A stretch of 59,626 nt of DNA, the filler included, from Jimgerdemannia flammicorona (taxonomy: Eukaryota), in the NCBI GenBank assembly GCA_003990765.1. It is 3 parts of 3 records of this genome, joined end to end, with 100 filler letters (N's around TTAATTAATTAA, not from the genome) between each part and the next. Parts side by side here need not be neighbours in the genome. Positions count along the whole stretch, not along the records: positions 39,824 to 59,626 come from RBNJ01001848.1; 2 more parts are not named here. One strand, 5' to 3'. Each line of letters begins with the position of its first letter. The stretch's first letter is position 1. Both the position numbers and the translations under genes were made by a program. The notes beneath the pieces were generated by a model that was not told where the DNA came from, did no database searches, and worked only from the letters and a program-made list of their open reading frames with translations. This document shows, piece after piece, positions 1 to 59,626 of the stretch.

Positions 1-978
1 AAAAAAAAAGGAGCAAGCTGCCAAAGTCCAGAACCATGCAAATGGACATGTTCGAACACATGTTGAGCGGGTTTGTTCATCCAAGCGACGTTCCAACTTC
101 CAGACTGGAAGCACAATGCCACCCTTTTTACGAAGGAGGGTTAAACAATAAACAAAGATACCGGATATCAGTATTAGTATCCGACGTCATTGCATGGCCC
201 GATAAATAAAGCCAGCCGTCTTTCCTTTACCGTGCAAGGAAATATATAGGGGTCCAGCATTGCGTGTCGCATTTTACGTTCAATGTTCTCGTAGCCTCCG
301 GCGGGTTTCAACACATGAACGTGTGAGCAACTCACACGCAAATTGCTTACGTCACCAATCCGTTTGGCAATATTAAAAAAAAATTATTTTTTTTAACCTT
401 ATATAAAAAATTATCAAAAATATATATAAAAAAAAAAAAAAATAGCATGCAAATTTGCATATGACAACGATCTAAGGTATATGTATATATTATCAATAAA
501 ACTGCCGCTCCTTTTTGTCATTACGATCTCAACACATTTCAACGTCATTTTTCTATCCCCATCACACAAAAATAACCCCACCGCCACGGTAGCTTTCACC
601 GAAAGCCAGGGAACCAGAAGTCGAGATTCACGTATATACGTGTTTCATGCAACTAATATTGGGTGTGTACGAGGATGGGATAAATCGATTGGAACCGGGT
701 GCGTGATTGCCCTGCAGCGTCGGATCTAGGCATCGTTTTACATATTTACGATTTTTTTTTTTCTCAATTACGTGCTTTGCTCAGTTGAGCCGTAAGAATT
801 GGTTGGTTTCGCAATCATGTGTGGCTCGGCCTAAATGCTGGAAATAACATACACCCGCGAGCAAAACTCGGACACAGGCCATTTTATACCGCGAGCGCGG
901 CAAATACGGTGAAGGAGTAGAATAATGAAGCGATCTTAACATCAACTCCTTTTCGTTCTACCGTGCCATCATTACAAA

Positions 979-3469
979 TTACTTGCTCCCCTCCCCAAAC
1001 AGTTTGACCAACTCCTTCTTGTTCACCTTCCCCATCACGTTCCGGGGCAGTTGCCCATCGACGATCTTCATCATGGTGGGGATTTTGTAGTGCGCCATGC
1101 GTGGCTTGAAGTAGTCGCGGAGCGTGGGGAGGTCGAGCGGCTGGCTCAAACGGTTTTCGGGCACATGCGAGTGAGGGATGCGGTCAGGCTGGTCCCTGTT
1201 GCTGAACCGCGCCAACGGAAATACTGGCCCCGGAAAAAAGACAAACTACTTCAACTCACCTTCCCTTCCTCCACGACCAACACAGCTGCGACCCTCTGTC
1301 CCCACTCTGGATCGTCCACGGCCACGACTGCCACGTCGCGCACGTCTGGGTGCGCAAGCATCTCGCGCTCAATCTCAAGGGCCGAGAGCTTGTAGCCGCC
1401 GGACTGCATCGTGACCGGGGGATAGGGTCGAGTTACTCACTTTTATAGTTGAAGCTTAATGACGCAAACCGCGTGGGCAACAAACATGCATAAACCCCCG
1501 TGGTCGCATCTGTACCGAAACTCGGCACTTTTGATATATAGGCGGGATCCTTCCTCACACAAATACGATTTACCTTTATGATATCCACGCTCTTGCGTCC
1601 CATAATGGCAAAGTGTCCCTCTGGCGGTTTGCGCACGCCTATGTCGCCGGTCTTGAACCTGATGAGCGCATGGAGAATGTGAATCATGCGATCGGCAAAC
1701 GGTCCCCCGCGCGAATGATGGCTCTTTAGCATTGCCAGGCCGAATATAAAAAAATGAAAATAAAAAAATGCACAAAACAAGTGCGATCGTGCCAGCGTAT
1801 ATACGTGCGGCCGAGCGAATACCCACCAACCGTCCTCCGTGAATTCCTTGCGCGTTGCCTCGGGTCGGTTCCAGTACCTTGACGAGGTTGTGTTGGCACG
1901 TGTAGAGGTGGTAAACAATGCAGAAGGGAGACATAATGCTATCCTCGCATACACACGGCAGACACAAAACCTTCAACTTACTCCTTGAACACACTAGGCC
2001 CCTTCACTTGAATCTCCCCGGGGACCTCCATCTCCTCCGTCACATCTCTCGCCGTATCTGGGGCGTCGTCCTCGGCCATCAGGCGCACTTGTACGCCAGG
2101 GAGCGGGAGGCCAACGGTACCCTGGGAATAATGGGAATAGTGATGCGGGTGTGTTTTTGGTGTTGGGGGGTGGGTGGGAATGGATGGGATGGCGAGGAAT
2201 AGTGCAGCGATGCGAGGTCGGGCAGTGTTGCCGATTCCCGTGCTCCCTTCCCCCCAACCCCAAAACCTAACCCACCTCGATCCTTTCCTCAACCTCATAC
2301 CCACCGCTCAGCGCCATCCCAATCTCCGTCATGCCGTACCGCTCGAGCAGGACCTGCCCGCCCGAGACGTTCTGCCAGGCGCGCCGAAGAGGGGTCGGCA
2401 GGGCGGCGGAGCCAGAGACAGTGAGGCGGTGCTGGGCGCAGGCGGCCGTGGCGAGCCGCTGGCGGTCCGGGGGGAGGGAGGAGTGGTGGTGGATCAGCTT
2501 GGCTGAGGGGAAAAAGGTGTTGGGCGATTGCAAAATGCAAGAGAGTGGTAAGACTCGTGCGATCGATCGGATGGCATTTGCCATCCCCATTCTACCAAAG
2601 ATACATTTCCGGAACTCACAGTAGATGGTGGGCACCGCCATGAACACGGATATCTTCTCCTCCTCTCCCTTTGATCCCCTAATCCATCTCTCCCAGACTT
2701 CTCCCGCGTCGAAGTGCGTCATTTCGACCGTAGCTCCCGCCCACAGAGGGCACTGAAGGGCGTTCACGACGCCGTGGACATGGTGTAGTGGCAGCACGTG
2801 GAGGATCCTGTCGGTTTCTGTCCATTGCCACGCGCGAACAAGGGTCTCTGTCTGGGCGGCGATGGCAGCGTGGGTGGTGACAACGCCCTTGGGGGACCCC
2901 GTCGTGCCACTGGTGTAGATGATGAGGGCGCGACGGTGCGAGGAAAGGGCGACGGGCGGATGAATTGGCGGTAGGGGTGGGTTGGACGCACCAAGGACGA
3001 TAGTGGAGTCCGGGAGGGTAAGGGAGGGGATCTTGGCAGCGCTGGAAACGTCACGAATGATGGATTCATAATCCGGGTGAGCGAGGACTCGCGAGGACTG
3101 GGAGTCAGTGAGGGTATAGAGGAGTTCGGGGGGGGGGTGGGAGGTGCACAAGGGCACTGCGATGCCGCCGGCGGCCCAGACGGCCCACTGAGCAACGACA
3201 TAGGAGTAGCCGTTGGGGAAGAGGAATGCTATGCGGGCTTCATTGAGGTCGTCCTTCCCGTCCAGGAGGGTCAACCTCAGGCGCGCCACGTCGGCGACCA
3301 GGTCCTGGTACGAGTGCTGGTTGCCGGTCCTCCGGTCGACCACGGCGGGCTTCGAGTTGAGCTGCACCTTTGCGTGGTGGCTCGCCAGGTTGAAGAGTAG
3401 CAGTGACGGCAGGGCGGGCGAGGCCTCGCAGAGGGCAAAGTGACGAAGCAGGTGGCGGGTGGGCAACAT
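979..3469 (-). CDS. Acyl-CoA synthetase, ACSF3/malonyl-CoA synthetase-like (multi-exon, probable mitochondrial presequence)
   Basis: AMP-binding motifs IIYTSGTTGSPKG, LPLHHVHG, ERYGMTEIGMAL, FKTGD, LPRNVMGKVNKK spread over GT-AG exons; Arg/Leu-rich N-terminus. Confidence 0.9.
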
Positions 3470-3766
3470 GATGTTTCAGGACCACTCTCGATCCACCCAA
3501 AAAGTTAAAAAAAAAACTATCCGCTAGCAAGCATCGAAAATCCAGTCCTGCGCATCAAATATAAATTTGCCGAGTCAGGCTTCTCCCTACCAACCTGTGC
3601 ACGAAACCCTTCGCGCCACCCCCACCCGTCCTTCATGCAGGTTCAACGAAGAGCTCCCTCCATAATGCGCACGCTCGGAGGAATCCCCTTTATTTTTTTT
3701 CTTTCTTTTCTTTCTTTTTCTTAAAGAATATTACTTCATTTTAATTATCTAATTCGAAACCGAGTC

Positions 3767-3839
3767 GGGGATCTAGCTCAAATGGTAGAGCGATCGCTTA
3801 GCATGCGATAGGCACTGGGATCGATGCCCAGGTTCTCCA
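3767..3839 (+). tRNA. tRNA-Ala(AGC)
   Basis: Cloverleaf GGGGATC/GTTCTCC acceptor stem with G3:U70 alanine determinant, D arm GCTC/GAGC, anticodon stem ATCGC/GCGAT around TT-AGC-AT, T arm CTGGG/CCCAG; T6 Pol III terminator just downstream. Confidence 0.97.
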
Positions 3840-4698
3840 CACTTTTTTGCACATTTAATAGCTCTAACTCAGACTTCATTCCAATTCGCCTTTTTACAAA
3901 GTTGGGGTGCGCATTCTCGCAATGCAGGAAGAACATAACGACCTTCAGTTGTTCCGCCGCCGAAATTAAAATAGAAATTCACACGCTCTTCCTCAACAGC
4001 ACCTTTTGCGAGGAAAGTGTCCGCGCCACGAGCCATTAAAGCGGGCGCTCGACGATGGCTAGGCCAAAGATGTTATTCTGGGGATTCCCAAGCCGCGTGA
4101 CAGGGACGGACCATCCCCCAAAGATGGCTCATTTTGCATAGCACATTGCAAATGAACAGTTGCCCACAAGCTGGGGGGGCCCCAAACAAGGAGATCGCCA
4201 GGACAATGACTTTGGTCGAGTTCGGCTAGGCCCTATTGGCGACGACCTGATGGTCATTATAGTGGTAGTGCAAAAGATTGTACCAAGGAGCACGTTTTTT
4301 CTGTTTTCCTGATTCGCGAACGGGAAATAACAATTGCCAACAGCAGCTCGGTGAATTATGTAATATTGATGTGATTGATATTCCCAATGCAAATGCGACC
4401 CTCAGTCTATTTGAAATAATTGACTACTTTGTACAAATGTGCTTAAGGTGATGGATAATTGCCATACACATGTATGACGTTATGTAGTAAAAAGAAGAAG
4501 AAAAAAGCAATTAAATACTCCATTGTGTGCATGATAATTATTATTGCGTAGCTCCGGGAGTAAAAGACGCATCAGCATTATCAATGTTCTCCAAATCGAT
4601 CTCTTGGTCTCCCATTTTGGTCCAGCTATGTGAAGGAATTCGGGCTCAGCAAGGGTCATACGGAACGAACACGTATATACGAGAAAAAGCACTGGCAC

Positions 4699-6797
4699 TT
4701 ACGTGTGACGCTTGGAGCCGGATATGTCGAACTGGTCCATGGGGATGCTGCGGGCTGGCGTCTTTGTGGTGGAGCGAGTGCTGCGGCTGTTCGCTGGGGA
4801 GCTTCCCGAGATAAGCTTGGTCTGGCCCAGTACCACGATCAGGATGATCGAGGAAACGATGTTGGTGAAGTCGCCCGCTACCCTCGCGATCCAGAAATTT
4901 CTCACCGTCGTCGTCGCGTTAATTGCAATATAGTTAGCAATGAGCCAGAGAATTTGTGCAGTGCCCATCGTGATCATGAGAATAAGGATCTATGTAAAAG
5001 TCAAAGAATAATGGTCAATAGAGGAGGGAGATGGAAAATATATGGCCACAAAAAAGGTGTGTGGTATGCTTATTAACCTTGTTGGACATGGTTCGACTGG
5101 AGGTATTTGCTGATATTGTTCGACGAAGCGAGGTAACCAAGACAATACCAAAGATCAAAAATCCAACGGGAACAAGAGCCCACCCGATGTATTTGAGCTG
5201 TAGTGATTGTTTTCCCCAATAATAATAATAAAATAAAAAAATAAAATTAGTTAAATTTATCTTTTCTGTTTACAAATCGAATAGACGCAAAAGTGGAATG
5301 CAAGATGACGTACGATGTTGACAACGTTGAGCATTGGAGAGAACCACGCGGGCAAGCCACTAGCCGTGCCCACGATGGTGGTCAGGATGAATGCGAGAAC
5401 ATACAGGATTACAGTGATGATGCAAAGGAAGCGGTATGCGGTGGCGATTTTCGGAATGTGTTTGCCACCACCATCGAGGTTGAGTTTGGAGCAGACCTCC
5501 ACCCTGGAGAAGAAGAAGAAGAATATACAATTTGTAGCGCTTTTGTGAGTTACTCTGGATTATTGAACAACTCTTGACACATATAAACTGGAACTAGAGT
5601 TTTAAATACACTTACCAGGAGTAGAGAACATATACGTAGACAATTGCAATGAACGTATAAGCACTGAGCGTTAATATCGCAAAGCTTAGCCAAAACGGCA
5701 TGACATCCGCAAGGTCGGCGTAATTCTACAAAGGAAGGCCAATCGAGGTTTAGAAACCTTGGAGTTATAGAAGAAAGGTTTAGAATTCACGAATATACAT
5801 ACGACGGTCAATCGAATGAAAACACCTATTAATGGAATTCGAAAGGAACAGATATATAAGTAAAGCCGTTTTAACTAGGTATCAATGGAACGATTTAATA
5901 GTCACAAAACTCACCAGCGAAGCAGTAGAATATTCCAAAGTAAATCCATAATCGTTGCTGGCTGGGCAGCCAACCCTGGGTGCCGATAAAAAGCTTGGCT
6001 ACCAGCACGATACACAAAATAATCATCAGGCCGTATATCACCGAGAGCGCGATGATATATGCGTAGAGTGCCGTAGAGTATCGCAGAGCAAACCAAGGCC
6101 CTGGATCTGGTAAGAGTAGATAATGGTATCATGAGTGTTCAAGTCATTCGATTTAATTGAGGTAATTTTCGCAATGATCGCACTACTTACTCGACGTGAT
6201 CGTAACATGGTTGATTGTCTGCAACCTCCCCATCATTCCGAAGAAGTCCACCGCAGTAACGAGTGTTACTCCGGGAATTGACATATCGAGGGTAGTGGTA
6301 GCTCCGAGGACATACTCCTTGTAACCGGGCTCTGTTATAAAGCATGATCCGGTTGGTGAGTGAGATCAAACGCTTGCTTGAGGCAAAAAAAAGGGACATA
6401 TTTGGCAAATGTGCGTATATTTACCTCCACCGTTCGTTGACATGAATACCACGACCCCAGGAAGATTTGGTCCAGGAACCATAAACGCGTTGGCCGCAAT
6501 CACAACCGAGTCCACCCCGCATCCGGCTGCCATCAGAGCCGAAATGGGAACGAGAAGCACCGTATAGTTGGTAGGTTGCTTCAGTTTGCAAGCTCCGGCG
6601 GTGGCGGGATCCTGGAAAGTTGCGACACCGATGGATCCCGTCAGCGTATAGTTGTTGGAAACGTAGAGCGGATCTGTATTCTGGATTGTTCCAATGACAG
6701 CATTGCTAGCGCTATAAAGTGTGATGGTGGCGAAGGCATTGGAAATCAACGCTAGCAGAAGAAGGAAAGGTGTGAGGCGACGAGATAATTTGGGCAT
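4699..6797 (-). CDS. Signal peptide + PA-like ectodomain + seven-transmembrane receptor-like protein (about 8 exons)
   Basis: Manual splicing gives MPKLSRRLTPFLLLLALISNAFA..., a Cys-containing ectodomain, NPGPW juxtamembrane motif, seven hydrophobic segments and a Ser/Thr-rich C-tail; one short exon near 5.8 kb is uncertain. Confidence 0.7.
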
Positions 6798-7637
6798 AGC
6801 AGCAAATACTCGCGTAGAGAAGGATTCGATGAGCTAGCAACCGAAGAAATCCCGACGTTTATTTACCCTCATCCTCATGATCTCAAGCAGCTCAAATCCA
6901 TCGTGTAAGAGGTTGGTTACACGATAGATTTCTATAAATTCTGATTTATTATTAGGAAGCTTTTCTTTTTTCCGTGTTTTAGAGCATCGCTGGGAAGAAC
7001 ATGGTTGTCTTCAGTTGAAATCTCGGCCTATAATTGGACCAGGATCATTTTCAGGACTCTGCTTGTCCCTGTGCAACTGATCTCGGATCTTCGCCAGTAC
7101 TAGGACATTGCGGGTGAAACGATCTGCACACATCCCGTTCGATATTTTGCGGTCAAATAATTGGGGATCCATTTTCCCATTTTGCCATAACGCGGGGACC
7201 TCCGGATGGCCTGAGACTTGCAATCGTGTGGTCAAGGGATTCTTAAGTCAGCTAGCGCCCGTCAATAGCGGTGAACTCGCCCGCGGCGCGGACATTTATC
7301 ATTTTAGCCAATTTGACAAGGCAGAAGAAAATTGAGTCAGTTCGAGAGGTGGCGCACCCAGGAATGAACTCTAATCAACGCCATACGAACGCACGCGGAC
7401 AAGGAAAACGTGTCAACAAGCCTAACACTTCTCGCAGGATGGCAGTACCTATTGAAAAAGTGTGGAGCGGTTGCTTCCGGAATTGTGCCTCCGATTGTGC
7501 CCGCACTCTTAAGTAACTACGACTCCGATACATGGCACAGACTTAGAAATCTTTTTTTTTTTTAATGATTGTCCATACCATACTCCGCGGATACATTGTT
7601 CCATTGAGACACAGACATTAGGAATCTCTCTCTCGTG

Positions 7638-7677
<40 letters not shown>

Positions 7678-8133
7678 GTGATAGCGGTTATCACAATTGA
7701 CAGAGAGATTGAAATTCTGGTTTACTACGCGGCGAAACATCCCGCGAGGTACAAATCTTGGAACCCTTTTTTAAAAAAATGCGATAATGGTTATCTCACA
7801 ATTAACAGATCAAGAGATTGATAATTCTGAGGGGATACATCCCGCAAGGCACAAACCTTGGAATCCCCTCCTTTTATTTTATTTTATTTTATTTTATTTT
7901 ATTTTTAAAAAAGGTGACAATGGTTGTCTACCAATTGAGATGATGTAATCTGAAATTCTGGGTTACATACTCCGTAGAGTTTGAAGTTATAAAATGGGCA
8001 ATGGATTTCGTGTGTTGCTCTCACTGACGTAAAAGTTATTTATTTATCGGAACAAATCATTAATTATCATTGTACAGAGGCTCGATCTATCTGAAGCGAA
8101 AAAAATCTAGAGTAGTACCATATTACTGGGCTA

Positions 8134-10707
8134 TTAGGAGCAATGGGTCGATCGGGGCTTGCCGGTGTTATGGAATTCGTTGGTCAGAAAGACGTTCGCG
8201 GGCAGACCGATAAGGCCCGTGTTTCTTTTGATGATGTTGGCGAACGTAGTAGACTTGATTGCCGCACGCTCACTTCTCAAGAAGTAGTATGGATTTTCGT
8301 AGAAAAATCGGTCACCATCGCCTAGATATTATGAAGTTAATGAAGACGAGAACGAATCAGCACATGTGTTCAAATGTGGCTTGATGCATGTGAGAGGAAT
8401 AGGGTGATTCCACTTACGCTTTCGGATAAATTCCTTGCGGATGATGCCGACAGTGGTGGGCGCGAGATACGCGCCTGTTGTAAATAAGACGAAAATAGAC
8501 GGTAAGCATGTTGAAGAGTTTTGTAGGATGTTCGTGTAATAAAGAAAATTTTGCCCAAACTTACCGCTCGGAACATCTTCAGCCATCAAACCAATCAAAC
8601 CATCGACTTGATTAACCTTGCGATACAGGCGTTTAAGCGCGCTAGCAATGGTCCTATTGGAGGTCAGGATAGCCCAGCAGGCATTCGAATCGACAGCGGC
8701 GGACTTGGGGCAGGCGGAATTCTTGTAGATATTGCCAGCCCCGTAGTAGGTACGGAGGGTGTTGTAGTTCGGCAGGCCGTTTTCCCTGCCACGGAAGATG
8801 TCGGTGGAGAGCAAGTCGGCTACGCCAACGATGTTGCGGAGTGTGTTGGCGACGATGGAATCAAACTTGGCGGACCTCTGCCTAATGAAGGAGCTGAGCA
8901 TGTTGTCGAAACCGTCGCCGTGGCGGCCGCCCATGAGGGCGATGATGCGCGCGGGCTCGTAGTCAAAAGCGGTGGTACCTTGAACTCCGTTCAGCCTAAA
9001 TATCTGGCCCTGGAAGAATAGACGGGTGCCGCTGAAGGTGATGCCAAGGAAGGCGAAGAGGTTGGTGTTGTCGTACATCTGGAGCTTAGAGTCGCCGTTG
9101 GTGCTGCATCCATCGTAGATGTCAAAGTCCCGTGCGACGGAATGGCCGTAACGGAAAGCCCCTGTCGCAAAGGCCGTCGAAGTTCTCGGGTCAATATCAC
9201 TCTTATAGCCGGAGTATTTCGGCAGTTTTCCACCAAGGATGGAGGGGATGAATTCCTCGTATATCACTTTCTGGTACTCAGCGATGGTGTAGCGCCTAGC
9301 CAATTGGAAAATCTGCTCATCAGATGCATGAGGCCAGATGGCTTTATAACGGTTGGCTTGACGGTTATGTTCGCGAGCCCAGATGGTGTGCAAAACGGTC
9401 AGCGGGATATCCTCGGATGCCCTAGCATCGCCTGAGACCATTAAATACATCGGGTCCATGGGAGGTAGAGCGGCAATGTCCGAATCTACAATGTTGTTGG
9501 TGTCGGCCTGGCTGACGAGGGTTTTCTTGACGACAGTGGAGAAGTTTGCATAGGCGCCTCCGTCGGTGTTCCAGTTCCTCAGCCGGAGCTTCCCGCCTTT
9601 GTGAGTACGAAGAACATTAGCTTGGGTAACCTATATCATATTTATCGAGATTGAAGGTGAATGGATAAATTTCAGCCGATCTGTTATTATGCACAGCGCT
9701 CATCATTCTCGAATGACCACCACGTCGTCAGTATTCGGAGATCGAGCTTACGTTGTCAGAGTAGATGACGGACAAATCCAGCCATCCATTGTTTTTGTTG
9801 ATGACCTCGAATTGACCGTTCACCACGTCGCCCTGACTCTTGGCGCTCCTCTCAAAACAGTCGTTGTTAGGGTTGTAGAAATTGGTCACGTTGCTGCCGG
9901 GGGGTGAGCAGTGGAACAGCCAGTCGTTCGTTACGTTCGCGAAAGCCTCACGCGTTGCGGTAACTTTGTTGTTCTCCATATCGTGGTTGATGAATTGGCT
10001 TTGTAAAGTTGGTAATTTTTGGTTTGAGATGAGATATTTCAGTATATACGTTCGAGTAAATCAATCGCTGGTTATGGCGAAAAGGCACTCACCCGAAGTA
10101 AACACCCATCAAGGAAACGGGCAAGTCCGACAGAACTTCGTCGCCGAAAGAGGACCCGACGCCATTTGGAGGTTGGCCATTTGCAGCGACGGCATTTGAG
10201 ATGACGCGTGAATCGACGGTTTGCCAGTGGCCGGAACTGGTGCCGCGAGCGTACTGAGCGCCCTCAGGACCACGGGAGTAATAGTTACCTATTTCAAATT
10301 TATTGGGCTCAAATAGTGAGTGGCTATTTTCTACCATCACGGCGGAGGAAAGTTTGAAGTATTTACCTGCTTTACCCCACGTGGGTACCTGCAAATTGTT
10401 GCACGATCCATCAATGGTACGAATGAAAAGGGTATCGAAACCGCAGTTCTTTTTGAGTTTGGAGTCCGTGCTACTACTCCTACTATTATTAATACTACTA
10501 CTAGAGGTATAGGTATTGATATCGGTATTGTTTGGTAAGCCTGTCGTCGTGATATTTTGAGCTAGAACACGGCCAAAAAAGTTCAGACATCAGTTAGATC
10601 ACAAATCGTCCTTCAGAAAGTCAGGTTGCTTTGTCGGTGGTGTTACCTTGGACAAGCTGGGCGAGCATAGCGCTCGCCAAGACAGTAAGCAGTGCTTTAC
10701 AAGTCAT
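8134..10707 (-). CDS. Secreted heme peroxidase of the peroxidase-cyclooxygenase (animal-type/peroxinectin-like) superfamily
   Basis: Signal peptide MTCKALLTVLASAMLAQLVQ, RTIDGSCNNL, FGQFINHD (distal His), GWLDLSVIY, GDARASE, REHNRQA, AFRYGHS (proximal His), DIFRGRENGLPNYN, GDRFFYEN; GT-AG introns. Confidence 0.92.
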
Positions 10708-12272
10708 GGCTATAAGCTTGGGGGGGGGTGGGGGTGGGGGGTGAGGAGGAAATTAGGCGGTGAAAAGTAGAGGACTTTTGTAGAAGGGTAAGCTATATGG
10801 CTAATGATTTGTAGAAATTCACCATTCCAATTTATATGCGTGTCGGTGTACAAAGTTTATTTTGGTTCAGGCTGGGACTGTGTGTGGAACACGGACACAC
10901 GGACTCCGCTTGTCAGTGTCAAAAGCTCATGCGCCGAATCTTTGCGAGCTACAAACTCCGTAATATTGAACTGGCAACTGAGAATATTTCTGCTATTCTG
11001 CTGGTTTCTATTTGAGATCAGCGAGCTTGTTTGATGGAAGACTTTTTTTTTTTTAACCAATTTACTGGTATGGCAACATCATCGCTTTATTCTCCGTTAT
11101 TTTTCACCAAAGTCGCCTTGCCCGATCAAAAGGACTTTTGGCAGACATGCTGTTCTATGATTTCTTGGCGCGTTTCGGTGACGTTTAAGTGTAACGCCTT
11201 TTGTCTATTGCGACATTCTAGTCTGCATTAATGCTACCGTGGCCCCATTATCTGGATAGGATGTTCCAGGCTTGGTTTTCTGTCGCAACGTGTCAGTTTA
11301 TACGGTTTGGATTATTACCATTATTATAGAATTCATGAACTGTAAGGGTTCCGCTGGCCAATCGCAGCTCGAAGCCACCCCAATGTAGGAAGGCCGAACT
11401 TGACATGCACGTGTGGCATCCTTGTTCCCGCCAGATTTAGATCCAATGCTCTTGCCTTTTTTCCTGGATCCGATTCGCCCGATTGCAAAGTGCCCGAATT
11501 GCTGACCATGAAATTTGTGGCGGCCGCACAAGGCTTTTGCGGAAGCTGTGGAAGGGTCGCCGGAGATAATTCCCGAAATATACCCGGCTGCCCTTTGCAT
11601 CAAATTGCATCAAGCAGGGAGAGAGAGGACCCGTATACCCTGAACCAGAACGCGACGTTGACATATAACAGTTTGGCAATATTATCAAAAGCACGATTGC
11701 GACGTTGAAAATCCACCTTCCCAATCAATAGCTGAAGCTTTGCAGTCCAATGCACCGAGTAACTGGAGAGAGAGAAGTGTAGCAAATTAGTACTCTAGGC
11801 ACGTTTCTGCCATATATATATATTAATGACGTTGGAAAAATTAACGCCACAGCTGACATTGAAATTCCTGTGAACGACCTGGGTTCTTGGGCTCGTGGGT
11901 GGAAGCCATTATCAATAAACTCAATAGAGTTACGGAAAGTCAAGAAATGCATCAATTACCACCGAAGATTCTTGCGAGTTTCAATCAGTGTTTGGGTTGT
12001 TTTGTGAGAAAGCGATGCGTGGTCAAACATAATGTATCTGTGTGTGCTATAAAGTTTGAATGGCAAAGTGTACGAAAATCATACTATACGTAACTCCACC
12101 CGTAACTCTTGTCTGACGGATGATTGTATATTCCGCCTGACTGGGGTGGAGGGAAAATATTTTTCTTTTTCTTTTCTTTTCCTTTTTATTTTATTTTATT
12201 TTATTTTATTTTACGACACAATAGTAAAATACGACGAAGGCTATATTACCTCTATTTACATTCGACGTAACG

Positions 12273-12319
<47 letters not shown>

Positions 12320-12702
12320 GAAATAAATAAATAAAACTCGATCGTCCACAAACAACCCGGAATTCATTCTCAAATATTATGCAAAAAACGAATATAAATT
12401 CACCGCTGAAAGCATTAATGTATACACGGGTCCTATGTTGCTATTTACACGGACCCACCCATGCATGTACACTGCAATCTCTAGCGCATGGAAATCGTTA
12501 ATGCAAAATATTTAAAGAAAAAATGATGCTACAATGATCAACTAAAACGATACACACACGTGGAAAGATAAAGATCGAGAAAGAGTATAAACAAAGGACA
12601 AGGACGCGCCAAATGTACACTGAAAAATGAACTCAGCCTTTAACCCCCCCCCCCCAGAAATGATATTCGTACGTCCAACAATACCCAAAAATAGATTCAC
12701 TT

Positions 12703-15700
12703 CTACAATTTGCTTACGCTGCCAAAATCAATTACAGGTACAGCCGCGGCTGATAACTCCATCTTAGACTTGAACTCAATCAAGTCGGTGATAATGATGT
12801 TGCCCTCTGGCAACACGTGATTATCCCTCACCCGCTTGACAGGACTATTGCTGTTGGGCGGGCTGAGGTCGGTGGGGGGAGTATCCACTGGTGACGGGGA
12901 AGTCGATCTGGAATCTACAATAGTACCAGGAACCGCTAGCGAGGCGGCATCACTCTTGCTTGATACTGTCCCATTGACGGCCCCAGGACCATTCGGGGTA
13001 GTGTCAGTCTCCCCTAGGCTAAGTGTTGCTGCGAGTTTGGACATCATGTCTTCGATGGCAGACTCCTCAGCCTTGGTCTCGTCGATCAGAACTTTGCGAA
13101 GGACGTCTTCGATTGTGGCGCCGTCCAAGCCATTTTCCATCGCTCGCTGCAGGTCTTCCACGGAATAGCGGGTGACACCTTGCGAGGTCAAACAGGTGTG
13201 CAGCGACTCGATGTTAACCTTGAATCGTGAGCTGATCGGAATCTTTTGCGAACGCAAGTGAACCGAGAGTTTGCGGCGCAAGGAGGAGGATGGGTGAATG
13301 TGTGCGTTGAAAAATTCGAGAAGCGAATTTTTCGTAATTGTGCGTAGTTCTGTGACATCGGTCTCAACTGTGACGGAGTGGTGTCGTAATAGTTGTAGTG
13401 AAAACAGTGTCAATTTCCCGAAGATAGTTTACACAAAGATATGGGTTTGTAAGCGTAGACTGACCTTGATCGAACTCATAGTAGCCTGAGTGCACGTGAG
13501 CCCAATATCTCCCGCCTTCCTGACCAAGGTTTTTATCCTTCTCCAGTTTCTTCGCAATAAGGGAGTTCACCTGGGCCTTATACTCCTCGTCGGACATCTC
13601 TTGGATAATTGCCTGAAATTAAACGAGCAAGTATAGCGTGGCAGATGTTTTGTTAATATCAATTAGCATAAACTCATTTCATGTGGTCACGGATCATAGA
13701 ATTGGTAATGATTATTCTTACGTGCAGCTTGCTCAGGAATTCCTCGATCCGGTTCTCAAGATAAACAGTGTCTTTCTCACTTTGGATGATAAAACGTAGC
13801 CCCATGGATCCAGTTTGCTTGCGGACTCCGCTGAAAACCAAGTAACCTAAGAGAAGAATTGCAAGCAAAATCATTTAATAACTAACTTTAAGTCACTGCC
13901 GAATGAAATCCCAATAGAACGTAACAAAACCAGAATATAACTAAAGTAAAACAAGCATCCTACCCAATTGCTCCTTTGTTCGAAGCTGATCAAAGCAGGG
14001 TTCCTGCGCAATTTGCGCTAGCAAGCTCAGTCTCGCTCGCAATGGTACCTGCGTGACATCACCAACCTGGCAATAGTATTCGATCGCGGAATTCACATTA
14101 TTCTTGTCCATGACATCGCGCTGGTGGATGAAACGACCGCCCTCCGGAAGCAATAGGCTGCGGTGACTAACGAGCTGACTGGGTAGCAAGAGTTTGGGCT
14201 TCATAACATCTTCGACGATTCGGATCATACCCAAGGCTTCCTCTTTGGTGACGTTGCCGTGGACAAGGGCCTCCATATGAAGGTGCGTCAAGATCGAGGG
14301 GAAGAATAATTGAATGTCGTCGGCGGTCAAGTCCTCGAGCTCGCGAAACTTTTCCTCGTTTGTCCACATCTTCTCTTGAGTGATGTAGGAAAGCAGGTAC
14401 AAAGCGTGCTGATAAGGGGGTTCGAGAGCGAAGTTTTTGTACGATCGGCGCAGCTACATACCGAAAAAGGAGGATGAAAGTAGGTAGGGGCACTGTGAAT
14501 GAATTATTTCAACTAAAAAAGTACCTCCAGCCCGATCTGAGAAGCGAGAGAATGCTCGCATGTTTTCAATCGAACTGAAGAAAAAATCGCCCAAGAGTTA
14601 TTCGCCTTAACATAGGACTACCATCCAGACTACCATCCAGACCAAACAAACCATAACCTACCTGGTCTTTGATTAAGCCAAACCGTTCCCGGTCGACCTC
14701 GAACTCTTTCATCTTGACCACAACTTTTTCAAGCAGTACCGAGAGTTTATCATTATAGCCGCCGACACCCAGCTGACAATTTGTTGGAACAATATTATCG
14801 AATTTAATGTACGCACTTAGATGCTGGCATGAGATCAAACAGGAGGACGACACAGCAGCAATTGACCGCGAATCGGTTCGCATATGAAATAGAAGGCAAG
14901 AATATGAACCATATATAAGTAGACACGACAAACGTACCAGCATCCCTTCAAGTTGATTCTCAATGTTGTAAGATAGCCCTGCAACCTCAGCATCATATGA
15001 ATATTCGCTTAAGGAGTCCTTCAGCAAATCCGTGTAAAGTCTGTCGCGACAAGGCACACGAAATGGTTACAAACTCCAATATCAGAAAGCCACCTTTCCT
15101 TCAGGTATATTTTAAACCTTACTCTTAAACATCACATTCGAATAAAAGCGAAAAGGAATTTCCACAAACCTCGTTTTCACACAATTTCCTGGAGTTGCAT
15201 ACGCTAGCGGACTTCTAAACAAAACCCACACGTTTGCGCGCGGGATCCAAAAGGTATCGTCCTTTTTGTGCCACATCCGGACGGTAGGCGTATGTAAAAT
15301 CAAAGACGGCTTCGTCAACGGCTTAACGACATCGTGCTTAAAAGTTTCAAAATTCTGCGGGATGAAGTCATTGATGCCCGGCAAGTGCAACGCAGGGTGT
15401 GGTTCCAGCTTTCTGAGAGCTTTCTTGAGACGATCGTCAACTTCCAGCACCTCATATTCGGTCCCATACCATTTTTCCGTCTGCGTCGTCTGCACACCAC
15501 CTGGCAGGATTTGTGAGGTGACGGTAATGCGGAAGGCGTCTTCACGCAGCCATGAGAGGCCTTGTTCAATCAGTTGTGGGTCATATTCGCGGATCAAACT
15601 TGGACCAGAGAGAACGTATTGCGAAGGGTATGACTGTTGCATAAGGCCAGCGAGACGGGAGGTGTATTGCGAGGGCAAGTATTTTTCCTTGAAGCGGAAC

Positions 15701-18700
15701 GCGAGAGAGGCGAGGGACTGGACCTCACGGAAGATAGATTCTTGAGGCCCGACTTGCTTGAGCATTGTGATGTATTGGAAGATAATAGTAATCACATCTT
15801 CGTAGTGAACTATTATTGCAAGCGCCATGGAGGAATCCACATGATACAAATATGTGTTGGTTAGCGAGTCCTTTACGCGGAAAACCACATGCTATAGACG
15901 TTCCATTCCTCCAAGAAAAGAAACATGAGCCACTACTCACGCAACCCATCTTCGGTAAGATCCACGCTGATACGGAAGAACTCGAATCCGATTCCACCAT
16001 GGCTAGAGCCAACCTGCAAGTAATTGGCCCACCCTTTCTTCTTGAGCAGCGACAATACCGAACCTTTGCCCTCATGTCCCATCAAATGGGAAAGATATCG
16101 ACCAGGCTGCAAACGGCGGACGTAGCAAAGAAAATATCAAAATGAGTATAGAATGCTCTACATTCCGACTATGACCGCTTTACAAGTGCTACTCTGGCGG
16201 TTCTTCCAAAAATTGTGCCCTTGTGAATCCACGCTATTCACTCCATCCCTGAATCATTCTGTCACCGTTGCCCAATAAACTAGTAAATATCCATAGGGAA
16301 AGCACTTACTTGAACCCTGAATAACGGATATTGATCCGGGAACGGAAATGTCATATCCAGCATACGGACATCTTTGACGGGTTTGACGAAGATTTGCTTC
16401 TACGAAAATGTATAGTCGTTTGGTACGGACCAGTTGAGATTCTTGAGGTCAGAATCGCACGCAAATCTTGGTATGATGCATCAACCAAGCCAATCCGCCT
16501 GAACAGTGAACGCGCCTTAGCGTATGAAACTGAATCAGACGCTTGCCAGGGTATATCCGACACTCCCAACAATGTATCAAGTCTTGACATGTAACAAAAA
16601 ACGTACCATCAGCTCTTTCTCTGTCAGCGGGTGGCCCTCAAACTTCGGTGGCTCGATGCGCTTGTCGCGAATAAGGGAAAATTTTTCGACTGTCCATTCT
16701 GTCAATTGATCGAGAGATTCTAATAGTAATAATAGAATTGACGGACGATCATCAGAAGTCAGCCGTTAAAATGAATCAGTCGAATCGGGCATATACTTTT
16801 CCGTGACATATAGCCTCCTTCCTTCATCAAGTGAAATGATCCTATGTTGGTTCTCTCTAACCATCAGATCCATATAACCCAACCTCCCTTCAACTTGGCC
16901 ATGAATAAATGCATTGAATGTGCAACAAAAAATATGATGAATATGCATAACAAAACATCAAACCTCACCTCTTCCCAAAACACACAATTTCATAATATTC
17001 GCCGAATAATAGCTTTCATGGAACTTCAACAGCTCCTGGCGAATGTCAAGGCCCTGCCGCCGCGGTGATTCCCGTAACGTCTCAAGGTTACCCGTCCCAA
17101 AATGGCAGTAAGGATGAGAAGGATTGGAAAGGGATTTCTCGAGCTGGAAAACGCGCCAGTTGTCTGATTGCAAATTTTTCTTGTGCTCTGCTCATGCAAG
17201 AATAGGAGGTTTTCGTCAGAAAAAAATTGGGGTAAGGGCTAACGGTAATATGGGACACGTCGAACGAGTCCAGCCGCTGAATAAATTTCCAGACTCAGAA
17301 AAATGAAATTGGAACTCATAAATCATCCTATATGGGCTGGACTCCATCCTTATCTCGCCGCAACACATACCGTGCCCCACCATTCACACGGCTCCTCCTA
17401 CCAAACTCACCTGAATCTACTGCCCGCAACTCCCTTTCTGTGCACCCTTCCGAAAAAAGGGGTGCAATAAAGAACTGGGCGAACCGATCCAACGCGCCTT
17501 CGAGATAATCGTACGCGACCTCGAAGTAGTAATTCGTGTTCTCAAGACTAGTGAAAGCGTTCGAGTGTCCAGAGTGCTCGGACAGAAATTGATTGTAGTC
17601 ATTTTCGCGCGGGTACCGCTCTGTGCCCATAAAAAGTAGGTGTTCGCAGAAATGTGCCAGGCCTTGGAGGTCGTCCTGTGCAAAGGAAATCACAAATTAG
17701 TGCGAGAAGGAAAAAAAAAAAAAAAAATGCACAACAGAAGGCGTTGCATTGTCCACCCCATTGTAAAACACATTGGCCCATGATGCGAAACTATATCGAT
17801 CCCGTAATTATGAAAGCCTTTTCCCCATTCATATTATTCGCTAGCTATGAATTCTTCCTCGCAGTGGTCATTAAGTTGAGATCCGTGGTAGCACCCCCGC
17901 AATCTCTTTTTTTGTGTGTTTCCCGCAATCCTGATCTCCGCAGAGTCCTCCGAAGTCTCCTCAAGGAGTTAAGCGGGCCATGCCAAGCGATATAGAGCTT
18001 TTCGACAAGTATCTCCCGACATATTCAAAATAAGACACTTCGTGGTGATTTTGTTTCCCCGCCAGAAAGGACAGAAAAAATTGAAGAGAACAGAAAGAAC
18101 CAGGTATCAAAACTCACCGGATCGCTCAAATGCCCTACGTGCACATCCAATGCAGCGCTCGACTTATCGGTCTCCCGATCATGGATCAGTAGAGTCTCGA
18201 GCTGGTTCGACGCTAGTCGGATCAAACGATACTCCCGATCGTCGTTGTCAGATTTCTCGAGTGGTAACGTGTACACGTAATGTGTTCCAGAAGGGTGTTT
18301 GACCCAGCCAGGGCCACTGGGAGGTGGGGCGACGGATGTTGGGGACATGGTCACCGGGTAGCTGGGGTGGGCAGGGGTTGAGTTGGAGGCGAGGTAGGGC
18401 TGAATAGAAGAACCAGGAAAGGTGGTGACGGTGCGGAAGCGACAAAAGGGTTGAGACAGTTTAGGTCTATGAAGTGGAAAAAGTGTGTGGTCAGAAGTCC
18501 TGTTGCTGTTGGAATGACGCGTCTCGAAGTGCCCGAAAGCACGTCATCGTTGTCACTACGGAAAAGAATGGTCCGGTCTCTCACTATTTTGGAAGGTGGG
18601 GTGGCTGTGTGTGTACGCGCGGTAACTCTGATCTGACCACGCCCAAGGGTATCGGCGTCGGGGGACCAATCTTATTTTGACACGCCAGTCGCTTATCCAC

Positions 18701-18948
18701 AAACCCGCGAAAAATCCAAGGTAGCGACTTCCCAAGCACAGTGTTCTTCTCAGTGTTTCAGCACGAATTACATACCTTTTGAGGGCGGAAGTGTAATAAT
18801 ATCTCGATTGGTAGCTGGAATGTCGAATGTTCGAAGTAATAGAGGCTCTGTTGGGGTTAACGAGGCAATATGGCTTCAAGGCGTTTGCAGCAGTGGCTCT
18901 CCGAAAACAAAGGGGATAATGCGAAAGAAAAGGAAGAGCCAGAGGCAT
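12703..18948 (-). CDS. STE23: Insulin-degrading enzyme / Ste23-like M16A metalloprotease (multi-exon; core ATG at 18348, putative upstream presequence exons to 18948)
   Basis: [38 protein letters not shown] (HxxEH), [38 protein letters not shown]. Confidence 0.93.
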
Positions 18949-19912
18949 TCAGGCAGAAGAAGCTGGACGAAAGGTTTCCGGACGATAAAAGAGGGGGTTG
19001 TTTGAAGGAGAAAAGGGGGCTGTGTAGGCGGAAGGCCAAGTGAGCATGTGGCTAGTGGTCTGTGCGAATAACGCCTGCCTGCTTACGGCACAGCTTACTC
19101 CTGGTCACTGTTAGTACCTTGATCTTGGAGCTAAGGACCATTCACATTTAAAATAAACAAATCTTCCACATGACATGATTGTTGTTTGACAACTGATACT
19201 CTCTTCTTGACGCCAAAACGAATCATTGAGAGACGCGTCACTTTTTTTTTTTTTTTTTTTTTTTTTTCCCAAGTTTGCTTAACGCTGTTCGTCGACACAC
19301 ATAAAAGTATATAATTGGTGTTCTGGGATTCCATGATTCAGGCCTAGATTAATGAGATGTCTCACAACGGTCCAATGCATGTACATAATTATGCAGAGTC
19401 GAGGTGGTGAGATTTATGAGGTTCTGAAAGTCAAAAGTTGTCAAATTGGTAGGTTCTACAATGATGCCCTTTAAGCGGTGCTTATCTTGTGGTGCACGAA
19501 TACCGAACTTTGAACTCTCTTTGTGTACGATATCAAGCGATAGTACGAATGTCGGGATGACAACCACGAGCCATTAGTCATTGTTACAGTCGAAAATAAG
19601 ACGACATACGAACCACTACATTGCCCACTCGTAATTAAAATCGCATATAAACTTGAAGAGTGATCTTATTTTAGTCGTCAATGGTCACCATTTTAGGTCC
19701 ATCCAAACTAGTGTTTTGAATCTGTAGACAATGATTGTTTTTAATGACAATGCTTATTTTTGATGACAATGCCGATTTTTGATGAGAATTTTTTTTTTTT
19801 TTTTTTTTTTTTNNNNNNNNNNNNNNNNNNNNNNNNNNNNNNNNNNNNNNNNNNNNTTAATTAATTAANNNNNNNNNNNNNNNNNNNNNNNNNNNNNNNN
19901 NNNNNNNNNNNN

Positions 19913-22153
19913 TAAGCCAGGGTTTGCCTAGGATCAGGTCATGGTCTCCTAGTGGTGCTACCTCGAAATCTAAATGTTCCCAGTACTTCTGGATCTTGAG
20001 GGGAAGTTTAGCGGCAATTGAGTCAATTGGTAAGGTGGTGCCATCTGCAGTGACAACTCCACCATTCTTGCCAGCTGGTTTGGTGAGAATCTTGAGCTTG
20101 TCGATGAGGTTCTTGTTGATGAAGTTCCCAACAGCTCCGCTGTCTATGAGAATGTCTAGTTCTTGTCCCTTGACTAGACCTTTGAAAATGAGCATTGAAT
20201 TGGCTCAGTTCTCAGCTATGCTTGCAACTTTGTCAGTACTGCCAAAGCCTTTCTGATCTTGCTTGGTTGAAGATAGCTTGGTGACTTCTTTGATGACTGA
20301 TAGGGTGGCTTGCTCCAGAATGAGCTGTGCAATTCTATCTCCTTCATTGATGGTATATGGCTGGTTCTTGTAGTTGACTAGCAGGACTTGCATTTCACCT
20401 CGGAAGTCAGGGTCTATGACTTCAGCACCAATATCCAATGAGTGCTTGAAGCTGAGGCCAGATCTTGGTGCAATTCTTGCATAATGTTCCTTGGGGATTT
20501 CGACTAAAAGGCCAGTTGGAATGAGCCTTCTTTCATGTGCCGGAATAGTGACTTGTTGTACTGCTTGAAGGTCCAAACCAATGGCTCCTTCTGACTGTGC
20601 TTGAGGGATCTGAGCCTTGGGGTTGACTCGCATGAAATTGAGTACAACTTCTTGTTCAACTGGTTGATCTTGAGTGTCTTTGGACAGGACCAGGATCCTC
20701 TTTGGTTCCGCAGTTTTCTTGGGACATTTGGTTGCAATGTGACCAGGCTGACGGCAAAAGAAGCAGGCTCCAGCCTTCTTAAGGCACTCCTTTTCCTCGG
20801 GTGTAAGCTTGCCTTTCTTGCTCTTGTCAATGGTGTCTAGGTCTATGGGGGCAGGTCCAACAGTTCTGACTTTGGGTTCCTCCCTTCTGTGGTTGTTGTT
20901 GTTGTTGTTGAAAGGCGGTCTCTTCTGTTCAAAGTGGTGACCATAGGTGATGATATCAAACCTATCAGCAATTTTCATTGCTGTGTCTAGGTCCTTGGGT
21001 TCTTCTAGTTCGACACGAACTCGGGTTTGACCTTTCAAACCTCGGATGTACTTGTCAACCTTCTCATCTTCAGTGACATGTGGTAATTCTAGCAGGATTG
21101 ACAGGAATTATGCATTGTATGCTTGCACAGACTTGAGTTGTTTGATGTTTGCCAGATGGTCTCGCGCAGCCTTGGTGCTGTTGACTGGTTTGAATTGGCC
21201 TTGAATGGCATCAGAGAATTTGCCCCAGGTCTTGATTCGGCCAGAGAATCTGGTATTCTGGACATGATTTCGCCACCAGATTGCAGCATTCCCTTGGAGG
21301 AGTGTGGTGGCAAATTGGACTAGTGTTGTTTCTTCCAAATTGGTCAATTCTCCATATTGCTCCAATTGGAAAAGCCAGGCATCGGTAGACAGTCCTCCTC
21401 TTTGACCATCAAAGGTGTCAGGCTTCTGCGGCTTGATAGTGACTGCTGTCGGATGTGTTGATGTCGGTGGAGATGCAGAGGTATGAGCAGAGGCCTTGCT
21501 TTCCTTTCTTTCTAAGCATTCTTGAAGTTGGGCAATCTGAGCAAATGCAGTTTGCAAAAGACTCTCGATGGACCCAGTTGACTGGGTGGGGATTGGCTGT
21601 TCCTCTTCTTCTTCTTGCTGATGGTAAGAGGCATTGCCTGGACCATAGACATTGTATGAAGGGTTCCACCCATTGTCCTCCATAGTGTTGTGACTGATAT
21701 CTTGAGAGGTGTCTTGATAAGGCTAGGTGTAACTTCACCGCTGCTACCAAGTGTAATGGTTCTAGTTTCTAAATGAGGAAGCGACTAATTCTGGTAGTCC
21801 TAAGTAGCTCGAAGAGATACTAAGGATTCAAGTGTTCTCGAAGGGTTTCTGGGAGAAAATATTCTGAGCTTTATTCATGAGAACAAAGGGGATATTTATA
21901 CAAGATCTGAAAGAAGGATCCGGAAGGATCTGAGAAATCAAAGGAAAATGCCAAGAGGAAAGTTCTCGGCAAAGATGACAAATGATGACAAATAAAGTTC
22001 TACAAGTTTCCAGGACATTCAGTGACTAACTAAATAAGTACTAGTTAATGCTCGGTGCCAAGAAAGGATTTCTAAGCATTTGGAAAGTACCAGAAGGTCA
22101 TAGAATATTGGAGAAAGACAAAGAAAAGGAATAAACTACGCTAAAATGTTACA
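19913..22153 (-). mobile_element. Ty3/gypsy LTR retrotransposon A, 5' part only (gag-CCHC-dUTPase-protease), rest lost in gap; same family as E
   Basis: 5' LTR 21752-22153 (TG..CA), gag from ATG 21683, CFFCRQPGHIATKC knuckle, dUTPase motifs (GLDL, PRSGLS, VIDPDFRGE, GDRIAQL, GFGST), protease LIDSGA. Confidence 0.92.
21738..21749 (-). promoter_or_regulatory. Primer-binding site of element A, probably initiator tRNA-Met
   Basis: TGGTAGCAGCGG two nt after the LTR; complementary to a ...GCTACCA 3' end typical of eukaryotic tRNAi-Met; decayed copy at 45647-45658 in E. Confidence 0.75.
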
Positions 22154-25100
22154 GCAATAATGACAATAAATTTGTAGATCTCATCTCCTTCAGTGATGAC
22201 AAGGATAAAGCCCCCATGATCTTGAACTTTCTGCTCTAAGTTCTTTGTTACACTGAATAATGCCAGCACCAGCATTCTGAGGTGACACAAATTTGTACCA
22301 GCACCGGTATTTTGAGGTAGTACTGAATAATACTAGCACTGGTATTCTGATATAACACTGAATTATACCAATATCCTGAACCTATACAACCATCAGTACA
22401 GACTCTAGAACTTAGTAGTTTTAGTTATTAGAATTTATATTTAGCTTTACATCTTAGCAACCATTGAATTATATTTTGTATAAATACTCCTCTTATTTTC
22501 TCTGAAATAAAGTCAGTTCTGGTTTCACTTACACATACTTTCTTACAAGCAATCTAAGAGATAACAAGATAGTTAAAGATAAGACGTTTGAGGACTATAA
22601 GACCTTGGAAAGGTACTCCAATAAGAACTTGCTTATAACAAACTTAAGTTAGTCTAAGAGATATATCTTGAAGAGAATCTGGCATATTTGAAGGACTCAG
22701 CGACCACTACATGATAACTTGGTGCCCATTGGCTGGTGATTTAAGATGAAAAATGAACAACCTCCACAATAACTACTCTGACTACAAGAGTCACCCCTGC
22801 AAGAATTCAAGATAAGATAGAAATGTGTCCCCCACATTCTATGGATATACTACTGAAGAGTCAATTCTGACCTTTATTGAAGACTTTGAACAATTCACCA
22901 CTGTACGAGCCCTTGATGTGGATACTCAATTGGCCCTTCTACCAGTCAGCCTCAGAAGATCTGCCAGAGACAAGTTCAATGCAGCCACCATTGCTGATGC
23001 TGGTGCAGCCAAACTTGTCAACATAAAGGCCTTCTTCAGAACAACATACTATACTGAAGCAAGCTCTCAAGGATCAACTCAATATTATCTGCCAGGGACT
23101 TAGTGAAGATCCTAACTCATTCTATACCTGAATCTGCCACCAGATTGTTCTGGCTGGCTATGATGACCACCTCAAGGAACAAATAGCAGATTCAACCTTC
23201 CTTAAAGGAGTTCACCCTGAAATTGCCTTAGCAATCCAGTCTACCCCAACTGTACTGACCCTTGATCAGAAAGTGGTCTTTGCACAGAGATATTAGACTG
23301 CCAGACACCCTGCCAAACACTCAATGGAGAAAATAACTAGCATCAAGATGGAGTCATCAAAGCCAACTAGTATTATACCTGCTACAGTTGTAAACAGACA
23401 ACCAACTCCACCTACCTCCAAGATAGCCAAAGCTGACCCAGTGGAGGAACTTGCCAAGCAGGTTGCCAAGATGACTGCACACCTTGGTGATGTTGTTAGA
23501 GAAGTCCAAAGTGCCAACAGGAGACCAGTGTAGAGATTTGCAGTTACTACAGAAGAATGCAATATTACATACTTCAGATGTAGAGAAGAAGGCCACTATG
23601 CAAAGAATTTCATAACTGAAACAAGATGCAAAGCCCAACCAAGCAATACTAGCAGAACCAGAGAACAAACCAATGCAGTAGTCATCAAGGAGATTGGTGA
23701 TACTGATGATGAAGAATACTATGAGGAGCTCAAATTCTACCCGCTACTGAAGGTACCAGAACCCAGGCCAAGCCCTATGACAAGAAGAGCAACAGCAAGC
23801 CAGTTGGAAGACCAAAGAAGACCCCAGCTGTCACTATTCAAAGTAAGACCCAACCCAAGGAGATTGATCAAGACATAGAGTTAGATGAAGCTGCCCACCA
23901 AATCATTGAAGGTACTACTCCAGTCTTAGGAGAAAGTGAAAGCAAGAAGGAACAGAAACTGTGCAAGACCAAGATCCACCAGTATGATATCTACAAGGAT
24001 CTCAAGGAACAGAAGGTCAATGCTACTTTTGGACAACTAGTCAAAGTTCCTGCCTTTAGACAGCAGTTGAGAGTAGGACTTGTAACTACCACCAAGAATC
24101 AAGAGTACAAGATTGTAGAAGCTCACAATGCACAGGAAGAATGTGAGAACTCAGGTGAAGAATCCAAAGACTAGTGCAAGACATCAGCCTATACTCCATG
24201 TCAGATTGAAGACTGTATCTTTGATGCTATCATTGATACTGGTACTGGAGAATGCCTCATGAGGAAGAAGGCAATTGACTGCCTAGGCTGGGATATTGAA
24301 GAGTCCACCAAGATAGTCTATGTCACAGCAGATAGTACACAAGCTACCCCCCTTGGCAAAATCCAAGAAGTCCCCATCAAGATAGGAGGAGCTACCATCC
24401 CAGTAGATGTGATTGTTATAAGCGCCACCAACTATGATATCCTCATTGACAACCAATGGCTTCACAAGGCCAAGGCCATCATTAACCTCAATGCCCAGAA
24501 GATGCAGATCAACTATAGAGGAAGAAAGGTACAAGTCTCTATAAATGTTCACAAAGGAGTCCTACCAGACATAGAAAAAGGAGATAAAGAGGACACAGAG
24601 GTCTTCATGTACTCAGTGAACAAGAACAAGAACAAGACACCCAAGCTCACAGATGAGTAGTGGTACAACAAGATCATCAATGGGTATGCCCCTCAAGGAA
24701 GATGCCCCCATGGTACTAGGATGTACTGCTCTGAACACCTGAATGACTGCTGGTTCTATATCAGTGAAGTCAGGAAAATCCACCAACAGAAATATGAGCA
24801 AGAAGCTGCTGAAGTAAAAAGGAAAGCTGAAGAAGATGACCAGCCCCCAGAGCTTCAGGCTGACAGTAACAATGAGGAGAAACAAGAATCAGACATCACC
24901 CTCAAGATCAAGAAGTTTCACCCTGAAGCTAAGATCTCAGAATACAAGACTGAAGGAGCTATAGGAATGGATCTTGCCAGCATTCAAGATGCTACCCTCG
25001 AACCACAGACCACCACCCTACTTGGTACTGGAATTAGAGTCAAGTTGTCAGAAAACCATGCCAGAATTATCAAGACCAGGAGCAGTCTGGCCAAAAGCAA

Positions 25101-28100
25101 AATCTCAGTTGAAGGAGGAGTAATTGACTCTGATTACACCAGCGAGATCTTCCTCATAGTCAGGAATCACAACCCTACCACCCCATTTGAAGTCAAGAAG
25201 CATGATAGGATTGGTCAGATGCTGATCCACGAAATCAAGAAGTCCAAGATCATAGAAGCCATTGAACTCATCAAGACCAAGAGAGGAGAACAAGGCTTTG
25301 GATCTACTGGAAGAGGAGCCTATGCTGCCACCAAGATTACTGAACTTGAGCACAAGAAAGATAAGGACCAGAATAAGCACACATACACTATTGGAGAAAA
25401 CTTTCCCCTGGAGGAATAACTTCTCAAGATCCTGTATCAGAATGAAGGAGTACTTGCTACAGACTTCTGAGATATCCACAATCAAGAACCCAAGTACTAC
25501 CATGAAGTTGATACTAGTGATACCAAGTCCATCTACCAGAAAGCCAGACCCATACCACCTGCCTATAGAGAATGGCTGTGAGCAGAACTCAAGGAAATGG
25601 AAGAAGCTGGAATTATCAAGCAAGCTATCAGCCCCTGGGCCTCACCCATTGTCCTTGCCCTGAAGAAAGGAAGCAAGTCTGGAGAGTTTGTACCAAGACT
25701 CTGTATTGACTATAGGAAGCTCAATGCCATCACCAAGAAGGATAGGCAGCCCTTGCTGAATATTCAAGAAATCCTTACCACCCTTGGGAGTGAAGCCAAA
25801 TACTACACTACCTTGGATCTGTTCTCAGGCTTCCATCAGATTGGTCTCACTCAAGATACCAGCAAGAAACCAGCCTTCATTATACCTGATGCCACCTATA
25901 TCTACCTGTGAATGCTATTTGGAATGTACAATGCCCCAGCAAGTTTCCAGCAAATGATGAACAGAGTCTTTAGCAATGAGATTGAAAAATGGCTCTTTGT
26001 CTATATTGATGATGTGATCATCTTTAGCAACACTGCATGGGAACATATCAATTATATATAGCTAGTCCTCAAGAAGCTCAAAGAGCATGGCCTCTACATC
26101 AAGCCCAAGAAATGCAAGTTTGTAGTCCAGGAAATCACCTACCTAGGACACCTCATCAACCAGACCAGAATTCACACAGACTCCATAAAGATTGAGGCTG
26201 TTGCAACCTACCCAAGACCCAGAACAACCACAGAAGTCCATGCCTTCCTTGGACTGGCCAGCTACTACAGAAGATTCATCAAAGGATACTCCAACATTGC
26301 AGCACCCATCTATGAGCTACTGAAGAAGGAAACCAAATTTAAATGGACTAAGGAGCACCAAGAAACCTTCAATGAACTCAAGACCAGGTTGACCCAAGCA
26401 CCTATCCTCAGAAGACCAGACTGGAATCTAGAATTCATCTTGCAGACAGATGCAAGTGCTATAGGACTTGAAGCAGTCCTAGCTCAGAAGAAAGATGGAC
26501 ATAAATATGTCATCTCCTATGCAAGCCAAGGTACCTGTAGAGTAGAACAGAACTACAAGTCATGTAAGCTCAAATGCTTAGCAGTAGTTTGGGCAGTAGA
26601 TAAGTTCCACTACTACCTAGCTGAGAAATACTTTACTATTCAAACAGACCATTCTGCCCTTGCCTGGCTATTCCACACTCTGAACCCCAAAGGAATATAT
26701 GCCAGATAGATCTACAGACTACAAGAGTATGACTATACTGTCAAGCACCACTCAGAAAGAACTAATACCAATACTGATGCACTCTCAAGGACACCCTGAA
26801 ACACCCCCAACAAGACCATTCAACATGAATAAGGAGCTATACTATGGATTAATCAGCTATCTTGGGCAGTAGAAGATGCCCAACTACCTTGAACCCTGGA
26901 CAATCACCATCATCAACTGGACTTGGAAATAGTTTGAACTAGACAACACTACACTCAGAAAAGGAGGAAAGCTAGTAATACCTAAACACAAGAAGTATTA
27001 AGTAATGAATAAAGTACATGAGCAAGGATACCTAGGAGGAACCAACACATATAATAAGGCAAGAAGAACCATGTAGTGGCCCAAGATAGAAGAAGACCTG
27101 TGCCAATTTGTCAAAGGGTGTAACAAGTGCCAAAAACAGAAACAAGATCAATAAGACCAGGAACCTGGGTCATCAAGAATTGAGCCTATCCCCTTCCACC
27201 ACATTGCAATAGATATCATCAGACCACTATCAGTAACACTATCAGGAAACTACTATATTATAGTTATTGTAGACCTCTTCACCAAATAGATAGAGACAGG
27301 AGTATTACAAGAAGCCAATGCCTTCTCTATAGCTGACTTCCTGTATTAAGAAATCATCTGCTGCTACAAGACACCAAAGCAAATCACAACAGACTATGGT
27401 ACAGAATTTGTCAATAGATTCTACAAGATAATGTATCAGAAATACAAGATCCAGTACATCAAGACCACTGTGTACCACTCTCAAGGAAATGGACAGACAT
27501 AGAGAACCAACAAGACCTTCAAGAATATCCTAGCAAAGATCTCAGAGACATATGAGAATTGGGATAACTATCTCCCAACTGCCCTCTCTGTCCTATGAGA
27601 TATATGGTCACAGAGTACACACTTTACCCCAAGGGAGCTACTCTTCAGAAAAGAAGATTCTGATGGAATCTCAGCCACAAATCTAGACCTAACTTGGAGA
27701 TGGGATGATGCAGAAATCCAGAGACTATACCAAATCAGGAAGAAGACTGAAGATTACATCATCAAGTCACAAGTACTGATAAGGAAGAATGCGGAAAAGA
27801 ATCACAAGGCCCTAGAACCCATCTGAATTAGAGAAAAGGTTCTACTGTATCAAAATATGGTAGAAGCCTCATAGTCATGAAAACTGAAGCCCAAATGGGA
27901 AGGACCCTTCTATGTGCAAGATATCAAGGGAACTACCTTCTGGCTTAGAAAAATCTCAGGGACTATACTGCCTACTATGGTACATAGGAACAGACTCAAG
28001 AAGTACTATAAACCTATACAAGAGAAGTATAATGTGATGACTGCCCATGAGGTTCTAGTCTGCAAATCATAACAGCATATCCTATGGCCAGCAGGCTATC

Positions 28101-28385
28101 TGTCTGGACCATTCTCTAAGGGATACGGCACTGGCAACTACTCATCTGTAAGACTTTTGAAGTCAGAGGAGTTTGAACCATCAACTGATTGATCAAGATC
28201 AGAATTAGGCCCTTGCTCTATATGAAGGGAGCAACCCTTCACTATCATGCCAAAATACAAAGAGAAGATACCAGCCTATAAATACCACTTTTTGACCTCT
28301 TGCCAGAGGTTATGGGATTAGCAAATTTTTCAAGACTGGACCAATGAATAAGGATGCTCAAGAAGATCCTTATTCAGGAGGAAGA

Positions 28386-29822
28386 TGTAATAGTGACCTC
28401 AGAAATGATGACATCAGCAATGGAGACAGTCTTTCCTTGTAAGCCACCAGATTGGAGCACAAGAAGATTATACAGTATATGAGATAAGCAATAATGACTA
28501 ACTGTGAGTCATTGTGACCACAGTACAAGCATCCTGAGGAATATAAAAGAAGGATCAAGGAACTACAGTAACAGTAACCAACAAGACCCACTAATCCCAA
28601 AATAGCTTAAAGACTTACTATAAACAAAATGCCTGCTGCCCACTAAACCTCAAGGTCAAGGAATCACCAAGATATCTCAGTCAAGGAGAGAATGTTCTAA
28701 GACATCAGAAGAGCTATAAGGACCTGCTCAAGAAGAACTCCTAGTATCAACCTGGGTACTGGTGACTCTTATCATTATATCCTCTACTATCATAAAATGG
28801 AAACAAGAATCGCTATTGCCACCAAATACCTCCAAATGTGGCAGGAGTATGAAATAGGAAACCTCCTCTGTCAGGAGTTTCCATAGGCCAGCACTCAAGA
28901 GCTATAAGATGCCACTCCTATGGATATATATGAAATGAGAACAGCTAAGAAGATCCATCAGATCTTCAGACATGCACCATGGTCAATCCCCAACTTGGAG
29001 TATGTTAGAGTCTCAGATTTCAGAGACCTATCATCCCACCATATCAATATACTAGAAGCCAGAGTGGCTACAGAAGCCCAGTCCACCATCACCCTCAATA
29101 GTGATGAAGTAGAAGACTTCTGGCATCCTATCCTTCAGGACAACCCAGACCAATTCCTGCAAGGATTGATCTCAGTATTCTAAGGCTCAAGTATCCAGAT
29201 TAGACCTCTCCAAGACCCCATATTTATTCCCTATTTTGTGGAAGAGAATCTCATAGACTGGAGAGCTTCAGATCTCCTTGTTCCCATCACCGCCAAATGT
29301 AATGATGTCATAGCAATGATATCGTCCCATGTAATATCAAAGCACATGAAACGTATAATATACAAGATGCATGACCTATGTAACAATGACAATGAATTTG
29401 CTGATCTCATCTCCTTCAGTGACAACAAGGATGAAGCCCTCATGATTTTGAACTTTCTACTCTAAGTTCTTTATTACACTGAATAATGCCAGCACTGGTA
29501 TTCTGAGGTGACGTGAATTTGTACCAGCACTGGCATTTCGAGGTAGCACTAAATAATACCAGCACCAGTATTCTGATGTAATACTGAATTATACCAGCAT
29601 CTTGAACCTATACAACCATCAGTTCTGGTTTCACTTATATACACTTCCTTGCAAGCAATCTAAGAGATAACAAGACAGTTAAAGATAAGAAGTTTGAGAA
29701 CTATAAGATCTTAGGAAGGCACTCCAATAAGAACTTGCTTATAACAAACTTGAGTTAGTCTAAGAGATACACCTTGAAGAGAATCTGGTATATTTAAAGG
29801 ACTCAGTAACCACTATGTGACA
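28386..29822 (+). repeat. 3' LTR of element B (about 1.44 kb, contains a decayed ORF)
   Basis: Begins TGTAATAG right after purine tract AGGAGGAAGA and ends CTATGTGACA; both termini and the PPT resemble those of family C LTRs. Confidence 0.7.
28629..29465 (+). pseudogene. Decayed accessory ORF (about 279 codons) of element B, unknown function
   Basis: Single frame from ATG 28629 to TAA 29465 joining ORFs 28920-29183 and 29238-29465; internal stops are all TAA/TAG, compatible with C>T decay. Confidence 0.65.
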
Positions 29823-31348
29823 ATGTCAATAAAAATAAAAGAGAAGTTATTTATGAAAAAGGAGAATAAGTATTACTCAGTATCTAGTATCTGACTCTGA
29901 ATAATATAGACTCTAAAAAGAAGCTTAGACTCTACTATATTGGACCATTCAAGATCCTTAAAAAATATAAACTTGTTCATATAAGTTAGACCTCTCAACA
30001 ATACTAAAAGAATTTACCCAGTATTTTATATATCTCAACTTCAGTCATATATACTAAATATCTTTGAAGAAAGAACTGTGTTACCTCCAGATCTAGTAAT
30101 TATTTATCAGTAATCAGAATATAAAATAGACTACACTTAGATCACAAGAATTACTGATTTGGATAAGCTACCAAGCCCACTCAGTACTATCTTATAAAAT
30201 GGAAAGAATATTCTAACTATAATACTATCTGAGAAATAGAAGATAATCTTTTACCAAGTAGTAACTTAATACAGATATCTGATATAATGAAAATTCTGAT
30301 AGAATTTCCAAAAGACAGTTATATCTCTAAATATCCCTAATGAAGAGAGGTATAAATATTCTAAAATAATCTCATATAAATAACTTACTCTCAATATAAA
30401 TACCTAGTAATAATACTAAGAACAAACTAAGAATAAGATTGCTACTACTATTCTTATAGCTATCAATACTAATAGAATTCTACTAAACTACTTTTTGTCA
30501 ATATATAAATCTCTAAAGATCTAGATCTAAATAAAGCTCAACAATATCTTAGAAGGATCTAATATTTCCAGACTTTTTACTACTAATAAAAATTAAAGGA
30601 GTACTATAAGATAGAATATCTTATTTATCAATAAGCTACTCTCAGTGCTACCAAATAATGAGTCCACCTTTTTATTAATAACCATATCTATATTATTATC
30701 AAAAGACTCTATATTCTTTTCTGCACCTAACTATAAGTCCTTCACTACCTCTGTAGAGTATCTTCTAAGAATATTGTTAATTTAAATGATGAATAATAAA
30801 GTGATATTGTTTTTCAAGTAGTCTAGTATACTGCTCTTCAGTTTGAAAAGTATCTGGAGTTTAGTGCTAAGTCTAATAAATAGACTCAGATAAAGAAGAG
30901 AAGAATGTAATAAATTATTACATATATATCTACAAAGCTGCTGGAATTTCTAATAGAAAATTCTATGGAAATTTCTATAGAATTTTTTATAAAAATTTCA
31001 ACTAACAATCATAGTTATCTAAAATAGTATAAATATATAGATATATCTAGTATACTATATTTAGTTATAGTCTCAAATATGTATAAATACTCTCTATACT
31101 GATTTTGTTATAATCTCAGCTCTACTTTCTCTGAATTCAAGAATAAAGTAACATTCTTATTACAAAACTCTCAGATCTGACTTATTAACAATTCTAAGTC
31201 TGATCAACTTGGAATACAAGTATGGCACTTCTATCTATATAAAAATCTGAAAGCAATATCTGAACTCTACTATAACAGATAATTGGAACTCAGTACTTTC
31301 TCACAAAGACTTAGAACTTAGGACCAATAGTTAGTTGAATTATTCACA
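29823..31348 (+). mobile_element. Very decayed chromovirus 3' end F (integrase GPF module, chromodomain, PPT, LTR), host of element B
   Basis: YIGPFKI at about 29936, YLIKWKEYSNYNT at about 30188, purine tract then TGTAAT at about 30906. Confidence 0.65.
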
Positions 31349-31382
31349 ATATATTAATTCTATTAGTATATAGTTTTATTAT

Positions 31383-32789
31383 TGTAACATAGTAGATGTA
31401 TAACTATAGAAGTATGTTGGATTTCAGTATCTTAGAAACTTGATCTTCTTTGACTCTGCAGAGTCCTCAGGATGTAAGAGTGGGTAAGTTTAAAGTATAT
31501 CTACCTATAGACTTACTAGTTCTTTTGCTTTTTCTTTACTTTGAACTATTTTGATCTGAGGTTTATTTACTCTAGATACTGGGGATTTATATAAGTTTGC
31601 TAGCTATAGGGTGGCTAAATTATAACTATATTTCCTGTGAGTTACTTTTCATAAGTATTAAACTTTTAACATTTGCTAAAACTTTGACAATTGCCAAAAG
31701 TTTAATATCTGCAAAATCTTCAACATCTGTAAAGAGTTTAACATTTGTAAAAACTTTAACAGTTGTGAAATAACAATAACTGCTATTTGTAAGATTATAC
31801 TATATTAGAAATTGAGTTCAGATACTATGGTAAAATGTCTAATTTCCTTGATTTATATTTCTAATTCAGATCAACTATTACAACTTCCTCCTAAATAAGT
31901 AATTTATCTCTGAAATATCCCATTCAAACTCCCAAACTTCTATGATTTGTATCTTTTTATATTGTGTGATTTGTATTATTACATACTTCCAGTAGTATCT
32001 TTTAATATATCTAAAGTCTCCTGAGACTACTCTATGAAGATGGGCTAGAGCTGGCTCATCATTCTTGAACATCTTGTTGACTTGTTTGGTAGTTGTAATC
32101 TGAGTATGAGAGAGCTAGCACTCTCTAATCTAGTCTTCTTTTCCCATGTCTAGTCATGAGTTTAGTAGCTATCTCAATTTGAAGTATTCTTTAAACTTAA
32201 TTTGGTTCTAGTAGACTTTGAAGTGTGAGATTTATGACAAGTGTGTCTGAACTATACTCTATATACTGTCAAAGGATTCTTCTATAGTTGGTAGCTCAGT
32301 AGTATACCATAGTCTTTCTATAGCTCACTATGCAGCACTGATGATCTTGAGGGCTGTAGTAGTACTTTATTGATTAGCCATAATACTTTTTGAGTTAGTT
32401 TTGATGAATAGTAGTAGAGGTGATTGTGTCTGAGAGTTTTTGTAGCCAAAAGGTGGTTTTTTTTATATCTTATATCAGGTAAGGTTCTTCCTACTTAGGT
32501 TCCAGTTTTTATGACCATAAAGCTTCTACTATGTTCTGATATATTAAGACTTTGTCTCCTATCTTGATAATCTCTAGGGGCTTGAAAATCTTTTCTGTAT
32601 TATTTCATTATAGTATCTGTACCTTGGTTATATAATTCTTGGCCTTGTTCCTGATTTGGTATAGTCTTTATATCTCTGTATCTATATATATATTTCCATA
32701 TAGTATCTCTATTAGACAATAGGGTTCCTTGAGAACTTTCTTCTCTGAACAGCATCTCTTGAGGAATGAAATGAATACTTTATAACTAG
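31383..32789 (-). mobile_element. 3' fragment of Ty3/gypsy element C2 (LTR 31383-31882, PPT, accessory ORF, integrase C-terminus)
   Basis: Colinear diverged copy of 32790-34150. Confidence 0.85.
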
Positions 32790-35700
32790 TATAATATAGT
32801 GGATGCTTAACCTTGGAAGTATGTCAGATTTCTATATCTTGAAAACTTAATCTTCTTTGACTCTGCAGAGTCTTTAGATGCAGAGGGGTGAGTTTGAAGT
32901 ATATCTGCCTACAGACTTACTAGTTTCTTTGCTTTCTCTTTGCTTTAAACTATTTCAATCTGAGGTTTATTCACTCTAAGATACTGGGTTATTTATACAA
33001 GTTTGCTAGCTATAAGGTGGCTAAGTAATGAGTCATTTTCTGCAAGTATTAGATCTTTTAACATCTGCTAGGATTTCACTGATTACCAATTTTCTAACAT
33101 CTCCTGAATATTTGCAAATGTTAAAGTTTCTGCACTTTGCAGAATATGACTGCTATTTGTGTGGCTATACTATATCAGAAATTGGATTCAGATACTGCAA
33201 TCAAAATGTCTAATTCTCCTGATTCATATTACTAATTCAGATCAACTATCACAACTTCCTCCTGAATAGGTAATTCATCTCTGAAATATCCTATTCACTC
33301 AAACTCCCAGACTTTTACAATTTGTATCTCCTTGTACTATGCAATTTGTGCTATTACATTCTGCCAGTATTATCTCCTAATATATCCAAATTCTCCTTGA
33401 GTTATCTCTCAGAAATGAGCTAGAGCTGGCTCATCATCCTTGAATAACTTATGCACTCTCTTGGCAATTGTGATCTGAGTGTAAGAGAGCTGACATTCTC
33501 TGATCCAGTCTTCTTTTCCCATTTTTGACTTTGAATTCAGTAGTTGTCCTAGCCTGAAGTATTCCTGAAACTTGGTTCAGTTCTGGTAGGCCTTGAAGTG
33601 TGAAATTTATAACAAGTGGATCTGGACTATACTCTGGATACTATCAAAGGATTCCTCTATTGTGGGTGACTCAGCAGAACACCACTGTCTTTCTATGGCT
33701 TATTGGGCAGCACTTGTGATCTTGAGGGCAGCTGCATTACTTTATTGACTGCTCATAATACTTCTTGAGTCAGTTTTGGTAAATAGTAGTGGGGATGATT
33801 GTGCCTGAGAGTTTTTGTAGCTAAAAGGTGGTTTCTTTTATATCTTGTACAAGGTAAGGTCCTTCCCACTTAGGCTTCAGTTTTCATGACCATGAAGCTT
33901 CTATCATATTCCGATATACCAGGACTTTGTCTCCTATCTTGATAATCTTCAGAGGCTTGTGAATTTTTTTCACATTATTCCATTGTAGTATCTGCGCCTT
34001 GTTTATGTAATCTTCAGCCTTCTTCCTGATTTGGTGTAGTTTTCATATCTCCATATCCATGTGTTTCCATACAGCATCTCTATTGGATGATAGGGTTTCT
34101 TTTCTCCAAATAGCATTTCTTGAGGGGTAAAGTGGGTGCTTTGTGATCAGATATCTTGAAGAGCAGATAATGCTATTGGCAGATAGTGATCCCAGTTTTC
34201 ATAGTTATTACAGATCTTAGTGATAACATTCTTGAGAGTCTTGTTAGTCCTTTTCACCTGTCTATTTCCTTGAGGGTGATAGGCTGTGGTCTGAATATGC
34301 TAAATCTTGTACTTCTTGTAAAGAACCTCAAAGAACTGATTCATGAATTCTGTTCCTCTGTCTGTGGTTACTTACATTGGGGTCTTGAATTGGCAGATGA
34401 TTTCTTTGTAGAAGAAATCAGCAATTAACTGTGCATTGGCTTCTTTGAGGGGTCCTGCCTCTATCCATTTTATGAAGAGGTCTACAATGACAATGATGTA
34501 TCAGTTGCCAGGGTAGAGGGCCAATTACATCTATTGCAATGTAGGTAAATGGTGCTGGTTCTATATGTGATCATCTTAGGACTTAATTTCATTGATCTTG
34601 TTTCTGCTTCTGGCATTTGTCACATATCTTGACAAATTGTCTAATATCTTCCCCCATTCCTGGCCACTACATTTTTCTTCTTGCTTTATCATATGTATTG
34701 GTTCCTCCTAGATGGCCAAGTTTATGTACTGATTTCATTGCTTACTCCTTCTTGTGTTCTGGTATAACTAGTAGTTTTCCTTTCTTCAGTGTTTCTCCAT
34801 TAGTCTCAAATTGTTTTTATGTTCTATTGATAATCATTTGAGTCCATTCTTTTAGATATTGGGGCATCCTTTGCTGTCTCAGGTATGTGATGATTCTATA
34901 GTAGAGTTCTTTATTCATAATTGATTTGCTGGTTGGGAGTCCTTCAGAGTATCTGTGAGAGAGTATCTACATTGGCATTGGTTCTTTCTGGGCAGTGCAC
35001 AATGGTTATATCATATGCTTGTATGTAACTTCATGATCCATCTGGCATAGATTCCTTTGGGTTGCCCAGTGATCAGTAGTCAAGTGAGGGCTGAGTAGTC
35101 TATCTGAATGGTGAAGTGTCTTCTAGCAAGATAGTAGTGAAACTTTTCTACTACCCAGATGACTGCGAGGCACTCCAACTTGTATAATTTATATTTCTTT
35201 TCAGCTCCTCAGGTTCTATGGCTGAGGTATGTAATGACATACTCTACTTTGTCTTTCTTTTGAGCTAGGACTGCTCCTAGTCCTTGTGCACTTGTATCTG
35301 TCTGAAGGATGAATTCTTGGGTCCAGTCTGGTCTTCTAAGGATGGGTGCTTGGGTCAGTCTGACCTTGAGCTCATCGAATGCTTGTTGCTGCCTGCCCAT
35401 CTATTGGAATTTGATGTCCTTTTTGTTTAGTTCATAGATTGGGCTTATGATGTTGGAAAATCCTCTAATAAATCTATGATAATAGGAGGTGAGTCCCATG
35501 AAGGCTTGGGCTTCAGTAATGGTAATAGGTCTTGGGTATACTGCTACTGCTTATATCTTAAGAGGGTTCATATATGTTCCATCTTGATTGATGACATGAC
35601 CAAGATAGGAGATCTCAATTTCTGCAAACTTGCATTTCTTGGGCTTGATGTAAAGACCATGTTCTCTTAGCTTCTCTATTATCTGCTGGATATGCTGCAG

Positions 35701-37167
35701 ATATTCTTCAGCTGTCTTACTATAGATGATTACATTATCTATGTAAACTATCATCTATCTTTCTATATTATAGTGGAAGATTTTGTTCATCATTTGCTGG
35801 AAGCTTGCTGGTACATTGCACATTCCAAATGGCATTTACAGATAGATGTAGGTTCCATCTAGAGTTATGAAGGATGACCTTTTACTTGCTGCTTCAGTGA
35901 GACCAATTTGATAGAATCCTGAGTATAAGTCCAAGGTACTGTAATACTGTACTTCATCTCCTAGAGTTACAAGAATGTCACTGATAAGGGGCAGTGGTTG
36001 GCAATCTTTCTTAGTAATCAGATTGAGTTTTCTGTAATCAGTGCAGAGTCTTGGGGTGAATTCTCCTAGCTTGCTTCCTTTTTTCAGAGCTAATACAACT
36101 GGTGGAGCCTAAGGGCTGCTGGCTTCTTTGATACTGGCTTCTTCCATCTGCTTGATTTCTTCCCTAAGCCATTCATAGTAGACTGGTGGAATGGATCTTG
36201 CCTTCTGATAAATTGATTTGGTGTCTCCTGTGTCTACATCATGATAGTAGTATGGGGTCTTTCCTTTGATGTCTCTGAAATCTATGGCAAGGACATCCTC
36301 GAATTCATAAAGTATCTTCTTGAGTTTCTTCTTGAGTGGAAACTCATTTCTGATGATATAGCTATGCTTGTTTGTAGTTTCCTCCTTCTTGTGATCCAGT
36401 TTGGTGATCTTGGTGCTAGTGAATACTTCTCTTTCTATGGATCCAAATCCTTTTCTTCCTCTTTCTGTTTCCTCCAACTTCTTGACTTCCATGATCCTTG
36501 GCTGAAGAACTGGGAGGATCAACATCTGTGCCAGTTGGTCCTTCTTCTTGATTGGAAATAGAATTGTAGAATTGTGATTTCTAGCAATAAGTAGTATTTC
36601 TCCAATGTAATTGGAATTAATAACTCCTCCTTCAATTGTGATTTCACTCCTAGCCAGGCTGCTTCTTGTCTTGAGGATTCTGATATAGTCTTTTGAAATG
36701 GTCATTTTCAGACCAGTTACTAGTAGGGTGGTTGTCTGGGGTTCCAGTACAGTTTCCTCTACTGTGGCAATATCCATTCCAGCTGCATTTTCTGACTTGT
36801 ATTCTGATAAGACTGCATCAGAATGAATCTTCTGAATCTTGATCTTGATTTCCCCTTCTTCATCACTATCTTCAAGGAGGGCTGGTGGTTCATAATCTTC
36901 TTTCTCTATTCTCTTCTCTTCTCTTGCTTGTTTCCCAAGGGCCTTCTCTCTTCTTTGGTGGTAGATTTCCTTAATTTTACTGGTGCACTGATAATACTTA
37001 TTGATATGCTCCATACAGTACATTCAGATCCCATGGGGGCAGACTTCTTGTAGTGTATATCCTTTTGCGATCTTTTTGCACTATTCTTCTTTACTCATCT
37101 ATTCAACTTTCTTCTTCTTTTTCTGAGTGGTCACCATGTAGGCTTCCTCTTATTTGCTCTCTTGTTC
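32790..37167 (-). mobile_element. Ty3/gypsy element C1 (dUTPase-RT-RH / IN, accessory ORF, 3' LTR 32790-33253), relative of B, 5' part missing
   Basis: dUTPase (AGMDI, TRSSLA, GGVINSNYIGE, RGRKGFGS), VYIDNV, LQTDTS, GHLG..CDKCQ; PPT 33254-33263; colinear with B. Confidence 0.9.
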
Positions 37168-38450
37168 TGTAAGTATACAACCTCCAAGCTACTGAAATCA
37201 CATGTCACCCTCCAAACAAATCTGGAAATCACCTGCTTGATCACAAAGCTGAGTCAAACCAAAGTTATAGTATATGTATAAAGCTGAGTCAATATGAAGT
37301 CACAGAACACAAGATTTACACAAACAGAATCTAACCAATTAGGACCAAATGCATATATACTGAGCACCAAGATGTGTTGAAACAGAGAACCAAAACAAAC
37401 AACAACTACAACTTCTGAACATATACAAACATGACTACTGAGATCTACAACTATATCTGTGCTGATATTTGGAATACCATTGTCAACCAAGCCACACCCT
37501 CTCTACCCCTCATGAATATCTATAGTCTAGCACCCCTCTACTTTATGAAAGCCTGATGGAATGCCCTGAACATACTTAGTAAGGCCCACCAAATCAGACA
37601 AATCTCAAGCTACTATCAGATCAGCCACCTCCTAGAAGACATGATCAAACACCATCATAATACAGACATTACTCAGATGTCTCAACACCAGAAGCTCATT
37701 GCCTACAAACACAGAGAACTCTTCTATGAGTACAGCACCTTTATTCTCTGCCTTTGAGTCACTACCACTGAAATGGTTACTACTCTATCCTATGGCCAAA
37801 TCAATGACATGATACAAGAACTCAACCACAAGTACATTGAGTACATTCAGACCATAGACAGAACCTTCCTGCACTCTGATGACCAGATCCTGCAAATGCC
37901 TCAAGTTGAATATATCATGAAGAATATCTATGATATAATTCAATTTAATAAAGATGATACCAATATGACCTCAAGCCAAGGATCTCTGCCAACTCTGATC
38001 ACACCGCCAACCTTGCCAATGAACTTACAACAGTTCATAACCACATACAAGACTTATTGAGATAATGACCACTGGCATGAATACTAACCTGTGTTCACCC
38101 CCAATTACTTCAACTACAATGAAGAGACTAGAGAACACAACCTGTACCTTCAGACAACTCTCGAGATCAAACCAACCACTTCACCACCCAAGTATGAGCA
38201 ATATAAACCACAGCCACCAGCTTACTACAACCCCATGACTCATAGTGCTATAACCTATAGAAGGTATACAGACAGCGAATCTAATGAAAGTGAAGATGAT
38301 ATACCACTCCTTCACCTACCAACTCTATATCCAGCATATGAGACAGATGATGCTATTTTATGGGATGGTAATAAAGTCCCAATGTATTCAGGGCATCTCT
38401 CTCCAATACAATTCGCATTACACAAACTTCAAGCAATGGTTTTATATACA
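37168..38450 (+). mobile_element. Element D: probable LTR-like insert carrying a decayed accessory ORF (from ATG 37431)
   Basis: Abrupt TGTAAG start interrupting C1; one frame from 37431 joins ORFs 37773 and 38091; motif pattern shared with B and C accessory ORFs. Confidence 0.5.
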
Positions 38451-38453
38451 ACT

Positions 38454-39723
38454 CGGAGAAACAAACATGGGCAACACAGGCAACACAGGCAAGATGGGCA
38501 AGATGGGCAAGATGGGCAAGATGGCAAGATGGCAAGATGGGTAACATGGGCAAGACAGGCAGATGGCAAGACAGGCGACATGGGCAAAATGGGCAATATG
38601 GGCAATACGGGCAACATGAGCAACAAGGGCAACACGGGCAATACGGGCAACATGGGCAGGTAAGATAGGCAAGATGGGCAAGATAGGCAAGATGGCAAGA
38701 TGACAAGACAGGCGACATGGGCAAGATGGGCAAGACAGGCAAGACAGGCAAGATGGGCAAGACAGGCAAGATGGGCAAGATGGGCAAGATGACAAGATGG
38801 CAAGATGGGTGACATGGGCAAGATGGGCAGATGGCAAGACAGGAGACATGGGCAAGATGGGCAAAACAGGCAAAACAGGCAAAACAGGCAAAACAGGCAA
38901 AACAGGCAATACCAGCAATACTGGCAACACAGGCAGGCAATATGGGCAATACAGGCGGACAACACAGACAACATGGGCAACACAGGCAGGTAACACGGGC
39001 AATACAGGCAACACAGGCAACACGGGCAATACGGGTGGGTAAGATGGACAAGAAGGGCAAGACAGCAAGATGGGCAACATGGGCAAGATGGGCAGATGGC
39101 AAGACAGGTAATATGGGCAAGATGGACAAAACAGGCAAAACAGACAAAACAGGCAACATGGGCAACATGGGCAACATGGACAACACAGGCAACATAGGCA
39201 ACATGGGCAGGCAAGATGGGCAAGATGGGCAAGATAGGTAAGACAGGTAACACGGACAATATGGGCAAGATGGGCAAGACAGGCAATACAGGTAACATGG
39301 GCGGGCAACACAGGCAATACGGGCAACATGGGCAACATGGGCAACATGGACAACACAAGCAACACAGGTGGGTAAGACAGGCAAGATGGGCAAGATGGCA
39401 AGATGGCAACACAGGCAATATGGGCAGGCAAGACAGGCTAGATGGGTAAGACAGGAGGCACTAATAGGGGTAGGTCAGGTGCACTAGATGCCAAGTACTT
39501 GAGGTGGTTGGGGCTCACAACCCATACCCACTGGGTGGGGCAGGCCAGGTAGGAGGATCTAGTTACTCAGGTAGTGAGGTCACAACTTATACCCTAAAGG
39601 TATAAGGCTGGAAGTGGGTTGAGATTGGGGTAGAATGGGACTACTGATGTTGTATGAGGATATGTGGCATGTTATAGATAGTTAATAAATGAGTAACAAG
39701 GCTGAAAAAAAAAAAAAAAAAAA
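38454..39723 (+). mobile_element. Poly(A)-tailed non-coding retroposon P1 (VNTR + G-rich 3' end); 5' boundary approximate
   Basis: AATAAATGAGTA then poly(A) running into the gap; 3' motifs shared with P2. Confidence 0.55.
38466..39455 (+). repeat. 9-bp minisatellite (GGCAAGATG/GGCAAGACA/GGCAACATG/GGCAATACG variants) with higher-order blocks
   Basis: Directly visible GGCAA-core tandem units over about 1 kb. Confidence 0.95.
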
Positions 39724-39823
39724 NNNNNNNNNNNNNNNNNNNNNNNNNNNNNNNNNNNNNNNNNNNNTTAATTAATTAANNNNNNNNNNNNNNNNNNNNN
39801 NNNNNNNNNNNNNNNNNNNNNNN

Positions 39824-39951
39824 AAGAGAAGATTTTTAGATATTTAGAATATACTAAAATATAGTAGAATATTTAAGAAAAGACAAAAAAAAAACTAGAG
39901 AAAAGATATAAAAAAGTTCTAAGACTAAAATATAACTGTGAAATTATTATA
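39824..39951. repeat. Fragment of another A/E-family LTR
   Basis: Similar to the right ends of LTRs 40012-40475 and 46955-47317 (…aagactaa…actgtgaaatt…). Confidence 0.7.
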
Positions 39952-40011
39952 AAGGATCTGGGTAAAAAGGTTGTAATTATATCTAAGATATACTAGAGAT
40001 CCCAGATAGTT

Positions 40012-43000
40012 TGTAACAGTTCTAGTTTCTTTAAGAGGAAGTGGCTAAATCTAAAAGTTCTAGTTGATCTAAAGTAACTCAAAAAGATACTTAAAGGTTC
40101 AAGTGTTCTTGAAGGATTTCTGAGAGAAAAATATTCTGAGCTTTATTCAGGCAGAGAATAAGGATATTTATATATAATCTGAAAGAAAGATCTGGAAGGA
40201 TCTTGGAAAGAAAGAAAAATGCCAAGAAATAGATTCTCAGTAAAGCTGACTAATACAATTCTATAATGTTCTGAAAGATTCCATGACTAGCTAAGACAAG
40301 ATACTTGGTGCCAAGGAAAGACAAGAATGTTCTAGTGGTGTCTGGGTGTAGAGAGAAGATTTCTAAGCAAGTTAAAGGTGATGGAACATAGTAGAATATT
40401 TAAGAAATAATAAGAAAAGACTAACTAAAAGAAACAAAAATGTACTAAGACTAATATGACTGTGAATTTATTACATCTCTCTCTCCTTAAGAACCAATAT
40501 CCTCATTGAGTTCTTAAGTAACATAAGACTAGATATACTTAACTAAAATTTCTCAAACTTATATCAGTATATTGATAGAGATTAGCCATTCTTGTATAGA
40601 GCAGAGGGCCTATTATAACAGACTAACTAACTGAGAGGGGTTCAAACCCAGCTAGTAGCTTTATTTTAGTAGACTTCTTGTTCATTAAATGTTCTACTGG
40701 TTCTGGGTTCCCAAAGTAAACTTTTAATGCATAAGATACTGGTCTTTGCCATAGATCATTGATAATCCAAGAAAGTCACTATAGGGATTGGGCAATGTAT
40801 TTTGCCTCAAAGTCTTAAACTAGATCTTAAGAGTTCTTGAGGTTGACCAGTAGTTCTCAGGTAGTATCATATTTGGGGTAATCCATCCACTTGACTAGAT
40901 ATTCAGGATGGTGATAATAGATTCATTTGTCAAGAATTTTCTCAGCTTCATACTCAATGTGGTCTTCAATAATCATGAAAGCAAAAGGCTTAGAAATTTG
41001 ACCAGGGTAGAGTGGTGACTGGTTTTAGGTCTTGAGGTGTGATATATGAAAGACTGGGTATACTCTCATGGTTTCAGGTAGCTTGAGGTGGTAGAAGGAT
41101 ACAGAGACCTGTTCAGTGATCTCAAAAGATCCAATATACTTAGGTTGGAACTTGTTCAAAGGGTGATTGATTTGGGATTATATCTTGAGATTCTCAGTAG
41201 ACAGTAGAACTTGATCTTCAACAGTGTAAGTGATATTATGGCATTTCTTATCAGCATACTTGGCTTGATGCTGTTGAGCTTTCTGAAGATTTGCAGTAGT
41301 AATCTTAAGTGGTTTGTCCATTTTATCTATAAGGTTCTTGGTGGTTAGAACTTATATTTGACTAGTTTTCTTAAAAGGGAATAGACTTGCAGAGGTTTTG
41401 GGATCTTGACCATAGAGTAATCAGAAAGGGGAAAGACTAGTAGATAATTGAATAGCATTGTTGTATATAAACTCTACATAAGTCAGATAGTGGTCTCAAT
41501 TATCTTACTCATAGAAAACATAGTTTCTGAGTATTTGTTCTAGAGTTCTATTCATGTGCTCAGTTTGTTTATCAGTTTATGAGTGAAAGGCAGTAGACAT
41601 AGCCAATTGGGTTCCCAGAGTCTTGAAGAGAGTTTGCCAGAAGTGACTAGTGAACTTGGGGTCACAATTGCTAAAAATTACTCATAGTAGGCCATAGTGA
41701 CAGAAGATGAACTTGAAGAAGATTCTTATAATTTCAGATACAGTAGCATTGGTAGTAGTTGGTTCAGCAACCATAGTCTTGGTCAGGTGGTCAATGAATA
41801 TGATGATAGTATTAGTACCAGATTGAGTTTATAGTATTTGAGTTATAAAGTCCATAGTGATTTGCTCAAACTTCTTGGTAGGAATTGGCAGTAGTTATAG
41901 TAAACTGACAGGTGCTTGGTTGGTAGACTTATTGCACTGATATAAATTATAGCTGGTAACATAGTTCTTGATTTCCTTGACTATGTTTGGCCAATGGTAG
42001 TGATATTGGATGTTTTTAATAGTCTTCTCAATTCCTAGATGACTGGTAAGAGGGGAGTCATAGTGTTCATGCAAAACCTTATAGCATAGGTTTATATTTT
42101 CAGATAGATAGACTTGATTTTGATGATAGATCAGGTTGTTCTTAACAGTATATATATCTTTGAGCTTGTTTGAGAAAACTTTAGTGACAACTGTGTCTTC
42201 TTTGTAAACTTGTCTGATTTGGTCTAGGAATTCTAATACCAAGGTGACTTGTATGATTGTAGTGAGGTCTGGGCATCTTGATAAGACATCTGGTACTACA
42301 AGTGTCTTTCCAGGCTTGTAGATGATCATTGGATTGAAAGTTTGAAGCTTGAGGCTCCACTTGGCTTATAGATGTGACAGAGTAGATTGGGTATTGATAT
42401 ACTTGAGAGATTGATGATCAGTAATGACATCAAACTCAATATCTTCTAGATAGCATTACCAGTGATCTAGTGTATATATTATTACCAGTAGTTTCTTCTC
42501 ATAAGTAGCTAGCTTTTGTTTAGCTGGGGCCAGCTTATGGGACTTGAAGCAATAGGGTGATGTTCTTTGTCATCATCTTATGATAGAACTGCTCTAATGG
42601 TAAAATTTAACCCATTAGTAGTGACTGTGAATTTTAGGCCTTAATCTGCATTATGTAGGACTGGAGTATAGGTCAGGTAGTTCTTGAGTTCTTGAAAGGC
42701 TTATTGACAGAAGAGGTCTCAGATGTAGAATATATAGTGGTCTGAGTGCAGGGCCTTCCTCATGAGATTGGTCAGTGGTTCAGCAATACCAGAGAAGTTT
42801 CTGACAAAGCAGCAGTAATAGCCAGCTAGACCAAGAAAGGATTGGAGTTCTGTAAGGTTTGACAGAATGGACCATTCTTCAATTACTTCTATCTTGTGTG
42901 GGTCTACTTAAATTCCTTATATAGAGACAATGTGACCAAGATATTTGACTTATTTCTTGAAGAATATATACTTCTTGAGCTTGGTATAGAGCTTGTGTTT

Positions 43001-46000
43001 TCACAGGATCTCCAGGACTATTCAAATGTGTTTAAGGTGATCTTCTTTAGCTGCACTAAAGATCAAGATGTTATCAAGATATACCAACAGAAAAATAAAT
43101 AGTTGGTCCTTAAATATCTTATTCATCAGAGTCTGAAATGTAGTGAGTATATTGGTGAGACCAAATGCTAAGACCAGAAATTCATAGAGTCTAAAGGAGA
43201 TCATGAATGCAGTTTTGAGAATATCTTCTAGCTTGATTCAGATCTGGTGGTATCCTGACATGAGGTCTAACTTGGTGAGATACTTGACATTCTTGAGAGT
43301 ATTAAAGATTTGATCAATCAAGAGTAGCAGATAGCAGTTCTTGACAGTGATTTTGTTGAGTACATAATAGTCTATGCACATTTGTAGAGTACTATCCTTC
43401 TTTTTGATAAATAAGACTGGTGAGCCATAAGGAGATTTGCTTGGCTGGATGGCTCCTCATGTAAGTAATTCTTCTAGTTCCTTCTTGACTGCTTCAATTT
43501 CAAGTAGCAACATGCAGTATATGTGTTTCTTGAATGGTACAGCTCCTGGGGTCAGTTTGATTTCATGATCAACTTCTTGTATAAGTGGTAGACCAGGTAG
43601 CTTATCTGGAAAGACATCCTTGAATTCTTCTAGCAGTAACTTGATGCTTTTATTAACTGATAGTCTCTTGTCTTGTTTCTTGAGGCAGATCATTATAATA
43701 AAGGCATATATTGCCTTCTTGAGTACTTTCTTATACTATATAGCTGACAGTATTGCAATCTAGGTCTTGCTCATAGTCTTGTCTGTCTTGATCATAATAT
43801 TGGCTCCATCTTGAAGTAAGGTGACTTTATTCTTGCACTAATCAATGTCTGGATTGTGTTTTATAAACCAGAGTTTCCCTAAGATCAGGTCATAATCTTC
43901 TAGTGATACAATCTCAAAGTCTACTCATTCCCAATATTTCTAGATCTTGATGGGCAGTTTGGCAGCAATTGACTTAATGGGGTGTAGAGTACCATCTGCA
44001 GTGACTATACTATTGTTCTTGGGTACAGGCTTGGTAAGGATCTTGAGGCTTTCAATGAGATTCTGATTGATAAAGTTCCCTGCAGCTCTGCTATCTATGA
44101 GTACTTGAACTTCTTTTCCTTTGACTAGGCCTTTAAAAATGAGTATAGCTTGAGCTCAATTTTCACTAAGACTTGCTGCTTAATTGGTGCTGCTAAAACC
44201 CTTTTGATCTCATTTGGTTTTAGGGAGTTCTTGGACTTCTGTAATCTTGAGTTGACTGGCTTTTTCTAAGATCATTTGTGTGACTCAGTCTCCTTCTTTA
44301 ACTGTATAGTCTTGATCCTTCTGATTGATAAGCAAGACTTAAACTTATTCTCAAAAGTTTGAGTCAATAATACTAGCATCTATATCTAAATAATATTTGA
44401 CACTGAGTCCTGATCATGGTGCAATTCTAGCATAATATTCTTCAGAACATTGAACTGCAATTCCAGTAGGCACCAGAGTACAGCTCTTGGCTGAAATAGT
44501 GACTTGTTTGACTGAGTGTAGGTCAAGACCAATGACTTTTTCTGTTTGATATTGAGGAACCTGGGTCTTCAGATGAAGTTTCTTGACCTTGAGCTCAAGT
44601 TGACTGGTGGTGGGGTTGACAGATGTGTTCTTGGACAACACAGTGACTGGTCTTAAGGGTTTGCTAGTCTTCTTAGGACATTTGGTTGCAATGTATTCTG
44701 TTTGGTAACAGAAAAAATAGACTCCTAATTTCTTTAGATGGTCTTTTTGTTCAGGGGTGAGCTTGGTATTCTTTTTGTTCATAGTGTCTAAGTCCATTGA
44801 TGCCAGGCCAACTATCTTTGATTGGTTCTTGTGGCAGTTCTTAAAATGGGGTTTCTTGTGGTGTTCTAGTTTGAAGTAGTTGCCAAAGATGATGATAACA
44901 AATCTATCAACAATTCTTATAGCTTCATCAAGGTTCTTAGACTCTTCTAGCTCAACCTTGACTCATGTGTTTCCCTTCAGACCTCAGATATAGTAGTCTA
45001 TCTTTTCATCCTCAGATATTGCTGGTAGCTCAAGTAGAATTGATAGAAATTATGCATTATAGCTTTGTATAGACTTGAGTTACTTGATATTCACTAGCTT
45101 GTCTCTGACTAGCTTGGTGTATTGACAGGCTTAAACTACTTATAAAGGGCTCTTTTGAAAGCTTCCCAATCTCTGATTTGTGCATATGAGTGTATAGATA
45201 TAACTATAATATGATTTCACTACCAGATAGCTGTATTTCCTTGGAGAAGTATGGCGATAAATTAGACTTATATGTCATTTTCCATTTTTGTGAGCTCGAA
45301 GTATTGGTCCAACTGGAAGATCCATACATCTATAGATAGTCCTTCTTGATGGCTGTCAAAGATATCTAACTTAAGTGGCTTAAAACTGACTAATACTATA
45401 ATAGGATGTGATATATCTGCAGTTTGTGTTTTCTGCTATTTTAGTTGTGCTTGAAGTTCTTGGATTTGGTAGGCTATAGTATTGATCATATTCTCTATAC
45501 TAAGTTGCTGTCCTCCTACTTCTTCTATAGCAGAGGGGTCTGGTTGGTAGACTGACTCTTTATGGCTCATCTTGGGTTCATGTGACTAGTTGTGACTGGT
45601 TTCTAAATTTATATGAGGTTTCTTAATAAGGCAAGATATAATGGCATCACTGCTATCAAGTGTAATAGTTCTAGTTTCTTTAAGAGAAAGTGGCTAAATC
45701 TGAAAGTTCTAATTAGCTTAAAGTAACTCAAAGAGATACTTAAAGGTTCAAGTATTCTTGAAAGAGGACTTCTTTCTCTCGAACCATACTGGTCAAAAGG
45801 TCTAGGTGGAAATTAGATCCCTATGGTACAGGGGAAGGGGGGCCATTAGTGTCCCGAGATTGGGTGTGCCAGAAGTGACAAGAGAAGAGGAGTCCAATAG
45901 TGTTAAGTTGCCCCAATCTCAAGGCTACAGTTTTTAAGAATTCAAGGGTTTTGTCATTTCATAGGCCAGACAGTATGATGTAGGCTCTGGGAGCCACTGG

Positions 46001-47317
46001 TAAGTCCTTAAGGAGATGTGAAGTCTTACATCCAGTGATGTGGCTGGCTTCATGGTGAGCATCTGATTCACTGGTGTGCTCTGGCAGACTGGGAGATGTG
46101 GGTCAGGCCCTTAGGCTTTCTTTCACTCAGGGGGGAGACTCTCACTGCATCCTCAAGGCATAGAGATGTACCGAGTGATTTTGGAAGGAGCTCAGAGAAT
46201 TTTGAAAAGTACAGCTGATTATTGGCTAAGATGGATGAGGTGATCTCAATGTATGTAGTGATGGTAACTAGTGATTGATAGATGCAGGATGGTGTGATTT
46301 AAGATGGCAGTGATAATTGGGCCAGGTGATTGACTGGTAATGGTGTGATGATCAGTAGGGAGATCAGCAGGTGACTACTTTGCCACTTTGGGGAGAGAAG
46401 AGCTGGTAGGCCAGGTGTATGCTGCAGGGATACTCAAGGTGCTGGGGTCACATCCAGTGGTCCTTTGGGGTAAGACCAGGTATGATGGCAGTATCACTTG
46501 AGGTGCTGGTGTCACAAGCCAGACAGTGACTTCTGACTCAGAGTTGGAGCAGTAGTCAGATGGCAGACCTATTCATTAAGTATGTAGGCTAGCACTGGGC
46601 AGCCAAGGTGGGGTGGAGTAACTCATGGTTGGGGATTATCAGACCTGCATGCTATTTCATTTCTCTACATTATATATATTATTTGTATGAGGGGGCCAGT
46701 TGTGGCCTTGGTGGTGCATTGTTATTAGTAGGGAGGAGGGGGTAAGAGTGGCTCAGGGTAGAGAGAACCAGGCCCTGATCATCTTGACTTTGCTAAGGTT
46801 AGGTGTTAGGTAGTCTGAGACTACTCTTTTCAGGGCCTGACCCCACTTACTTTCTTGTCAGGTAATCTGGAAGATGTTTTCCTGCTGTTCACTATATAAC
46901 TGTATTTGGAATAAATGAGTATAGAAAAAAAAAAAAACAAAAAGTATTCTTGAACGATTTCTGAGAGAAAAATATTCTGAGCTTTATTTAGGTAGAGAAC
47001 AAGGATATTTATATATGATCTGAAAGAAAGATCTGGAAGGATCTTGGAAAGAAAGAGAAATACCAAGAAATAGGTTCTCAGCAAAGCTGACTAATACTAT
47101 TCTACAATGTTCCAAAAGGTTCCATGTCTAGCTAAGATAAGATACTTAGCACCAAGGAAAGACAAGAATGTTCTAGTGGTGTCTGGGTACCAAGAGAAGA
47201 TTTCTAAGTAAGTAGAAGGTGACAGAACATAGTAGAATGTTCAAGAAATAACAAGAAAAGACTAACTAAAAGACATGAAAATATACTAAGACTAAATATG
47301 ACTGTGAAATTGTTATA
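40012..47317 (-). mobile_element. Full-length decayed chromovirus E (gag-CCHC-dUTPase-PR-RT-RH-IN-chromodomain)
   Basis: LTRs 40012-40475 and 45661-47317; 5-bp TSD TAGTT (40007-40011, 47318-47322); PPT 40476-40488; VYLDNI; chromodomain EYEAEKILDK..EYLVKWMDYP at about 40800-40956. Confidence 0.93.
45763..46941 (+). mobile_element. Poly(A)-tailed non-coding retroposon P2 inserted in the 5' LTR of E
   Basis: 13-bp TSD AAGTATTCTTGAA (45750-45762, 46942-46954); AATAAA at 46910; A-tail; sister LTR shows the empty site at about 40101. Confidence 0.9.
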
Positions 47318-48659
47318 TAGTTAGTTATATAGCTAATGGCTGATCAGAATAGCTTAGTCTTAAATTTATAGATTGGTTAGTTAGCTAAGTAGTCAGATCT
47401 TATTTAACTCTTTTGATTTCCAAATTCTTCAAATTAAATAAAAGATTTATAAATACTACTTAATCAGTTAACTATAACTTTAAAACTGAGATAGAGTAGC
47501 TTGGTCTTAAATTTATAGATTGGCTAGCTGGCCAGACTAAATTTAAGACTAAGTCTATTTGGTCAGTTGGCTGTAAATTTAAAACTGAGTCACTCTGGTC
47601 AGCCATTGGCCATATGACTAGCTATCTGGAATATATATCAAAGACCTATAGTGCATCAATTATAGTCTGGTAATTAAAAGGTTTTCTAATATCAGAATTG
47701 TAAATAAGTTATAGATAGGAATATAAATAGTATCTAAGAGATCTTTCTGTAGAGAATTTTATTCCTTAAGAAGAGGTCTGTGATCTTTACTTGATAGAGC
47801 TATATATAATATAGATAGAGATATTCTGTCACATATAGATATTCTGTTGCACTATCATATAAATAATTACACAATTACTGTAGAGTTGAAATAAATATTT
47901 GGCCTATAATTAGTTAATTTAAGATCAATATCTTAGTAACTAATCTCTGATTTAAGGCTATAAGATATAGTATTTCAATATTTAAGACCACTATTATAGT
48001 AACTGGCCTCTACTACTGATCTTTGATTTAAGACTACAATTTAGTCTTATAGATCTTAGATTATATAAATCACTTTTGTCTATATTATAAACTAGCTAAA
48101 AGCTATTTATAATTATTAAGATAAAGAAAGATCAGCTAATCAAATATCTATAACATATTGTGAAATATCTCTTAAATAATGCTTCTTTTTCATATACTTC
48201 AATTTATAAGAAAATGTTCTATCTAGAGGTAGAGATGTATAATCTATAATAATTTCATTTATAATAGATAATAGATAGTAAATTGATTATTCTTAGACAA
48301 AAGTATATAAGATTTCTCTTATAGCCTTTTAATTGACTCAATACAAGTCTTGATGATCTGATTATCTTCTTTTATATTATTTTGGTAAGCTTCTTTTAGA
48401 ACCAACTAGTGAAGAATAATATCTTCTTCTTTTTTTTACATTAGATTGGTTTAGTAGAATAAATCCACTTTTCTATTATAAAGATATATATACATAATAG
48501 AGAATAATAGAAGAGTAGAGTGCAGTCTTTGTTATTGGAGAGAGGGGGGCTATATTGTATTATATGTAAGTGGGAGCTTTGTTATATTATAGATAGAGGC
48601 TTCATTATATCATAAGTAGGAGTATGATTGTCACAGAGTTTATTTCTAAAGAGTCTTCT

Positions 48660-51600
48660 GAGATTGACTCTCACTTGTATTCTCTTATAATTACTCACAT
48701 TTCTTTAGACTTTCTCTAGTATTACCAGAGTAAATAGAGAGAGCTTTAGTTTTTGGAGTAGTTTGGAGAAGAGAGATTAGTGCAGTTATCAATTTTTATC
48801 ACTAAAGAAAAGAGGTTGATATAGTTATTAATTATTGTCACTGAATTGACTCTCACTTATATTCTTATATTTTTTTAAACTTCCTCTAATATTATTAGAG
48901 TAAGTAGAGAGAGCTTTGTTTTTAGAATAGTCTAGAGAAGGAAAGTTGGTATAATTATTGATTTTTATTACTAGAGAAGGAAAATTGGCATAGTTATTTA
49001 TTTTTGTCACTGGAGAAGAGAGGTTAATATAGTTATTGATTTTTGTTACTAGAGAAGAGAGGTTGATATATATAGTTATCAATTTTTATTACTAGATTGA
49101 CTTTTACTTATATTCTCATATTTCTTTAGACTTTCTCTAGTATTGCTAGAGTAAGTAGAGAGAGCTTTAGTTTTTGAAGTAGTCTGAAAAAGAGAGGTTG
49201 GTATAGTTATTGATTTTTATTACTAGAGAAGAAGATTAGCATAGTTATTAATTTTTGTCACTAGAGAAAGAAAGTTGACATAGTTATCAATTTTTGTTAC
49301 TAGAGAAGAGAAATTAGCATAATTATCAATTTTTGTTACTAGAGAAGAGAGATTGATATATTTATCAATTTTTGTTACTAGAGAAAGGAGATTGATATAG
49401 TTATCAATTTTCATTACTAAATTGACTCTCACTTTCATTCTCATATTCCTTTAGACTTTCTCTAACATTGTCAGAGTAAGTAGAGAAAGCTTCAGTTTTT
49501 GGAGTAGTCTAGAGAGAAGAGATTGACATAGTTAGATAAGAAAGATGAATATTATTATTGATTTTTATTACTGAAGAAGAGAGATTGGTACAGTTATTAA
49601 TTTTTATTACTAAAGAAGAGAGGTTGATATAGGTATCAATTTTTGTCACTAGAGAAAAAAAGTTGGCATCATTATTGATTTTTGTCACTAGAGAAGGAAG
49701 GTTGGTATAATTATCAATTTTTATCACTAGATTGATTCTCACTTACATTCTCATATTCCTTTAAACTTCCTCTAGTATTGCCAGAGTAAATAGAGAGAGC
49801 TTCAGTTTTTTGAAGTAGTCTGGAGAAGAGAGGTTGGTGCAGTTATCAATTTTTATCAATAGAAATGAAAGGTTGGCATAGTTATTAATTTTTGTCACTA
49901 GAGAAGAGAGGTTAGTGTGGTTATTGATTTTTGTCACTAGAGAAGAGAGGTTGGTACAGTTATTGATTTTTATCACTAGAGAAGAGATATTGGTATAGTT
50001 ATTAATTTTTGTCACTGGAGAAGAGAAGTTGGCATGGCACCATCCAGGACAACCACAGCGAAACTGCACAATACCTCTCTGCTTCAATTAGGCGAGTTTG
50101 TGCAGAAAGTGATTGAGAGGCTGTACATCTTCTTTGTGGCAGACGTGACCATATTCACACAATCACTTTTGGCCATGAAGAAATTGTATGACATTGTCAA
50201 GAAGTCGGAACCAGCACCATTCTCTCCTTTCCCGGAGCTCTTAATTGAAGGCTTCAATCATGAACAAGTGTGGGAAGAAATAGCCATGCAGAATCAGCCT
50301 TTGTTGGGCTATGTTGTGGAACAGTTAGATAGTTTCATTGCAGCGGCCGAGCGAGATTTGAAGAACAGTAATGGAGATATGGTTAAGGAGGATGTGGACG
50401 ATGATGAGATATTGATAGGTGATGATGAGATATTGATGGGCGATGACAGCATGTTTGATGAGGAGCAGGAAGATACCAATGATGGGGAAGCAAATGGGAG
50501 TCGGTTTATTGATAATGAAGCAGAAGATGGAGAGGATGAAAATATTGATGATTTTGGACTCAATGAGATGGACGATGATGCAATTGAGCTGTCAGGAAAC
50601 CTGCGAAAGTGGGAATTAGCAACAGACAGTGAGGGGAATTTAGAAAATGAGGAGGATGACGATGGCAATGGCAATGACGATGACGATGACGATGACGAGA
50701 ATCTTGATGATCCGGATCTTGAACATTCATCTACATCAAAATGCCCTGCTCGAACATCCCAAGTAGACGATGCCTTTTTCAATCTCGACGAGTTTAATGA
50801 CTGGTCTGAATGGCAGGAGGAGCGTGATATGATGTCAGAAGATGATCAGGAAGAGGATGAGAATGAGGACGACATTATTGATCTCGACAAAGATCTGGAT
50901 AAGATGATATAGATGATACGATGCTAATGATGTGATGTTCAGTGACTTCTTCAAAGCACCTGCATGGCCTCATGGTGGCGTCGGCAAGCGCAATAACAAG
51001 AAGTCGATTCACTTTAGTACAGAACATTACGTGGACAAGCAAACAGACTGAAAAGAGATGGATGTTAGAGAGCAGGATCAAGAAGAAGAGCAGGCCACAA
51101 GAGTGAGCAACCTTTTCACCAGGGACAAGAACGAGGATGAGGCGGATGCTAGCAAGTCGGTATATGAAAAAAAATATGGAAAGAATCAAGCAGGAAATCG
51201 AGGTGCTGGAGAGTGCGAATGTAGGGGAGAAGGATTGGACATTAGGCGGCGAGGCATCAAGCAAAGCCCGGCCATTGAACAGTCTATTGGAGGAGGACTT
51301 GGAGTTTGAACATGTTGTCAAGCCCATCTCAGTTATCATGCAAGAGACAACCGAAACATTGGAAGAAATGATCAAGCGACAAATTCTCGATAACGCCTTC
51401 AATGACGTTGAACATAAAGCCAACCCAACTTTCCATCTGTATCTGCCATCAAAGAGAGTTGAGTTATTGGATGAAAAATCCAAAAAGTCCCTGGCAGAGA
51501 TCTATGAGGACGATTATGTAAAGGAGACCACAGTAGGCAGAATAGTGAATGAGAAGGACAAGGCACTCAAGAAAGAACATCAAGAGATCGATAACATGTG

Positions 51601-52080
51601 CCAGAAGTTGGACATATTGAGCAATTTCCATTATACACCCAAACCGCCAAAACCCGAAATTGCAGTCATCTTGGATGAGGATGTATACAACAAGAAGGGA
51701 TTGGTGAAGGGCGAAACTGAAACAGACCAGGCAGAGAGAAAGTGACAGTGGGCGGCCATAAAGAGGGTAAAGAAGAACAAGTTGGTGCTCAAGGCCAAGG
51801 TGAGAAAGGTGGCAGAGATGAATCCCACGTTGGCGGAGAGGCAGAAGAAGGCTGTGGCAACGTTGGCAGGGCAGAAGAACATTACCTTCATTGACAAGGA
51901 TGGCAACAAACGGCTGGCCAATAAGAAAAAAGAAGCACAAGAGGACAAAAAAGCGAGCAAGTTAAAGTTATGAAGGGAGTGCAGCATTTTTGGTGTGTCC
52001 CATTCGTAAACTGTATAATATGGCATGTTCAATTGTAATGAATTTTTCCCATAGATGTAATTTAGAAATTGTAAGAATGG

Positions 52081-52137
<57 letters not shown>

Positions 52138-52300
52138 GAGAAGTTGGCACATTTATTGATTTTTATCACTAAAGAAGAAAGATTGATACAGTTATTGATT
52201 TTTGTCACTAGAGAAGAGAGGTTGGCACAGTTATTGATTTTTATTACTAGAGAAGAGAGGTTGATACAGTTATCAATTTTTGTTACTAGAGAAGGGAGAT
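48660..52300. repeat. Tandem array of 39-bp units punctuated by a longer unit (132-bp period), interrupted by the MPP10 retrocopy
   Basis: Unit TTATTGATTTTTGTCACTAGAGAAGAGAGGTTGGTACAG and variants; spacer ATTGACTCTCACTT…GAAGTAGTCT recurs about five times. Confidence 0.93.
50035..52132 (+). pseudogene. MPP10: Processed pseudogene (retrocopy) of U3 snoRNP protein Mpp10
   Basis: ELLIEGFNHEQVWEEI, VDDAFFNLDEFN, KDWTLGGEASSKARPLNSLLEEDLEFEH; no introns, frameshifts, 3' UTR, long poly(A), 17-bp TSD GAGAAGAGAAGTTGGCA (50018-50034, 52133-52149). Confidence 0.92.
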
Positions 52301-52303
52301 AGT

Positions 52304-53156
52304 ATAGGGCATCAAGTGCTCAGTGTAGGTTACCTGCAGGTCCTCGGTGCCTGTGGTGGGGCCTTCTGGCTTTGGCGAGCTTCCCGGCAAGCGCAGTTCT
52401 GGCGTAGGTGACTGCTTTTTGGGTATTGTCGGGATGGGAGGGGAGATGGCTGTCACAGATAGGTGGAAGGGCGATTATGGTGAACCAGTAGGGTGCCAGA
52501 CTGGGGGCAGTCATCGGGGCTGGGGCAGGTGCTGCTTCAGTGGGGCCTTTTGATTGGTGCAGCGCAGTTAGGTGGTAGGTGTCACTATCAGCTTCTTTTG
52601 GCGGTCAGCGGGGTTGGGCCCCAGTCGTCAGGGGGGGTCAGGAGGCCCGAGGCTACCCATTTCAGGTGTCTTGGCTGCACTCAACTAGAACTGGGAGCTG
52701 ATATGGCAAAGTGATCGAGGTCCACAGACTTAAGTAGTGGGGTATTGGGGGTTTCCTCCCGCCTCACATATAAGTCCTTTACTCACCTTGACTGGGAGAA
52801 CCAGGCCCTACCCACCGTGTTGTGCTTTGATGAGGGTTTTTTATTTGCCTGTCATTCTCTTTGGGGTGGCAGAGGCTATTCTATTTGGCTTGGGCATGGC
52901 CTTGTACATACGTTGGGTTCTCAGGCATGTGCTTTCAGTCGTTGGCATATGGTTGGGTTTCCCCTGGTAGTAGAAAGAGCATGGTGTGCAGAATGAGGTG
53001 CAGGCTTATCAGCCCTGCTGCGCCTGGCATGGTTGAGCTGCTAGACAATAGCTAGCCTAGATTAATGGTGGGGCAGTGCTTGGTGGGTGGTGGGGGAGGG
53101 TTTTGGCCTATATAGTCTAGGTTCCCTTCCAATAAAAATCCATGGGACATGAGTCC

Positions 53157-53206
<50 letters not shown>
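52304..53206 (+). mobile_element. Poly(A)-tailed G-rich non-coding retroposon P3
   Basis: AATAAA at about 53130, long A-tail, candidate 7-bp TSD AGATA(G/A)T; keeps CpGs, unlike the array on its left. Confidence 0.6.
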
Positions 53207-53209
<3 letters not shown>

Positions 53210-53881
53210 TAATTGTTCCAATAAGTCATGAATTTTTAGCTGCTTTCTAGTTGTCAACTCGAGCTGATAGTCAACTTTAGTCAACTCTACTATCTCCATC
53301 TTGGATCATATCATCTTCTTATTCAGCTTCCTGTCATCTCCTGTGCTGGCCCGAATTGTCGAGCGCAAAATGTATGATAAACTGCATACTGATGCCGAGA
53401 AATCTGTGCTGTTCACCGGTGTGTCTGGTGGGTCGCTTCAAGCATTACTTAGTACACGTGTCTTACGAAACTATACTTTTAATCTCCCACCGACTCGACC
53501 CATATCGACACCGTCATGCTCTCATCACTCGGATAAACACTGTCCGAGTATTGTCTCGTCGGTCTGATCAACAACGCCGGCATAGATATGATTTCTCGTT
53601 CAAAGTCGAATCCTCCGAGCTATTCAAGAAGCAATCTGTGATTCATGCAGTCGTCCAAATAACCGATGACTCACGATGGGCACACGCATGTTCGTATTAA
53701 ACAGTTCAGGCGTACGGCAGGTGTGCGTTGCGTATACATGACGAAATGAGGAGTGATTTTATGCATCATCTTATAAAAAATACGATATAAGATAAAATAT
53801 ACCTACTACAAGTGTGTGTCGTGTTCTTCGAATATCTCCACATCGCCAAAAACTCAAACTCTTCTTACAAACTCCACCACC

Positions 53882-54471
53882 ATGTCCGATAAGATCCACA
53901 TTCCCAACCCCTCTACTGAATCCAAGTTCCCTCCATCACACCGCCCGAGCGACAATACCGACTTCAACGATTCCTTGACGTCTCGACCCAGCGTCGAGCC
54001 CATTCATCCCACCTCTCGCTTCGTCGAAGAACACGTGCACGTCGGCCCGGGCGCCGCCACCACGACTGCAGTGCACACCACGGTTCCTGTGCACCATGTC
54101 AGCGAGACGGGCAGCAGATGCGCTCCCATGATAAGCAGCACCGGGACTCCCGGGGTGGCCGATGTGAATGGGGCCTCCGAAGCCGAGCGTGTCGCCGATG
54201 AGAGCGGGGCTGCCCCCCCTAAGCCTGGTCGTATTGGTGGGATGGCAGAGAAGATGATAGGGTCGATAAAGGTGTGCATCGTGCCTTGGTTTGTTTCAAC
54301 TTTCTGTCTGCCTGTGTCTTGGCTCGTATTAACTCGAACGATTGATCACATCTTGACCAATCGCAGTCGGGGTTTGGTAAAGTGGTCGGATCGCAGGAGA
54401 TGCAGGAAGAGGGCATGAGAGAGAAAGCGGAGGGCGAGGCTCGCATCCAAGCGGCGAAGGCCGAGCAATGA
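53882..54471 (+). CDS. Small hydrophilic protein with C-terminal CsbD/Hmp1-like motif (intron 54272-54366)
   Basis: Spliced C-terminus KPGRIGGMAEKMIGSIKSGFGKVVGSQEMQEEGMREKAEGEARIQAAK. Confidence 0.7.
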
Positions 54472-54889
54472 TGGCAACTAAAAGAGGAGATAAGATTCAA
54501 TTGCTGTCTTTTGTAAGTGCGGTCGTTGGCTACATTGGCGTGTGTTTACTTTCGTGTAGAGTGTAGCGATCTTTAGTAAATCAAGTCAGTTTTCAAGATA
54601 CGTTTTGAATAAAAGCGGATTTAAAATATGAAGAATGTGCGGAGGGCAAAAAGATATGCTATTGTTATCATATAGAGACTGTATAACCACGTAACATTTC
54701 GTAACGGGTTAGTGTATTGTAAGGCGCCAAAATGCAGAGGCAAAATGCAGAGGCAAATTCATATGCCGCAAAATTCATATGATTATTACTTTGTTCACTT
54801 TGGAACACGAAGTGGGTCTTGATATCTTTGTTGTTTTTGGTGTATTATACAAATGCTAATGCTAACCACATATCCATCAATGCGCAAGG

Positions 54890-54940
<51 letters not shown>

Positions 54941-55081
54941 ATAATGAATGCAAAAGGTTACGTATGTATGTACAGAGAGTACCCAAAATATGATGCAAAT
55001 TTTGGAGAACCTGATTTCTCCGGGAATTAGGTAAGTATTCACAGTTGATGCCTAAAATTCACTTCCACGGACCGACCGGAA

Positions 55082-56965
55082 TCACAACTCTTTGGCAGCG
55101 TTCTTACGCATCTTCCTCTCTAACGCCGCAACAATGCCGCCGCGCTTCGCCGGAGCCTTGCCCCGCTCCCTCCCCTTGGCCTTGGCCTTGCCTCTCGCCC
55201 CACCCGCCGCCATAGGTTTTCCCTCCCCCGCCTCGTCCTCGGCGTCACTCTCGATCATCTCCTCCTTCTCGACCTCGACCTTCTTAAGCGCCAGAATCTC
55301 ATCCCTCAGTGCGATCTGCTCTTCCTCCGTTACGTACTTGAGACCACCGCGCGTGACCAAATCTGCACCAACTTTGCCCTCCACACCCGTGGCATAGCGG
55401 TAATGGTATCCACATTCCTCCTCCAAGTATCGCCTGCGCTTCTCAGAGAAAGCGACCTCGTCCGTTTCGTCCGACACAAGGGTATAAAACCAGGAATGGA
55501 ATCCTTCCTCAGAGCGGCGCTTGGCGCGCAAGATGCGGCCCAAGCGCTGCGCCTCCTGGCGACGGGATCCGAAGTGAGACGATACCTGGATGAGGACGGT
55601 GGCCTCAGGCAGATCGAGCGAGGTGTCACCGATGCGCGAGAGGCAGACGGTGTTGAAGCGGCCGCCGTAAGGGACGGGAACGCCGTCTGCGCGAAGGGCG
55701 GGGGATTCGCGAAACCGCTGCAGGATGATGCGTAACTCCTCCTGCGACGTGGACCCGTTGATGAAGGGGCGCCCCAGTGCGACGGCGTAAGCTCGAAGCG
55801 GGAACAGGTGGTCGGAGAAGAGAAGAACCTTATCGCCGCGGGTCTCGTGGTAATGGACGAGGCGCTGGCAAGCCTGAAACTTGGCGGGATTGAGAATGGA
55901 AAGAAGGGAGCGGGTGTGCGCGTCCGAGGACCAGGCGGCGGCAGCAGAGCGTTGGGAAGCCGCAGTGTAGGCGTCAGCAAATATGGGAGTCATGGAACAC
56001 ACGACCTGCGTGCATAAGACGTTGGCAATGAAGCCAAGGTCGGCAAGCTCGCGCCATCGTGCCTGGAAGAGGACGGGGCCGACGAGGTTGTCCAGGTCGG
56101 CGATGCCGTCGTCCTCCCTCAACATAGTTGCGGTGAGGCCGAGGCGACAAGAGGCGCGAATGGAACAGACGGCGCGAGAGAATGTGGCAGCGGGAACAAC
56201 ATGGACTTCGTCGAGAACGAGGAGGCCAAAATGCTGCTTCTCGATGAACTCGAACATGTGGCGCGCTTCGCGGTCGGGGCGCGAGTTGGTGAGAGCCGCG
56301 TAGGTAGTGAAAAGGACGCCGCCGGAGGCGCCGTTCCATGGGAATTTACGGTCGCCGGCAAACATGCCAGTATATCCTGGGCTGAGGGTTGAAAACTTGA
56401 CCCACTCACGTTGAAACTGATCCGCCGCTATCTTGGATGAGCACACGACCAGGGTCGACTTGCGGATGCGGCAGGCGGCGGCGATGGCGACGAGGGTTTT
56501 GCCGGCGCCGCACGGAAGAATTACAATCCCAGAGCGCGCTATGCTGGGGCTTGATAGCGGGACAATGCCGTTGCACGCGAGCGCCTGGTACTCGCGGAGG
56601 ATGACGTCTTTGCCGAGCTCCATATCGACCGTCGGAAGCGTCACATCGGTCACAAAGTTGTAGTCTGGGAGTACCGAATTATCCAAATACTGCGGCGGCG
56701 AAGACATGGGAGAGCGGGAGGGCGATTTCTTTGTGGGTTTTCCCCGTTTCACGGGCTTCAACAGAGAGGCAGGTTCGAGGATCGGACTTGAGACACGTTG
56801 GGCTAGCGAGGGTTCATGTTCCTCGGAGTTGGAGTCGACGAGGATGACGTCGACAGCGGGATCTGGAGAGGCAGGACGTTTCTGGGGGGTAAATAGTTGG
56901 GTGGGAAGGGGGGAGGGGAGGGGCAAGGGGATTTTGACGATGAGGTGTTTGGGGTGTTCGGCCAT
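55082..56965 (-). CDS. XPB/Ssl2/Rad25-like SF2 helicase, intronless, lacking the N-terminal domain
   Basis: RSGIVILPCGAGKTL, LDEVHVVPA, LGLTATMLREDD (RED motif), GDTSLDLPEA, SHFGSRRQEAQRLGRILRAK. Confidence 0.9.
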   Translation of the reverse strand: MAEHPKHLIVKIPLPLPSPLPTQLFTPQKRPASPDPAVDVILVDSNSEEHEPSLAQRVSSPILEPASLLKPVKRGKPTKKSPSRSPMSSPPQYLDNSVLPDYNFVTDVTLPTVDMELGKDVILREYQALACNGIVPLSSPSIARSGIVILPCGAGKTLVAIAAACRIRKSTLVVCSSKIAADQFQREWVKFSTLSPGYTGMFAGDRKFPWNGASGGVLFTTYAALTNSRPDREARHMFEFIEKQHFGLLVLDEVHVVPAATFSRAVCSIRASCRLGLTATMLREDDGIADLDNLVGPVLFQARWRELADLGFIANVLCTQVVCSMTPIFADAYTAASQRSAAAAWSSDAHTRSLLSILNPAKFQACQRLVHYHETRGDKVLLFSDHLFPLRAYAVALGRPFINGSTSQEELRIILQRFRESPALRADGVPVPYGGRFNTVCLSRIGDTSLDLPEATVLIQVSSHFGSRRQEAQRLGRILRAKRRSEEGFHSWFYTLVSDETDEVAFSEKRRRYLEEECGYHYRYATGVEGKVGADLVTRGGLKYVTEEEQIALRDEILALKKVEVEKEEMIESDAEDEAGEGKPMAAGGARGKAKAKGRERGKAPAKRGGIVAALERKMRKNAAKEL

Positions 56966-57139
56966 GGTGTAGGGAAGGGTCTGGTGCCGCAGCCGAGGGA
57001 GAATTAAATTATTTTTCCAAAACAGGAAATGGCAGTCAAATGGTGTATGATGACATCACCGCGGCATACGTAAGTGATGCAACAAACCCCGTGAGTGTCT
57101 TTGCTGCTGGCTCTTCCACAAACCTTCCTCAAAATCAAT
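56966..57139. promoter_or_regulatory. 174-bp divergent (probably bidirectional) promoter between the XPB-like gene and RPN10
   Basis: Head-to-head start codons at 56965 and 57140. Confidence 0.55.
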
Positions 57140-59012
57140 ATGGTCCTGGAGGCTACAATGCTAGTGCTAGACAATTCGGAGTGGATGCGGAACGGCGACT
57201 ACACTCCAACCCGTGTCGGTGCACAGAACGATGCCGTAAACCTGATCTTCAGCACCAAAACCCAATCGAATCCAGAGAACACCGTCGGCCTCATGACCAT
57301 GGCAGGGAAAAGGTAGGTTTTGGGTTGATTGAAGATATATGCACAAGAATAACGCAGATAATTGATGCAAAGCGTTATTTTTTAAAAAAAGTCCGGAGGT
57401 GCTCGTGACGTTAACCAACGAGTTAGGCAAGATCCTCTCGGCGCTGCACAGTGTCAAGCTCTCCGGCAAGGTTGACTTTATCACCGGCGTCCAGATCGCG
57501 CAGGTTTTTACAACAATGTTTTCAATAACCAACCACCTCCAACTGCCCGCTGGGATCGTCGTCTCCTCACCACTTTGCTATCTCTGTTAGCTCGCCCTCA
57601 AACACCGGCAAAACAAGAACCAGCGTCAGCGCCTCGTGGTCTTCGTCGGCTCGCCCATTGACACGGACGAAAAGACGCTGGTGAAGCTGGCCAAGAAAAT
57701 GAAGAAGAACAACGTGGCCGTCGACGTGGTCAATTTTGGCGAGGAGGGCGAGAACACCGCCAAGTTGGATGCGTTCGTGAACTCGGTGAACAGCGGGGAT
57801 AATAGGTGAATGGGGAGAAATGGCCTTGCGGTGTGCGAGTTTTATTTATTTATTTATGGAGATACGTGGAAATGAGTGATCCCTCGAATCCATATATTTT
57901 GCGATCAATGGGTTCTTTCAAAATTATGCACACCATCCTGACCATTATCAATGGTTGGATTGCTTTGATCGCAGCCACCTCGTCACCATCCCTCCCGGCC
58001 CGCACATCCTCAGCGACATGCTCATCCCGACACCAATCATAGCTGGCGAAGATGGCGTCCCTCCCGGTCTCGCCGCCGGTGGCACCGGCAACTTTGATTT
58101 CGGCGTCGACCCTGGTCTGGATCCTGAACTCGCTTTGGTGAGTAGTGTTCCTCTCAGGCGAACGATGAGGCCAGTTTCGGGCCTTTGGGCACTGCAGTTT
58201 TTATCTGAAAATTCCTCGTCGAACCAAACTCTCGCTTCATACCATACTTGCATAATAGGCCCTGCGTATTTCTCTGGAGGAGGAGAAAGCCCGACAGGAG
58301 GCCGAAGCGGCCAAGGCCAAGGGCACGGCCACGCAGGAGGGCCAGGCCTCCGGAAGCGGCAGCGCCGTCGAGATGGCGGTCGATTCCGGCAGTGGCGCTG
58401 GTGCGGTGGGCGGCGACGAGGACGAGCTCCAGGCGGCGTTGAGGATGTCGATGGGCGCCCCAGTTCAGGTGGGTTTTGTGTGGAACGGGAAGAAGAAAGG
58501 ATGATGAACGGATTTGCAGGTCATGGTGAATGTATCGTATTGATTGAAGGATCCCTTGATGCGGTGGTAGAGCTATGGGATTCTGGTGAAGGAGAATTGG
58601 GTACATTTATGATGCGAGTTATTTATCTTCGTTTTTGCGACATCAGGATGAGGACGTCAACATGGACGATTTGTCAGAAGAAGAGCAGATCGCTCGGGCC
58701 ATTGCTATGTCAATGCAGGGCGGTTCGGGCGGGGGCCAGGTTCGCACTTATTCCTTCTCCACGCTCATCATTGCCGTCCCGTACTCGCTGCACTTTTGAC
58801 CAAATCGGCATGTAATAAACGATTCTATACCTCTTCCCACAACACAGGAATCGGGCGAGGACTTCAGCCAGGTGATGCAGGACCCGTCATTCCTGACTCG
58901 GGTGCTCGACTCACTACCCGGCGTCGACTCGAGTGACCCACGGATCCAGAGCGTGCTGCAGGGGAAGGACAGCGAGAAAAAGGAAGGAGAGGAGGACAAG
59001 GAGAAGAAGTGA
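57140..59012 (+). CDS. RPN10: 26S proteasome ubiquitin receptor Rpn10 (7 exons)
   Basis: [54 protein letters not shown]; exons 57140-57312, 57392-57503, 57591-57805, 57975-58137, 58259-58468, 58647-58739, 58848-59012. Confidence 0.96.
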
Positions 59013-59626
59013 GGCGCGGATTGTTGTATCTTATTAGGATGAGGGGGTATTAGCTTGTATTGATGAGATAAAAGGTGAGGCAGGGAGGGAGCGTAAGTTA
59101 GTGAGGATAATTGTTGGTGTCGCAACGCGTGCAATTTGTTGGGTTCCTCTCTCCTTTCGTGTTTGTGCAATGAAATTCGGATAATCTTGGTTCATTTGGA
59201 TGGATGCGTATGGTTATGTTGCATGATCCTGAGTGCGCGAGTTGGCTTTATACGGATAAACGTGTCATATATTTCCAGAACCACGGGATCAAGCGCATGG
59301 CACCCCTTAAGGTTTCCCCTTCTGGTATGGCCAACCCAAATTTGTCGACACACAGAAAAGGCAAAAGCAGCGGCGGTCGGCATGCATGCACGCTTGCTTC
59401 TTGGCTCCAAGGATGGAATAAAGCGCGCTTGTCAATAGGCATAAAAATATACTAGACTTCAATTATCAAGATCCAGTTTCTCTAAGTACCGACAAGTGGG
59501 CAAGCACTAACAAAGGAACCGGAAATTCTATCGAAAACGAGCATCGTCAAAGTTTTCGGAAAACACGGTCAAGCGGCATCGATATCAAAATAAACAATAT
59601 TCAAACGATCCCACCCTTCCCAGAAA

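Follow-up and report, generated by a model that had tools for sequence, protein, structure and literature searches.

Introduction

Expression of gag and pol involves +1 frameshifting in Ty1 and Ty3 and -1 frameshifting in retroviruses, and antizyme is produced by a +1 shift at UCC-UGA. The env of retroviruses and errantiviruses is made from subgenomic or spliced RNA. Dictyostelium Skipper carries the protease in its own ORF, and legume Ogre elements have an intron between protease and reverse transcriptase (RT). To our knowledge, recoding in retroelements always occurs between gag and pol and always yields fusion proteins, and we are not aware of any report in which integrase is encoded by a separate, overlapping cistron.

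A hallmark of termination-reinitiation is a stop/start pair (for example, UAAUG or AUGA) that follows a long ORF, and coupling of this type is described for calicivirus VP1/VP2, influenza B M1/BM2 (UAAUG), and Helminthosporium victoriae virus 190S (AUGA) (PMC10275272). A coupled UAAUG is also used in a fungal host by the hypovirus CHV1 (PMC2699510). ORF1 and ORF2 of SART1, a non-LTR retrotransposon of Bombyx, are coupled via UAAUG, and an RNA structure downstream is required (Kojima et al. 2005, as presented in PMC10275272). Caulimoviruses perform polycistronic reinitiation with the help of the viral transactivator TAV (PMC10275272). A survey of fungal chromoviruses located dUTPase between protease and RT in the Ty3/gypsy element PosPlaTy3-5 of Postia placenta and in Phanerochaete and Tuber elements; the passages of that paper devoted to them present gag and pol either fused into a single ORF or as two, with no mention there of a separate integrase ORF (PMC2864245). 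The "separate ORFs" referred to in the relevant passage of PMC4427930 are those of a LINE.

Here, we describe Ty3/gypsy-type elements in which integrase lies behind a stop-start junction. As in the RNA viruses with reinitiation, some of which have fungal hosts, the stop of a long ORF and the next AUG overlap or are separated by a few nucleotides and are out of frame (PMC10275272). Unlike the viral cases, the junction is within the pol region of an LTR element, where it splits off integrase, and it is known from sequence alone. The inferred mechanism would be shared with SART1, in which the second cistron of a retrotransposon is also translated from the full-length RNA by stop-start coupling, but SART1 is a non-LTR element whose ORF2 comprises the whole RT/endonuclease, whereas here integrase alone is concerned and no structure was seen (PMC10275272). 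The position of dUTPase between protease and RT is the same as in the dUTPase-carrying fungal elements, and the separate integrase distinguishes our elements from the descriptions given there (PMC2864245). Similarity to the frameshifting of Ty1, Ty3, and retroviruses consists in a translational device that sets a protein ratio and in ORFs overlapping out of frame. However, frameshifting yields fusion proteins and has a fixed site and direction between gag and pol, whereas here gag and pol form one ORF, the direction varies, and the AUG is conserved. Pol functions are distributed over more than one ORF in Skipper, Ogre, and caulimoviruses as well, but the split is located elsewhere (protease, not integrase) or relies on another mechanism (splicing; TAV).

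Results

Element B and its integrase frame

The window, i.e., the whole analyzed stretch of 59,626 nucleotides (filler included) from Jimgerdemannia flammicorona (GCA_003990765.1), contains a cluster of repeats at about 20-50 kb, flanked by gene-bearing sequence. The CpG observed/expected ratio was 0.0-0.29 within this cluster, against 0.9-1.17 for most of the 2-kb flanking bins and 0.61-0.67 at 50-54 kb. An exon at 2270-3475 on the minus strand matched an AMP-dependent synthetase from Jimgerdemannia flammicorona (Endogonales, Mucoromycota) with 100% identity.

The LTR element designated B is about 7.7 kb long (Table 1). Its LTRs matched each other in self-BLAST (22156-22717 versus 29382-29823) with 88-89% identity, and 120 nt of the 5' LTR were absent from the 3' LTR in the LTR alignment. 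The PBS-like TGGTGCCC lies a few nucleotides past the 5' LTR, and a decayed CCHC knuckle (CREEGHYAKNF) was found at about 23570-23617. The upstream frame contained Pfam domains RVP_2/Asp_protease, dUTPase (E 4e-25), RVT_1 (2.6e-30), and RT_RNaseH_2 (7.3e-31). Element B is a Ty3/gypsy (Metaviridae)-type LTR retrotransposon: LTRs flank its internal region, the PBS-like site is present, and a CCHC Gag is encoded in ORF1 of the related metagenome loci L008 and L005 and is decayed in B. The order protease-RT-RNase H-integrase was observed in B, L008, and L005 (Pfam; integrase placed after RNase H by tblastn). The single protease-RT-RNase H-integrase polyprotein ORF, which is usual but not strictly defining for this group, was not found, and integrase is separate in 26 related rows.

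The RNase H frame of B reads ...NTDALSRTP up to an in-frame TGA and is closed a second time by a downstream TAA. In addition, a Trp codon of the relatives is replaced by TAG (26707-26709) in the RNase H tail, and integrase is interrupted by several stops. The first-pass annotation placed integrase in a separate +1 frame starting at ATG 26825 (MNKELYYGLISY...), which was confirmed by translation and by Pfam: the ATG is followed by Integrase_H2C2 (E 3.5e-12) and by an rve domain (E 3e-07) with a score of 31.1 bits, slightly below the cut-off of 32.6.

Element C1 (33755-36860, minus strand) matched positions 24884-28009 of B in BLAST with 69% identity over 3.1 kb. Its upstream frame ends with ...DTLSQIL followed by TGA. 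The claim that C1 has the same layout and spacing as B also held, since the two can be aligned without gaps from DALSR past the ATG, and the distance from TGA to ATG is 28 nt in both. Not mentioned in that annotation were the heavy decay of both copies, the CpG depletion at 20-50 kb, and the frame changes in C1 together with a 4-nt insertion near 35015 in its RNase H tail, private to C1 in the alignment with B. Both B and C1 are dead pseudogene copies decayed by C-to-T changes. An intron between DALSR and the ATG was considered and rejected: B has no GT there, and C1 has only an 18-nt GT...AG, which is too short.

Table 1. Features of elements B and C1 in the window and types of tight junctions in metagenome relatives
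Feature	Coordinates	Strand	Basis
Element B 5' LTR, ends approximate	22161..22716	+	self-BLAST, LTR alignment
Element B 3' LTR, ends approximate	29387..29822	+	self-BLAST, LTR alignment
B upstream ORF remnant, decayed, protease-dUTPase-RT-RNase H, frame 1	24175..26832	+	Pfam, translation
In-frame TGA after DALSRTP, read as Arg CGA decayed to TGA	26797..26799	+	L012 alignment
ATGAATAA: integrase start 26825-26827 overlapping upstream stop 26830-26832, offset +1	26825..26832	+	sequence; same in L012
B integrase cistron, decayed, HHCC zinc domain and DDE core, frame 2, internal stops	26825..28050	+	Pfam
C1 integrase remnant, decayed, several frame changes	33760..34918	-	self-BLAST, translation
C1 junction: TGA 34946-34944, ATG 34918-34916 (MNKELYYRIITY...), TAA 34913-34911	34911..34946	-	translation, alignment
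C1 dUTPase-RT-RNase H remnant, decayed	34947..37000	-	translation, BLAST to B, alignment
ATGA junction (n=5): L001, L002, L005, L006, L023
ATGnnTAA/TAG junction (n=3): L003, L008, L012
ATGn5TGA junction (n=2): L004, L011
ATGn4TAG junction (n=2): L018, L020
TGATG/TAATG junction (n=4): L007, L014, L015, L045
Gapped tight junctions: L046, +4; L019, +5

Origin of the in-frame TGA

Locus L012, which shares 85% identity with B across 2109 nt, is an undecayed soil copy of the B family. Its junction reads ...GAC GCA CTC TCA AGG ACA CCC CGA AAC ... CAA C-ATG-AA-TAA: Arg CGA occupies the position of the TGA of B, and the upstream frame runs on to the TAA of ATGAATAA, which overlaps the integrase ATG. 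L012 and B differed by 288 substitutions, 174 of which were C>T or G>A toward B, and 59 of the 61 CpGs of L012 were lost in B. The per-site C>T rates from L012 to B were 0.55 for CpG, 0.22 for CpA, 0.12 for CpC, and 0.05 for CpT. Taken together, CGA in L012 and the loss of nearly all CpGs identify the TGA of B as a deaminated CGA. This comparison indicates that TGA 26797 is a deamination product, not a recoding signal, and plays no part in integrase expression; the true end of the B upstream ORF, as read from L012, is the TAA at the integrase start. The earlier interpretation of CCC-TGA as an antizyme-type shifty stop is therefore abandoned. The TGA of C1 (34946), located at the aligned codon, is probably also a decayed CGA, judging by its alignment with L012 and B only. 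Among the 80 loci retained from metagenomes, the best match to C1 was L012 (70%), and no intact copy came closer.

Junctions in metagenome relatives

Metagenome contigs were scanned with an integrase alignment, and 80 of 329 confirmed loci were kept; both domains were placed on them by tblastn with the RT-RNase H of B and with the protein relative P0001. Junctions were counted in the 25 loci that included residue 1 of integrase as well as the tail of RNase H. The homologous integrase ATG was located from -8 to +5 nt relative to the upstream stop in 18 of the 25 loci; these loci are metagenome contigs, kinship inflates the counts, and with the near-duplicates L005/L006 and L018/L020 the 18 tight loci represent 16 distinct junctions. 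A stop and an AUG that overlap or lie a few nucleotides apart, out of frame, were thus present in these 18 loci and also in B and C1. The integrase frame was offset by -1 in 12 tight junctions and by +1 in the other 6. The ATG itself was kept in 24 of the 25 loci, with ATA instead in L065. The motif ATGAATAA is identical in B, C1, and L012, and ATGAATAG is shared by L003 and L008.

The remaining 7 of the 25 loci, L065 among them, were not tight, with gaps of 47-159 nt in L029, L030, and L040 and of 730 nt in L053. L027 contained extra ORFs between RNase H and integrase, and its integrase ATG (6001) overlaps the stop of the preceding ORF (ends at 6011) by 8 nt. L058 is tight (-8) only if an ATG located 45 nt upstream of the aligned one is used. 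The linker before the integrase ATG varied in both length and sequence among the loci. The integrase frame was closed 6-147 nt upstream of the ATG, the distance being 6-69 nt for most loci and as little as 6 nt for L023 and L027. Since it is closed so shortly before the ATG, translation of integrase must begin at this codon.

Features expected of programmed frameshifting were not observed. A conserved shifty codon with a slow codon or a stop behind it was absent, as L012 has CGA in place of TGA 26797 and no heptamer was common to the junctions listed. Nor was there a fixed direction of shift independent of an AUG, given the two offsets and the retention of the ATG. The fixity of CCCTGA and of the frame offset, which the first-pass annotation had suggested checking in relatives, was found for neither.

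Intact ORFs and phylogeny

The ORF1 of L008 is open over 1493 aa and contains zf-CCHC, protease, dUTPase, RVT_1, and RNase H domains (Pfam); that of L005 is at least 1577 aa long and has the same domains. The integrase ORFs following ORF1 in the relatives encode 409-543 aa, and the open integrase ORF of L012 encodes 415 aa. The domain content of the intact ORF1 in L008 and L005 indicates that Gag and protease-RT-RNase H constitute one ORF, and integrase is the sole separate cistron.

A quick maximum-likelihood tree of 32 integrase rows comprised B, L078, 25 further loci, and the integrase part of five library polyproteins; the choice was made among rows whose junction could be used. The 26 split-integrase rows grouped together in one clade (SH-aLRT 97), and the six fused rows were outside it. 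Junction types differed even between sisters: L005 has ATGA and L007 has TGATG, and the offset is -1 in L018 and +1 in L004/L011. Such differences between sister rows imply that stop and start have stayed close together even as frame and sequence changed. Because the same layout and ATGAATAA occur in the undecayed soil copy L012 with an intact integrase ORF, the offset shared by B and C1 is more than chance. These alignments identify the split layout of B and C1 as a family trait and not an inactivating indel. Young copies with a continuous RNase H-integrase frame, which would have spoken for such an indel, were not what the intact loci provided: L012, L003, L008, and others show the discontinuity.

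Stand-alone integrases among protein relatives

The integrase frame of B, with stops as X, was used as a query in an all-length HMMER search against 1.84 billion representatives. All 12 matches with at least 39% identity were no longer than 448 aa, and all proteins longer than 900 aa had at most 32% identity to the query. In the full-length proteins P0001, P0003, P0005, P0008, and P0060, residue 1 was aligned to the query Met, and all of them start with MN or MD. Named sources of the stand-alone integrase relatives were Lichtheimia ornata and Mucor plumbeus (Mucorales). One HMMER match, P0028, is a single frame reading "...ALSRTNTRNPRRYTP-MNSETY", which suggests that the RNase H-integrase frame may be continuous in some members.

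Discussion

We propose that integrase in this lineage is a separate cistron translated by coupled termination-reinitiation, and assign this reading a probability of roughly 0.6. The elements are two-cistron members of Ty3/gypsy, in which ORF1 encodes a Gag-protease-dUTPase-RT-RNase H polyprotein and ORF2 encodes integrase alone. The start codon of ORF2 is a conserved AUG (Met-Asn/Asp...) overlapping the stop of ORF1 or adjoining it; in the B family the arrangement is AUGAAUAA with a +1 offset. Ribosomes finishing ORF1 on the full-length RNA would remain bound and reinitiate at the nearby AUG, so that less integrase than Gag-protease-RT-RNase H would be produced. Stop-start coupling could then replace the usual gag-pol frameshift as a dosage device, for integrase only. 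This mechanism is favored by the conserved AUG, the closure of the integrase frame just upstream of it, and the distance of only a few nucleotides between stop and start in either frame. The seven loci that are not tight and the single frame of P0028 speak against it. The first-pass annotation had offered +1 frameshifting or stop-restart at ATGAATAA as the route to integrase; stop-restart fits the comparative data, and frameshifting is contradicted by CGA in L012 and by the variable offset.

Behind an ORF as long as about 1500 codons, reinitiation normally depends on a signal that tethers the 40S subunit, such as TURBS/18S complementarity or a pseudoknot. RNA folding in three 100-nt windows at the junctions of 20 loci (100 dinucleotide shuffles each) gave mean MFE z-scores of -0.01, -0.44, and -0.15; no excess of stable local structure around the junction was thus found in these loci, a result that says nothing against a short rRNA-complementary motif.

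Integrase could also be a separate ORF translated from its own RNA, either spliced or transcribed from an internal promoter as a subgenomic species, the overlap with ORF1 being mere compaction. The split ORF and the conserved ATG fit this explanation equally well, and it accommodates the lack of detectable RNA structure at the 20 junctions as well as the loci L029, L030, L031, L039, and L040, where stop-to-ATG gaps of 42-159 nt make coupling less obvious. However, an independent RNA needs no nearby stop, yet 18 of the 25 junctions remain within 8 nt as the frame and the sequence change, and we regard this origin of integrase as rather unlikely. Proximity of stop and start would be left unexplained also by IRES-like internal entry of ribosomes on the full-length RNA, independent of ORF1 termination. 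Such entry is compatible with an integrase ORF that stands apart and begins at a conserved AUG distant from the 5' end, but no conserved or stable structure was seen upstream in the 20 loci and the linker before the ATG is variable, which makes it improbable.

Programmed +1 frameshifting at CCC-UGA-A in B or CUC-UGA-A in C1, which would yield an RT-RNase H-integrase fusion, has some appeal in the window itself, where CCC-UGA permits re-pairing of the peptidyl-tRNA on CCU and the +1 frame is open from TGA to ATG in both elements. It appears very improbable in light of the undecayed L012, with its CGA codon and the CpGs that B has lost. Moreover, CUC of C1 would re-pair poorly on UCU by codon-anticodon rules, 12 of the 18 tight junctions of the relatives have the opposite offset of -1, and the ATG is conserved even in L023 and L027, where closure of the integrase frame 6 nt before it leaves no room for a shift site. 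That the offset is a functionless inactivating indel shared by dead copies is, in our opinion, hardly credible. B and C1 are indeed stop-ridden pseudogenes, and C1 has other indels, but the same split is present in relatives with open ORFs (1493 aa; 409-543 aa) and across the whole clade, and no indel was listed at 26774-26841 in contigs of four runs aligned to B (three soil metagenomes and one with a coded organism label). Joints were likewise absent from the listing for these DNA contigs, an outcome that has no bearing on RNA.

The first-pass annotation regarded the expression strategy as unfamiliar from LTR elements, and our survey agrees: no LTR element described as carrying integrase in a cistron of its own, or as making it by reinitiation, was found in the full-text literature searched, which had most subscription journals and Repbase Reports outside its coverage, so that an earlier description is possible. 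We see about even odds for the broader proposal that the elements represent an undescribed large Mucoromycota-type Ty3/gypsy clade which has neither a gag-pol frameshift nor a single pol, doses integrase alone by letting ribosomes reinitiate behind an ORF some 1500 codons long, and would be the first LTR retroelement with stop-start coupling.

If termination-reinitiation is correct, these elements would have a new expression strategy for LTR elements, with gag fused to protease-RT-RNase H and integrase split off behind a stop-start overlap. It would suggest that the dose of integrase, not of RT, is limited in this lineage, and would offer a cellular, non-viral system for long-ORF reinitiation in fungi. 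The natural variants of the junction (ATGA, UAAUG, AUGnnUAA, and gaps of 40-160 nt) could be useful for dissecting long-ORF reinitiation in eukaryotes. Annotation pipelines will label such elements as frameshifted or dead and their integrases as "IS30/InsO transposases", as in the source names of the relatives. Finally, CpG-decayed copies can mimic recoding signals through the change of CGA to TGA.

Base decay and repeats of the cluster

The repeat cluster spans about 30 kb (window positions 20000–50000), and its CpG observed/expected ratio in 2-kb bins was 0.0–0.29. In the gene-bearing flanks, the ratio was 0.9–1.17 in most 2-kb bins and 0.61–0.67 at 50–54 kb. With the related undecayed soil copy L012 as the reference, directional C>T change per site in the Ty3/gypsy element B was 0.55 at CpG, 0.22 at CpA, 0.12 at CpC, and 0.05 at CpT. 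Judged from base composition and substitutions, the decay of B and of the cluster looks like methylation-linked deamination in a mucoromycete, possibly with a second, RIP-like sequence context.

The 5' LTR of B contained 120 nt (22393–22512) that were absent from the 3' LTR in the LTR alignment, and was followed by the primer-binding-site-like sequence TGGTGCCC. No target-site duplication could be fixed at the LTRs of B.

On the minus strand, 31385–34125 comprised two tandem copies of a segment that covers the 3' portion of a C-type integrase together with what lies beyond it; the second decayed copy C1 therefore has a partial duplicate, lacking the RNase H-integrase junction, behind it. The diverged direct pair, together with the LTR-like pairs, points to at least one further element in the cluster (Table).

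Table. Repeats in the window and additional open reading frames in related loci (L, metagenome contigs)
Feature	Location	Strand	Details
C-type integrase 3' part, tandem copies	31385–32764 and 32792–34125	-	77% alike
Array of diverged tandem repeats	38464–39455		many offset self-matches, 65–87%
Array of diverged tandem repeats	48658–50035 (also 52130–52300)		many offset self-matches, 65–87%
Diverged repeat pair, direct	19913–21444 and 43864–45391		66% over 1.5 kb
LTR-like pairs	40101–40476 / 46942–47318		89%
Post-integrase ORF	L005:5960–6649
Post-integrase ORF	L008:7189–7701
Post-integrase ORF	L040:7103–7495
Post-integrase ORF	L053:7326–8015
Post-integrase ORF	L039:4155–4682
Extra ORF, RNase H-integrase interval	L027:4318–5625		Pfam: NUDIX, 3.1e-09; deoxynucleoside kinase, 1.9e-09
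RNase H tail extension	L050:2354–3013		Pfam: thymidylate-kinase-like, 3.9e-05, under cut-off

Additional genes and annotation of related elements

Several relatives carried an additional ORF of 114–230 aa behind the integrase, and these ORFs had no Pfam matches. Its ATG overlapped the integrase stop as ATGA in L040, while in L005, L018, L020, and L039 the ORF started 26–53 nt upstream of that stop. The equivalent position in B is occupied by about 1.3 kb (28050–29386) with no assigned feature.

Two relatives, L027 and L050, had further nucleotide-metabolism modules on top of the dUTPase. The related eukaryotic retrotransposon integrases were named "transposase InsO family protein" or "IS30 family transposase" at source, which is likely a systematic mislabel in metagenome annotation.

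What the first reader, a model, noticed from the sequence alone, without database searches (positions are those of the whole stretch)
28386..29822. Protein-coding gene carried inside a long LTR
Seen: PPT then TGTAATAG at 28386, and a ~279-codon decayed ORF (28629-29465) upstream of the LTR repeats and TATA region. Its last codons are also present in the surviving part of the 5' LTR (22154-22239). Established: U3-encoded genes exist in retroviruses (MMTV sag, partly HIV nef). Inference: an analogous accessory gene in a fungal retrotransposon.
Basis: partly seen in the sequence, partly recalled or inferred. Interest (0 to 1): 0.7.

Follow-up and report, generated by a model that had tools for sequence, protein, structure and literature searches.

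The report
Accessory gene inside fungal retrotransposon LTRs
The long end-repeat of a very abundant jumping gene, probably fungal, carries its own conserved protein gene of unknown family, apparently with its own promoter, an arrangement known from a few retroviruses; this particular copy is dead.

Summary
Confirmed. Of 30 copies fetched from the own genome, 12 are 5' LTRs, 11 are 3' LTRs and 7 are solo LTRs (6 with an exact 4-bp target duplication). All start at the 28386 boundary, so the 278-codon ORF lies wholly in U3. It evolved as a gene: transversion dN/dS is 0.28-0.35 in five family comparisons (inconclusive against the most distant family), and shared indels are in frame (15/20, against 1/13 outside). 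A TATA box sits about 87 nt before the ATG in 29/30 copies. The window copy is dead: 5 stops, main TATA deleted. Homologues lie inside the LTRs of two more families (B, E) and before the polypurine tract in a chromovirus (C). C keeps a vestigial LTR start with the old tract deleted, so the gene probably moved out of an LTR. Gene and RT trees disagree, implying LTR swapping. No Pfam, PDB or fold match; no transmembrane segment, so not env. Best guess: a soluble trans-acting regulator (helical core, acidic tail); expression not shown. The scan noted this gene family before on other pieces of this genome. I found no paper describing it.

The parts
28386..29822 (+). 3' LTR of a Ty3/gypsy element (family A), TGTAA...TGACA, 1437 nt; lacks about 115 nt present in other copies
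28376..28385 (+). polypurine tract; same motif in all 11 3'-LTR copies and in sister family D
28542..28549 (+). TATA box 87 nt upstream of the ORF's ATG; candidate promoter inside U3
   Evidence: 29 of 30 family A LTRs; like-placed boxes in B, C, L086, L087; TATTTAA variant in E
28629..29465 (+). accessory gene in U3, 278 codons, 5 in-frame stops in this copy; basic N-terminus, predicted helical core (about aa 48-185), acidic indel-rich tail ending LNFLL
29478..29599 (+). 35/70-nt tandem repeats in U3, variable in number between copies
22154..22716 (+). surviving right part of the 5' LTR: last ORF codons (to 22239), repeats, main TATA 22479-22486, AATAAA 22506-22511
22720..22737 (+). primer-binding site (TGG, 3 nt after the LTR end); priming tRNA not identified
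   Evidence: same sequence after all 12 5' LTRs
22823..26832 (+). decayed gag (CCHC seen in copy L092), protease, dUTPase (24925-25311), RT, RNase H
26825..28072 (+). integrase in a separate frame, its ATG overlapping the RNase H stop; no chromodomain
28073..28375 (+). non-coding spacer (near-invariant stops in all six frames over 25 copies)
33295..33756 (-). 153-codon ORF3 of the neighbouring sister element (family D), before its PPT; probable distant homologue of the N-terminal core

Best explanation
SHOWN: the U3 of this high-copy Ty3/gypsy family carries a real, formerly selected protein gene, copied into both LTRs and every solo LTR; the window copy is a pseudogene. SHOWN: the same gene family lies in the LTRs of families B and E, and as a pre-PPT ORF3 in chromovirus family C, in metagenome contig L087 and, distantly, in family D. 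INFERRED (about 0.75): it is a separate transcription unit, started from the TATA 60-90 nt before the ATG and ended at the LTR's poly(A) signal, so any intact LTR could express it. INFERRED (about 0.7): in-LTR is the older state for A/B/C/E; C captured spacer plus U3 from a B/E-like element and lost the internal PPT, and A obtained a B-like LTR on a D-like backbone. INFERRED (about 0.45): the product is a soluble nuclear factor acting in trans on the element's own chromatin (LTR activator or anti-silencing factor), binding nucleic acid through the basic/helical part and recruiting host factors through the acidic-hydrophobic tail.
For: Boundaries. Selection: transversion-only dN/dS A-B 0.34 (95% 0.17-0.70) while the five other frames include 1; A-L086 0.28, A-C 0.34, A-L087 0.35, C-L087 0.34, all intervals below 1; RT-RH benchmark 0.17. 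Shared indels in frame 15 of 20 in the ORF against 1 of 13 elsewhere in the LTR, Fisher p 0.0002. 135 of 140 stops in 54 copies fall where other copies have Gln or Trp, i.e. later C-to-T damage. Between A and B blastn aligns essentially only the ORF part of the LTR. Promoter: TATA in 29/30 A, 20/21 C, 18/22 B copies, L086, L087; TATTTAA in 17/17 E copies printed. Direction: the C spacer aligns with the B/E pre-PPT region, lacks about 31 nt that include the PPT, then resumes with a motif matching B LTR nt 2-23 at 13-20 of 22 letters (4-7 at a 3-nt offset); motif in 17 of 21 C segments, PPT motif in 0 of 21. Full-length C elements L114 and L115 have two 0.8-kb LTRs without the ORF. Trees: gene A+B 99/99 (D left out); RT A+D 100/99 and B+E 100/99. 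Protein: in the two full-length A/B relatives (P0003, P0013) 10 K/R against 3 D/E in the first 50 aa and 20-21 D/E in the last 70; 19-aa hydropathy under 1.0 in 5 of 5 proteins.
Against: No expression shown. Within-family dN/dS is not distinguishable from 1 (A-A 0.61, 0.33-2.03; B-B 0.57, 0.31-1.18); A-E (0.72) and C-E (0.78) include 1, probably through saturation. Singleton indels in the ORF are mostly out of frame (12 of 28 in frame), as expected after death. The basic N-terminus is weaker in P0010 (4 K/R, 4 D/E). TATA-like words are common in this AT-rich, deaminated DNA; the argument rests on position across families. Function has no direct support: no Pfam family, no PDB sequence match, low-confidence models (pLDDT 48). 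The D homology is modest (hhalign score 31, probability 31%, pairwise E 5e-4; best of 30 shuffles 18); if real, a pre-PPT form may be the deeper ancestor. The RT tree is unrooted, has 9 rows and carries a long-branch warning; test_one_clade was not run. B and E LTR ends were not fixed by TSD.
Confidence: 0.45

Rival explanations
1. Real gene in U3, but the product acts on the element's RNA (Rev/CERV-like export, packaging or protection from small-RNA silencing).
For: Arg-rich N-terminus and helical core. CERV shows that a Gypsy element can encode an export factor (PMC10309623, passages). Position at the RNA's 3' end is kept in all families.
Against: No RNA-binding family or fold matched. The long acidic tail fits host-protein recruitment better than RNA binding (inference).
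Confidence: 0.25
2. Nef-like cytoplasmic adaptor: the acidic tail motif (FxDLIxF in A, C, L087, P0010; LNF near the end in A, B, C, L087, P0010) binds trafficking or autophagy proteins and protects or moves particles in the hypha.
For: These short motifs survive in a tail that otherwise gains and loses codons freely. They resemble Atg8-interacting and clathrin-box motifs (motif definitions recalled, from no call).
Against: The same pattern fits acidic activation domains (recalled). The motif is only partial in B and was not seen in the part of E examined.
Confidence: 0.15
3. env-like membrane protein for cell-to-cell spread.
For: C and D carry the gene at the env position.
Against: Highest 19-residue hydropathy is 0.57-0.97 in 5 of 5 proteins, so no transmembrane segment; no viral relative.
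Confidence: 0.03
4. A captured host gene or a chance open frame riding neutrally in the LTR.
For: No expression shown; within-family dN/dS inconclusive.
Against: Frame-specific purifying selection between families, in-frame indels, and retention at 28-66% identity across several backbones. No cellular homologue among 1.84 billion representatives: 5 hits, none named beyond 'hypothetical', on contigs under 5 kb where listed.
Confidence: 0.04

Closest known systems
MMTV sag (U3-encoded superantigen gene; PMC4667437, passages read)
   Same: Gene mostly within U3, so it is carried by solo LTRs; purifying selection visible across dead copies (0.29 there, 0.28-0.35 here); a promoter inside U3 is among those described.
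   Different: Host is a vertebrate betaretrovirus; Sag is a membrane glycoprotein (recalled). No sequence likeness; this protein has no transmembrane segment and sits in env-less Ty3/gypsy elements.
Additional ORFs of LTR retrotransposons (plant aORF-3S/3R, Grande gene23, Botrytis Boty; PMC7264820, parts 1-2 of 3 read)
   Same: Extra 3' gene kept in most copies, no cellular homologue, function unknown; gene23 has its own promoter and a nuclear product. Families C and D have the sense pre-LTR layout.
   Different: In the text read these aORFs lie in the internal region; none is described inside the LTR. Here three families have it wholly in U3, sense strand, without transmembrane segments.
Bdelloid rotifer ORF3 modules (PMC5408684, abstract and passages)
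   Same: One ORF3 type shared by unrelated retroelement lineages; dUTPase-bearing Gypsy backbones.
   Different: Those are recognisable enzymes or env-like proteins between pol and LTR, typically from spliced RNA.
Foamy-virus Tas/Bet and lentiviral Nef (recalled; Tas also suggested by scan note e1-7508684)
   Same: 3' accessory genes, Nef overlapping U3; Tas is an acidic transactivator with an internal promoter.
   Different: No homology shown; only partial or no U3 overlap there; function here untested.
dUTPase-bearing fungal Gypsy elements (PosPlaTy3-5, Phanerochaete and Tuber elements; PMC2864245, passages)
   Same: dUTPase between protease and RT, as in family A.
   Different: No LTR-borne gene in the passages read; the paper's figure legend notes an additional ORF of unknown function whose place I did not see.

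Membership tests
Ty3/gypsy LTR retrotransposon | Terminal repeats TG...CA with target-site duplication | tested here: met
   common ends in the copies; 6 of 7 solo LTRs with exact 4-bp TSD; not checkable for the window copy (5' end lost)
Ty3/gypsy LTR retrotransposon | PBS after 5' LTR, PPT before 3' LTR | tested here: met
   12 of 12 and 11 of 11; priming tRNA not identified
Ty3/gypsy LTR retrotransposon | Order PR-RT-RH-IN | tested here: met
Chromovirus | Chromodomain after integrase | tested here: not met
   absent in family A (window, L092); present in family C (L109)
U3-encoded accessory gene (sag-type architecture) | ORF between PPT and main TATA/R, present in 5', 3' and solo LTRs | tested here: met
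   30 of 30
U3-encoded accessory gene (sag-type architecture) | Purifying selection on the frame | tested here: met
   between families only, not against E
U3-encoded accessory gene (sag-type architecture) | Transcript from a promoter inside U3 or by splicing | tested here: inconclusive
   conserved TATA; no run on record as RNA
MMTV Sag / lentiviral Nef protein families | Sequence homology | tested here: not met
   Pfam at E up to 1 and 0.1; PDB profile search 0 hits
env-like aORF-3S | Transmembrane segment(s) | tested here: not met
   max hydropathy 0.57-0.97
env-like aORF-3S | Between pol and the 3' LTR | tested here: not met
   family A gene is inside the LTR; met only for relatives C and D
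Tas-like transactivator | Binds own LTR DNA and activates it in trans | not testable with these tools
   only charge pattern and low-confidence helices
Any solved or viral fold | Structural match | tested here: inconclusive
   models at pLDDT 48; best VIA Z 3.6, no Foldseek hit at E 0.001

The most novel reading that the evidence does not exclude
These LTRs are self-contained gene cassettes. Thousands of them, solo LTRs included, could make a trans-acting activator or anti-silencing protein from their own promoter, and unrelated Gypsy backbones trade the cassette by LTR swap or capture. The protein would counter the host's CpG methylation and help explain the swollen genome.
Probability: 0.25. 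Interest if true: 0.85.

Novelty: new variant of a known kind. Interest (0 to 1): 0.6.

Why it matters
LTRs of retrotransposons are treated as non-coding, and annotation tools mask them. A selected gene wholly inside U3 outlives the element in solo LTRs and gives an alignable record of LTR history, as sag does for betaretroviruses. Here it reveals LTR swapping between lineages and a gene leaving the LTR with loss of the old PPT. It also supplies a compact, soluble, unnamed accessory protein, with undamaged natural versions, on which the open question of what retrotransposon extra ORFs do can be tested.

Tried and rejected
LTR start near 29379: rejected. C-terminal extension of integrase up to the PPT, my first reading of 28070-28385: rejected, near-invariant stops in all six frames over 25 copies. 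That spacer as a decayed D-type ORF3: not supported (beaten by 170, 15 and 2 of 200 shuffles in three tests, one mis-cut). My first idea that the gene moved INTO the LTR from a C-like place: reversed. Classical CpA-type RIP as the damage: CpG is hit hardest (53% against 11-14% CpA, 8-10% CpC, 2-3% CpT). Pfam, PDB sequences, Foldseek viral and PDB, VIA wide (45, best Z 3.6), viral contigs (83): nothing; with pLDDT 48 the fold blanks prove little. Atlas (20, 63): top hits are unnamed clusters, leads only. Rfam and ARAGORN on the spacer hairpin (55, 56): nothing credible. L088 (E 6e-4, 28 aa; 10 bits): dropped as probable chance. Expression: no RNA holder listed; two runs guessed to be RNA gave contigs over the LTR and none over the adjoining gag; they may be DNA, so this is not counted. 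Papers: searches (listings) found no description of a gene inside a fungal retrotransposon LTR; the library lacks most subscription journals, and no supplements were read (element tables of PMC2864245 could bear on this). PMC3248453, PMC6696364 and 10.1101/2021.04.13.439636: passages only, nothing on LTR-borne genes. Left out of counts: 3 of 25 B loci without a start motif, one duplicate D-locus mis-cut, mis-cut L163 row. No complex prediction was run.

Full report
Observation. The window shows a purine tract at 28376-28385, TGTAATAG at 28386 and TGTGACA ending at 29822. The frame 28629-29465 gives 278 residues with 5 internal stops, and its last codons recur at 22154-22239. A DNA search of the own genome G000 gave 4383 candidates, 40 scored and 30 fetched; a protein search gave 7492 candidates. 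Candidates are not copy numbers, but the family is very abundant. The 30 loci are 12 5' LTRs (unrelated flank upstream, PBS and gag downstream), 11 3' LTRs (pol and PPT upstream) and 7 solo LTRs. All begin at the 28386 boundary, and 6 of the 7 solos have an exact 4-bp duplication, with a preference for AT-rich targets. The window's 5' LTR is cut at 22154 by the LTR of a nested minus-strand element whose gag and dUTPase run into the contig gap. The window's 3' LTR has lost about 115 nt with the main TATA and AATAAA, which the other 29 copies keep 26-27 nt apart.

Host element. Pfam finds protease, dUTPase, RT, RNase H and integrase in Ty3/gypsy order, with no chromodomain. Integrase is in its own frame, with the ATG overlapping the RNase H stop in the window, L092 and the neighbour element. 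The 300 nt between integrase and PPT are non-coding. Damage is C-to-T, mostly at CpG (53% of such sites); CpG observed/expected is 0.05 in the element and about 1 in nearby host genes. The two LTRs of L092 differ by 116 transitions and 2 transversions, so divergence between copies is mostly deamination and cannot date them simply. The host is probably a fungus (weak, lead).

Is it a gene? All 30 copies hold the ORF: 23 keep the frame length, 7 are frameshifted, 3 have no internal stop. About 50 of the 140 best-scoring places list no stop (hand count; biased to good copies). In 54 copies, 135 of 140 stops stand where other copies have Gln or Trp. To avoid the damage I used transversions only. 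dN/dS between families A and B is 0.34 (0.17-0.70), and the five other frames include 1. A-L086 0.28, A-C 0.34, A-L087 0.35 and C-L087 0.34 also exclude 1; RT-RH of A against D gives 0.17. A-E 0.72 and C-E 0.78 do not exclude 1, nor do within-family values. Indels shared by two or more copies are in frame 15 of 20 times in the ORF and 1 of 13 times elsewhere in the LTR (p 0.0002).

The family. Database searches give only a handful of unnamed proteins, on short contigs where listed (6 of 333 candidates; 5 among 1.84 billion; 9 of 5408). Using them in G000 revealed more families. B (948 candidates; 22 of 25 loci with an LTR start, 11 after a PPT) has the gene inside its LTR. E (4647 candidates) has it inside a repeat of about 2.5 kb whose start follows a B-like PPT in 4 loci and unrelated flanks in the rest. 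C (6146 candidates) is a chromovirus, gag-dUT-PR-RT-RH-IN-chromo, whose gene ends directly before the PPT in 21 of 21 segments; full-length L114 and L115 have ORF-free 0.8-kb LTRs. Metagenome contig L087 has the C layout. D, the neighbour in the window (RT 63.5% identical to A), has a 153-codon ORF3 before a PPT like A's; its profile aligns to the family core with score 31 against at most 18 for 30 shuffles and 17 reversed. That is probable, not proven, homology.

History. The gene tree joins A with B (99/99, D left out), while the RT tree joins A with D and B with E, with C apart (9 rows, unrooted, long-branch warning). So A most simply is a D-like backbone with a B-like LTR. The C spacer aligns for about 300 nt with the B/E region before the PPT, lacks about 31 nt that include the PPT, and resumes with a close copy of the B LTR start. 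I read this as capture of spacer plus U3 by a chromovirus, followed by loss of the now internal PPT, which would otherwise misprime the plus strand (established role of the PPT; the step itself is inference). Each family examined carries one member of the gene family, which suggests one shared, useful function.

Expression and function. In a 5' LTR the gene lies upstream of the main TATA, and in genomic RNA it lies far 3', so it needs its own message. A TATA box sits 60-90 nt before the ATG in A (29/30), B (18/22), C (20/21, two shifted), L086 and L087, with TATTTAA in E (17/17 printed), although the flanking DNA has diverged. No RNA evidence was obtained. The protein has no hydrophobic segment, a basic start in A and B, a predicted helical core with a small beta hairpin, and an acidic tail with short conserved hydrophobic motifs. 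No family or fold matched. I favour a nuclear trans-acting activator or anti-silencing factor (0.45) over an RNA export or packaging factor (0.25) or a cytoplasmic adaptor (0.15). These are inferences from anatomy and analogy only.

Known systems. The layout matches MMTV sag: mostly in U3, found in solo LTRs, dN/dS 0.29, with a U3-internal promoter among those described (PMC4667437, passages). The class matches the additional ORFs of LTR retrotransposons, described as internal, with Grande gene23 as a self-promoted nuclear example (PMC7264820, parts 1-2 of 3), and the shared ORF3 modules of rotifers (PMC5408684, passages). It works like a U3 accessory gene but belongs to none of these protein families. 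Seven paper searches found no report for fungal retrotransposon LTRs; coverage of the library is incomplete. The scan's own notes report this gene family on several other pieces of the same genome. They are not independent support; I saw them after my analysis.

Verdict. Real feature; dead copy here; new variant of a known kind, with an unnamed protein family; interest 0.6.

Noticed in passing
window 26825-26832; L092; neighbour element D: Integrase is a separate ORF whose ATG overlaps the RNase H stop (ATGAATAA), in three elements checked; may be translated by reinitiation.
   Followed up: partly
window about 24660-24800; L109: A small Cys/His-rich segment in pol (W-Y-x-x-I-x-x-G-Y-A-P...C-P-H...Y-C-x-E-H) lies between PR and dUTPase in A and between dUTPase and PR in chromovirus C; no Pfam hit.
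   Followed up: no
window 19913-22153 (-): Nested Gypsy element (LTR of about 425 nt, gag, CCHC, dUTPase before protease) inserted in the 5' LTR; cut by the scaffold gap.
   Followed up: partly
window 31874-36860 (-): Family D element, 69% identical to A in pol, with short LTR and 153-codon ORF3; a second partial copy of its 3' end follows at about 32700-31500.
   Followed up: partly
L114 about 1914-2112; L062 about 1094-1300; family E spacers: A conserved non-coding spacer of about 300 nt with a GGTTCGAACC-type hairpin is shared by B, C and E; no Rfam or tRNA match.
   Followed up: partly
LTRs of A, B, C, D: Main TATA followed 20-30 nt later by AATAAA in all four families, implying a very short R region.
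   Followed up: no
window 38450-39490 and 48700-50140, 52090-52340: 9-nt and 39-nt tandem repeat arrays; a similar 9-nt array flanks a family C insertion in L099.
   Followed up: no
window 2270-3475, 8332-9630, 15115-15891, 55085-57055 (-): Host genes: AMP-binding enzyme, haem peroxidase, M16 peptidase, XPB helicase with an unusually long open exon.
   Followed up: no

Follow-up and report, generated by a model that had tools for sequence, protein, structure and literature searches.

What is the open reading frame that follows the integrase in several decayed retrotransposons of Jimgerdemannia flammicorona, is it a gene, and what might it do for the element that carries it? The window (the whole stretch of DNA that was analysed, 59,626 nt) contains several such elements, and a preliminary description had suggested that those labelled B, C and D share a family of accessory ORFs. 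We call this frame ORF3. Very probably it is a genuine gene, coding for an accessory protein of one lineage of Ty3/gypsy LTR retrotransposons that belong to fungi, probably basidiomycetes, and have the gene order gag-PR-dUTPase-RT-RH-IN-ORF3-PPT-LTR. Its product would be a soluble protein of 150-340 aa with a conserved helical N-terminal domain of ~85-130 aa, which in most subtypes is extended by a disordered, strongly acidic tail where W, F and L residues recur. The reality of the gene, its family membership, position, selection, helical fold and lack of a membrane segment are all backed directly.

Element C is a Ty3/gypsy element carrying a dUTPase. Its pol (33737..37100, minus strand), with dUTPase, RT, RNase H and integrase, is degraded, is 5'-truncated near 37100, and forms inverted repeats I1-I7 with the pol of element B. 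The C1 copy of ORF3 (C-type; 33295..33756, minus strand) has 153 codons plus a stop, with seven internal stops and no frameshift, and scores an i-E of 4.3e-44 with the A6 profile. Its ATG (33756-33754) precedes the pol stop (33739-33737) by 17 nt, so the ORF overlaps the integrase stop; 33756, given earlier as the end of the feature, is exactly the position of this ATG. The natural stop (~33297-33295) falls ~30 nt short of the polypurine tract (PPT), AGGAGGAAG at 33255..33263 (minus strand), and directly next to the tract the LTR starts with TGTGATAG at 33253. Hence in C the ORF does lie between IN and the PPT, as had been proposed. When 33250-33759 (minus strand) is read with X at stops, C1 can be aligned gap-free with the eight intact proteins P0008-P0015, among them a full-length C-type relative of 153 aa (P0009). 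The 3' LTR of element C (32800..33253, minus strand; ~450 bp) contains TATAAATA and AATAAA and ends where the integrase fragment of the next copy starts. The other C-type copy, C2 (31920..32381, minus strand), has 10 internal stops and an i-E of 1.6e-32, and shares ~80% DNA identity with C1 over 756 nt. Its natural stop has been lost, so that the frame continues to 31878. Upstream of C2 there is a C-terminal integrase fragment (32370-32823, minus strand), and downstream a PPT followed by an LTR (31875 to ~31385).

A near-intact relative of element C is present on a 6479-bp metagenome contig, L001, the sole confirmed locus among 591 pattern matches. Element C and L001 are 71% identical over 1076 nt, LTR included, and the PPT of C and the beginning of its LTR recur in L001 at 6289-6297 and 69-77. 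An ORF of 1281 aa (774-4619) is read as gag, PR, dUTPase, RT and RNase H; the Pfam scan covered the integrase part only and gave Integrase_H2C2 (1.4e-19) and rve (7.4e-13). In L001, ORF3 is intact (153 aa, 5795-6256); the IN stop (5836-5838) falls inside it, and the PPT and the LTR come next. The AUG of this ORF3 has the context ACCATGG and precedes the pol stop by 44 nt. In three metatranscriptome runs from the same study no contig matched L001 at 80% likeness, a result that has no bearing on expression. The nearest Atlas cluster with recorded taxa is mostly Basidiomycota. Basidiomycete elements with a dUTPase between PR and RT are described by Novikova et al. 2010 (PMC2864245), and the portion of PMC5408684 that deals with this arrangement gives it as reported only from basidiomycete elements. 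Neither the cluster nor the dUTPase favours a Mucoromycota or Glomeromycotina host.

Element B presents a different arrangement. Its ORF3 copy (B-type, the longer subtype, of 215-342 aa; 28629..29465, plus strand) has ~271 codons plus a stop, five internal stops and an i-E of 1.7e-82. It consists of the helical domain, a second conserved module and an acidic tail, and aligns end to end with the intact proteins P0001-P0005. The ORF begins ~590 nt past the pol stop, and it ends 85 nt beyond 29381, where the alignment of B's two LTR copies starts (the part of the 3' LTR common to the 5' copy at 22155-22717 is 29381..29823, plus strand). The last 85 nt of the ORF thus lie within the stretch common to both LTR copies, and the whole of it may or may not fall inside a longer LTR, where it had been placed earlier. 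The position does differ among copies, the ORF of C starting within the end of pol and stopping short of the PPT. There is also a PPT-like site in B, AGGAGGAAGA followed by TGTAATAG (28375..28392, plus strand), 240 nt upstream of the ORF, whose sequence is similar to the PPT and LTR beginning found in C and L001; 28345-28384 of B matches the end of ORF3 plus the PPT of L001 at 77% over 44 nt (E 0.045). Either B has a long LTR of 1.4 kb and this is its true PPT, or the site is a relic. The LTR of L001 has no DNA likeness to that of B, so sequence of the C family cannot fix where B's LTR starts. A search of viral contigs with the B-type alignment returned 332 pattern matches, none of them confirmed.

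Two more copies are more divergent. In D the helical domain (37545..37898, plus strand) has one internal stop (37755-37757) and scores 12.7 bits (i-E 2.6e-5) in hmmsearch. Profile alignment by hhalign places it, in the register that had been read by eye, over 76 columns of the 20-member profile (E 1.1e-4); it is this broad profile that supports D's membership, the narrow ones, of B-type and C-type, having given E 0.48 and 0.042. In frame with the domain is a D-type C-terminal region (37773..38480, plus strand) with ~59% identity to P0016 (247 aa), its single intact homologue, and without recognisable similarity to the tail of B-type ORF3. No integrase was seen upstream of D. The F copy (30536..30826, plus strand) is very AT-rich and has many stops (8.4 bits, i-E 5.5e-4). 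It lies ~250 nt past remnants of an integrase SH3 domain and chromodomain (~29860-30280) in a chromovirus-like fragment, the matches being below Pfam cut-offs (SH3_Tf2-1, E 0.0072; Chromo, E 0.018). F thus seems to combine chromodomain remnants with ORF3. A further element, E, has an integrase that matches Chromo (1.9e-6) and no ORF3 match.

All five window copies (C1, C2, B, F and D) are pseudogenes with stops and no detected frameshifts, and four of the five are immediately preceded by an integrase remnant in the same orientation. The window elements are almost free of CpG, with observed/expected values of 0.00-0.30 versus 0.89-1.11 in host genes.

Could such stop-filled frames be chance openings, or conserved non-coding DNA upstream of the PPT? 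Besides the stops, this suggestion has in its favour that the likeness seen by eye between pairs of copies is weak. Against 1000 shuffles, Smith-Waterman scores give z 2.8 for C1-B (17/1000) and z 4.0 for C2-B (4/1000), and D scores significantly with none of the other copies. Profiles tell more. C-type and B-type align over 105 collinear columns (hhalign E 1.2e-4) in a register that MAFFT recovers independently, and intermediate members connect the two types (profile E 1e-7 to 5e-16). The family profile gives at most -1.1 bits on reversed sequences and at most -0.9 bits on 20 local shuffles. Because of these profiles and intermediates, and because D and F score above the controls, we treat all copies as one family. 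The family proposed for B, C1, C2 and D is borne out in this way, and the profile-profile comparison through which it could have failed is significant for both C/B and D.

Intact members exist as well. Among 1.84 billion proteins there are 11 representatives of ORF3 (clusters at 50% identity), all of them unnamed metagenome proteins. Intact homologues at E <= 0.01 number 7 of 35 candidates for B, 8 of 19 for C and 1 of 292 for D, and they keep the frame open at 55-75% identity. An initiating Met of its own is present in each subfamily, at an equivalent place. Compared with L001, ORF3 differs per codon position by 0.219/0.106/0.414 in C1 and by 0.235/0.149/0.425 in C2; comparison values are 0.203/0.153/0.464 for RT-RH and 0.242 for the LTR. 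Judged from this pattern, which is like that of pol, ORF3 is under purifying selection. With the open frames, the pol-like pattern, control scores far below those of the family and the confidently predicted domain described below, the idea that ORF3 is not a gene is hardly credible.

What kind of protein would it encode? With an alignment of 20 sequences, AlphaFold2 predicts a model made entirely of helices (mean pLDDT 72.3), with pLDDT ~90 over residues 30-140 (10-residue blocks over 31-140 average 82-96) and below 50 for residues 198-209 and 211-247; a 10-row C-type alignment gave a pLDDT of 54.2, too poor for a fold search. A Foldseek search of PDB and BFVD with the model yielded no match at E <= 0.001, and neither the window copies nor the 20 members gave a meaningful Pfam hit. 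A profile search of PDB sequences had as its best match TRPM3 (E 0.18), on the acidic tail, which we judge to be compositional. The preliminary description's "uncharacterised helical accessory protein" is supported by all of this; the roles that it gave as examples, anti-silencing and nucleic-acid binding, are candidates only. It had also noted the lack of a transmembrane segment or signal peptide, and we agree: a 19-residue Kyte-Doolittle window reaches 1.6 in only one of 32 family proteins, the single variant P0004, and the model is a soluble helical domain. An env-like glycoprotein is ruled out on these two grounds, absence of a membrane segment being what separates ORF3 from env.

A chromodomain was likewise rejected, since none of the ORF3 proteins or window copies matches Chromo (PF00385). 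ORF3 might nevertheless stand in for one. If it were joined to IN by +1 ribosomal frameshifting, it would serve as an integration-targeting module in place of the chromodomain found at the C-terminus of IN in related chromoviruses. Frameshifting of this kind is used by Ty1 and Ty3. The ORF3 frame of L001 stands at +1 to that of IN and is open from 5756, both frames being open across 5756-5838, and the integrases of B and L001 have no Chromo match, while E has Chromo and lacks ORF3. Even so we regard such a fusion as improbable. Against it stands the initiating Met of every subfamily, in L001 in its ACCATGG context; the distance between the pol stop and the ORF in B makes a fusion with IN impossible there; and F seems to hold chromodomain remnants and ORF3 together.

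Composition gives further hints. The core domain has a pI below 7 in 16 of 20 members, whole-segment pI being a crude proxy for the surface, and tails longer than 60 residues carry a net charge of -16 to -32 in 8 of 10 members. The tail is absent from C-type ORF3, yet C-type is conserved. N-terminal arms of pI 11.2-11.7 occur in P0001 and P0003, and basic arms are found only in some B-type members. Such an arm could touch RNA, and a small, helical, element-encoded protein could be packaged in the virus-like particle as a structural component or chaperone that aids assembly or reverse transcription. We consider this very improbable, as gag of L001 already has a CCHC knuckle (C.NC..EGH....C) and nothing ties ORF3 to particles. 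Weak, sub-threshold leads from fold and features point to helix-turn-helix (HTH) domains of the ParB/KorB type; at E <= 10 the 20 members have no match to HTH, ParB or DUF3102 families save for HTH_Tnp_Mu_2 (E 0.031) in one. A core that is near-neutral to acidic speaks against classical DNA binding.

The explanation that we favour, taken as a whole probably right, joins the accessory gene described above to a more tentative role, in which ORF3 would encode a regulator or adaptor acting in trans. How ORF3 is expressed, what it binds and how it affects the element we infer. Only tentatively can a mode of action be suggested, in which translation from its own AUG is followed by non-enzymatic regulation of the element in trans. 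ORF3 would be translated from a subgenomic RNA or by termination-reinitiation, and the protein would then regulate the element without enzymatic activity. Its helical domain, with the weak ParB/KorB-type likeness, may recognise a target of the element, nucleic acid or protein, and the acidic, hydrophobic tail might recruit host machinery much as an acidic activation domain does. ORF3 would then be a transactivator or adaptor by the same logic as retroviral accessory genes that lie 3' of pol and reach into U3.

A more specific version of this regulator can be imagined, namely that these elements form a "complex" fungal Ty3/gypsy lineage, where an HTH-like domain with an acidic activation-type tail binds the LTR or the RNA and boosts expression or shields the element from silencing; this is unlikely. 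Equally unlikely is its corollary that, with ORF3 lying before the PPT or in U3, each LTR, solo ones too, would carry a copy. A rival reading, somewhat more plausible but still doubtful, is an adaptor to host factors, or a counter-defence protein, that does not bind nucleic acids. Its domain and tail motifs (EDFW.PIL, DLISF.D and a terminal LNFLL) would bind silencing, chromatin or trafficking factors of the host, and, with the same doubt, would route the element or shield it in the manner of retroviral accessory proteins. The overall acidity of the protein, in core and tail alike, fits such a role, as does a disordered tail with conserved short motifs. The window elements, as their CpG depletion indicates, are heavily mutated by the host, and so counter-defence would pay. 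The motifs, however, are readings by consensus pattern, no partner is known, and the conserved C-type does without a tail.

Extra ORFs of LTR retrotransposons are known, though few have a function, and fungal ones are noted only in passing in the part of PMC2864245 that concerns them. The Figure 3 legend of that paper (Novikova et al. 2010) draws an "add. ORF" of unknown function for some fungal Gypsy elements; it is likewise an extra ORF, and as its sequence, position and family are not in the text, the comparison is by description only. We found no description of the ORF3 family in the literature searched, on which the element-structure supplement of PMC2864245 could bear. With ORF3 there is now a defined family under selection, whose fold is predicted with confidence, which has no Pfam or PDB relatives and which is tied to dUTPase-carrying elements. 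It occurs in several architectures (bare domain, and domain plus acidic tail), and its position with respect to the PPT and LTR varies. In fungal elements so heavily depleted of CpG, it is a tractable candidate for a transposon regulator or counter-defence factor. Its profile should also help annotators to call such ORFs transposon genes and not "hypothetical proteins" of the host.

Among other elements, bdelloid rotifer LTR elements are known to have captured ORF3 genes, and ORF3 has usually been assumed to be env without evidence, according to the relevant portion of PMC5408684. Like the fungal gene, these lie downstream of pol in dUTPase-carrying LTR elements; unlike it, they are of enzymatic origin or env-like, as far as that account goes, whereas fungal ORF3 has no enzyme or env features. 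The env-like ORFs of Athila, Tat and errantivirus-type elements occupy the same slot, from IN to the PPT or 3' LTR, but the product of ORF3 has no signal peptide or membrane segment and, at 150-340 aa, is far smaller. As to the HTH domains of ParB/KorB/SopB type and DUF3102 (PF11300), all matches are sub-threshold and the ORF3 core is mostly acidic, and we do not claim membership. Foamy-virus tas/bel1 and HIV nef are retroviral accessory or regulatory genes located 3' of pol or env and reaching into U3. ORF3 has no likeness to them in sequence or fold (BFVD), and its host is a fungus. By analogy, though, it may likewise be a small non-enzymatic protein of the 3' end, which in the B-type reaches the LTR, and its succession of basic arm, folded domain and acidic tail would resemble the build of a transactivator.

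ORF3, the accessory gene 3' of integrase in dUTPase-carrying Ty3/gypsy elements, is a selected, pol-linked gene for a soluble helical protein with variable acidic tails. An intact copy lies on L001, a metagenome contig of 6479 bp that was the sole confirmed locus among 591 pattern matches in a scan of metagenome contigs. L001 carries a near-intact C-family element. Its LTR measures about 455 bp, its primer-binding site is TGGTGCCCATTGG, and in an ORF of 1281 aa gag, PR, dUTPase, RT and RNase H were read by eye; the integrase, the only portion put to Pfam, matches Integrase_H2C2 (1.4e-19) and rve (7.4e-13). ORF3 (5795-6256) encodes 153 aa, and its ATG, in ACCATGG, is 44 nt upstream of the integrase stop. 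The PPT and LTR start are the same as in C1, the ORF3 copy of element C. Linkage to pol, which the preliminary description wished to see checked, is found in a near-intact element where an intact ORF3 overlaps the integrase stop, and the position it reported for C, between integrase and PPT, is seen in both C and L001. Positions 1-80 of L001 hold the last ORF3 codons, PPT and LTR, a series that recurs at the contig end (6220-6300). Either the contig is a circularly permuted assembly in which the LTRs of one element were collapsed, or it holds two elements in tandem with a common LTR.

Differences per codon position in ORF3 are 0.219/0.106/0.414 between L001 and C1 and 0.235/0.149/0.425 between L001 and C2, the second C-family copy; RT-RH gives 0.203/0.153/0.464 and non-coding LTR 0.242. 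It follows that this frame of ORF3 evolved as a protein. That there is no gene at all is our last-ranked reading, and we regard it as extremely improbable.

The copies in the window are decayed. C1, translated from 33250-33759 (minus strand) with X placed at stops, has seven internal stops and no frameshifts and aligns without gaps to eight intact metagenome proteins, P0008-P0015 (8 of 19 candidates at E <= 0.01 in a large protein collection), of which P0009 has the full-length C-type form (153 aa, C-terminus ...AWEFE). On the same strand its ATG (33756-33754) precedes the pol stop (33739-33737) by 17 nt, its own stop is near 33297-33295, and AGGAGGAAG (33263-33255) is followed by the LTR start TGTGATAG at 33253. 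ORF3 would be translated from its own AUG; an integrase-linked targeting module made via a +1 frameshift ranks third and seems unlikely to us. C2 (32381 to about 31920, minus strand, 10 internal stops) is about 80% identical to C1 in DNA over 756 nt. Since an integrase fragment precedes it, C2 represents the 3' terminus of a further copy and no separate invention. The B copy (28629-29465, plus strand, five internal stops) aligns end to end with intact P0001-P0007 of 215-271 aa (7 of 35 candidates at E <= 0.01). For the D frame (37419-38480, plus strand) there is one intact relative, P0016 (247 aa, 59% identity; 1 of 292 candidates at E <= 0.01), whose first Met falls within the helical domain; either its gene call was truncated or the product is a shorter one. 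The D-type C-terminal region (37773-38480, plus strand), with …LPTLITPPTLP…, YFNYNEET… and DDAILW, is matched by this one intact relative alone and does not resemble the B-type tail. An integrase remnant lies directly 5' on the same strand in four of the five window copies, D being the exception.

Do these copies form one family? The by-eye alignments of the preliminary description held weakly for C1-B (z 2.8) and C2-B (z 4.0) in pairwise scoring, and for D they were not significant. Compared as profiles by hhalign, C and B are similar (E 1.2e-4, probability 55%, 105 collinear columns), and MAFFT alignment of 13 intact proteins gave the identical register. A joint-profile search of 1.84 billion representative proteins returned just 11 at E <= 0.001, seven of them new (P0017-P0023), every one small and stand-alone (154-342 aa). 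D found no match with the narrow profiles (E values 0.48 and 0.042); against A6, a profile of 20 members without any window sequence, the very register drawn by eye was recovered (hhalign E 1.1e-4, 76 columns). An A6 hmmsearch of the window in six frames scored B at 265.6 bits, C1 at 139.8, C2 at 101.9, D at 12.7 (37545-37898) and a fifth copy, F, at 8.4 (30536-30826); the remaining rows were 1.6 bits, a repeat of the B tail in B's 5' LTR, and -3.9. The reversed window reached at most -1.1, and 20 local shuffles at most -0.9. On these scores D and F are each probably members. The same search found no ORF3 match in chromovirus E, where integrase carries an SH3 domain (4.2e-13) and a Chromo domain (1.9e-6), and ORF3 is therefore lineage-specific.

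The middle contig is a stack of decayed Ty3/gypsy elements. Element A (19913-22153) is on the minus strand and B on the plus strand, with LTR copies aligning 22155-22717 against 29381-29823. Fragment F (29824-31385, plus strand) is a very AT-rich, chromovirus-like 3' fragment (GC 26%, CpG observed/expected 0.00) with an SH3 remnant of integrase (E 0.0072), a chromodomain remnant (E 0.018) and then the ORF3 domain. Because F starts straight after B's 3' LTR, nested insertion is suggested, F first, B next and A last. The pol of element C runs from about 37100 down to 33737 (minus strand), and D from 37130 onward (plus strand). Owing to long arrays of 9-nt units at 38460-39500, both strands have open frames in several phases, with 373 aa on minus. 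On the third contig, element E (about 40100-47314, minus strand) is akin to A; its LTR copies (about 40101-40474 and 46942-47314) are 90% identical over 300 nt. A separate array at 48690-49980 (48.7-50.0 kb) has periods of 39 and about 310 nt. The linkers at 19813-19912 and 39724-39823 consist of TTAATTAATTAA, which has stops in six frames, flanked by N runs; adjacency across them is meaningless because the three contigs were joined artificially.

The B ORF3 starts about 590 nt past the pol stop, and its last 85 nt lie in sequence common to both B LTR copies. At 28375-28392, AGGAGGAAGA plus TGTAATAG looks like the PPT and LTR start seen in C and L001; a DNA comparison gave 77% over 44 nt (E 0.045). 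The 5' LTR copy of B may be cut short, since its left end abuts A's LTR terminus (TGTAACA on A's strand, 22147-22153). An insertion of A into B's LTR, a scenario that requires no coincidence of junctions, would make that LTR about 1.4 kb long (28385-29823) and place all of the B ORF in U3, in keeping with the preliminary description, which put it inside the LTR. Otherwise the LTR begins at about 29380 and the ORF merely runs into it.

CpG observed/expected is 0.00-0.30 in the retrotransposon copies (19913-47314) and 0.89-1.11 in host genes (2267-3475, 8329-9630, 55082-57055), and of the 908 differences between L001 and C, 406 are G>A or C>T. Such a pattern agrees with deamination driven by methylation, or with a RIP-like process, which accounts for many stops without frameshifts.

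An AlphaFold2 model (20-sequence alignment, query P0001; mean pLDDT 72.3) is all helical over residues 31-140, where 10-residue blocks average 82-96 and one helix has 37 residues; the preliminary description had likewise proposed a helical protein. A weaker module (helix 152-164, hairpin 179-191) and a disordered tail (198-209 and 211-247, pLDDT <50) follow. Ten members have a tail of more than 60 residues, and in 8 of these its net charge is -16 to -32. Pfam and PDB sequence searches with the family were empty, and Foldseek with the model found no match in PDB or BFVD at E <= 0.001. DUF3102 proteins occupy 3 of the best 18 BFVD rows (E 0.6-1.2) and 7 of 30 Atlas feature matches to a C-type protein, leads that converge but are sub-threshold.

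What might such a protein do? It may act in trans on the element, as regulator or adaptor. A nucleic-acid-directed regulator or transactivator ranks first, though only tentatively. P0001 and P0003 have Arg-rich N-arms (pI 11.2-11.7); the core domain has pI <7 in 16 of 20 members, and this acidity counts against a classical DNA binder. A mechanism centred on the tail is disfavoured by the C-type, which has none. Second in rank, and possible if rather doubtful, is a host-factor adaptor or counter-defence protein. A 19-residue hydrophobic window of at least 1.6 occurs in just 1 of 32 proteins, so ORF3 is not env, in line with the earlier remark that it lacks a TM segment. A particle protein, ranked fourth, we consider very unlikely.

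All 32 relatives come from metagenome sources; those with names are labelled 'hypothetical protein', and 19 members were read without a recorded accession. The family and its two placements are undescribed in the searchable literature and databases, the supplement of PMC2864245 being outside the reach of our search. A dUTPase-like stretch between protease and RT was read by eye from translations of A, B and C (20205-21107, 24661-25419, 36109-37023) and L001 (within 774-4619), and also in E. In the consulted part of PMC5408684 this position is known only from basidiomycete elements, and the layout of A, B, C and L001 agrees with that given for basidiomycete elements in the portions consulted of PMC5408684 and PMC2864245. 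The only related literature found was a figure legend in the latter, which notes for fungal Gypsy elements an 'add. ORF ... with unknown function', and the study on ORF3 of bdelloids (PMC5408684, seen in part). LTR retrotransposons with an accessory ORF3 are, as a kind, already known.

What the first reader, a model, noticed from the sequence alone, without database searches (positions are those of the whole stretch)
50018..52149. Full-length processed pseudogene of MPP10
Seen: intronless CDS, 3' UTR, long poly(A) and a perfect 17-bp TSD. The A of the ATG is the last TSD base. CpGs are partly retained, so it is younger than the array. Established: TSD- and poly(A)-bearing retrocopies are typical of mammalian L1 and are seldom reported in fungi. 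Inference: this genome has a LINE that mobilises host mRNA in trans.
Basis: partly seen in the sequence, partly recalled or inferred. Interest (0 to 1): 0.7.

Follow-up and report, generated by a model that had tools for sequence, protein, structure and literature searches.

The report
LINE-made MPP10 pseudogene in a fungus
A jumping gene's enzymes copied the spliced message of a ribosome-assembly gene back into DNA and pasted it into junk DNA of an early-diverging fungus; this is routine in mammals but rarely documented so completely in fungi.

Summary
Confirmed. Window 50034-52080 is a dead, intronless copy of MPP10. Its intact parent (G000:C6692, 681 aa) has 8 GT-AG introns, all removed precisely in the copy. 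The copy carries the 107-nt 3' UTR, an A52 tail and an exact 17-bp TSD, inside a 39-bp array within a CpG-depleted transposon island. Nearest proteins are labelled Jimgerdemannia (Endogonales). The genome holds an abundant L1-like LINE (APE+RT, poly(A), 10-16-bp TSDs) and many TSD-flanked U6 and U2 copies, so trans-mobilisation by target-primed reverse transcription is well supported; the responsible family is not proven. mRNA copies look rare: none for RPL21, GAPDH, cyclophilins or EF-Tu/EF1A-type genes, and none with a TSD in 40 sampled long tails. Yet MPP10 has a second intronless copy (C15112) that starts at the same ATG. That copy and two U2 copies carry one extra C at the 5' junction (0 of 28 U6 copies do), where mammalian L1 leaves G. 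This is post hoc and rests on three cases. The scan had earlier noted U6 copies and one parentless mRNA copy elsewhere in this genome. Verdict: new member of a known kind.

The parts
50018..50034 (+). Left target-site duplication, 17 bp. Its last 1-2 bases overlap the start of the copy (A of the ATG; possibly also the C before it).
50034..51973 (+). Spliced MPP10 coding sequence from ATG to TGA. All 8 introns are gone; 7 deletions (9, 10, 1, 12, 66, 3, 6 nt), 1 insertion, 3 frameshifting indels and 2 CpG-derived stop codons.
51974..52080 (+). 107-nt copy of the parent's 3' UTR, ending at an inferred poly(A) site. The parent has no A-run here.
52081..52132 (+). A52 tail
52133..52149 (+). Right target-site duplication, 17 bp, identical to the left
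48699..50033 (.). Left part of the 39-bp tandem array that received the insertion (0 CpG)
52133..52298 (.). Right part of the same array, resuming in register
20000..53207 (.). CpG-depleted transposon island (several broken Ty3/gypsy elements with dUTPase, and non-LTR derivatives) in which the copy lies; ends approximate

Best explanation
A processed pseudogene made by target-primed reverse transcription (TPRT). Shown: the template was spliced, polyadenylated MPP10 RNA; the insertion split one unit of a 39-bp array and duplicated 17 bp; the copy has since decayed without selection. Inferred: the ORF2 protein of an APE-type, L1-like LINE of this genome bound the host mRNA in trans, nicked the array, primed on the poly(A) tail and copied to the RNA's 5' end; a second nick about 17 nt away gave the TSD. 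Inferred: landing in methylated transposon DNA drove CpG deamination. Most likely (about 70% within this explanation) the template came straight from the parent gene, from a transcript that begins at or within a base or two of the AUG, which explains why both copies start there.
For: 8 of 8 introns removed exactly; 7 of these 8 appear as joints in RNA-like contigs of two studies. Poly(A) and TSD present, no LTR at the ends. Resident LINE with APE and RT, PDB best hit L1 ORF2p at E 1.4e-43 against R2 at 4e-15. TSD of 10-16 bp beside the element's 5' end in 14 of 20 LINE loci, 13 of them full length. 28 of 30 U6 loci read are flanked by a direct repeat, 26 of them 14-18 bp, and 2 of 13 U2 matches are TSD-flanked poly(A) copies. 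No purifying selection: CpG transitions at 50 of 149 nonsynonymous against 27 of 113 synonymous sites, p=0.10. C>T rate is 0.29 at CpG against 0.02-0.05 elsewhere. For a very short leader: out-of-frame ATGs sit at -11 and -31 in the parent, a divergent gene starts about 110 bp upstream, and RNA contigs show no parental sequence upstream of the ATG (contigs cannot show a true start).
Against: No direct link between this LINE family and this copy. Other non-LTR lineages are noted in this genome by earlier AI reports (unchecked). The base before this TSD is G, whereas 10 of 12 LINE TSDs are preceded by 1-3 A. Two copies of MPP10 but none of RPL21, GAPDH, cyclophilins or EF-Tu/EF1A-type genes is unexpected if mRNAs were taken by abundance. 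One substitution (mRNA position 622) is shared by both copies and is absent from both parental allele sets seen. Methylation was not measured.
Confidence: 0.85

Rival explanations
1. Copy of a copy: the same LINE machinery, but the template was a read-through transcript of the older retrocopy on C15112, joined at the 5' end through GGCA microhomology with that copy's flank.
For: Both copies start at the same ATG preceded by GGC and share one derived base. RNA-like contigs of two studies join the C15112 flank to the MPP10 coding sequence (loose ends). C15112 has more private non-CpG changes (11 against about 3 in the shared stretch).
Against: 10-11 substitutions and all 5 indels of C15112 are absent from the window copy. 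Truncation exactly at the old junction needs luck. The RNA joint can be a contig chimera or carried-over DNA. 4 of the 5 shared differences are simply alleles that are also seen in run X2.
Confidence: 0.2
2. TPRT by a different non-LTR element of this genome (a telomere-targeting L1-like family, another APE subfamily, or a Penelope-like element).
For: Several poly(A)-tailed families exist; earlier AI notes list others. The nick site lacks the usual A.
Against: TSD length and tail match the main family, which is by far the most abundant one seen.
Confidence: 0.1
3. LTR-retrotransposon template switch, or capture of free cDNA at a double-strand break.
For: Gypsy RTs are very abundant (19,832 first-look candidates) and the copy sits among gypsy elements.
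Against: No LTR sequence flanks the copy. LTR-element TSDs are 4-5 bp (PMC3956500, passages), not 17, and LTR-made copies are flanked by LTR sequence (PMC5470649, passages).
Confidence: 0.03
4. Assembly artefact: contigs mis-joined through a long A-run, with the 'TSD' being array periodicity.
For: Long A-runs are common and often end contigs. The array units resemble each other (mean 82%).
Against: The two 17-mers are the only exact pair of that sequence; the register is restored on excision; the copy differs from the parent by a strongly patterned 117 substitutions; the whole lies in one contig, C1848.
Confidence: 0.02

Closest known systems
L1-mediated processed pseudogenes of mammals (PMC5470649 and PMC3747384, passages read; Esnault et al. 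2000 seen only in reference lists)
   Same: Spliced cDNA, 3' UTR, poly(A), TSD of L1-like length, no promoter, neutral decay; made alongside U6/U2 copies as in PMC4476161 (passages).
   Different: Fungal host. The nick site is not TTTT/A: the LINE TSDs have only 0-3 A. mRNA copies appear rare against LINE and U6 copies. The extra 5' base is C in 3 informative cases, whereas mammalian full-length insertions carry G, attributed to the cap (PMC3287187, PMC11702581, passages).
LINE-made chimeric retropseudogenes (MINE) of Magnaporthe (PMC2104539, passages)
   Same: Fungal, LINE machinery acting on a host RNA, 10-20-bp direct repeats.
   Different: Those are a non-coding RNA fused to LINE or SINE parts; this is a stand-alone spliced protein-coding mRNA with its intron-bearing parent in hand.
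Zorro3 L1-clade element of Candida albicans (PMC3956500, PMC1965478, passages)
   Same: Fungal L1-type TPRT with a poly(A) tail.
   Different: Zorro3 targets poly(A) tracts and leaves no TSD; the LINE here leaves 10-17-bp TSDs at weakly specific sites.
Ty1/LTR-mediated retrocopies (as reviewed in PMC5470649, passages)
   Same: Intronless cDNA copy of a host mRNA in a fungus.
   Different: Those are embedded in LTR sequence; this one is not.

Membership tests
Processed pseudogene | Separate functional, intron-containing parent | tested here: met
   G000:C6692, 8 GT-AG introns, 681-aa open frame, spliced in RNA-like contigs
Processed pseudogene | Precise loss of introns | tested here: met
   8 of 8 junctions
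Processed pseudogene | Poly(A) not encoded in the parent, after the 3' UTR | tested here: met
   A52 after 107 nt of UTR; the parent continues without an A-run
Processed pseudogene | Disabled and free of purifying selection | tested here: met
   3 frameshifting indels, 2 CpG stops, nonsynonymous CpG hits not depleted
LINE (TPRT)-made retrocopy | Target-site duplication of LINE-like length directly around the insert | tested here: met
   17 bp; resident LINE 10-16 bp, up to 17 in truncated copies; U6 copies 14-18 bp
LINE (TPRT)-made retrocopy | An APE-RT non-LTR element with poly(A) tail in the same genome | tested here: met
LINE (TPRT)-made retrocopy | That element's ORF2 made this copy | not testable with these tools
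   needs a retrotransposition assay
Mammalian-type L1 insertion | TTTT/A endonuclease site | tested here: not met
   G precedes this TSD; LINE TSDs have 0-3 A
Mammalian-type L1 insertion | Extra G at the 5' junction of full-length copies | tested here: not met
   no extra G; an extra C in the sister copy and in 2 of 2 U2 copies; ambiguous in the window copy because the target also reads CA
L1 clade (versus Tx1 or other APE clades) for the resident LINE | Phylogenetic placement of the RT domain | not tested
   no named reference set held; only the PDB ranking and domain order; zf-RVT not detected
LTR-mediated retrocopy | Flanking LTR-element sequence, 4-6-bp TSD | tested here: not met
   flanks are the tandem array and the TSD is 17 bp

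The most novel reading that the evidence does not exclude
This fungal LINE marks the 5' end of capped RNAs with one added C on the sense strand rather than the G left by mammalian L1. That would rebuild a C/A initiator in front of each new copy. If so, both MPP10 copies record a capped transcript that begins exactly at the A of its AUG, that is an essentially leaderless mRNA for an essential nucleolar protein, and retrocopies in this genome could be read as fossil transcription-start maps.
Probability: 0.25. Interest if true: 0.7.

Novelty: new member of a known kind. Interest (0 to 1): 0.45.

Why it matters
It is a complete, parent-verified case of mammal-style processed-pseudogene formation in an early-diverging fungus, with a candidate enzyme and many small-RNA copies in the same genome. 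That puts 'relaxed' (poly(A)-recognising) LINE behaviour, discussed for mammals and flowering plants in PMC3747384, in Mucoromycota as well. The two sister copies form a natural experiment: one lost 82 of 140 CpGs in transposon DNA, the other 0 of 130 in normal DNA, so position rather than duplication decides the mutational fate. The 5' junction C and the start at the AUG are small but testable leads on LINE second-strand joining and on very short mRNA leaders.

Tried and rejected
zf-RVT and Exo_endo_phos_2 found no LINE; RVT_1 returned hits of gypsy-like length only. Exo_endo_phos found the LINE, so the first blanks were insensitivity. Contigs C15111 and C15113 are merely next in a length-sorted list, so the 3' end of the second copy was not recovered; they were not analysed further. 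Retrocopy screens were blank: RPL21 gave two exons of one gene; GAPDH two intron-bearing paralogs; cyclophilins 14 matches on 10 contigs with no near-identical pair; the EF-Tu/EF1A domain 3 dissimilar matches; window 1-19700 no spliced copy; U1 3 genes only. Positive control: the Mpp10 family search finds both copies. 'Retrocopies are rampant' is rejected on these screens and on 40 stretches from the first 42 of 9,179 long A-runs, all on large contigs. By eye, 20 are LINE-type tails, 12 plain A-runs in normal DNA and 8 others; 7 were extended by 1-3.5 kb and none had a TSD of 10 bp or more. A protein search with the LINE ORF2 gave three unnamed relatives at 25-26% identity, too few to place its clade. 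PMC5105311 held none of the terms sought. No strong target consensus emerged: the first base after the tail was G 14, T 10, C 5 of 29.

Full report
OBSERVATION. The window shows an exact 17-bp repeat at 50018-50034 and 52133-52149 around 2,047 bp of MPP10-like sequence and an A52 run. Pfam Mpp10 matches two broken frames. The insert interrupts a 39-bp tandem array. The array could mimic a TSD, so I tested this. The two 17-mers are the only exact copies in the window; 1 of 253 pairs among 23 other units is identical over these 17 nt; and excising the insert with one repeat restores the period. The array has no CpG and lies in a roughly 33-kb CpG-depleted island of broken Ty3/gypsy elements between gene-rich DNA with normal CpG.

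THE PARENT. A DNA search of the own genome gave 12 matches on 4 contigs: the window itself, nine exon-sized pieces on C6692, one continuous match on C15112, and a 44-nt match on C11617. C6692 carries an intact 681-aa MPP10 with 8 GT-AG introns of 80-148 nt, and the window copy reads through all 8 junctions exactly. Seven of the 8 introns appear as joints in RNA-like contigs of two studies; the eighth lies in a repeat that the tool skips ('RNA' is the tool's guess for these runs). The nearest proteins are labelled Jimgerdemannia flammicorona, then Glomeromycotina and other Mucoromycota, so the host is taken to be an Endogonales fungus (inference).

DECAY. Of 2,046 aligned bases, 117 differ: 82 CpG transitions (82 of 140 CpG sites), 24 other C>T/G>A and 11 others. 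There are 7 deletions and 1 insertion, three of them frameshifting. Five of the six window deletions longer than 1 nt have 2-6 nt of microhomology. CpG transitions hit 50 of 149 nonsynonymous, 27 of 113 synonymous and 2 of 8 stop-creating sites, so there is no sign of selection. This pattern excludes sequencing error and fits 5mCpG deamination (established chemistry; methylation not measured).

A SECOND COPY. C15112 holds another intronless copy (7 of 7 junctions on the contig; 16 substitutions, 5 indels, one stop) with 0 of 130 CpGs lost; its 3' end runs off the contig. It sits in a degenerate region that looks leucine-rich-repeat-like (my reading of the translation, not tested), with paralogs lacking the insert. 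Five differences from the parent are shared by both copies. Four are alleles also seen in run X2; one (position 622) is in neither allele set.

THE LIKELY ENZYME. Exo_endo_phos gave 4,968 first-look candidates, 150 scored. Twenty fetched loci belong to a 5.9-kb two-ORF element with APE and RT domains, whose best solved relative is human L1 ORF2p (E 1.4e-43; R2 4e-15). Its 3' end followed by at least 12 A occurs 989 times exactly. In 14 of 20 further loci a 10-16-bp TSD abuts the element's 5' end, and 13 of these are full length. Target preference is weak: 0-3 A at the nick in 12 TSDs. Host RNAs are clearly copied in trans. Of 48 scored U6 matches I read 30, and 28 are flanked by direct repeats, 26 of them 14-18 bp. 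Two of 13 U2 matches are poly(A)-tailed, TSD-flanked copies. A related non-autonomous poly(A) element lies right beside the finding at about 52291-53207.

HOW COMMON ARE mRNA COPIES. Screens of RPL21, GAPDH, cyclophilins, EF-Tu/EF1A-type genes, U1 and 19.7 kb of gene-rich DNA were blank, while the same kind of search finds both MPP10 copies. Of 40 sampled long A-runs, 20 were LINE-type tails and none was an mRNA copy with a TSD in the DNA fetched; one CpG-rich tailed island on C18 had no clear TSD. So mRNA retroposition happens but is uncommon, and two MPP10 copies remain unexplained.

THE 5' JUNCTION. Both copies begin at the ATG with no 5' UTR. The parent has T before the ATG; both copies have C. 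In C15112 an empty paralog shows that this C is not from the target; in the window it cannot be told from the target's own CA. Both U2 copies have one non-target C before the first U2 base, where the gene that matches their body has T. None of 28 U6 copies has a single extra C; 3 of 3 against 0 of 28 gives p=2e-4, but the test is post hoc. Many full-length LINEs also read C-A at the 5' end, but their template is unknown and some have longer extras. Mammalian full-length insertions carry an extra G, attributed to the cap (PMC3287187 and PMC11702581, passages). If the C marks the RNA's end, the MPP10 transcript began at its AUG. Out-of-frame ATGs at -11 and -31, a divergent gene about 110 bp away, and the lack of parental 5' UTR in RNA contigs fit a very short leader, but contigs cannot show a start. 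Against this reading: an unassembled U2 gene or an older MPP10 allele could have carried C; the two U2 copies share one parent; and the copy-of-a-copy rival explains the common start and position 622, helped by RNA contigs that join the C15112 flank to the coding sequence. That U2 starts at this A, and that U2 and mRNA are capped while U6 is not, is recalled knowledge.

MECHANISM. Shown: spliced polyadenylated template, staggered-cut insertion, neutral CpG-driven decay, a resident L1-like LINE with matching TSDs, and trans-copied snRNAs. Inferred: that this LINE's ORF2 did it (0.85 for TPRT by an APE LINE), direct from the parent (about 0.7 of that), and methylation as the cause of decay.

COMPARISON AND NOVELTY. 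It works like, and meets the tests for, a LINE-made processed pseudogene. It fails two mammal-specific marks (TTTT/A site, extra G). Seven literature searches returned, for fungi, only the chimeric non-coding retrogenes of Magnaporthe (PMC2104539) and the Zorro elements of Candida (PMC3956500, PMC1965478). None of the listings or passages described a TSD-flanked spliced mRNA copy with a known parent in Mucoromycota. The library lacks most subscription papers. The Endogonales genome paper was seen only as a citation in PMC10386755 (passages: more than 77% repeats), and its text and supplements may bear on this. Of all papers named I read search passages only, not whole texts. Earlier AI notes on this genome report U6 copies and a parentless mRNA copy; I tested the U6 claim independently. 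Verdict: real, well explained, a new member of a known kind; interest 0.45.

Noticed in passing
window 52291-53207: 5'-incomplete copy of a non-autonomous poly(A)-tailed element (A49, AATAAA). A 1.2-kb relative in L080 has a 14-bp TSD and LINE-like ends; 4 of 40 sampled long tails belong to this family. No TSD found for the window copy.
   Followed up: partly
window 38436-39723: Composite element: a head resembling the LINE's 5' end, a 9-bp minisatellite of about 104 copies, a unique tail and poly(A) running into an assembly gap; resembles the SVA-like element of note e1-7507708.
   Followed up: no
G000:C15112 (L014): Second intronless MPP10 copy with no CpG loss; 9 of its 11 private substitutions are at A/T bases, with 5 indels at short repeats.
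   Followed up: yes
G000:C11617 about 3520-3610 (L015): About 90 bp of the MPP10 3' UTR and downstream sequence, nearly undiverged, in very AT-rich DNA, without poly(A) or obvious TSD.
   Followed up: no
genome-wide (L189-L218): U6 retrocopies are abundant: 28 of 30 loci read have TSDs; ends are U-tailed or tailless.
   Followed up: partly
L179/L225 (C15771) and L182/L224 (C12305): Two U2 retrocopies: one full length with the gene's 3' trailer before poly(A), one cut at about 89 nt then poly(A).
   Followed up: yes
window copy, mRNA positions 1787, 1953, 2074: All three T>C changes are followed by G>A (TG to CA doublets), as if CpG was present or gained and then decayed; unexplained.
   Followed up: no
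G000:C6692 2257-2368 (L013): MPP10 and a divergent gene with a signal-peptide-like start are only about 110 bp apart; the neighbour's RNA contig also ends 3 nt before its ATG.
   Followed up: partly
G000:C18 about 20800-21750 (L284): About 0.9-kb CpG-retaining island ending in A81 inside CpG-free DNA, with a short ORF; no clear TSD.
   Followed up: partly
G000:C821 13364-13663 (L132): 300-bp CpG-decayed copy of part of the window's AMP-binding gene, colinear with the genomic sequence and without tail or TSD: looks like DNA-level capture.
   Followed up: no
window 20200-47000: Several broken Ty3/gypsy elements carrying dUTPase, on both strands.
   Followed up: no
window 7638-7677, 12275-12316, 54890-54938: Long pure A/T runs in gene-rich DNA without TSD (one T24 abutting A16); 9,179 runs of 30 or more A genome-wide.
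   Followed up: partly
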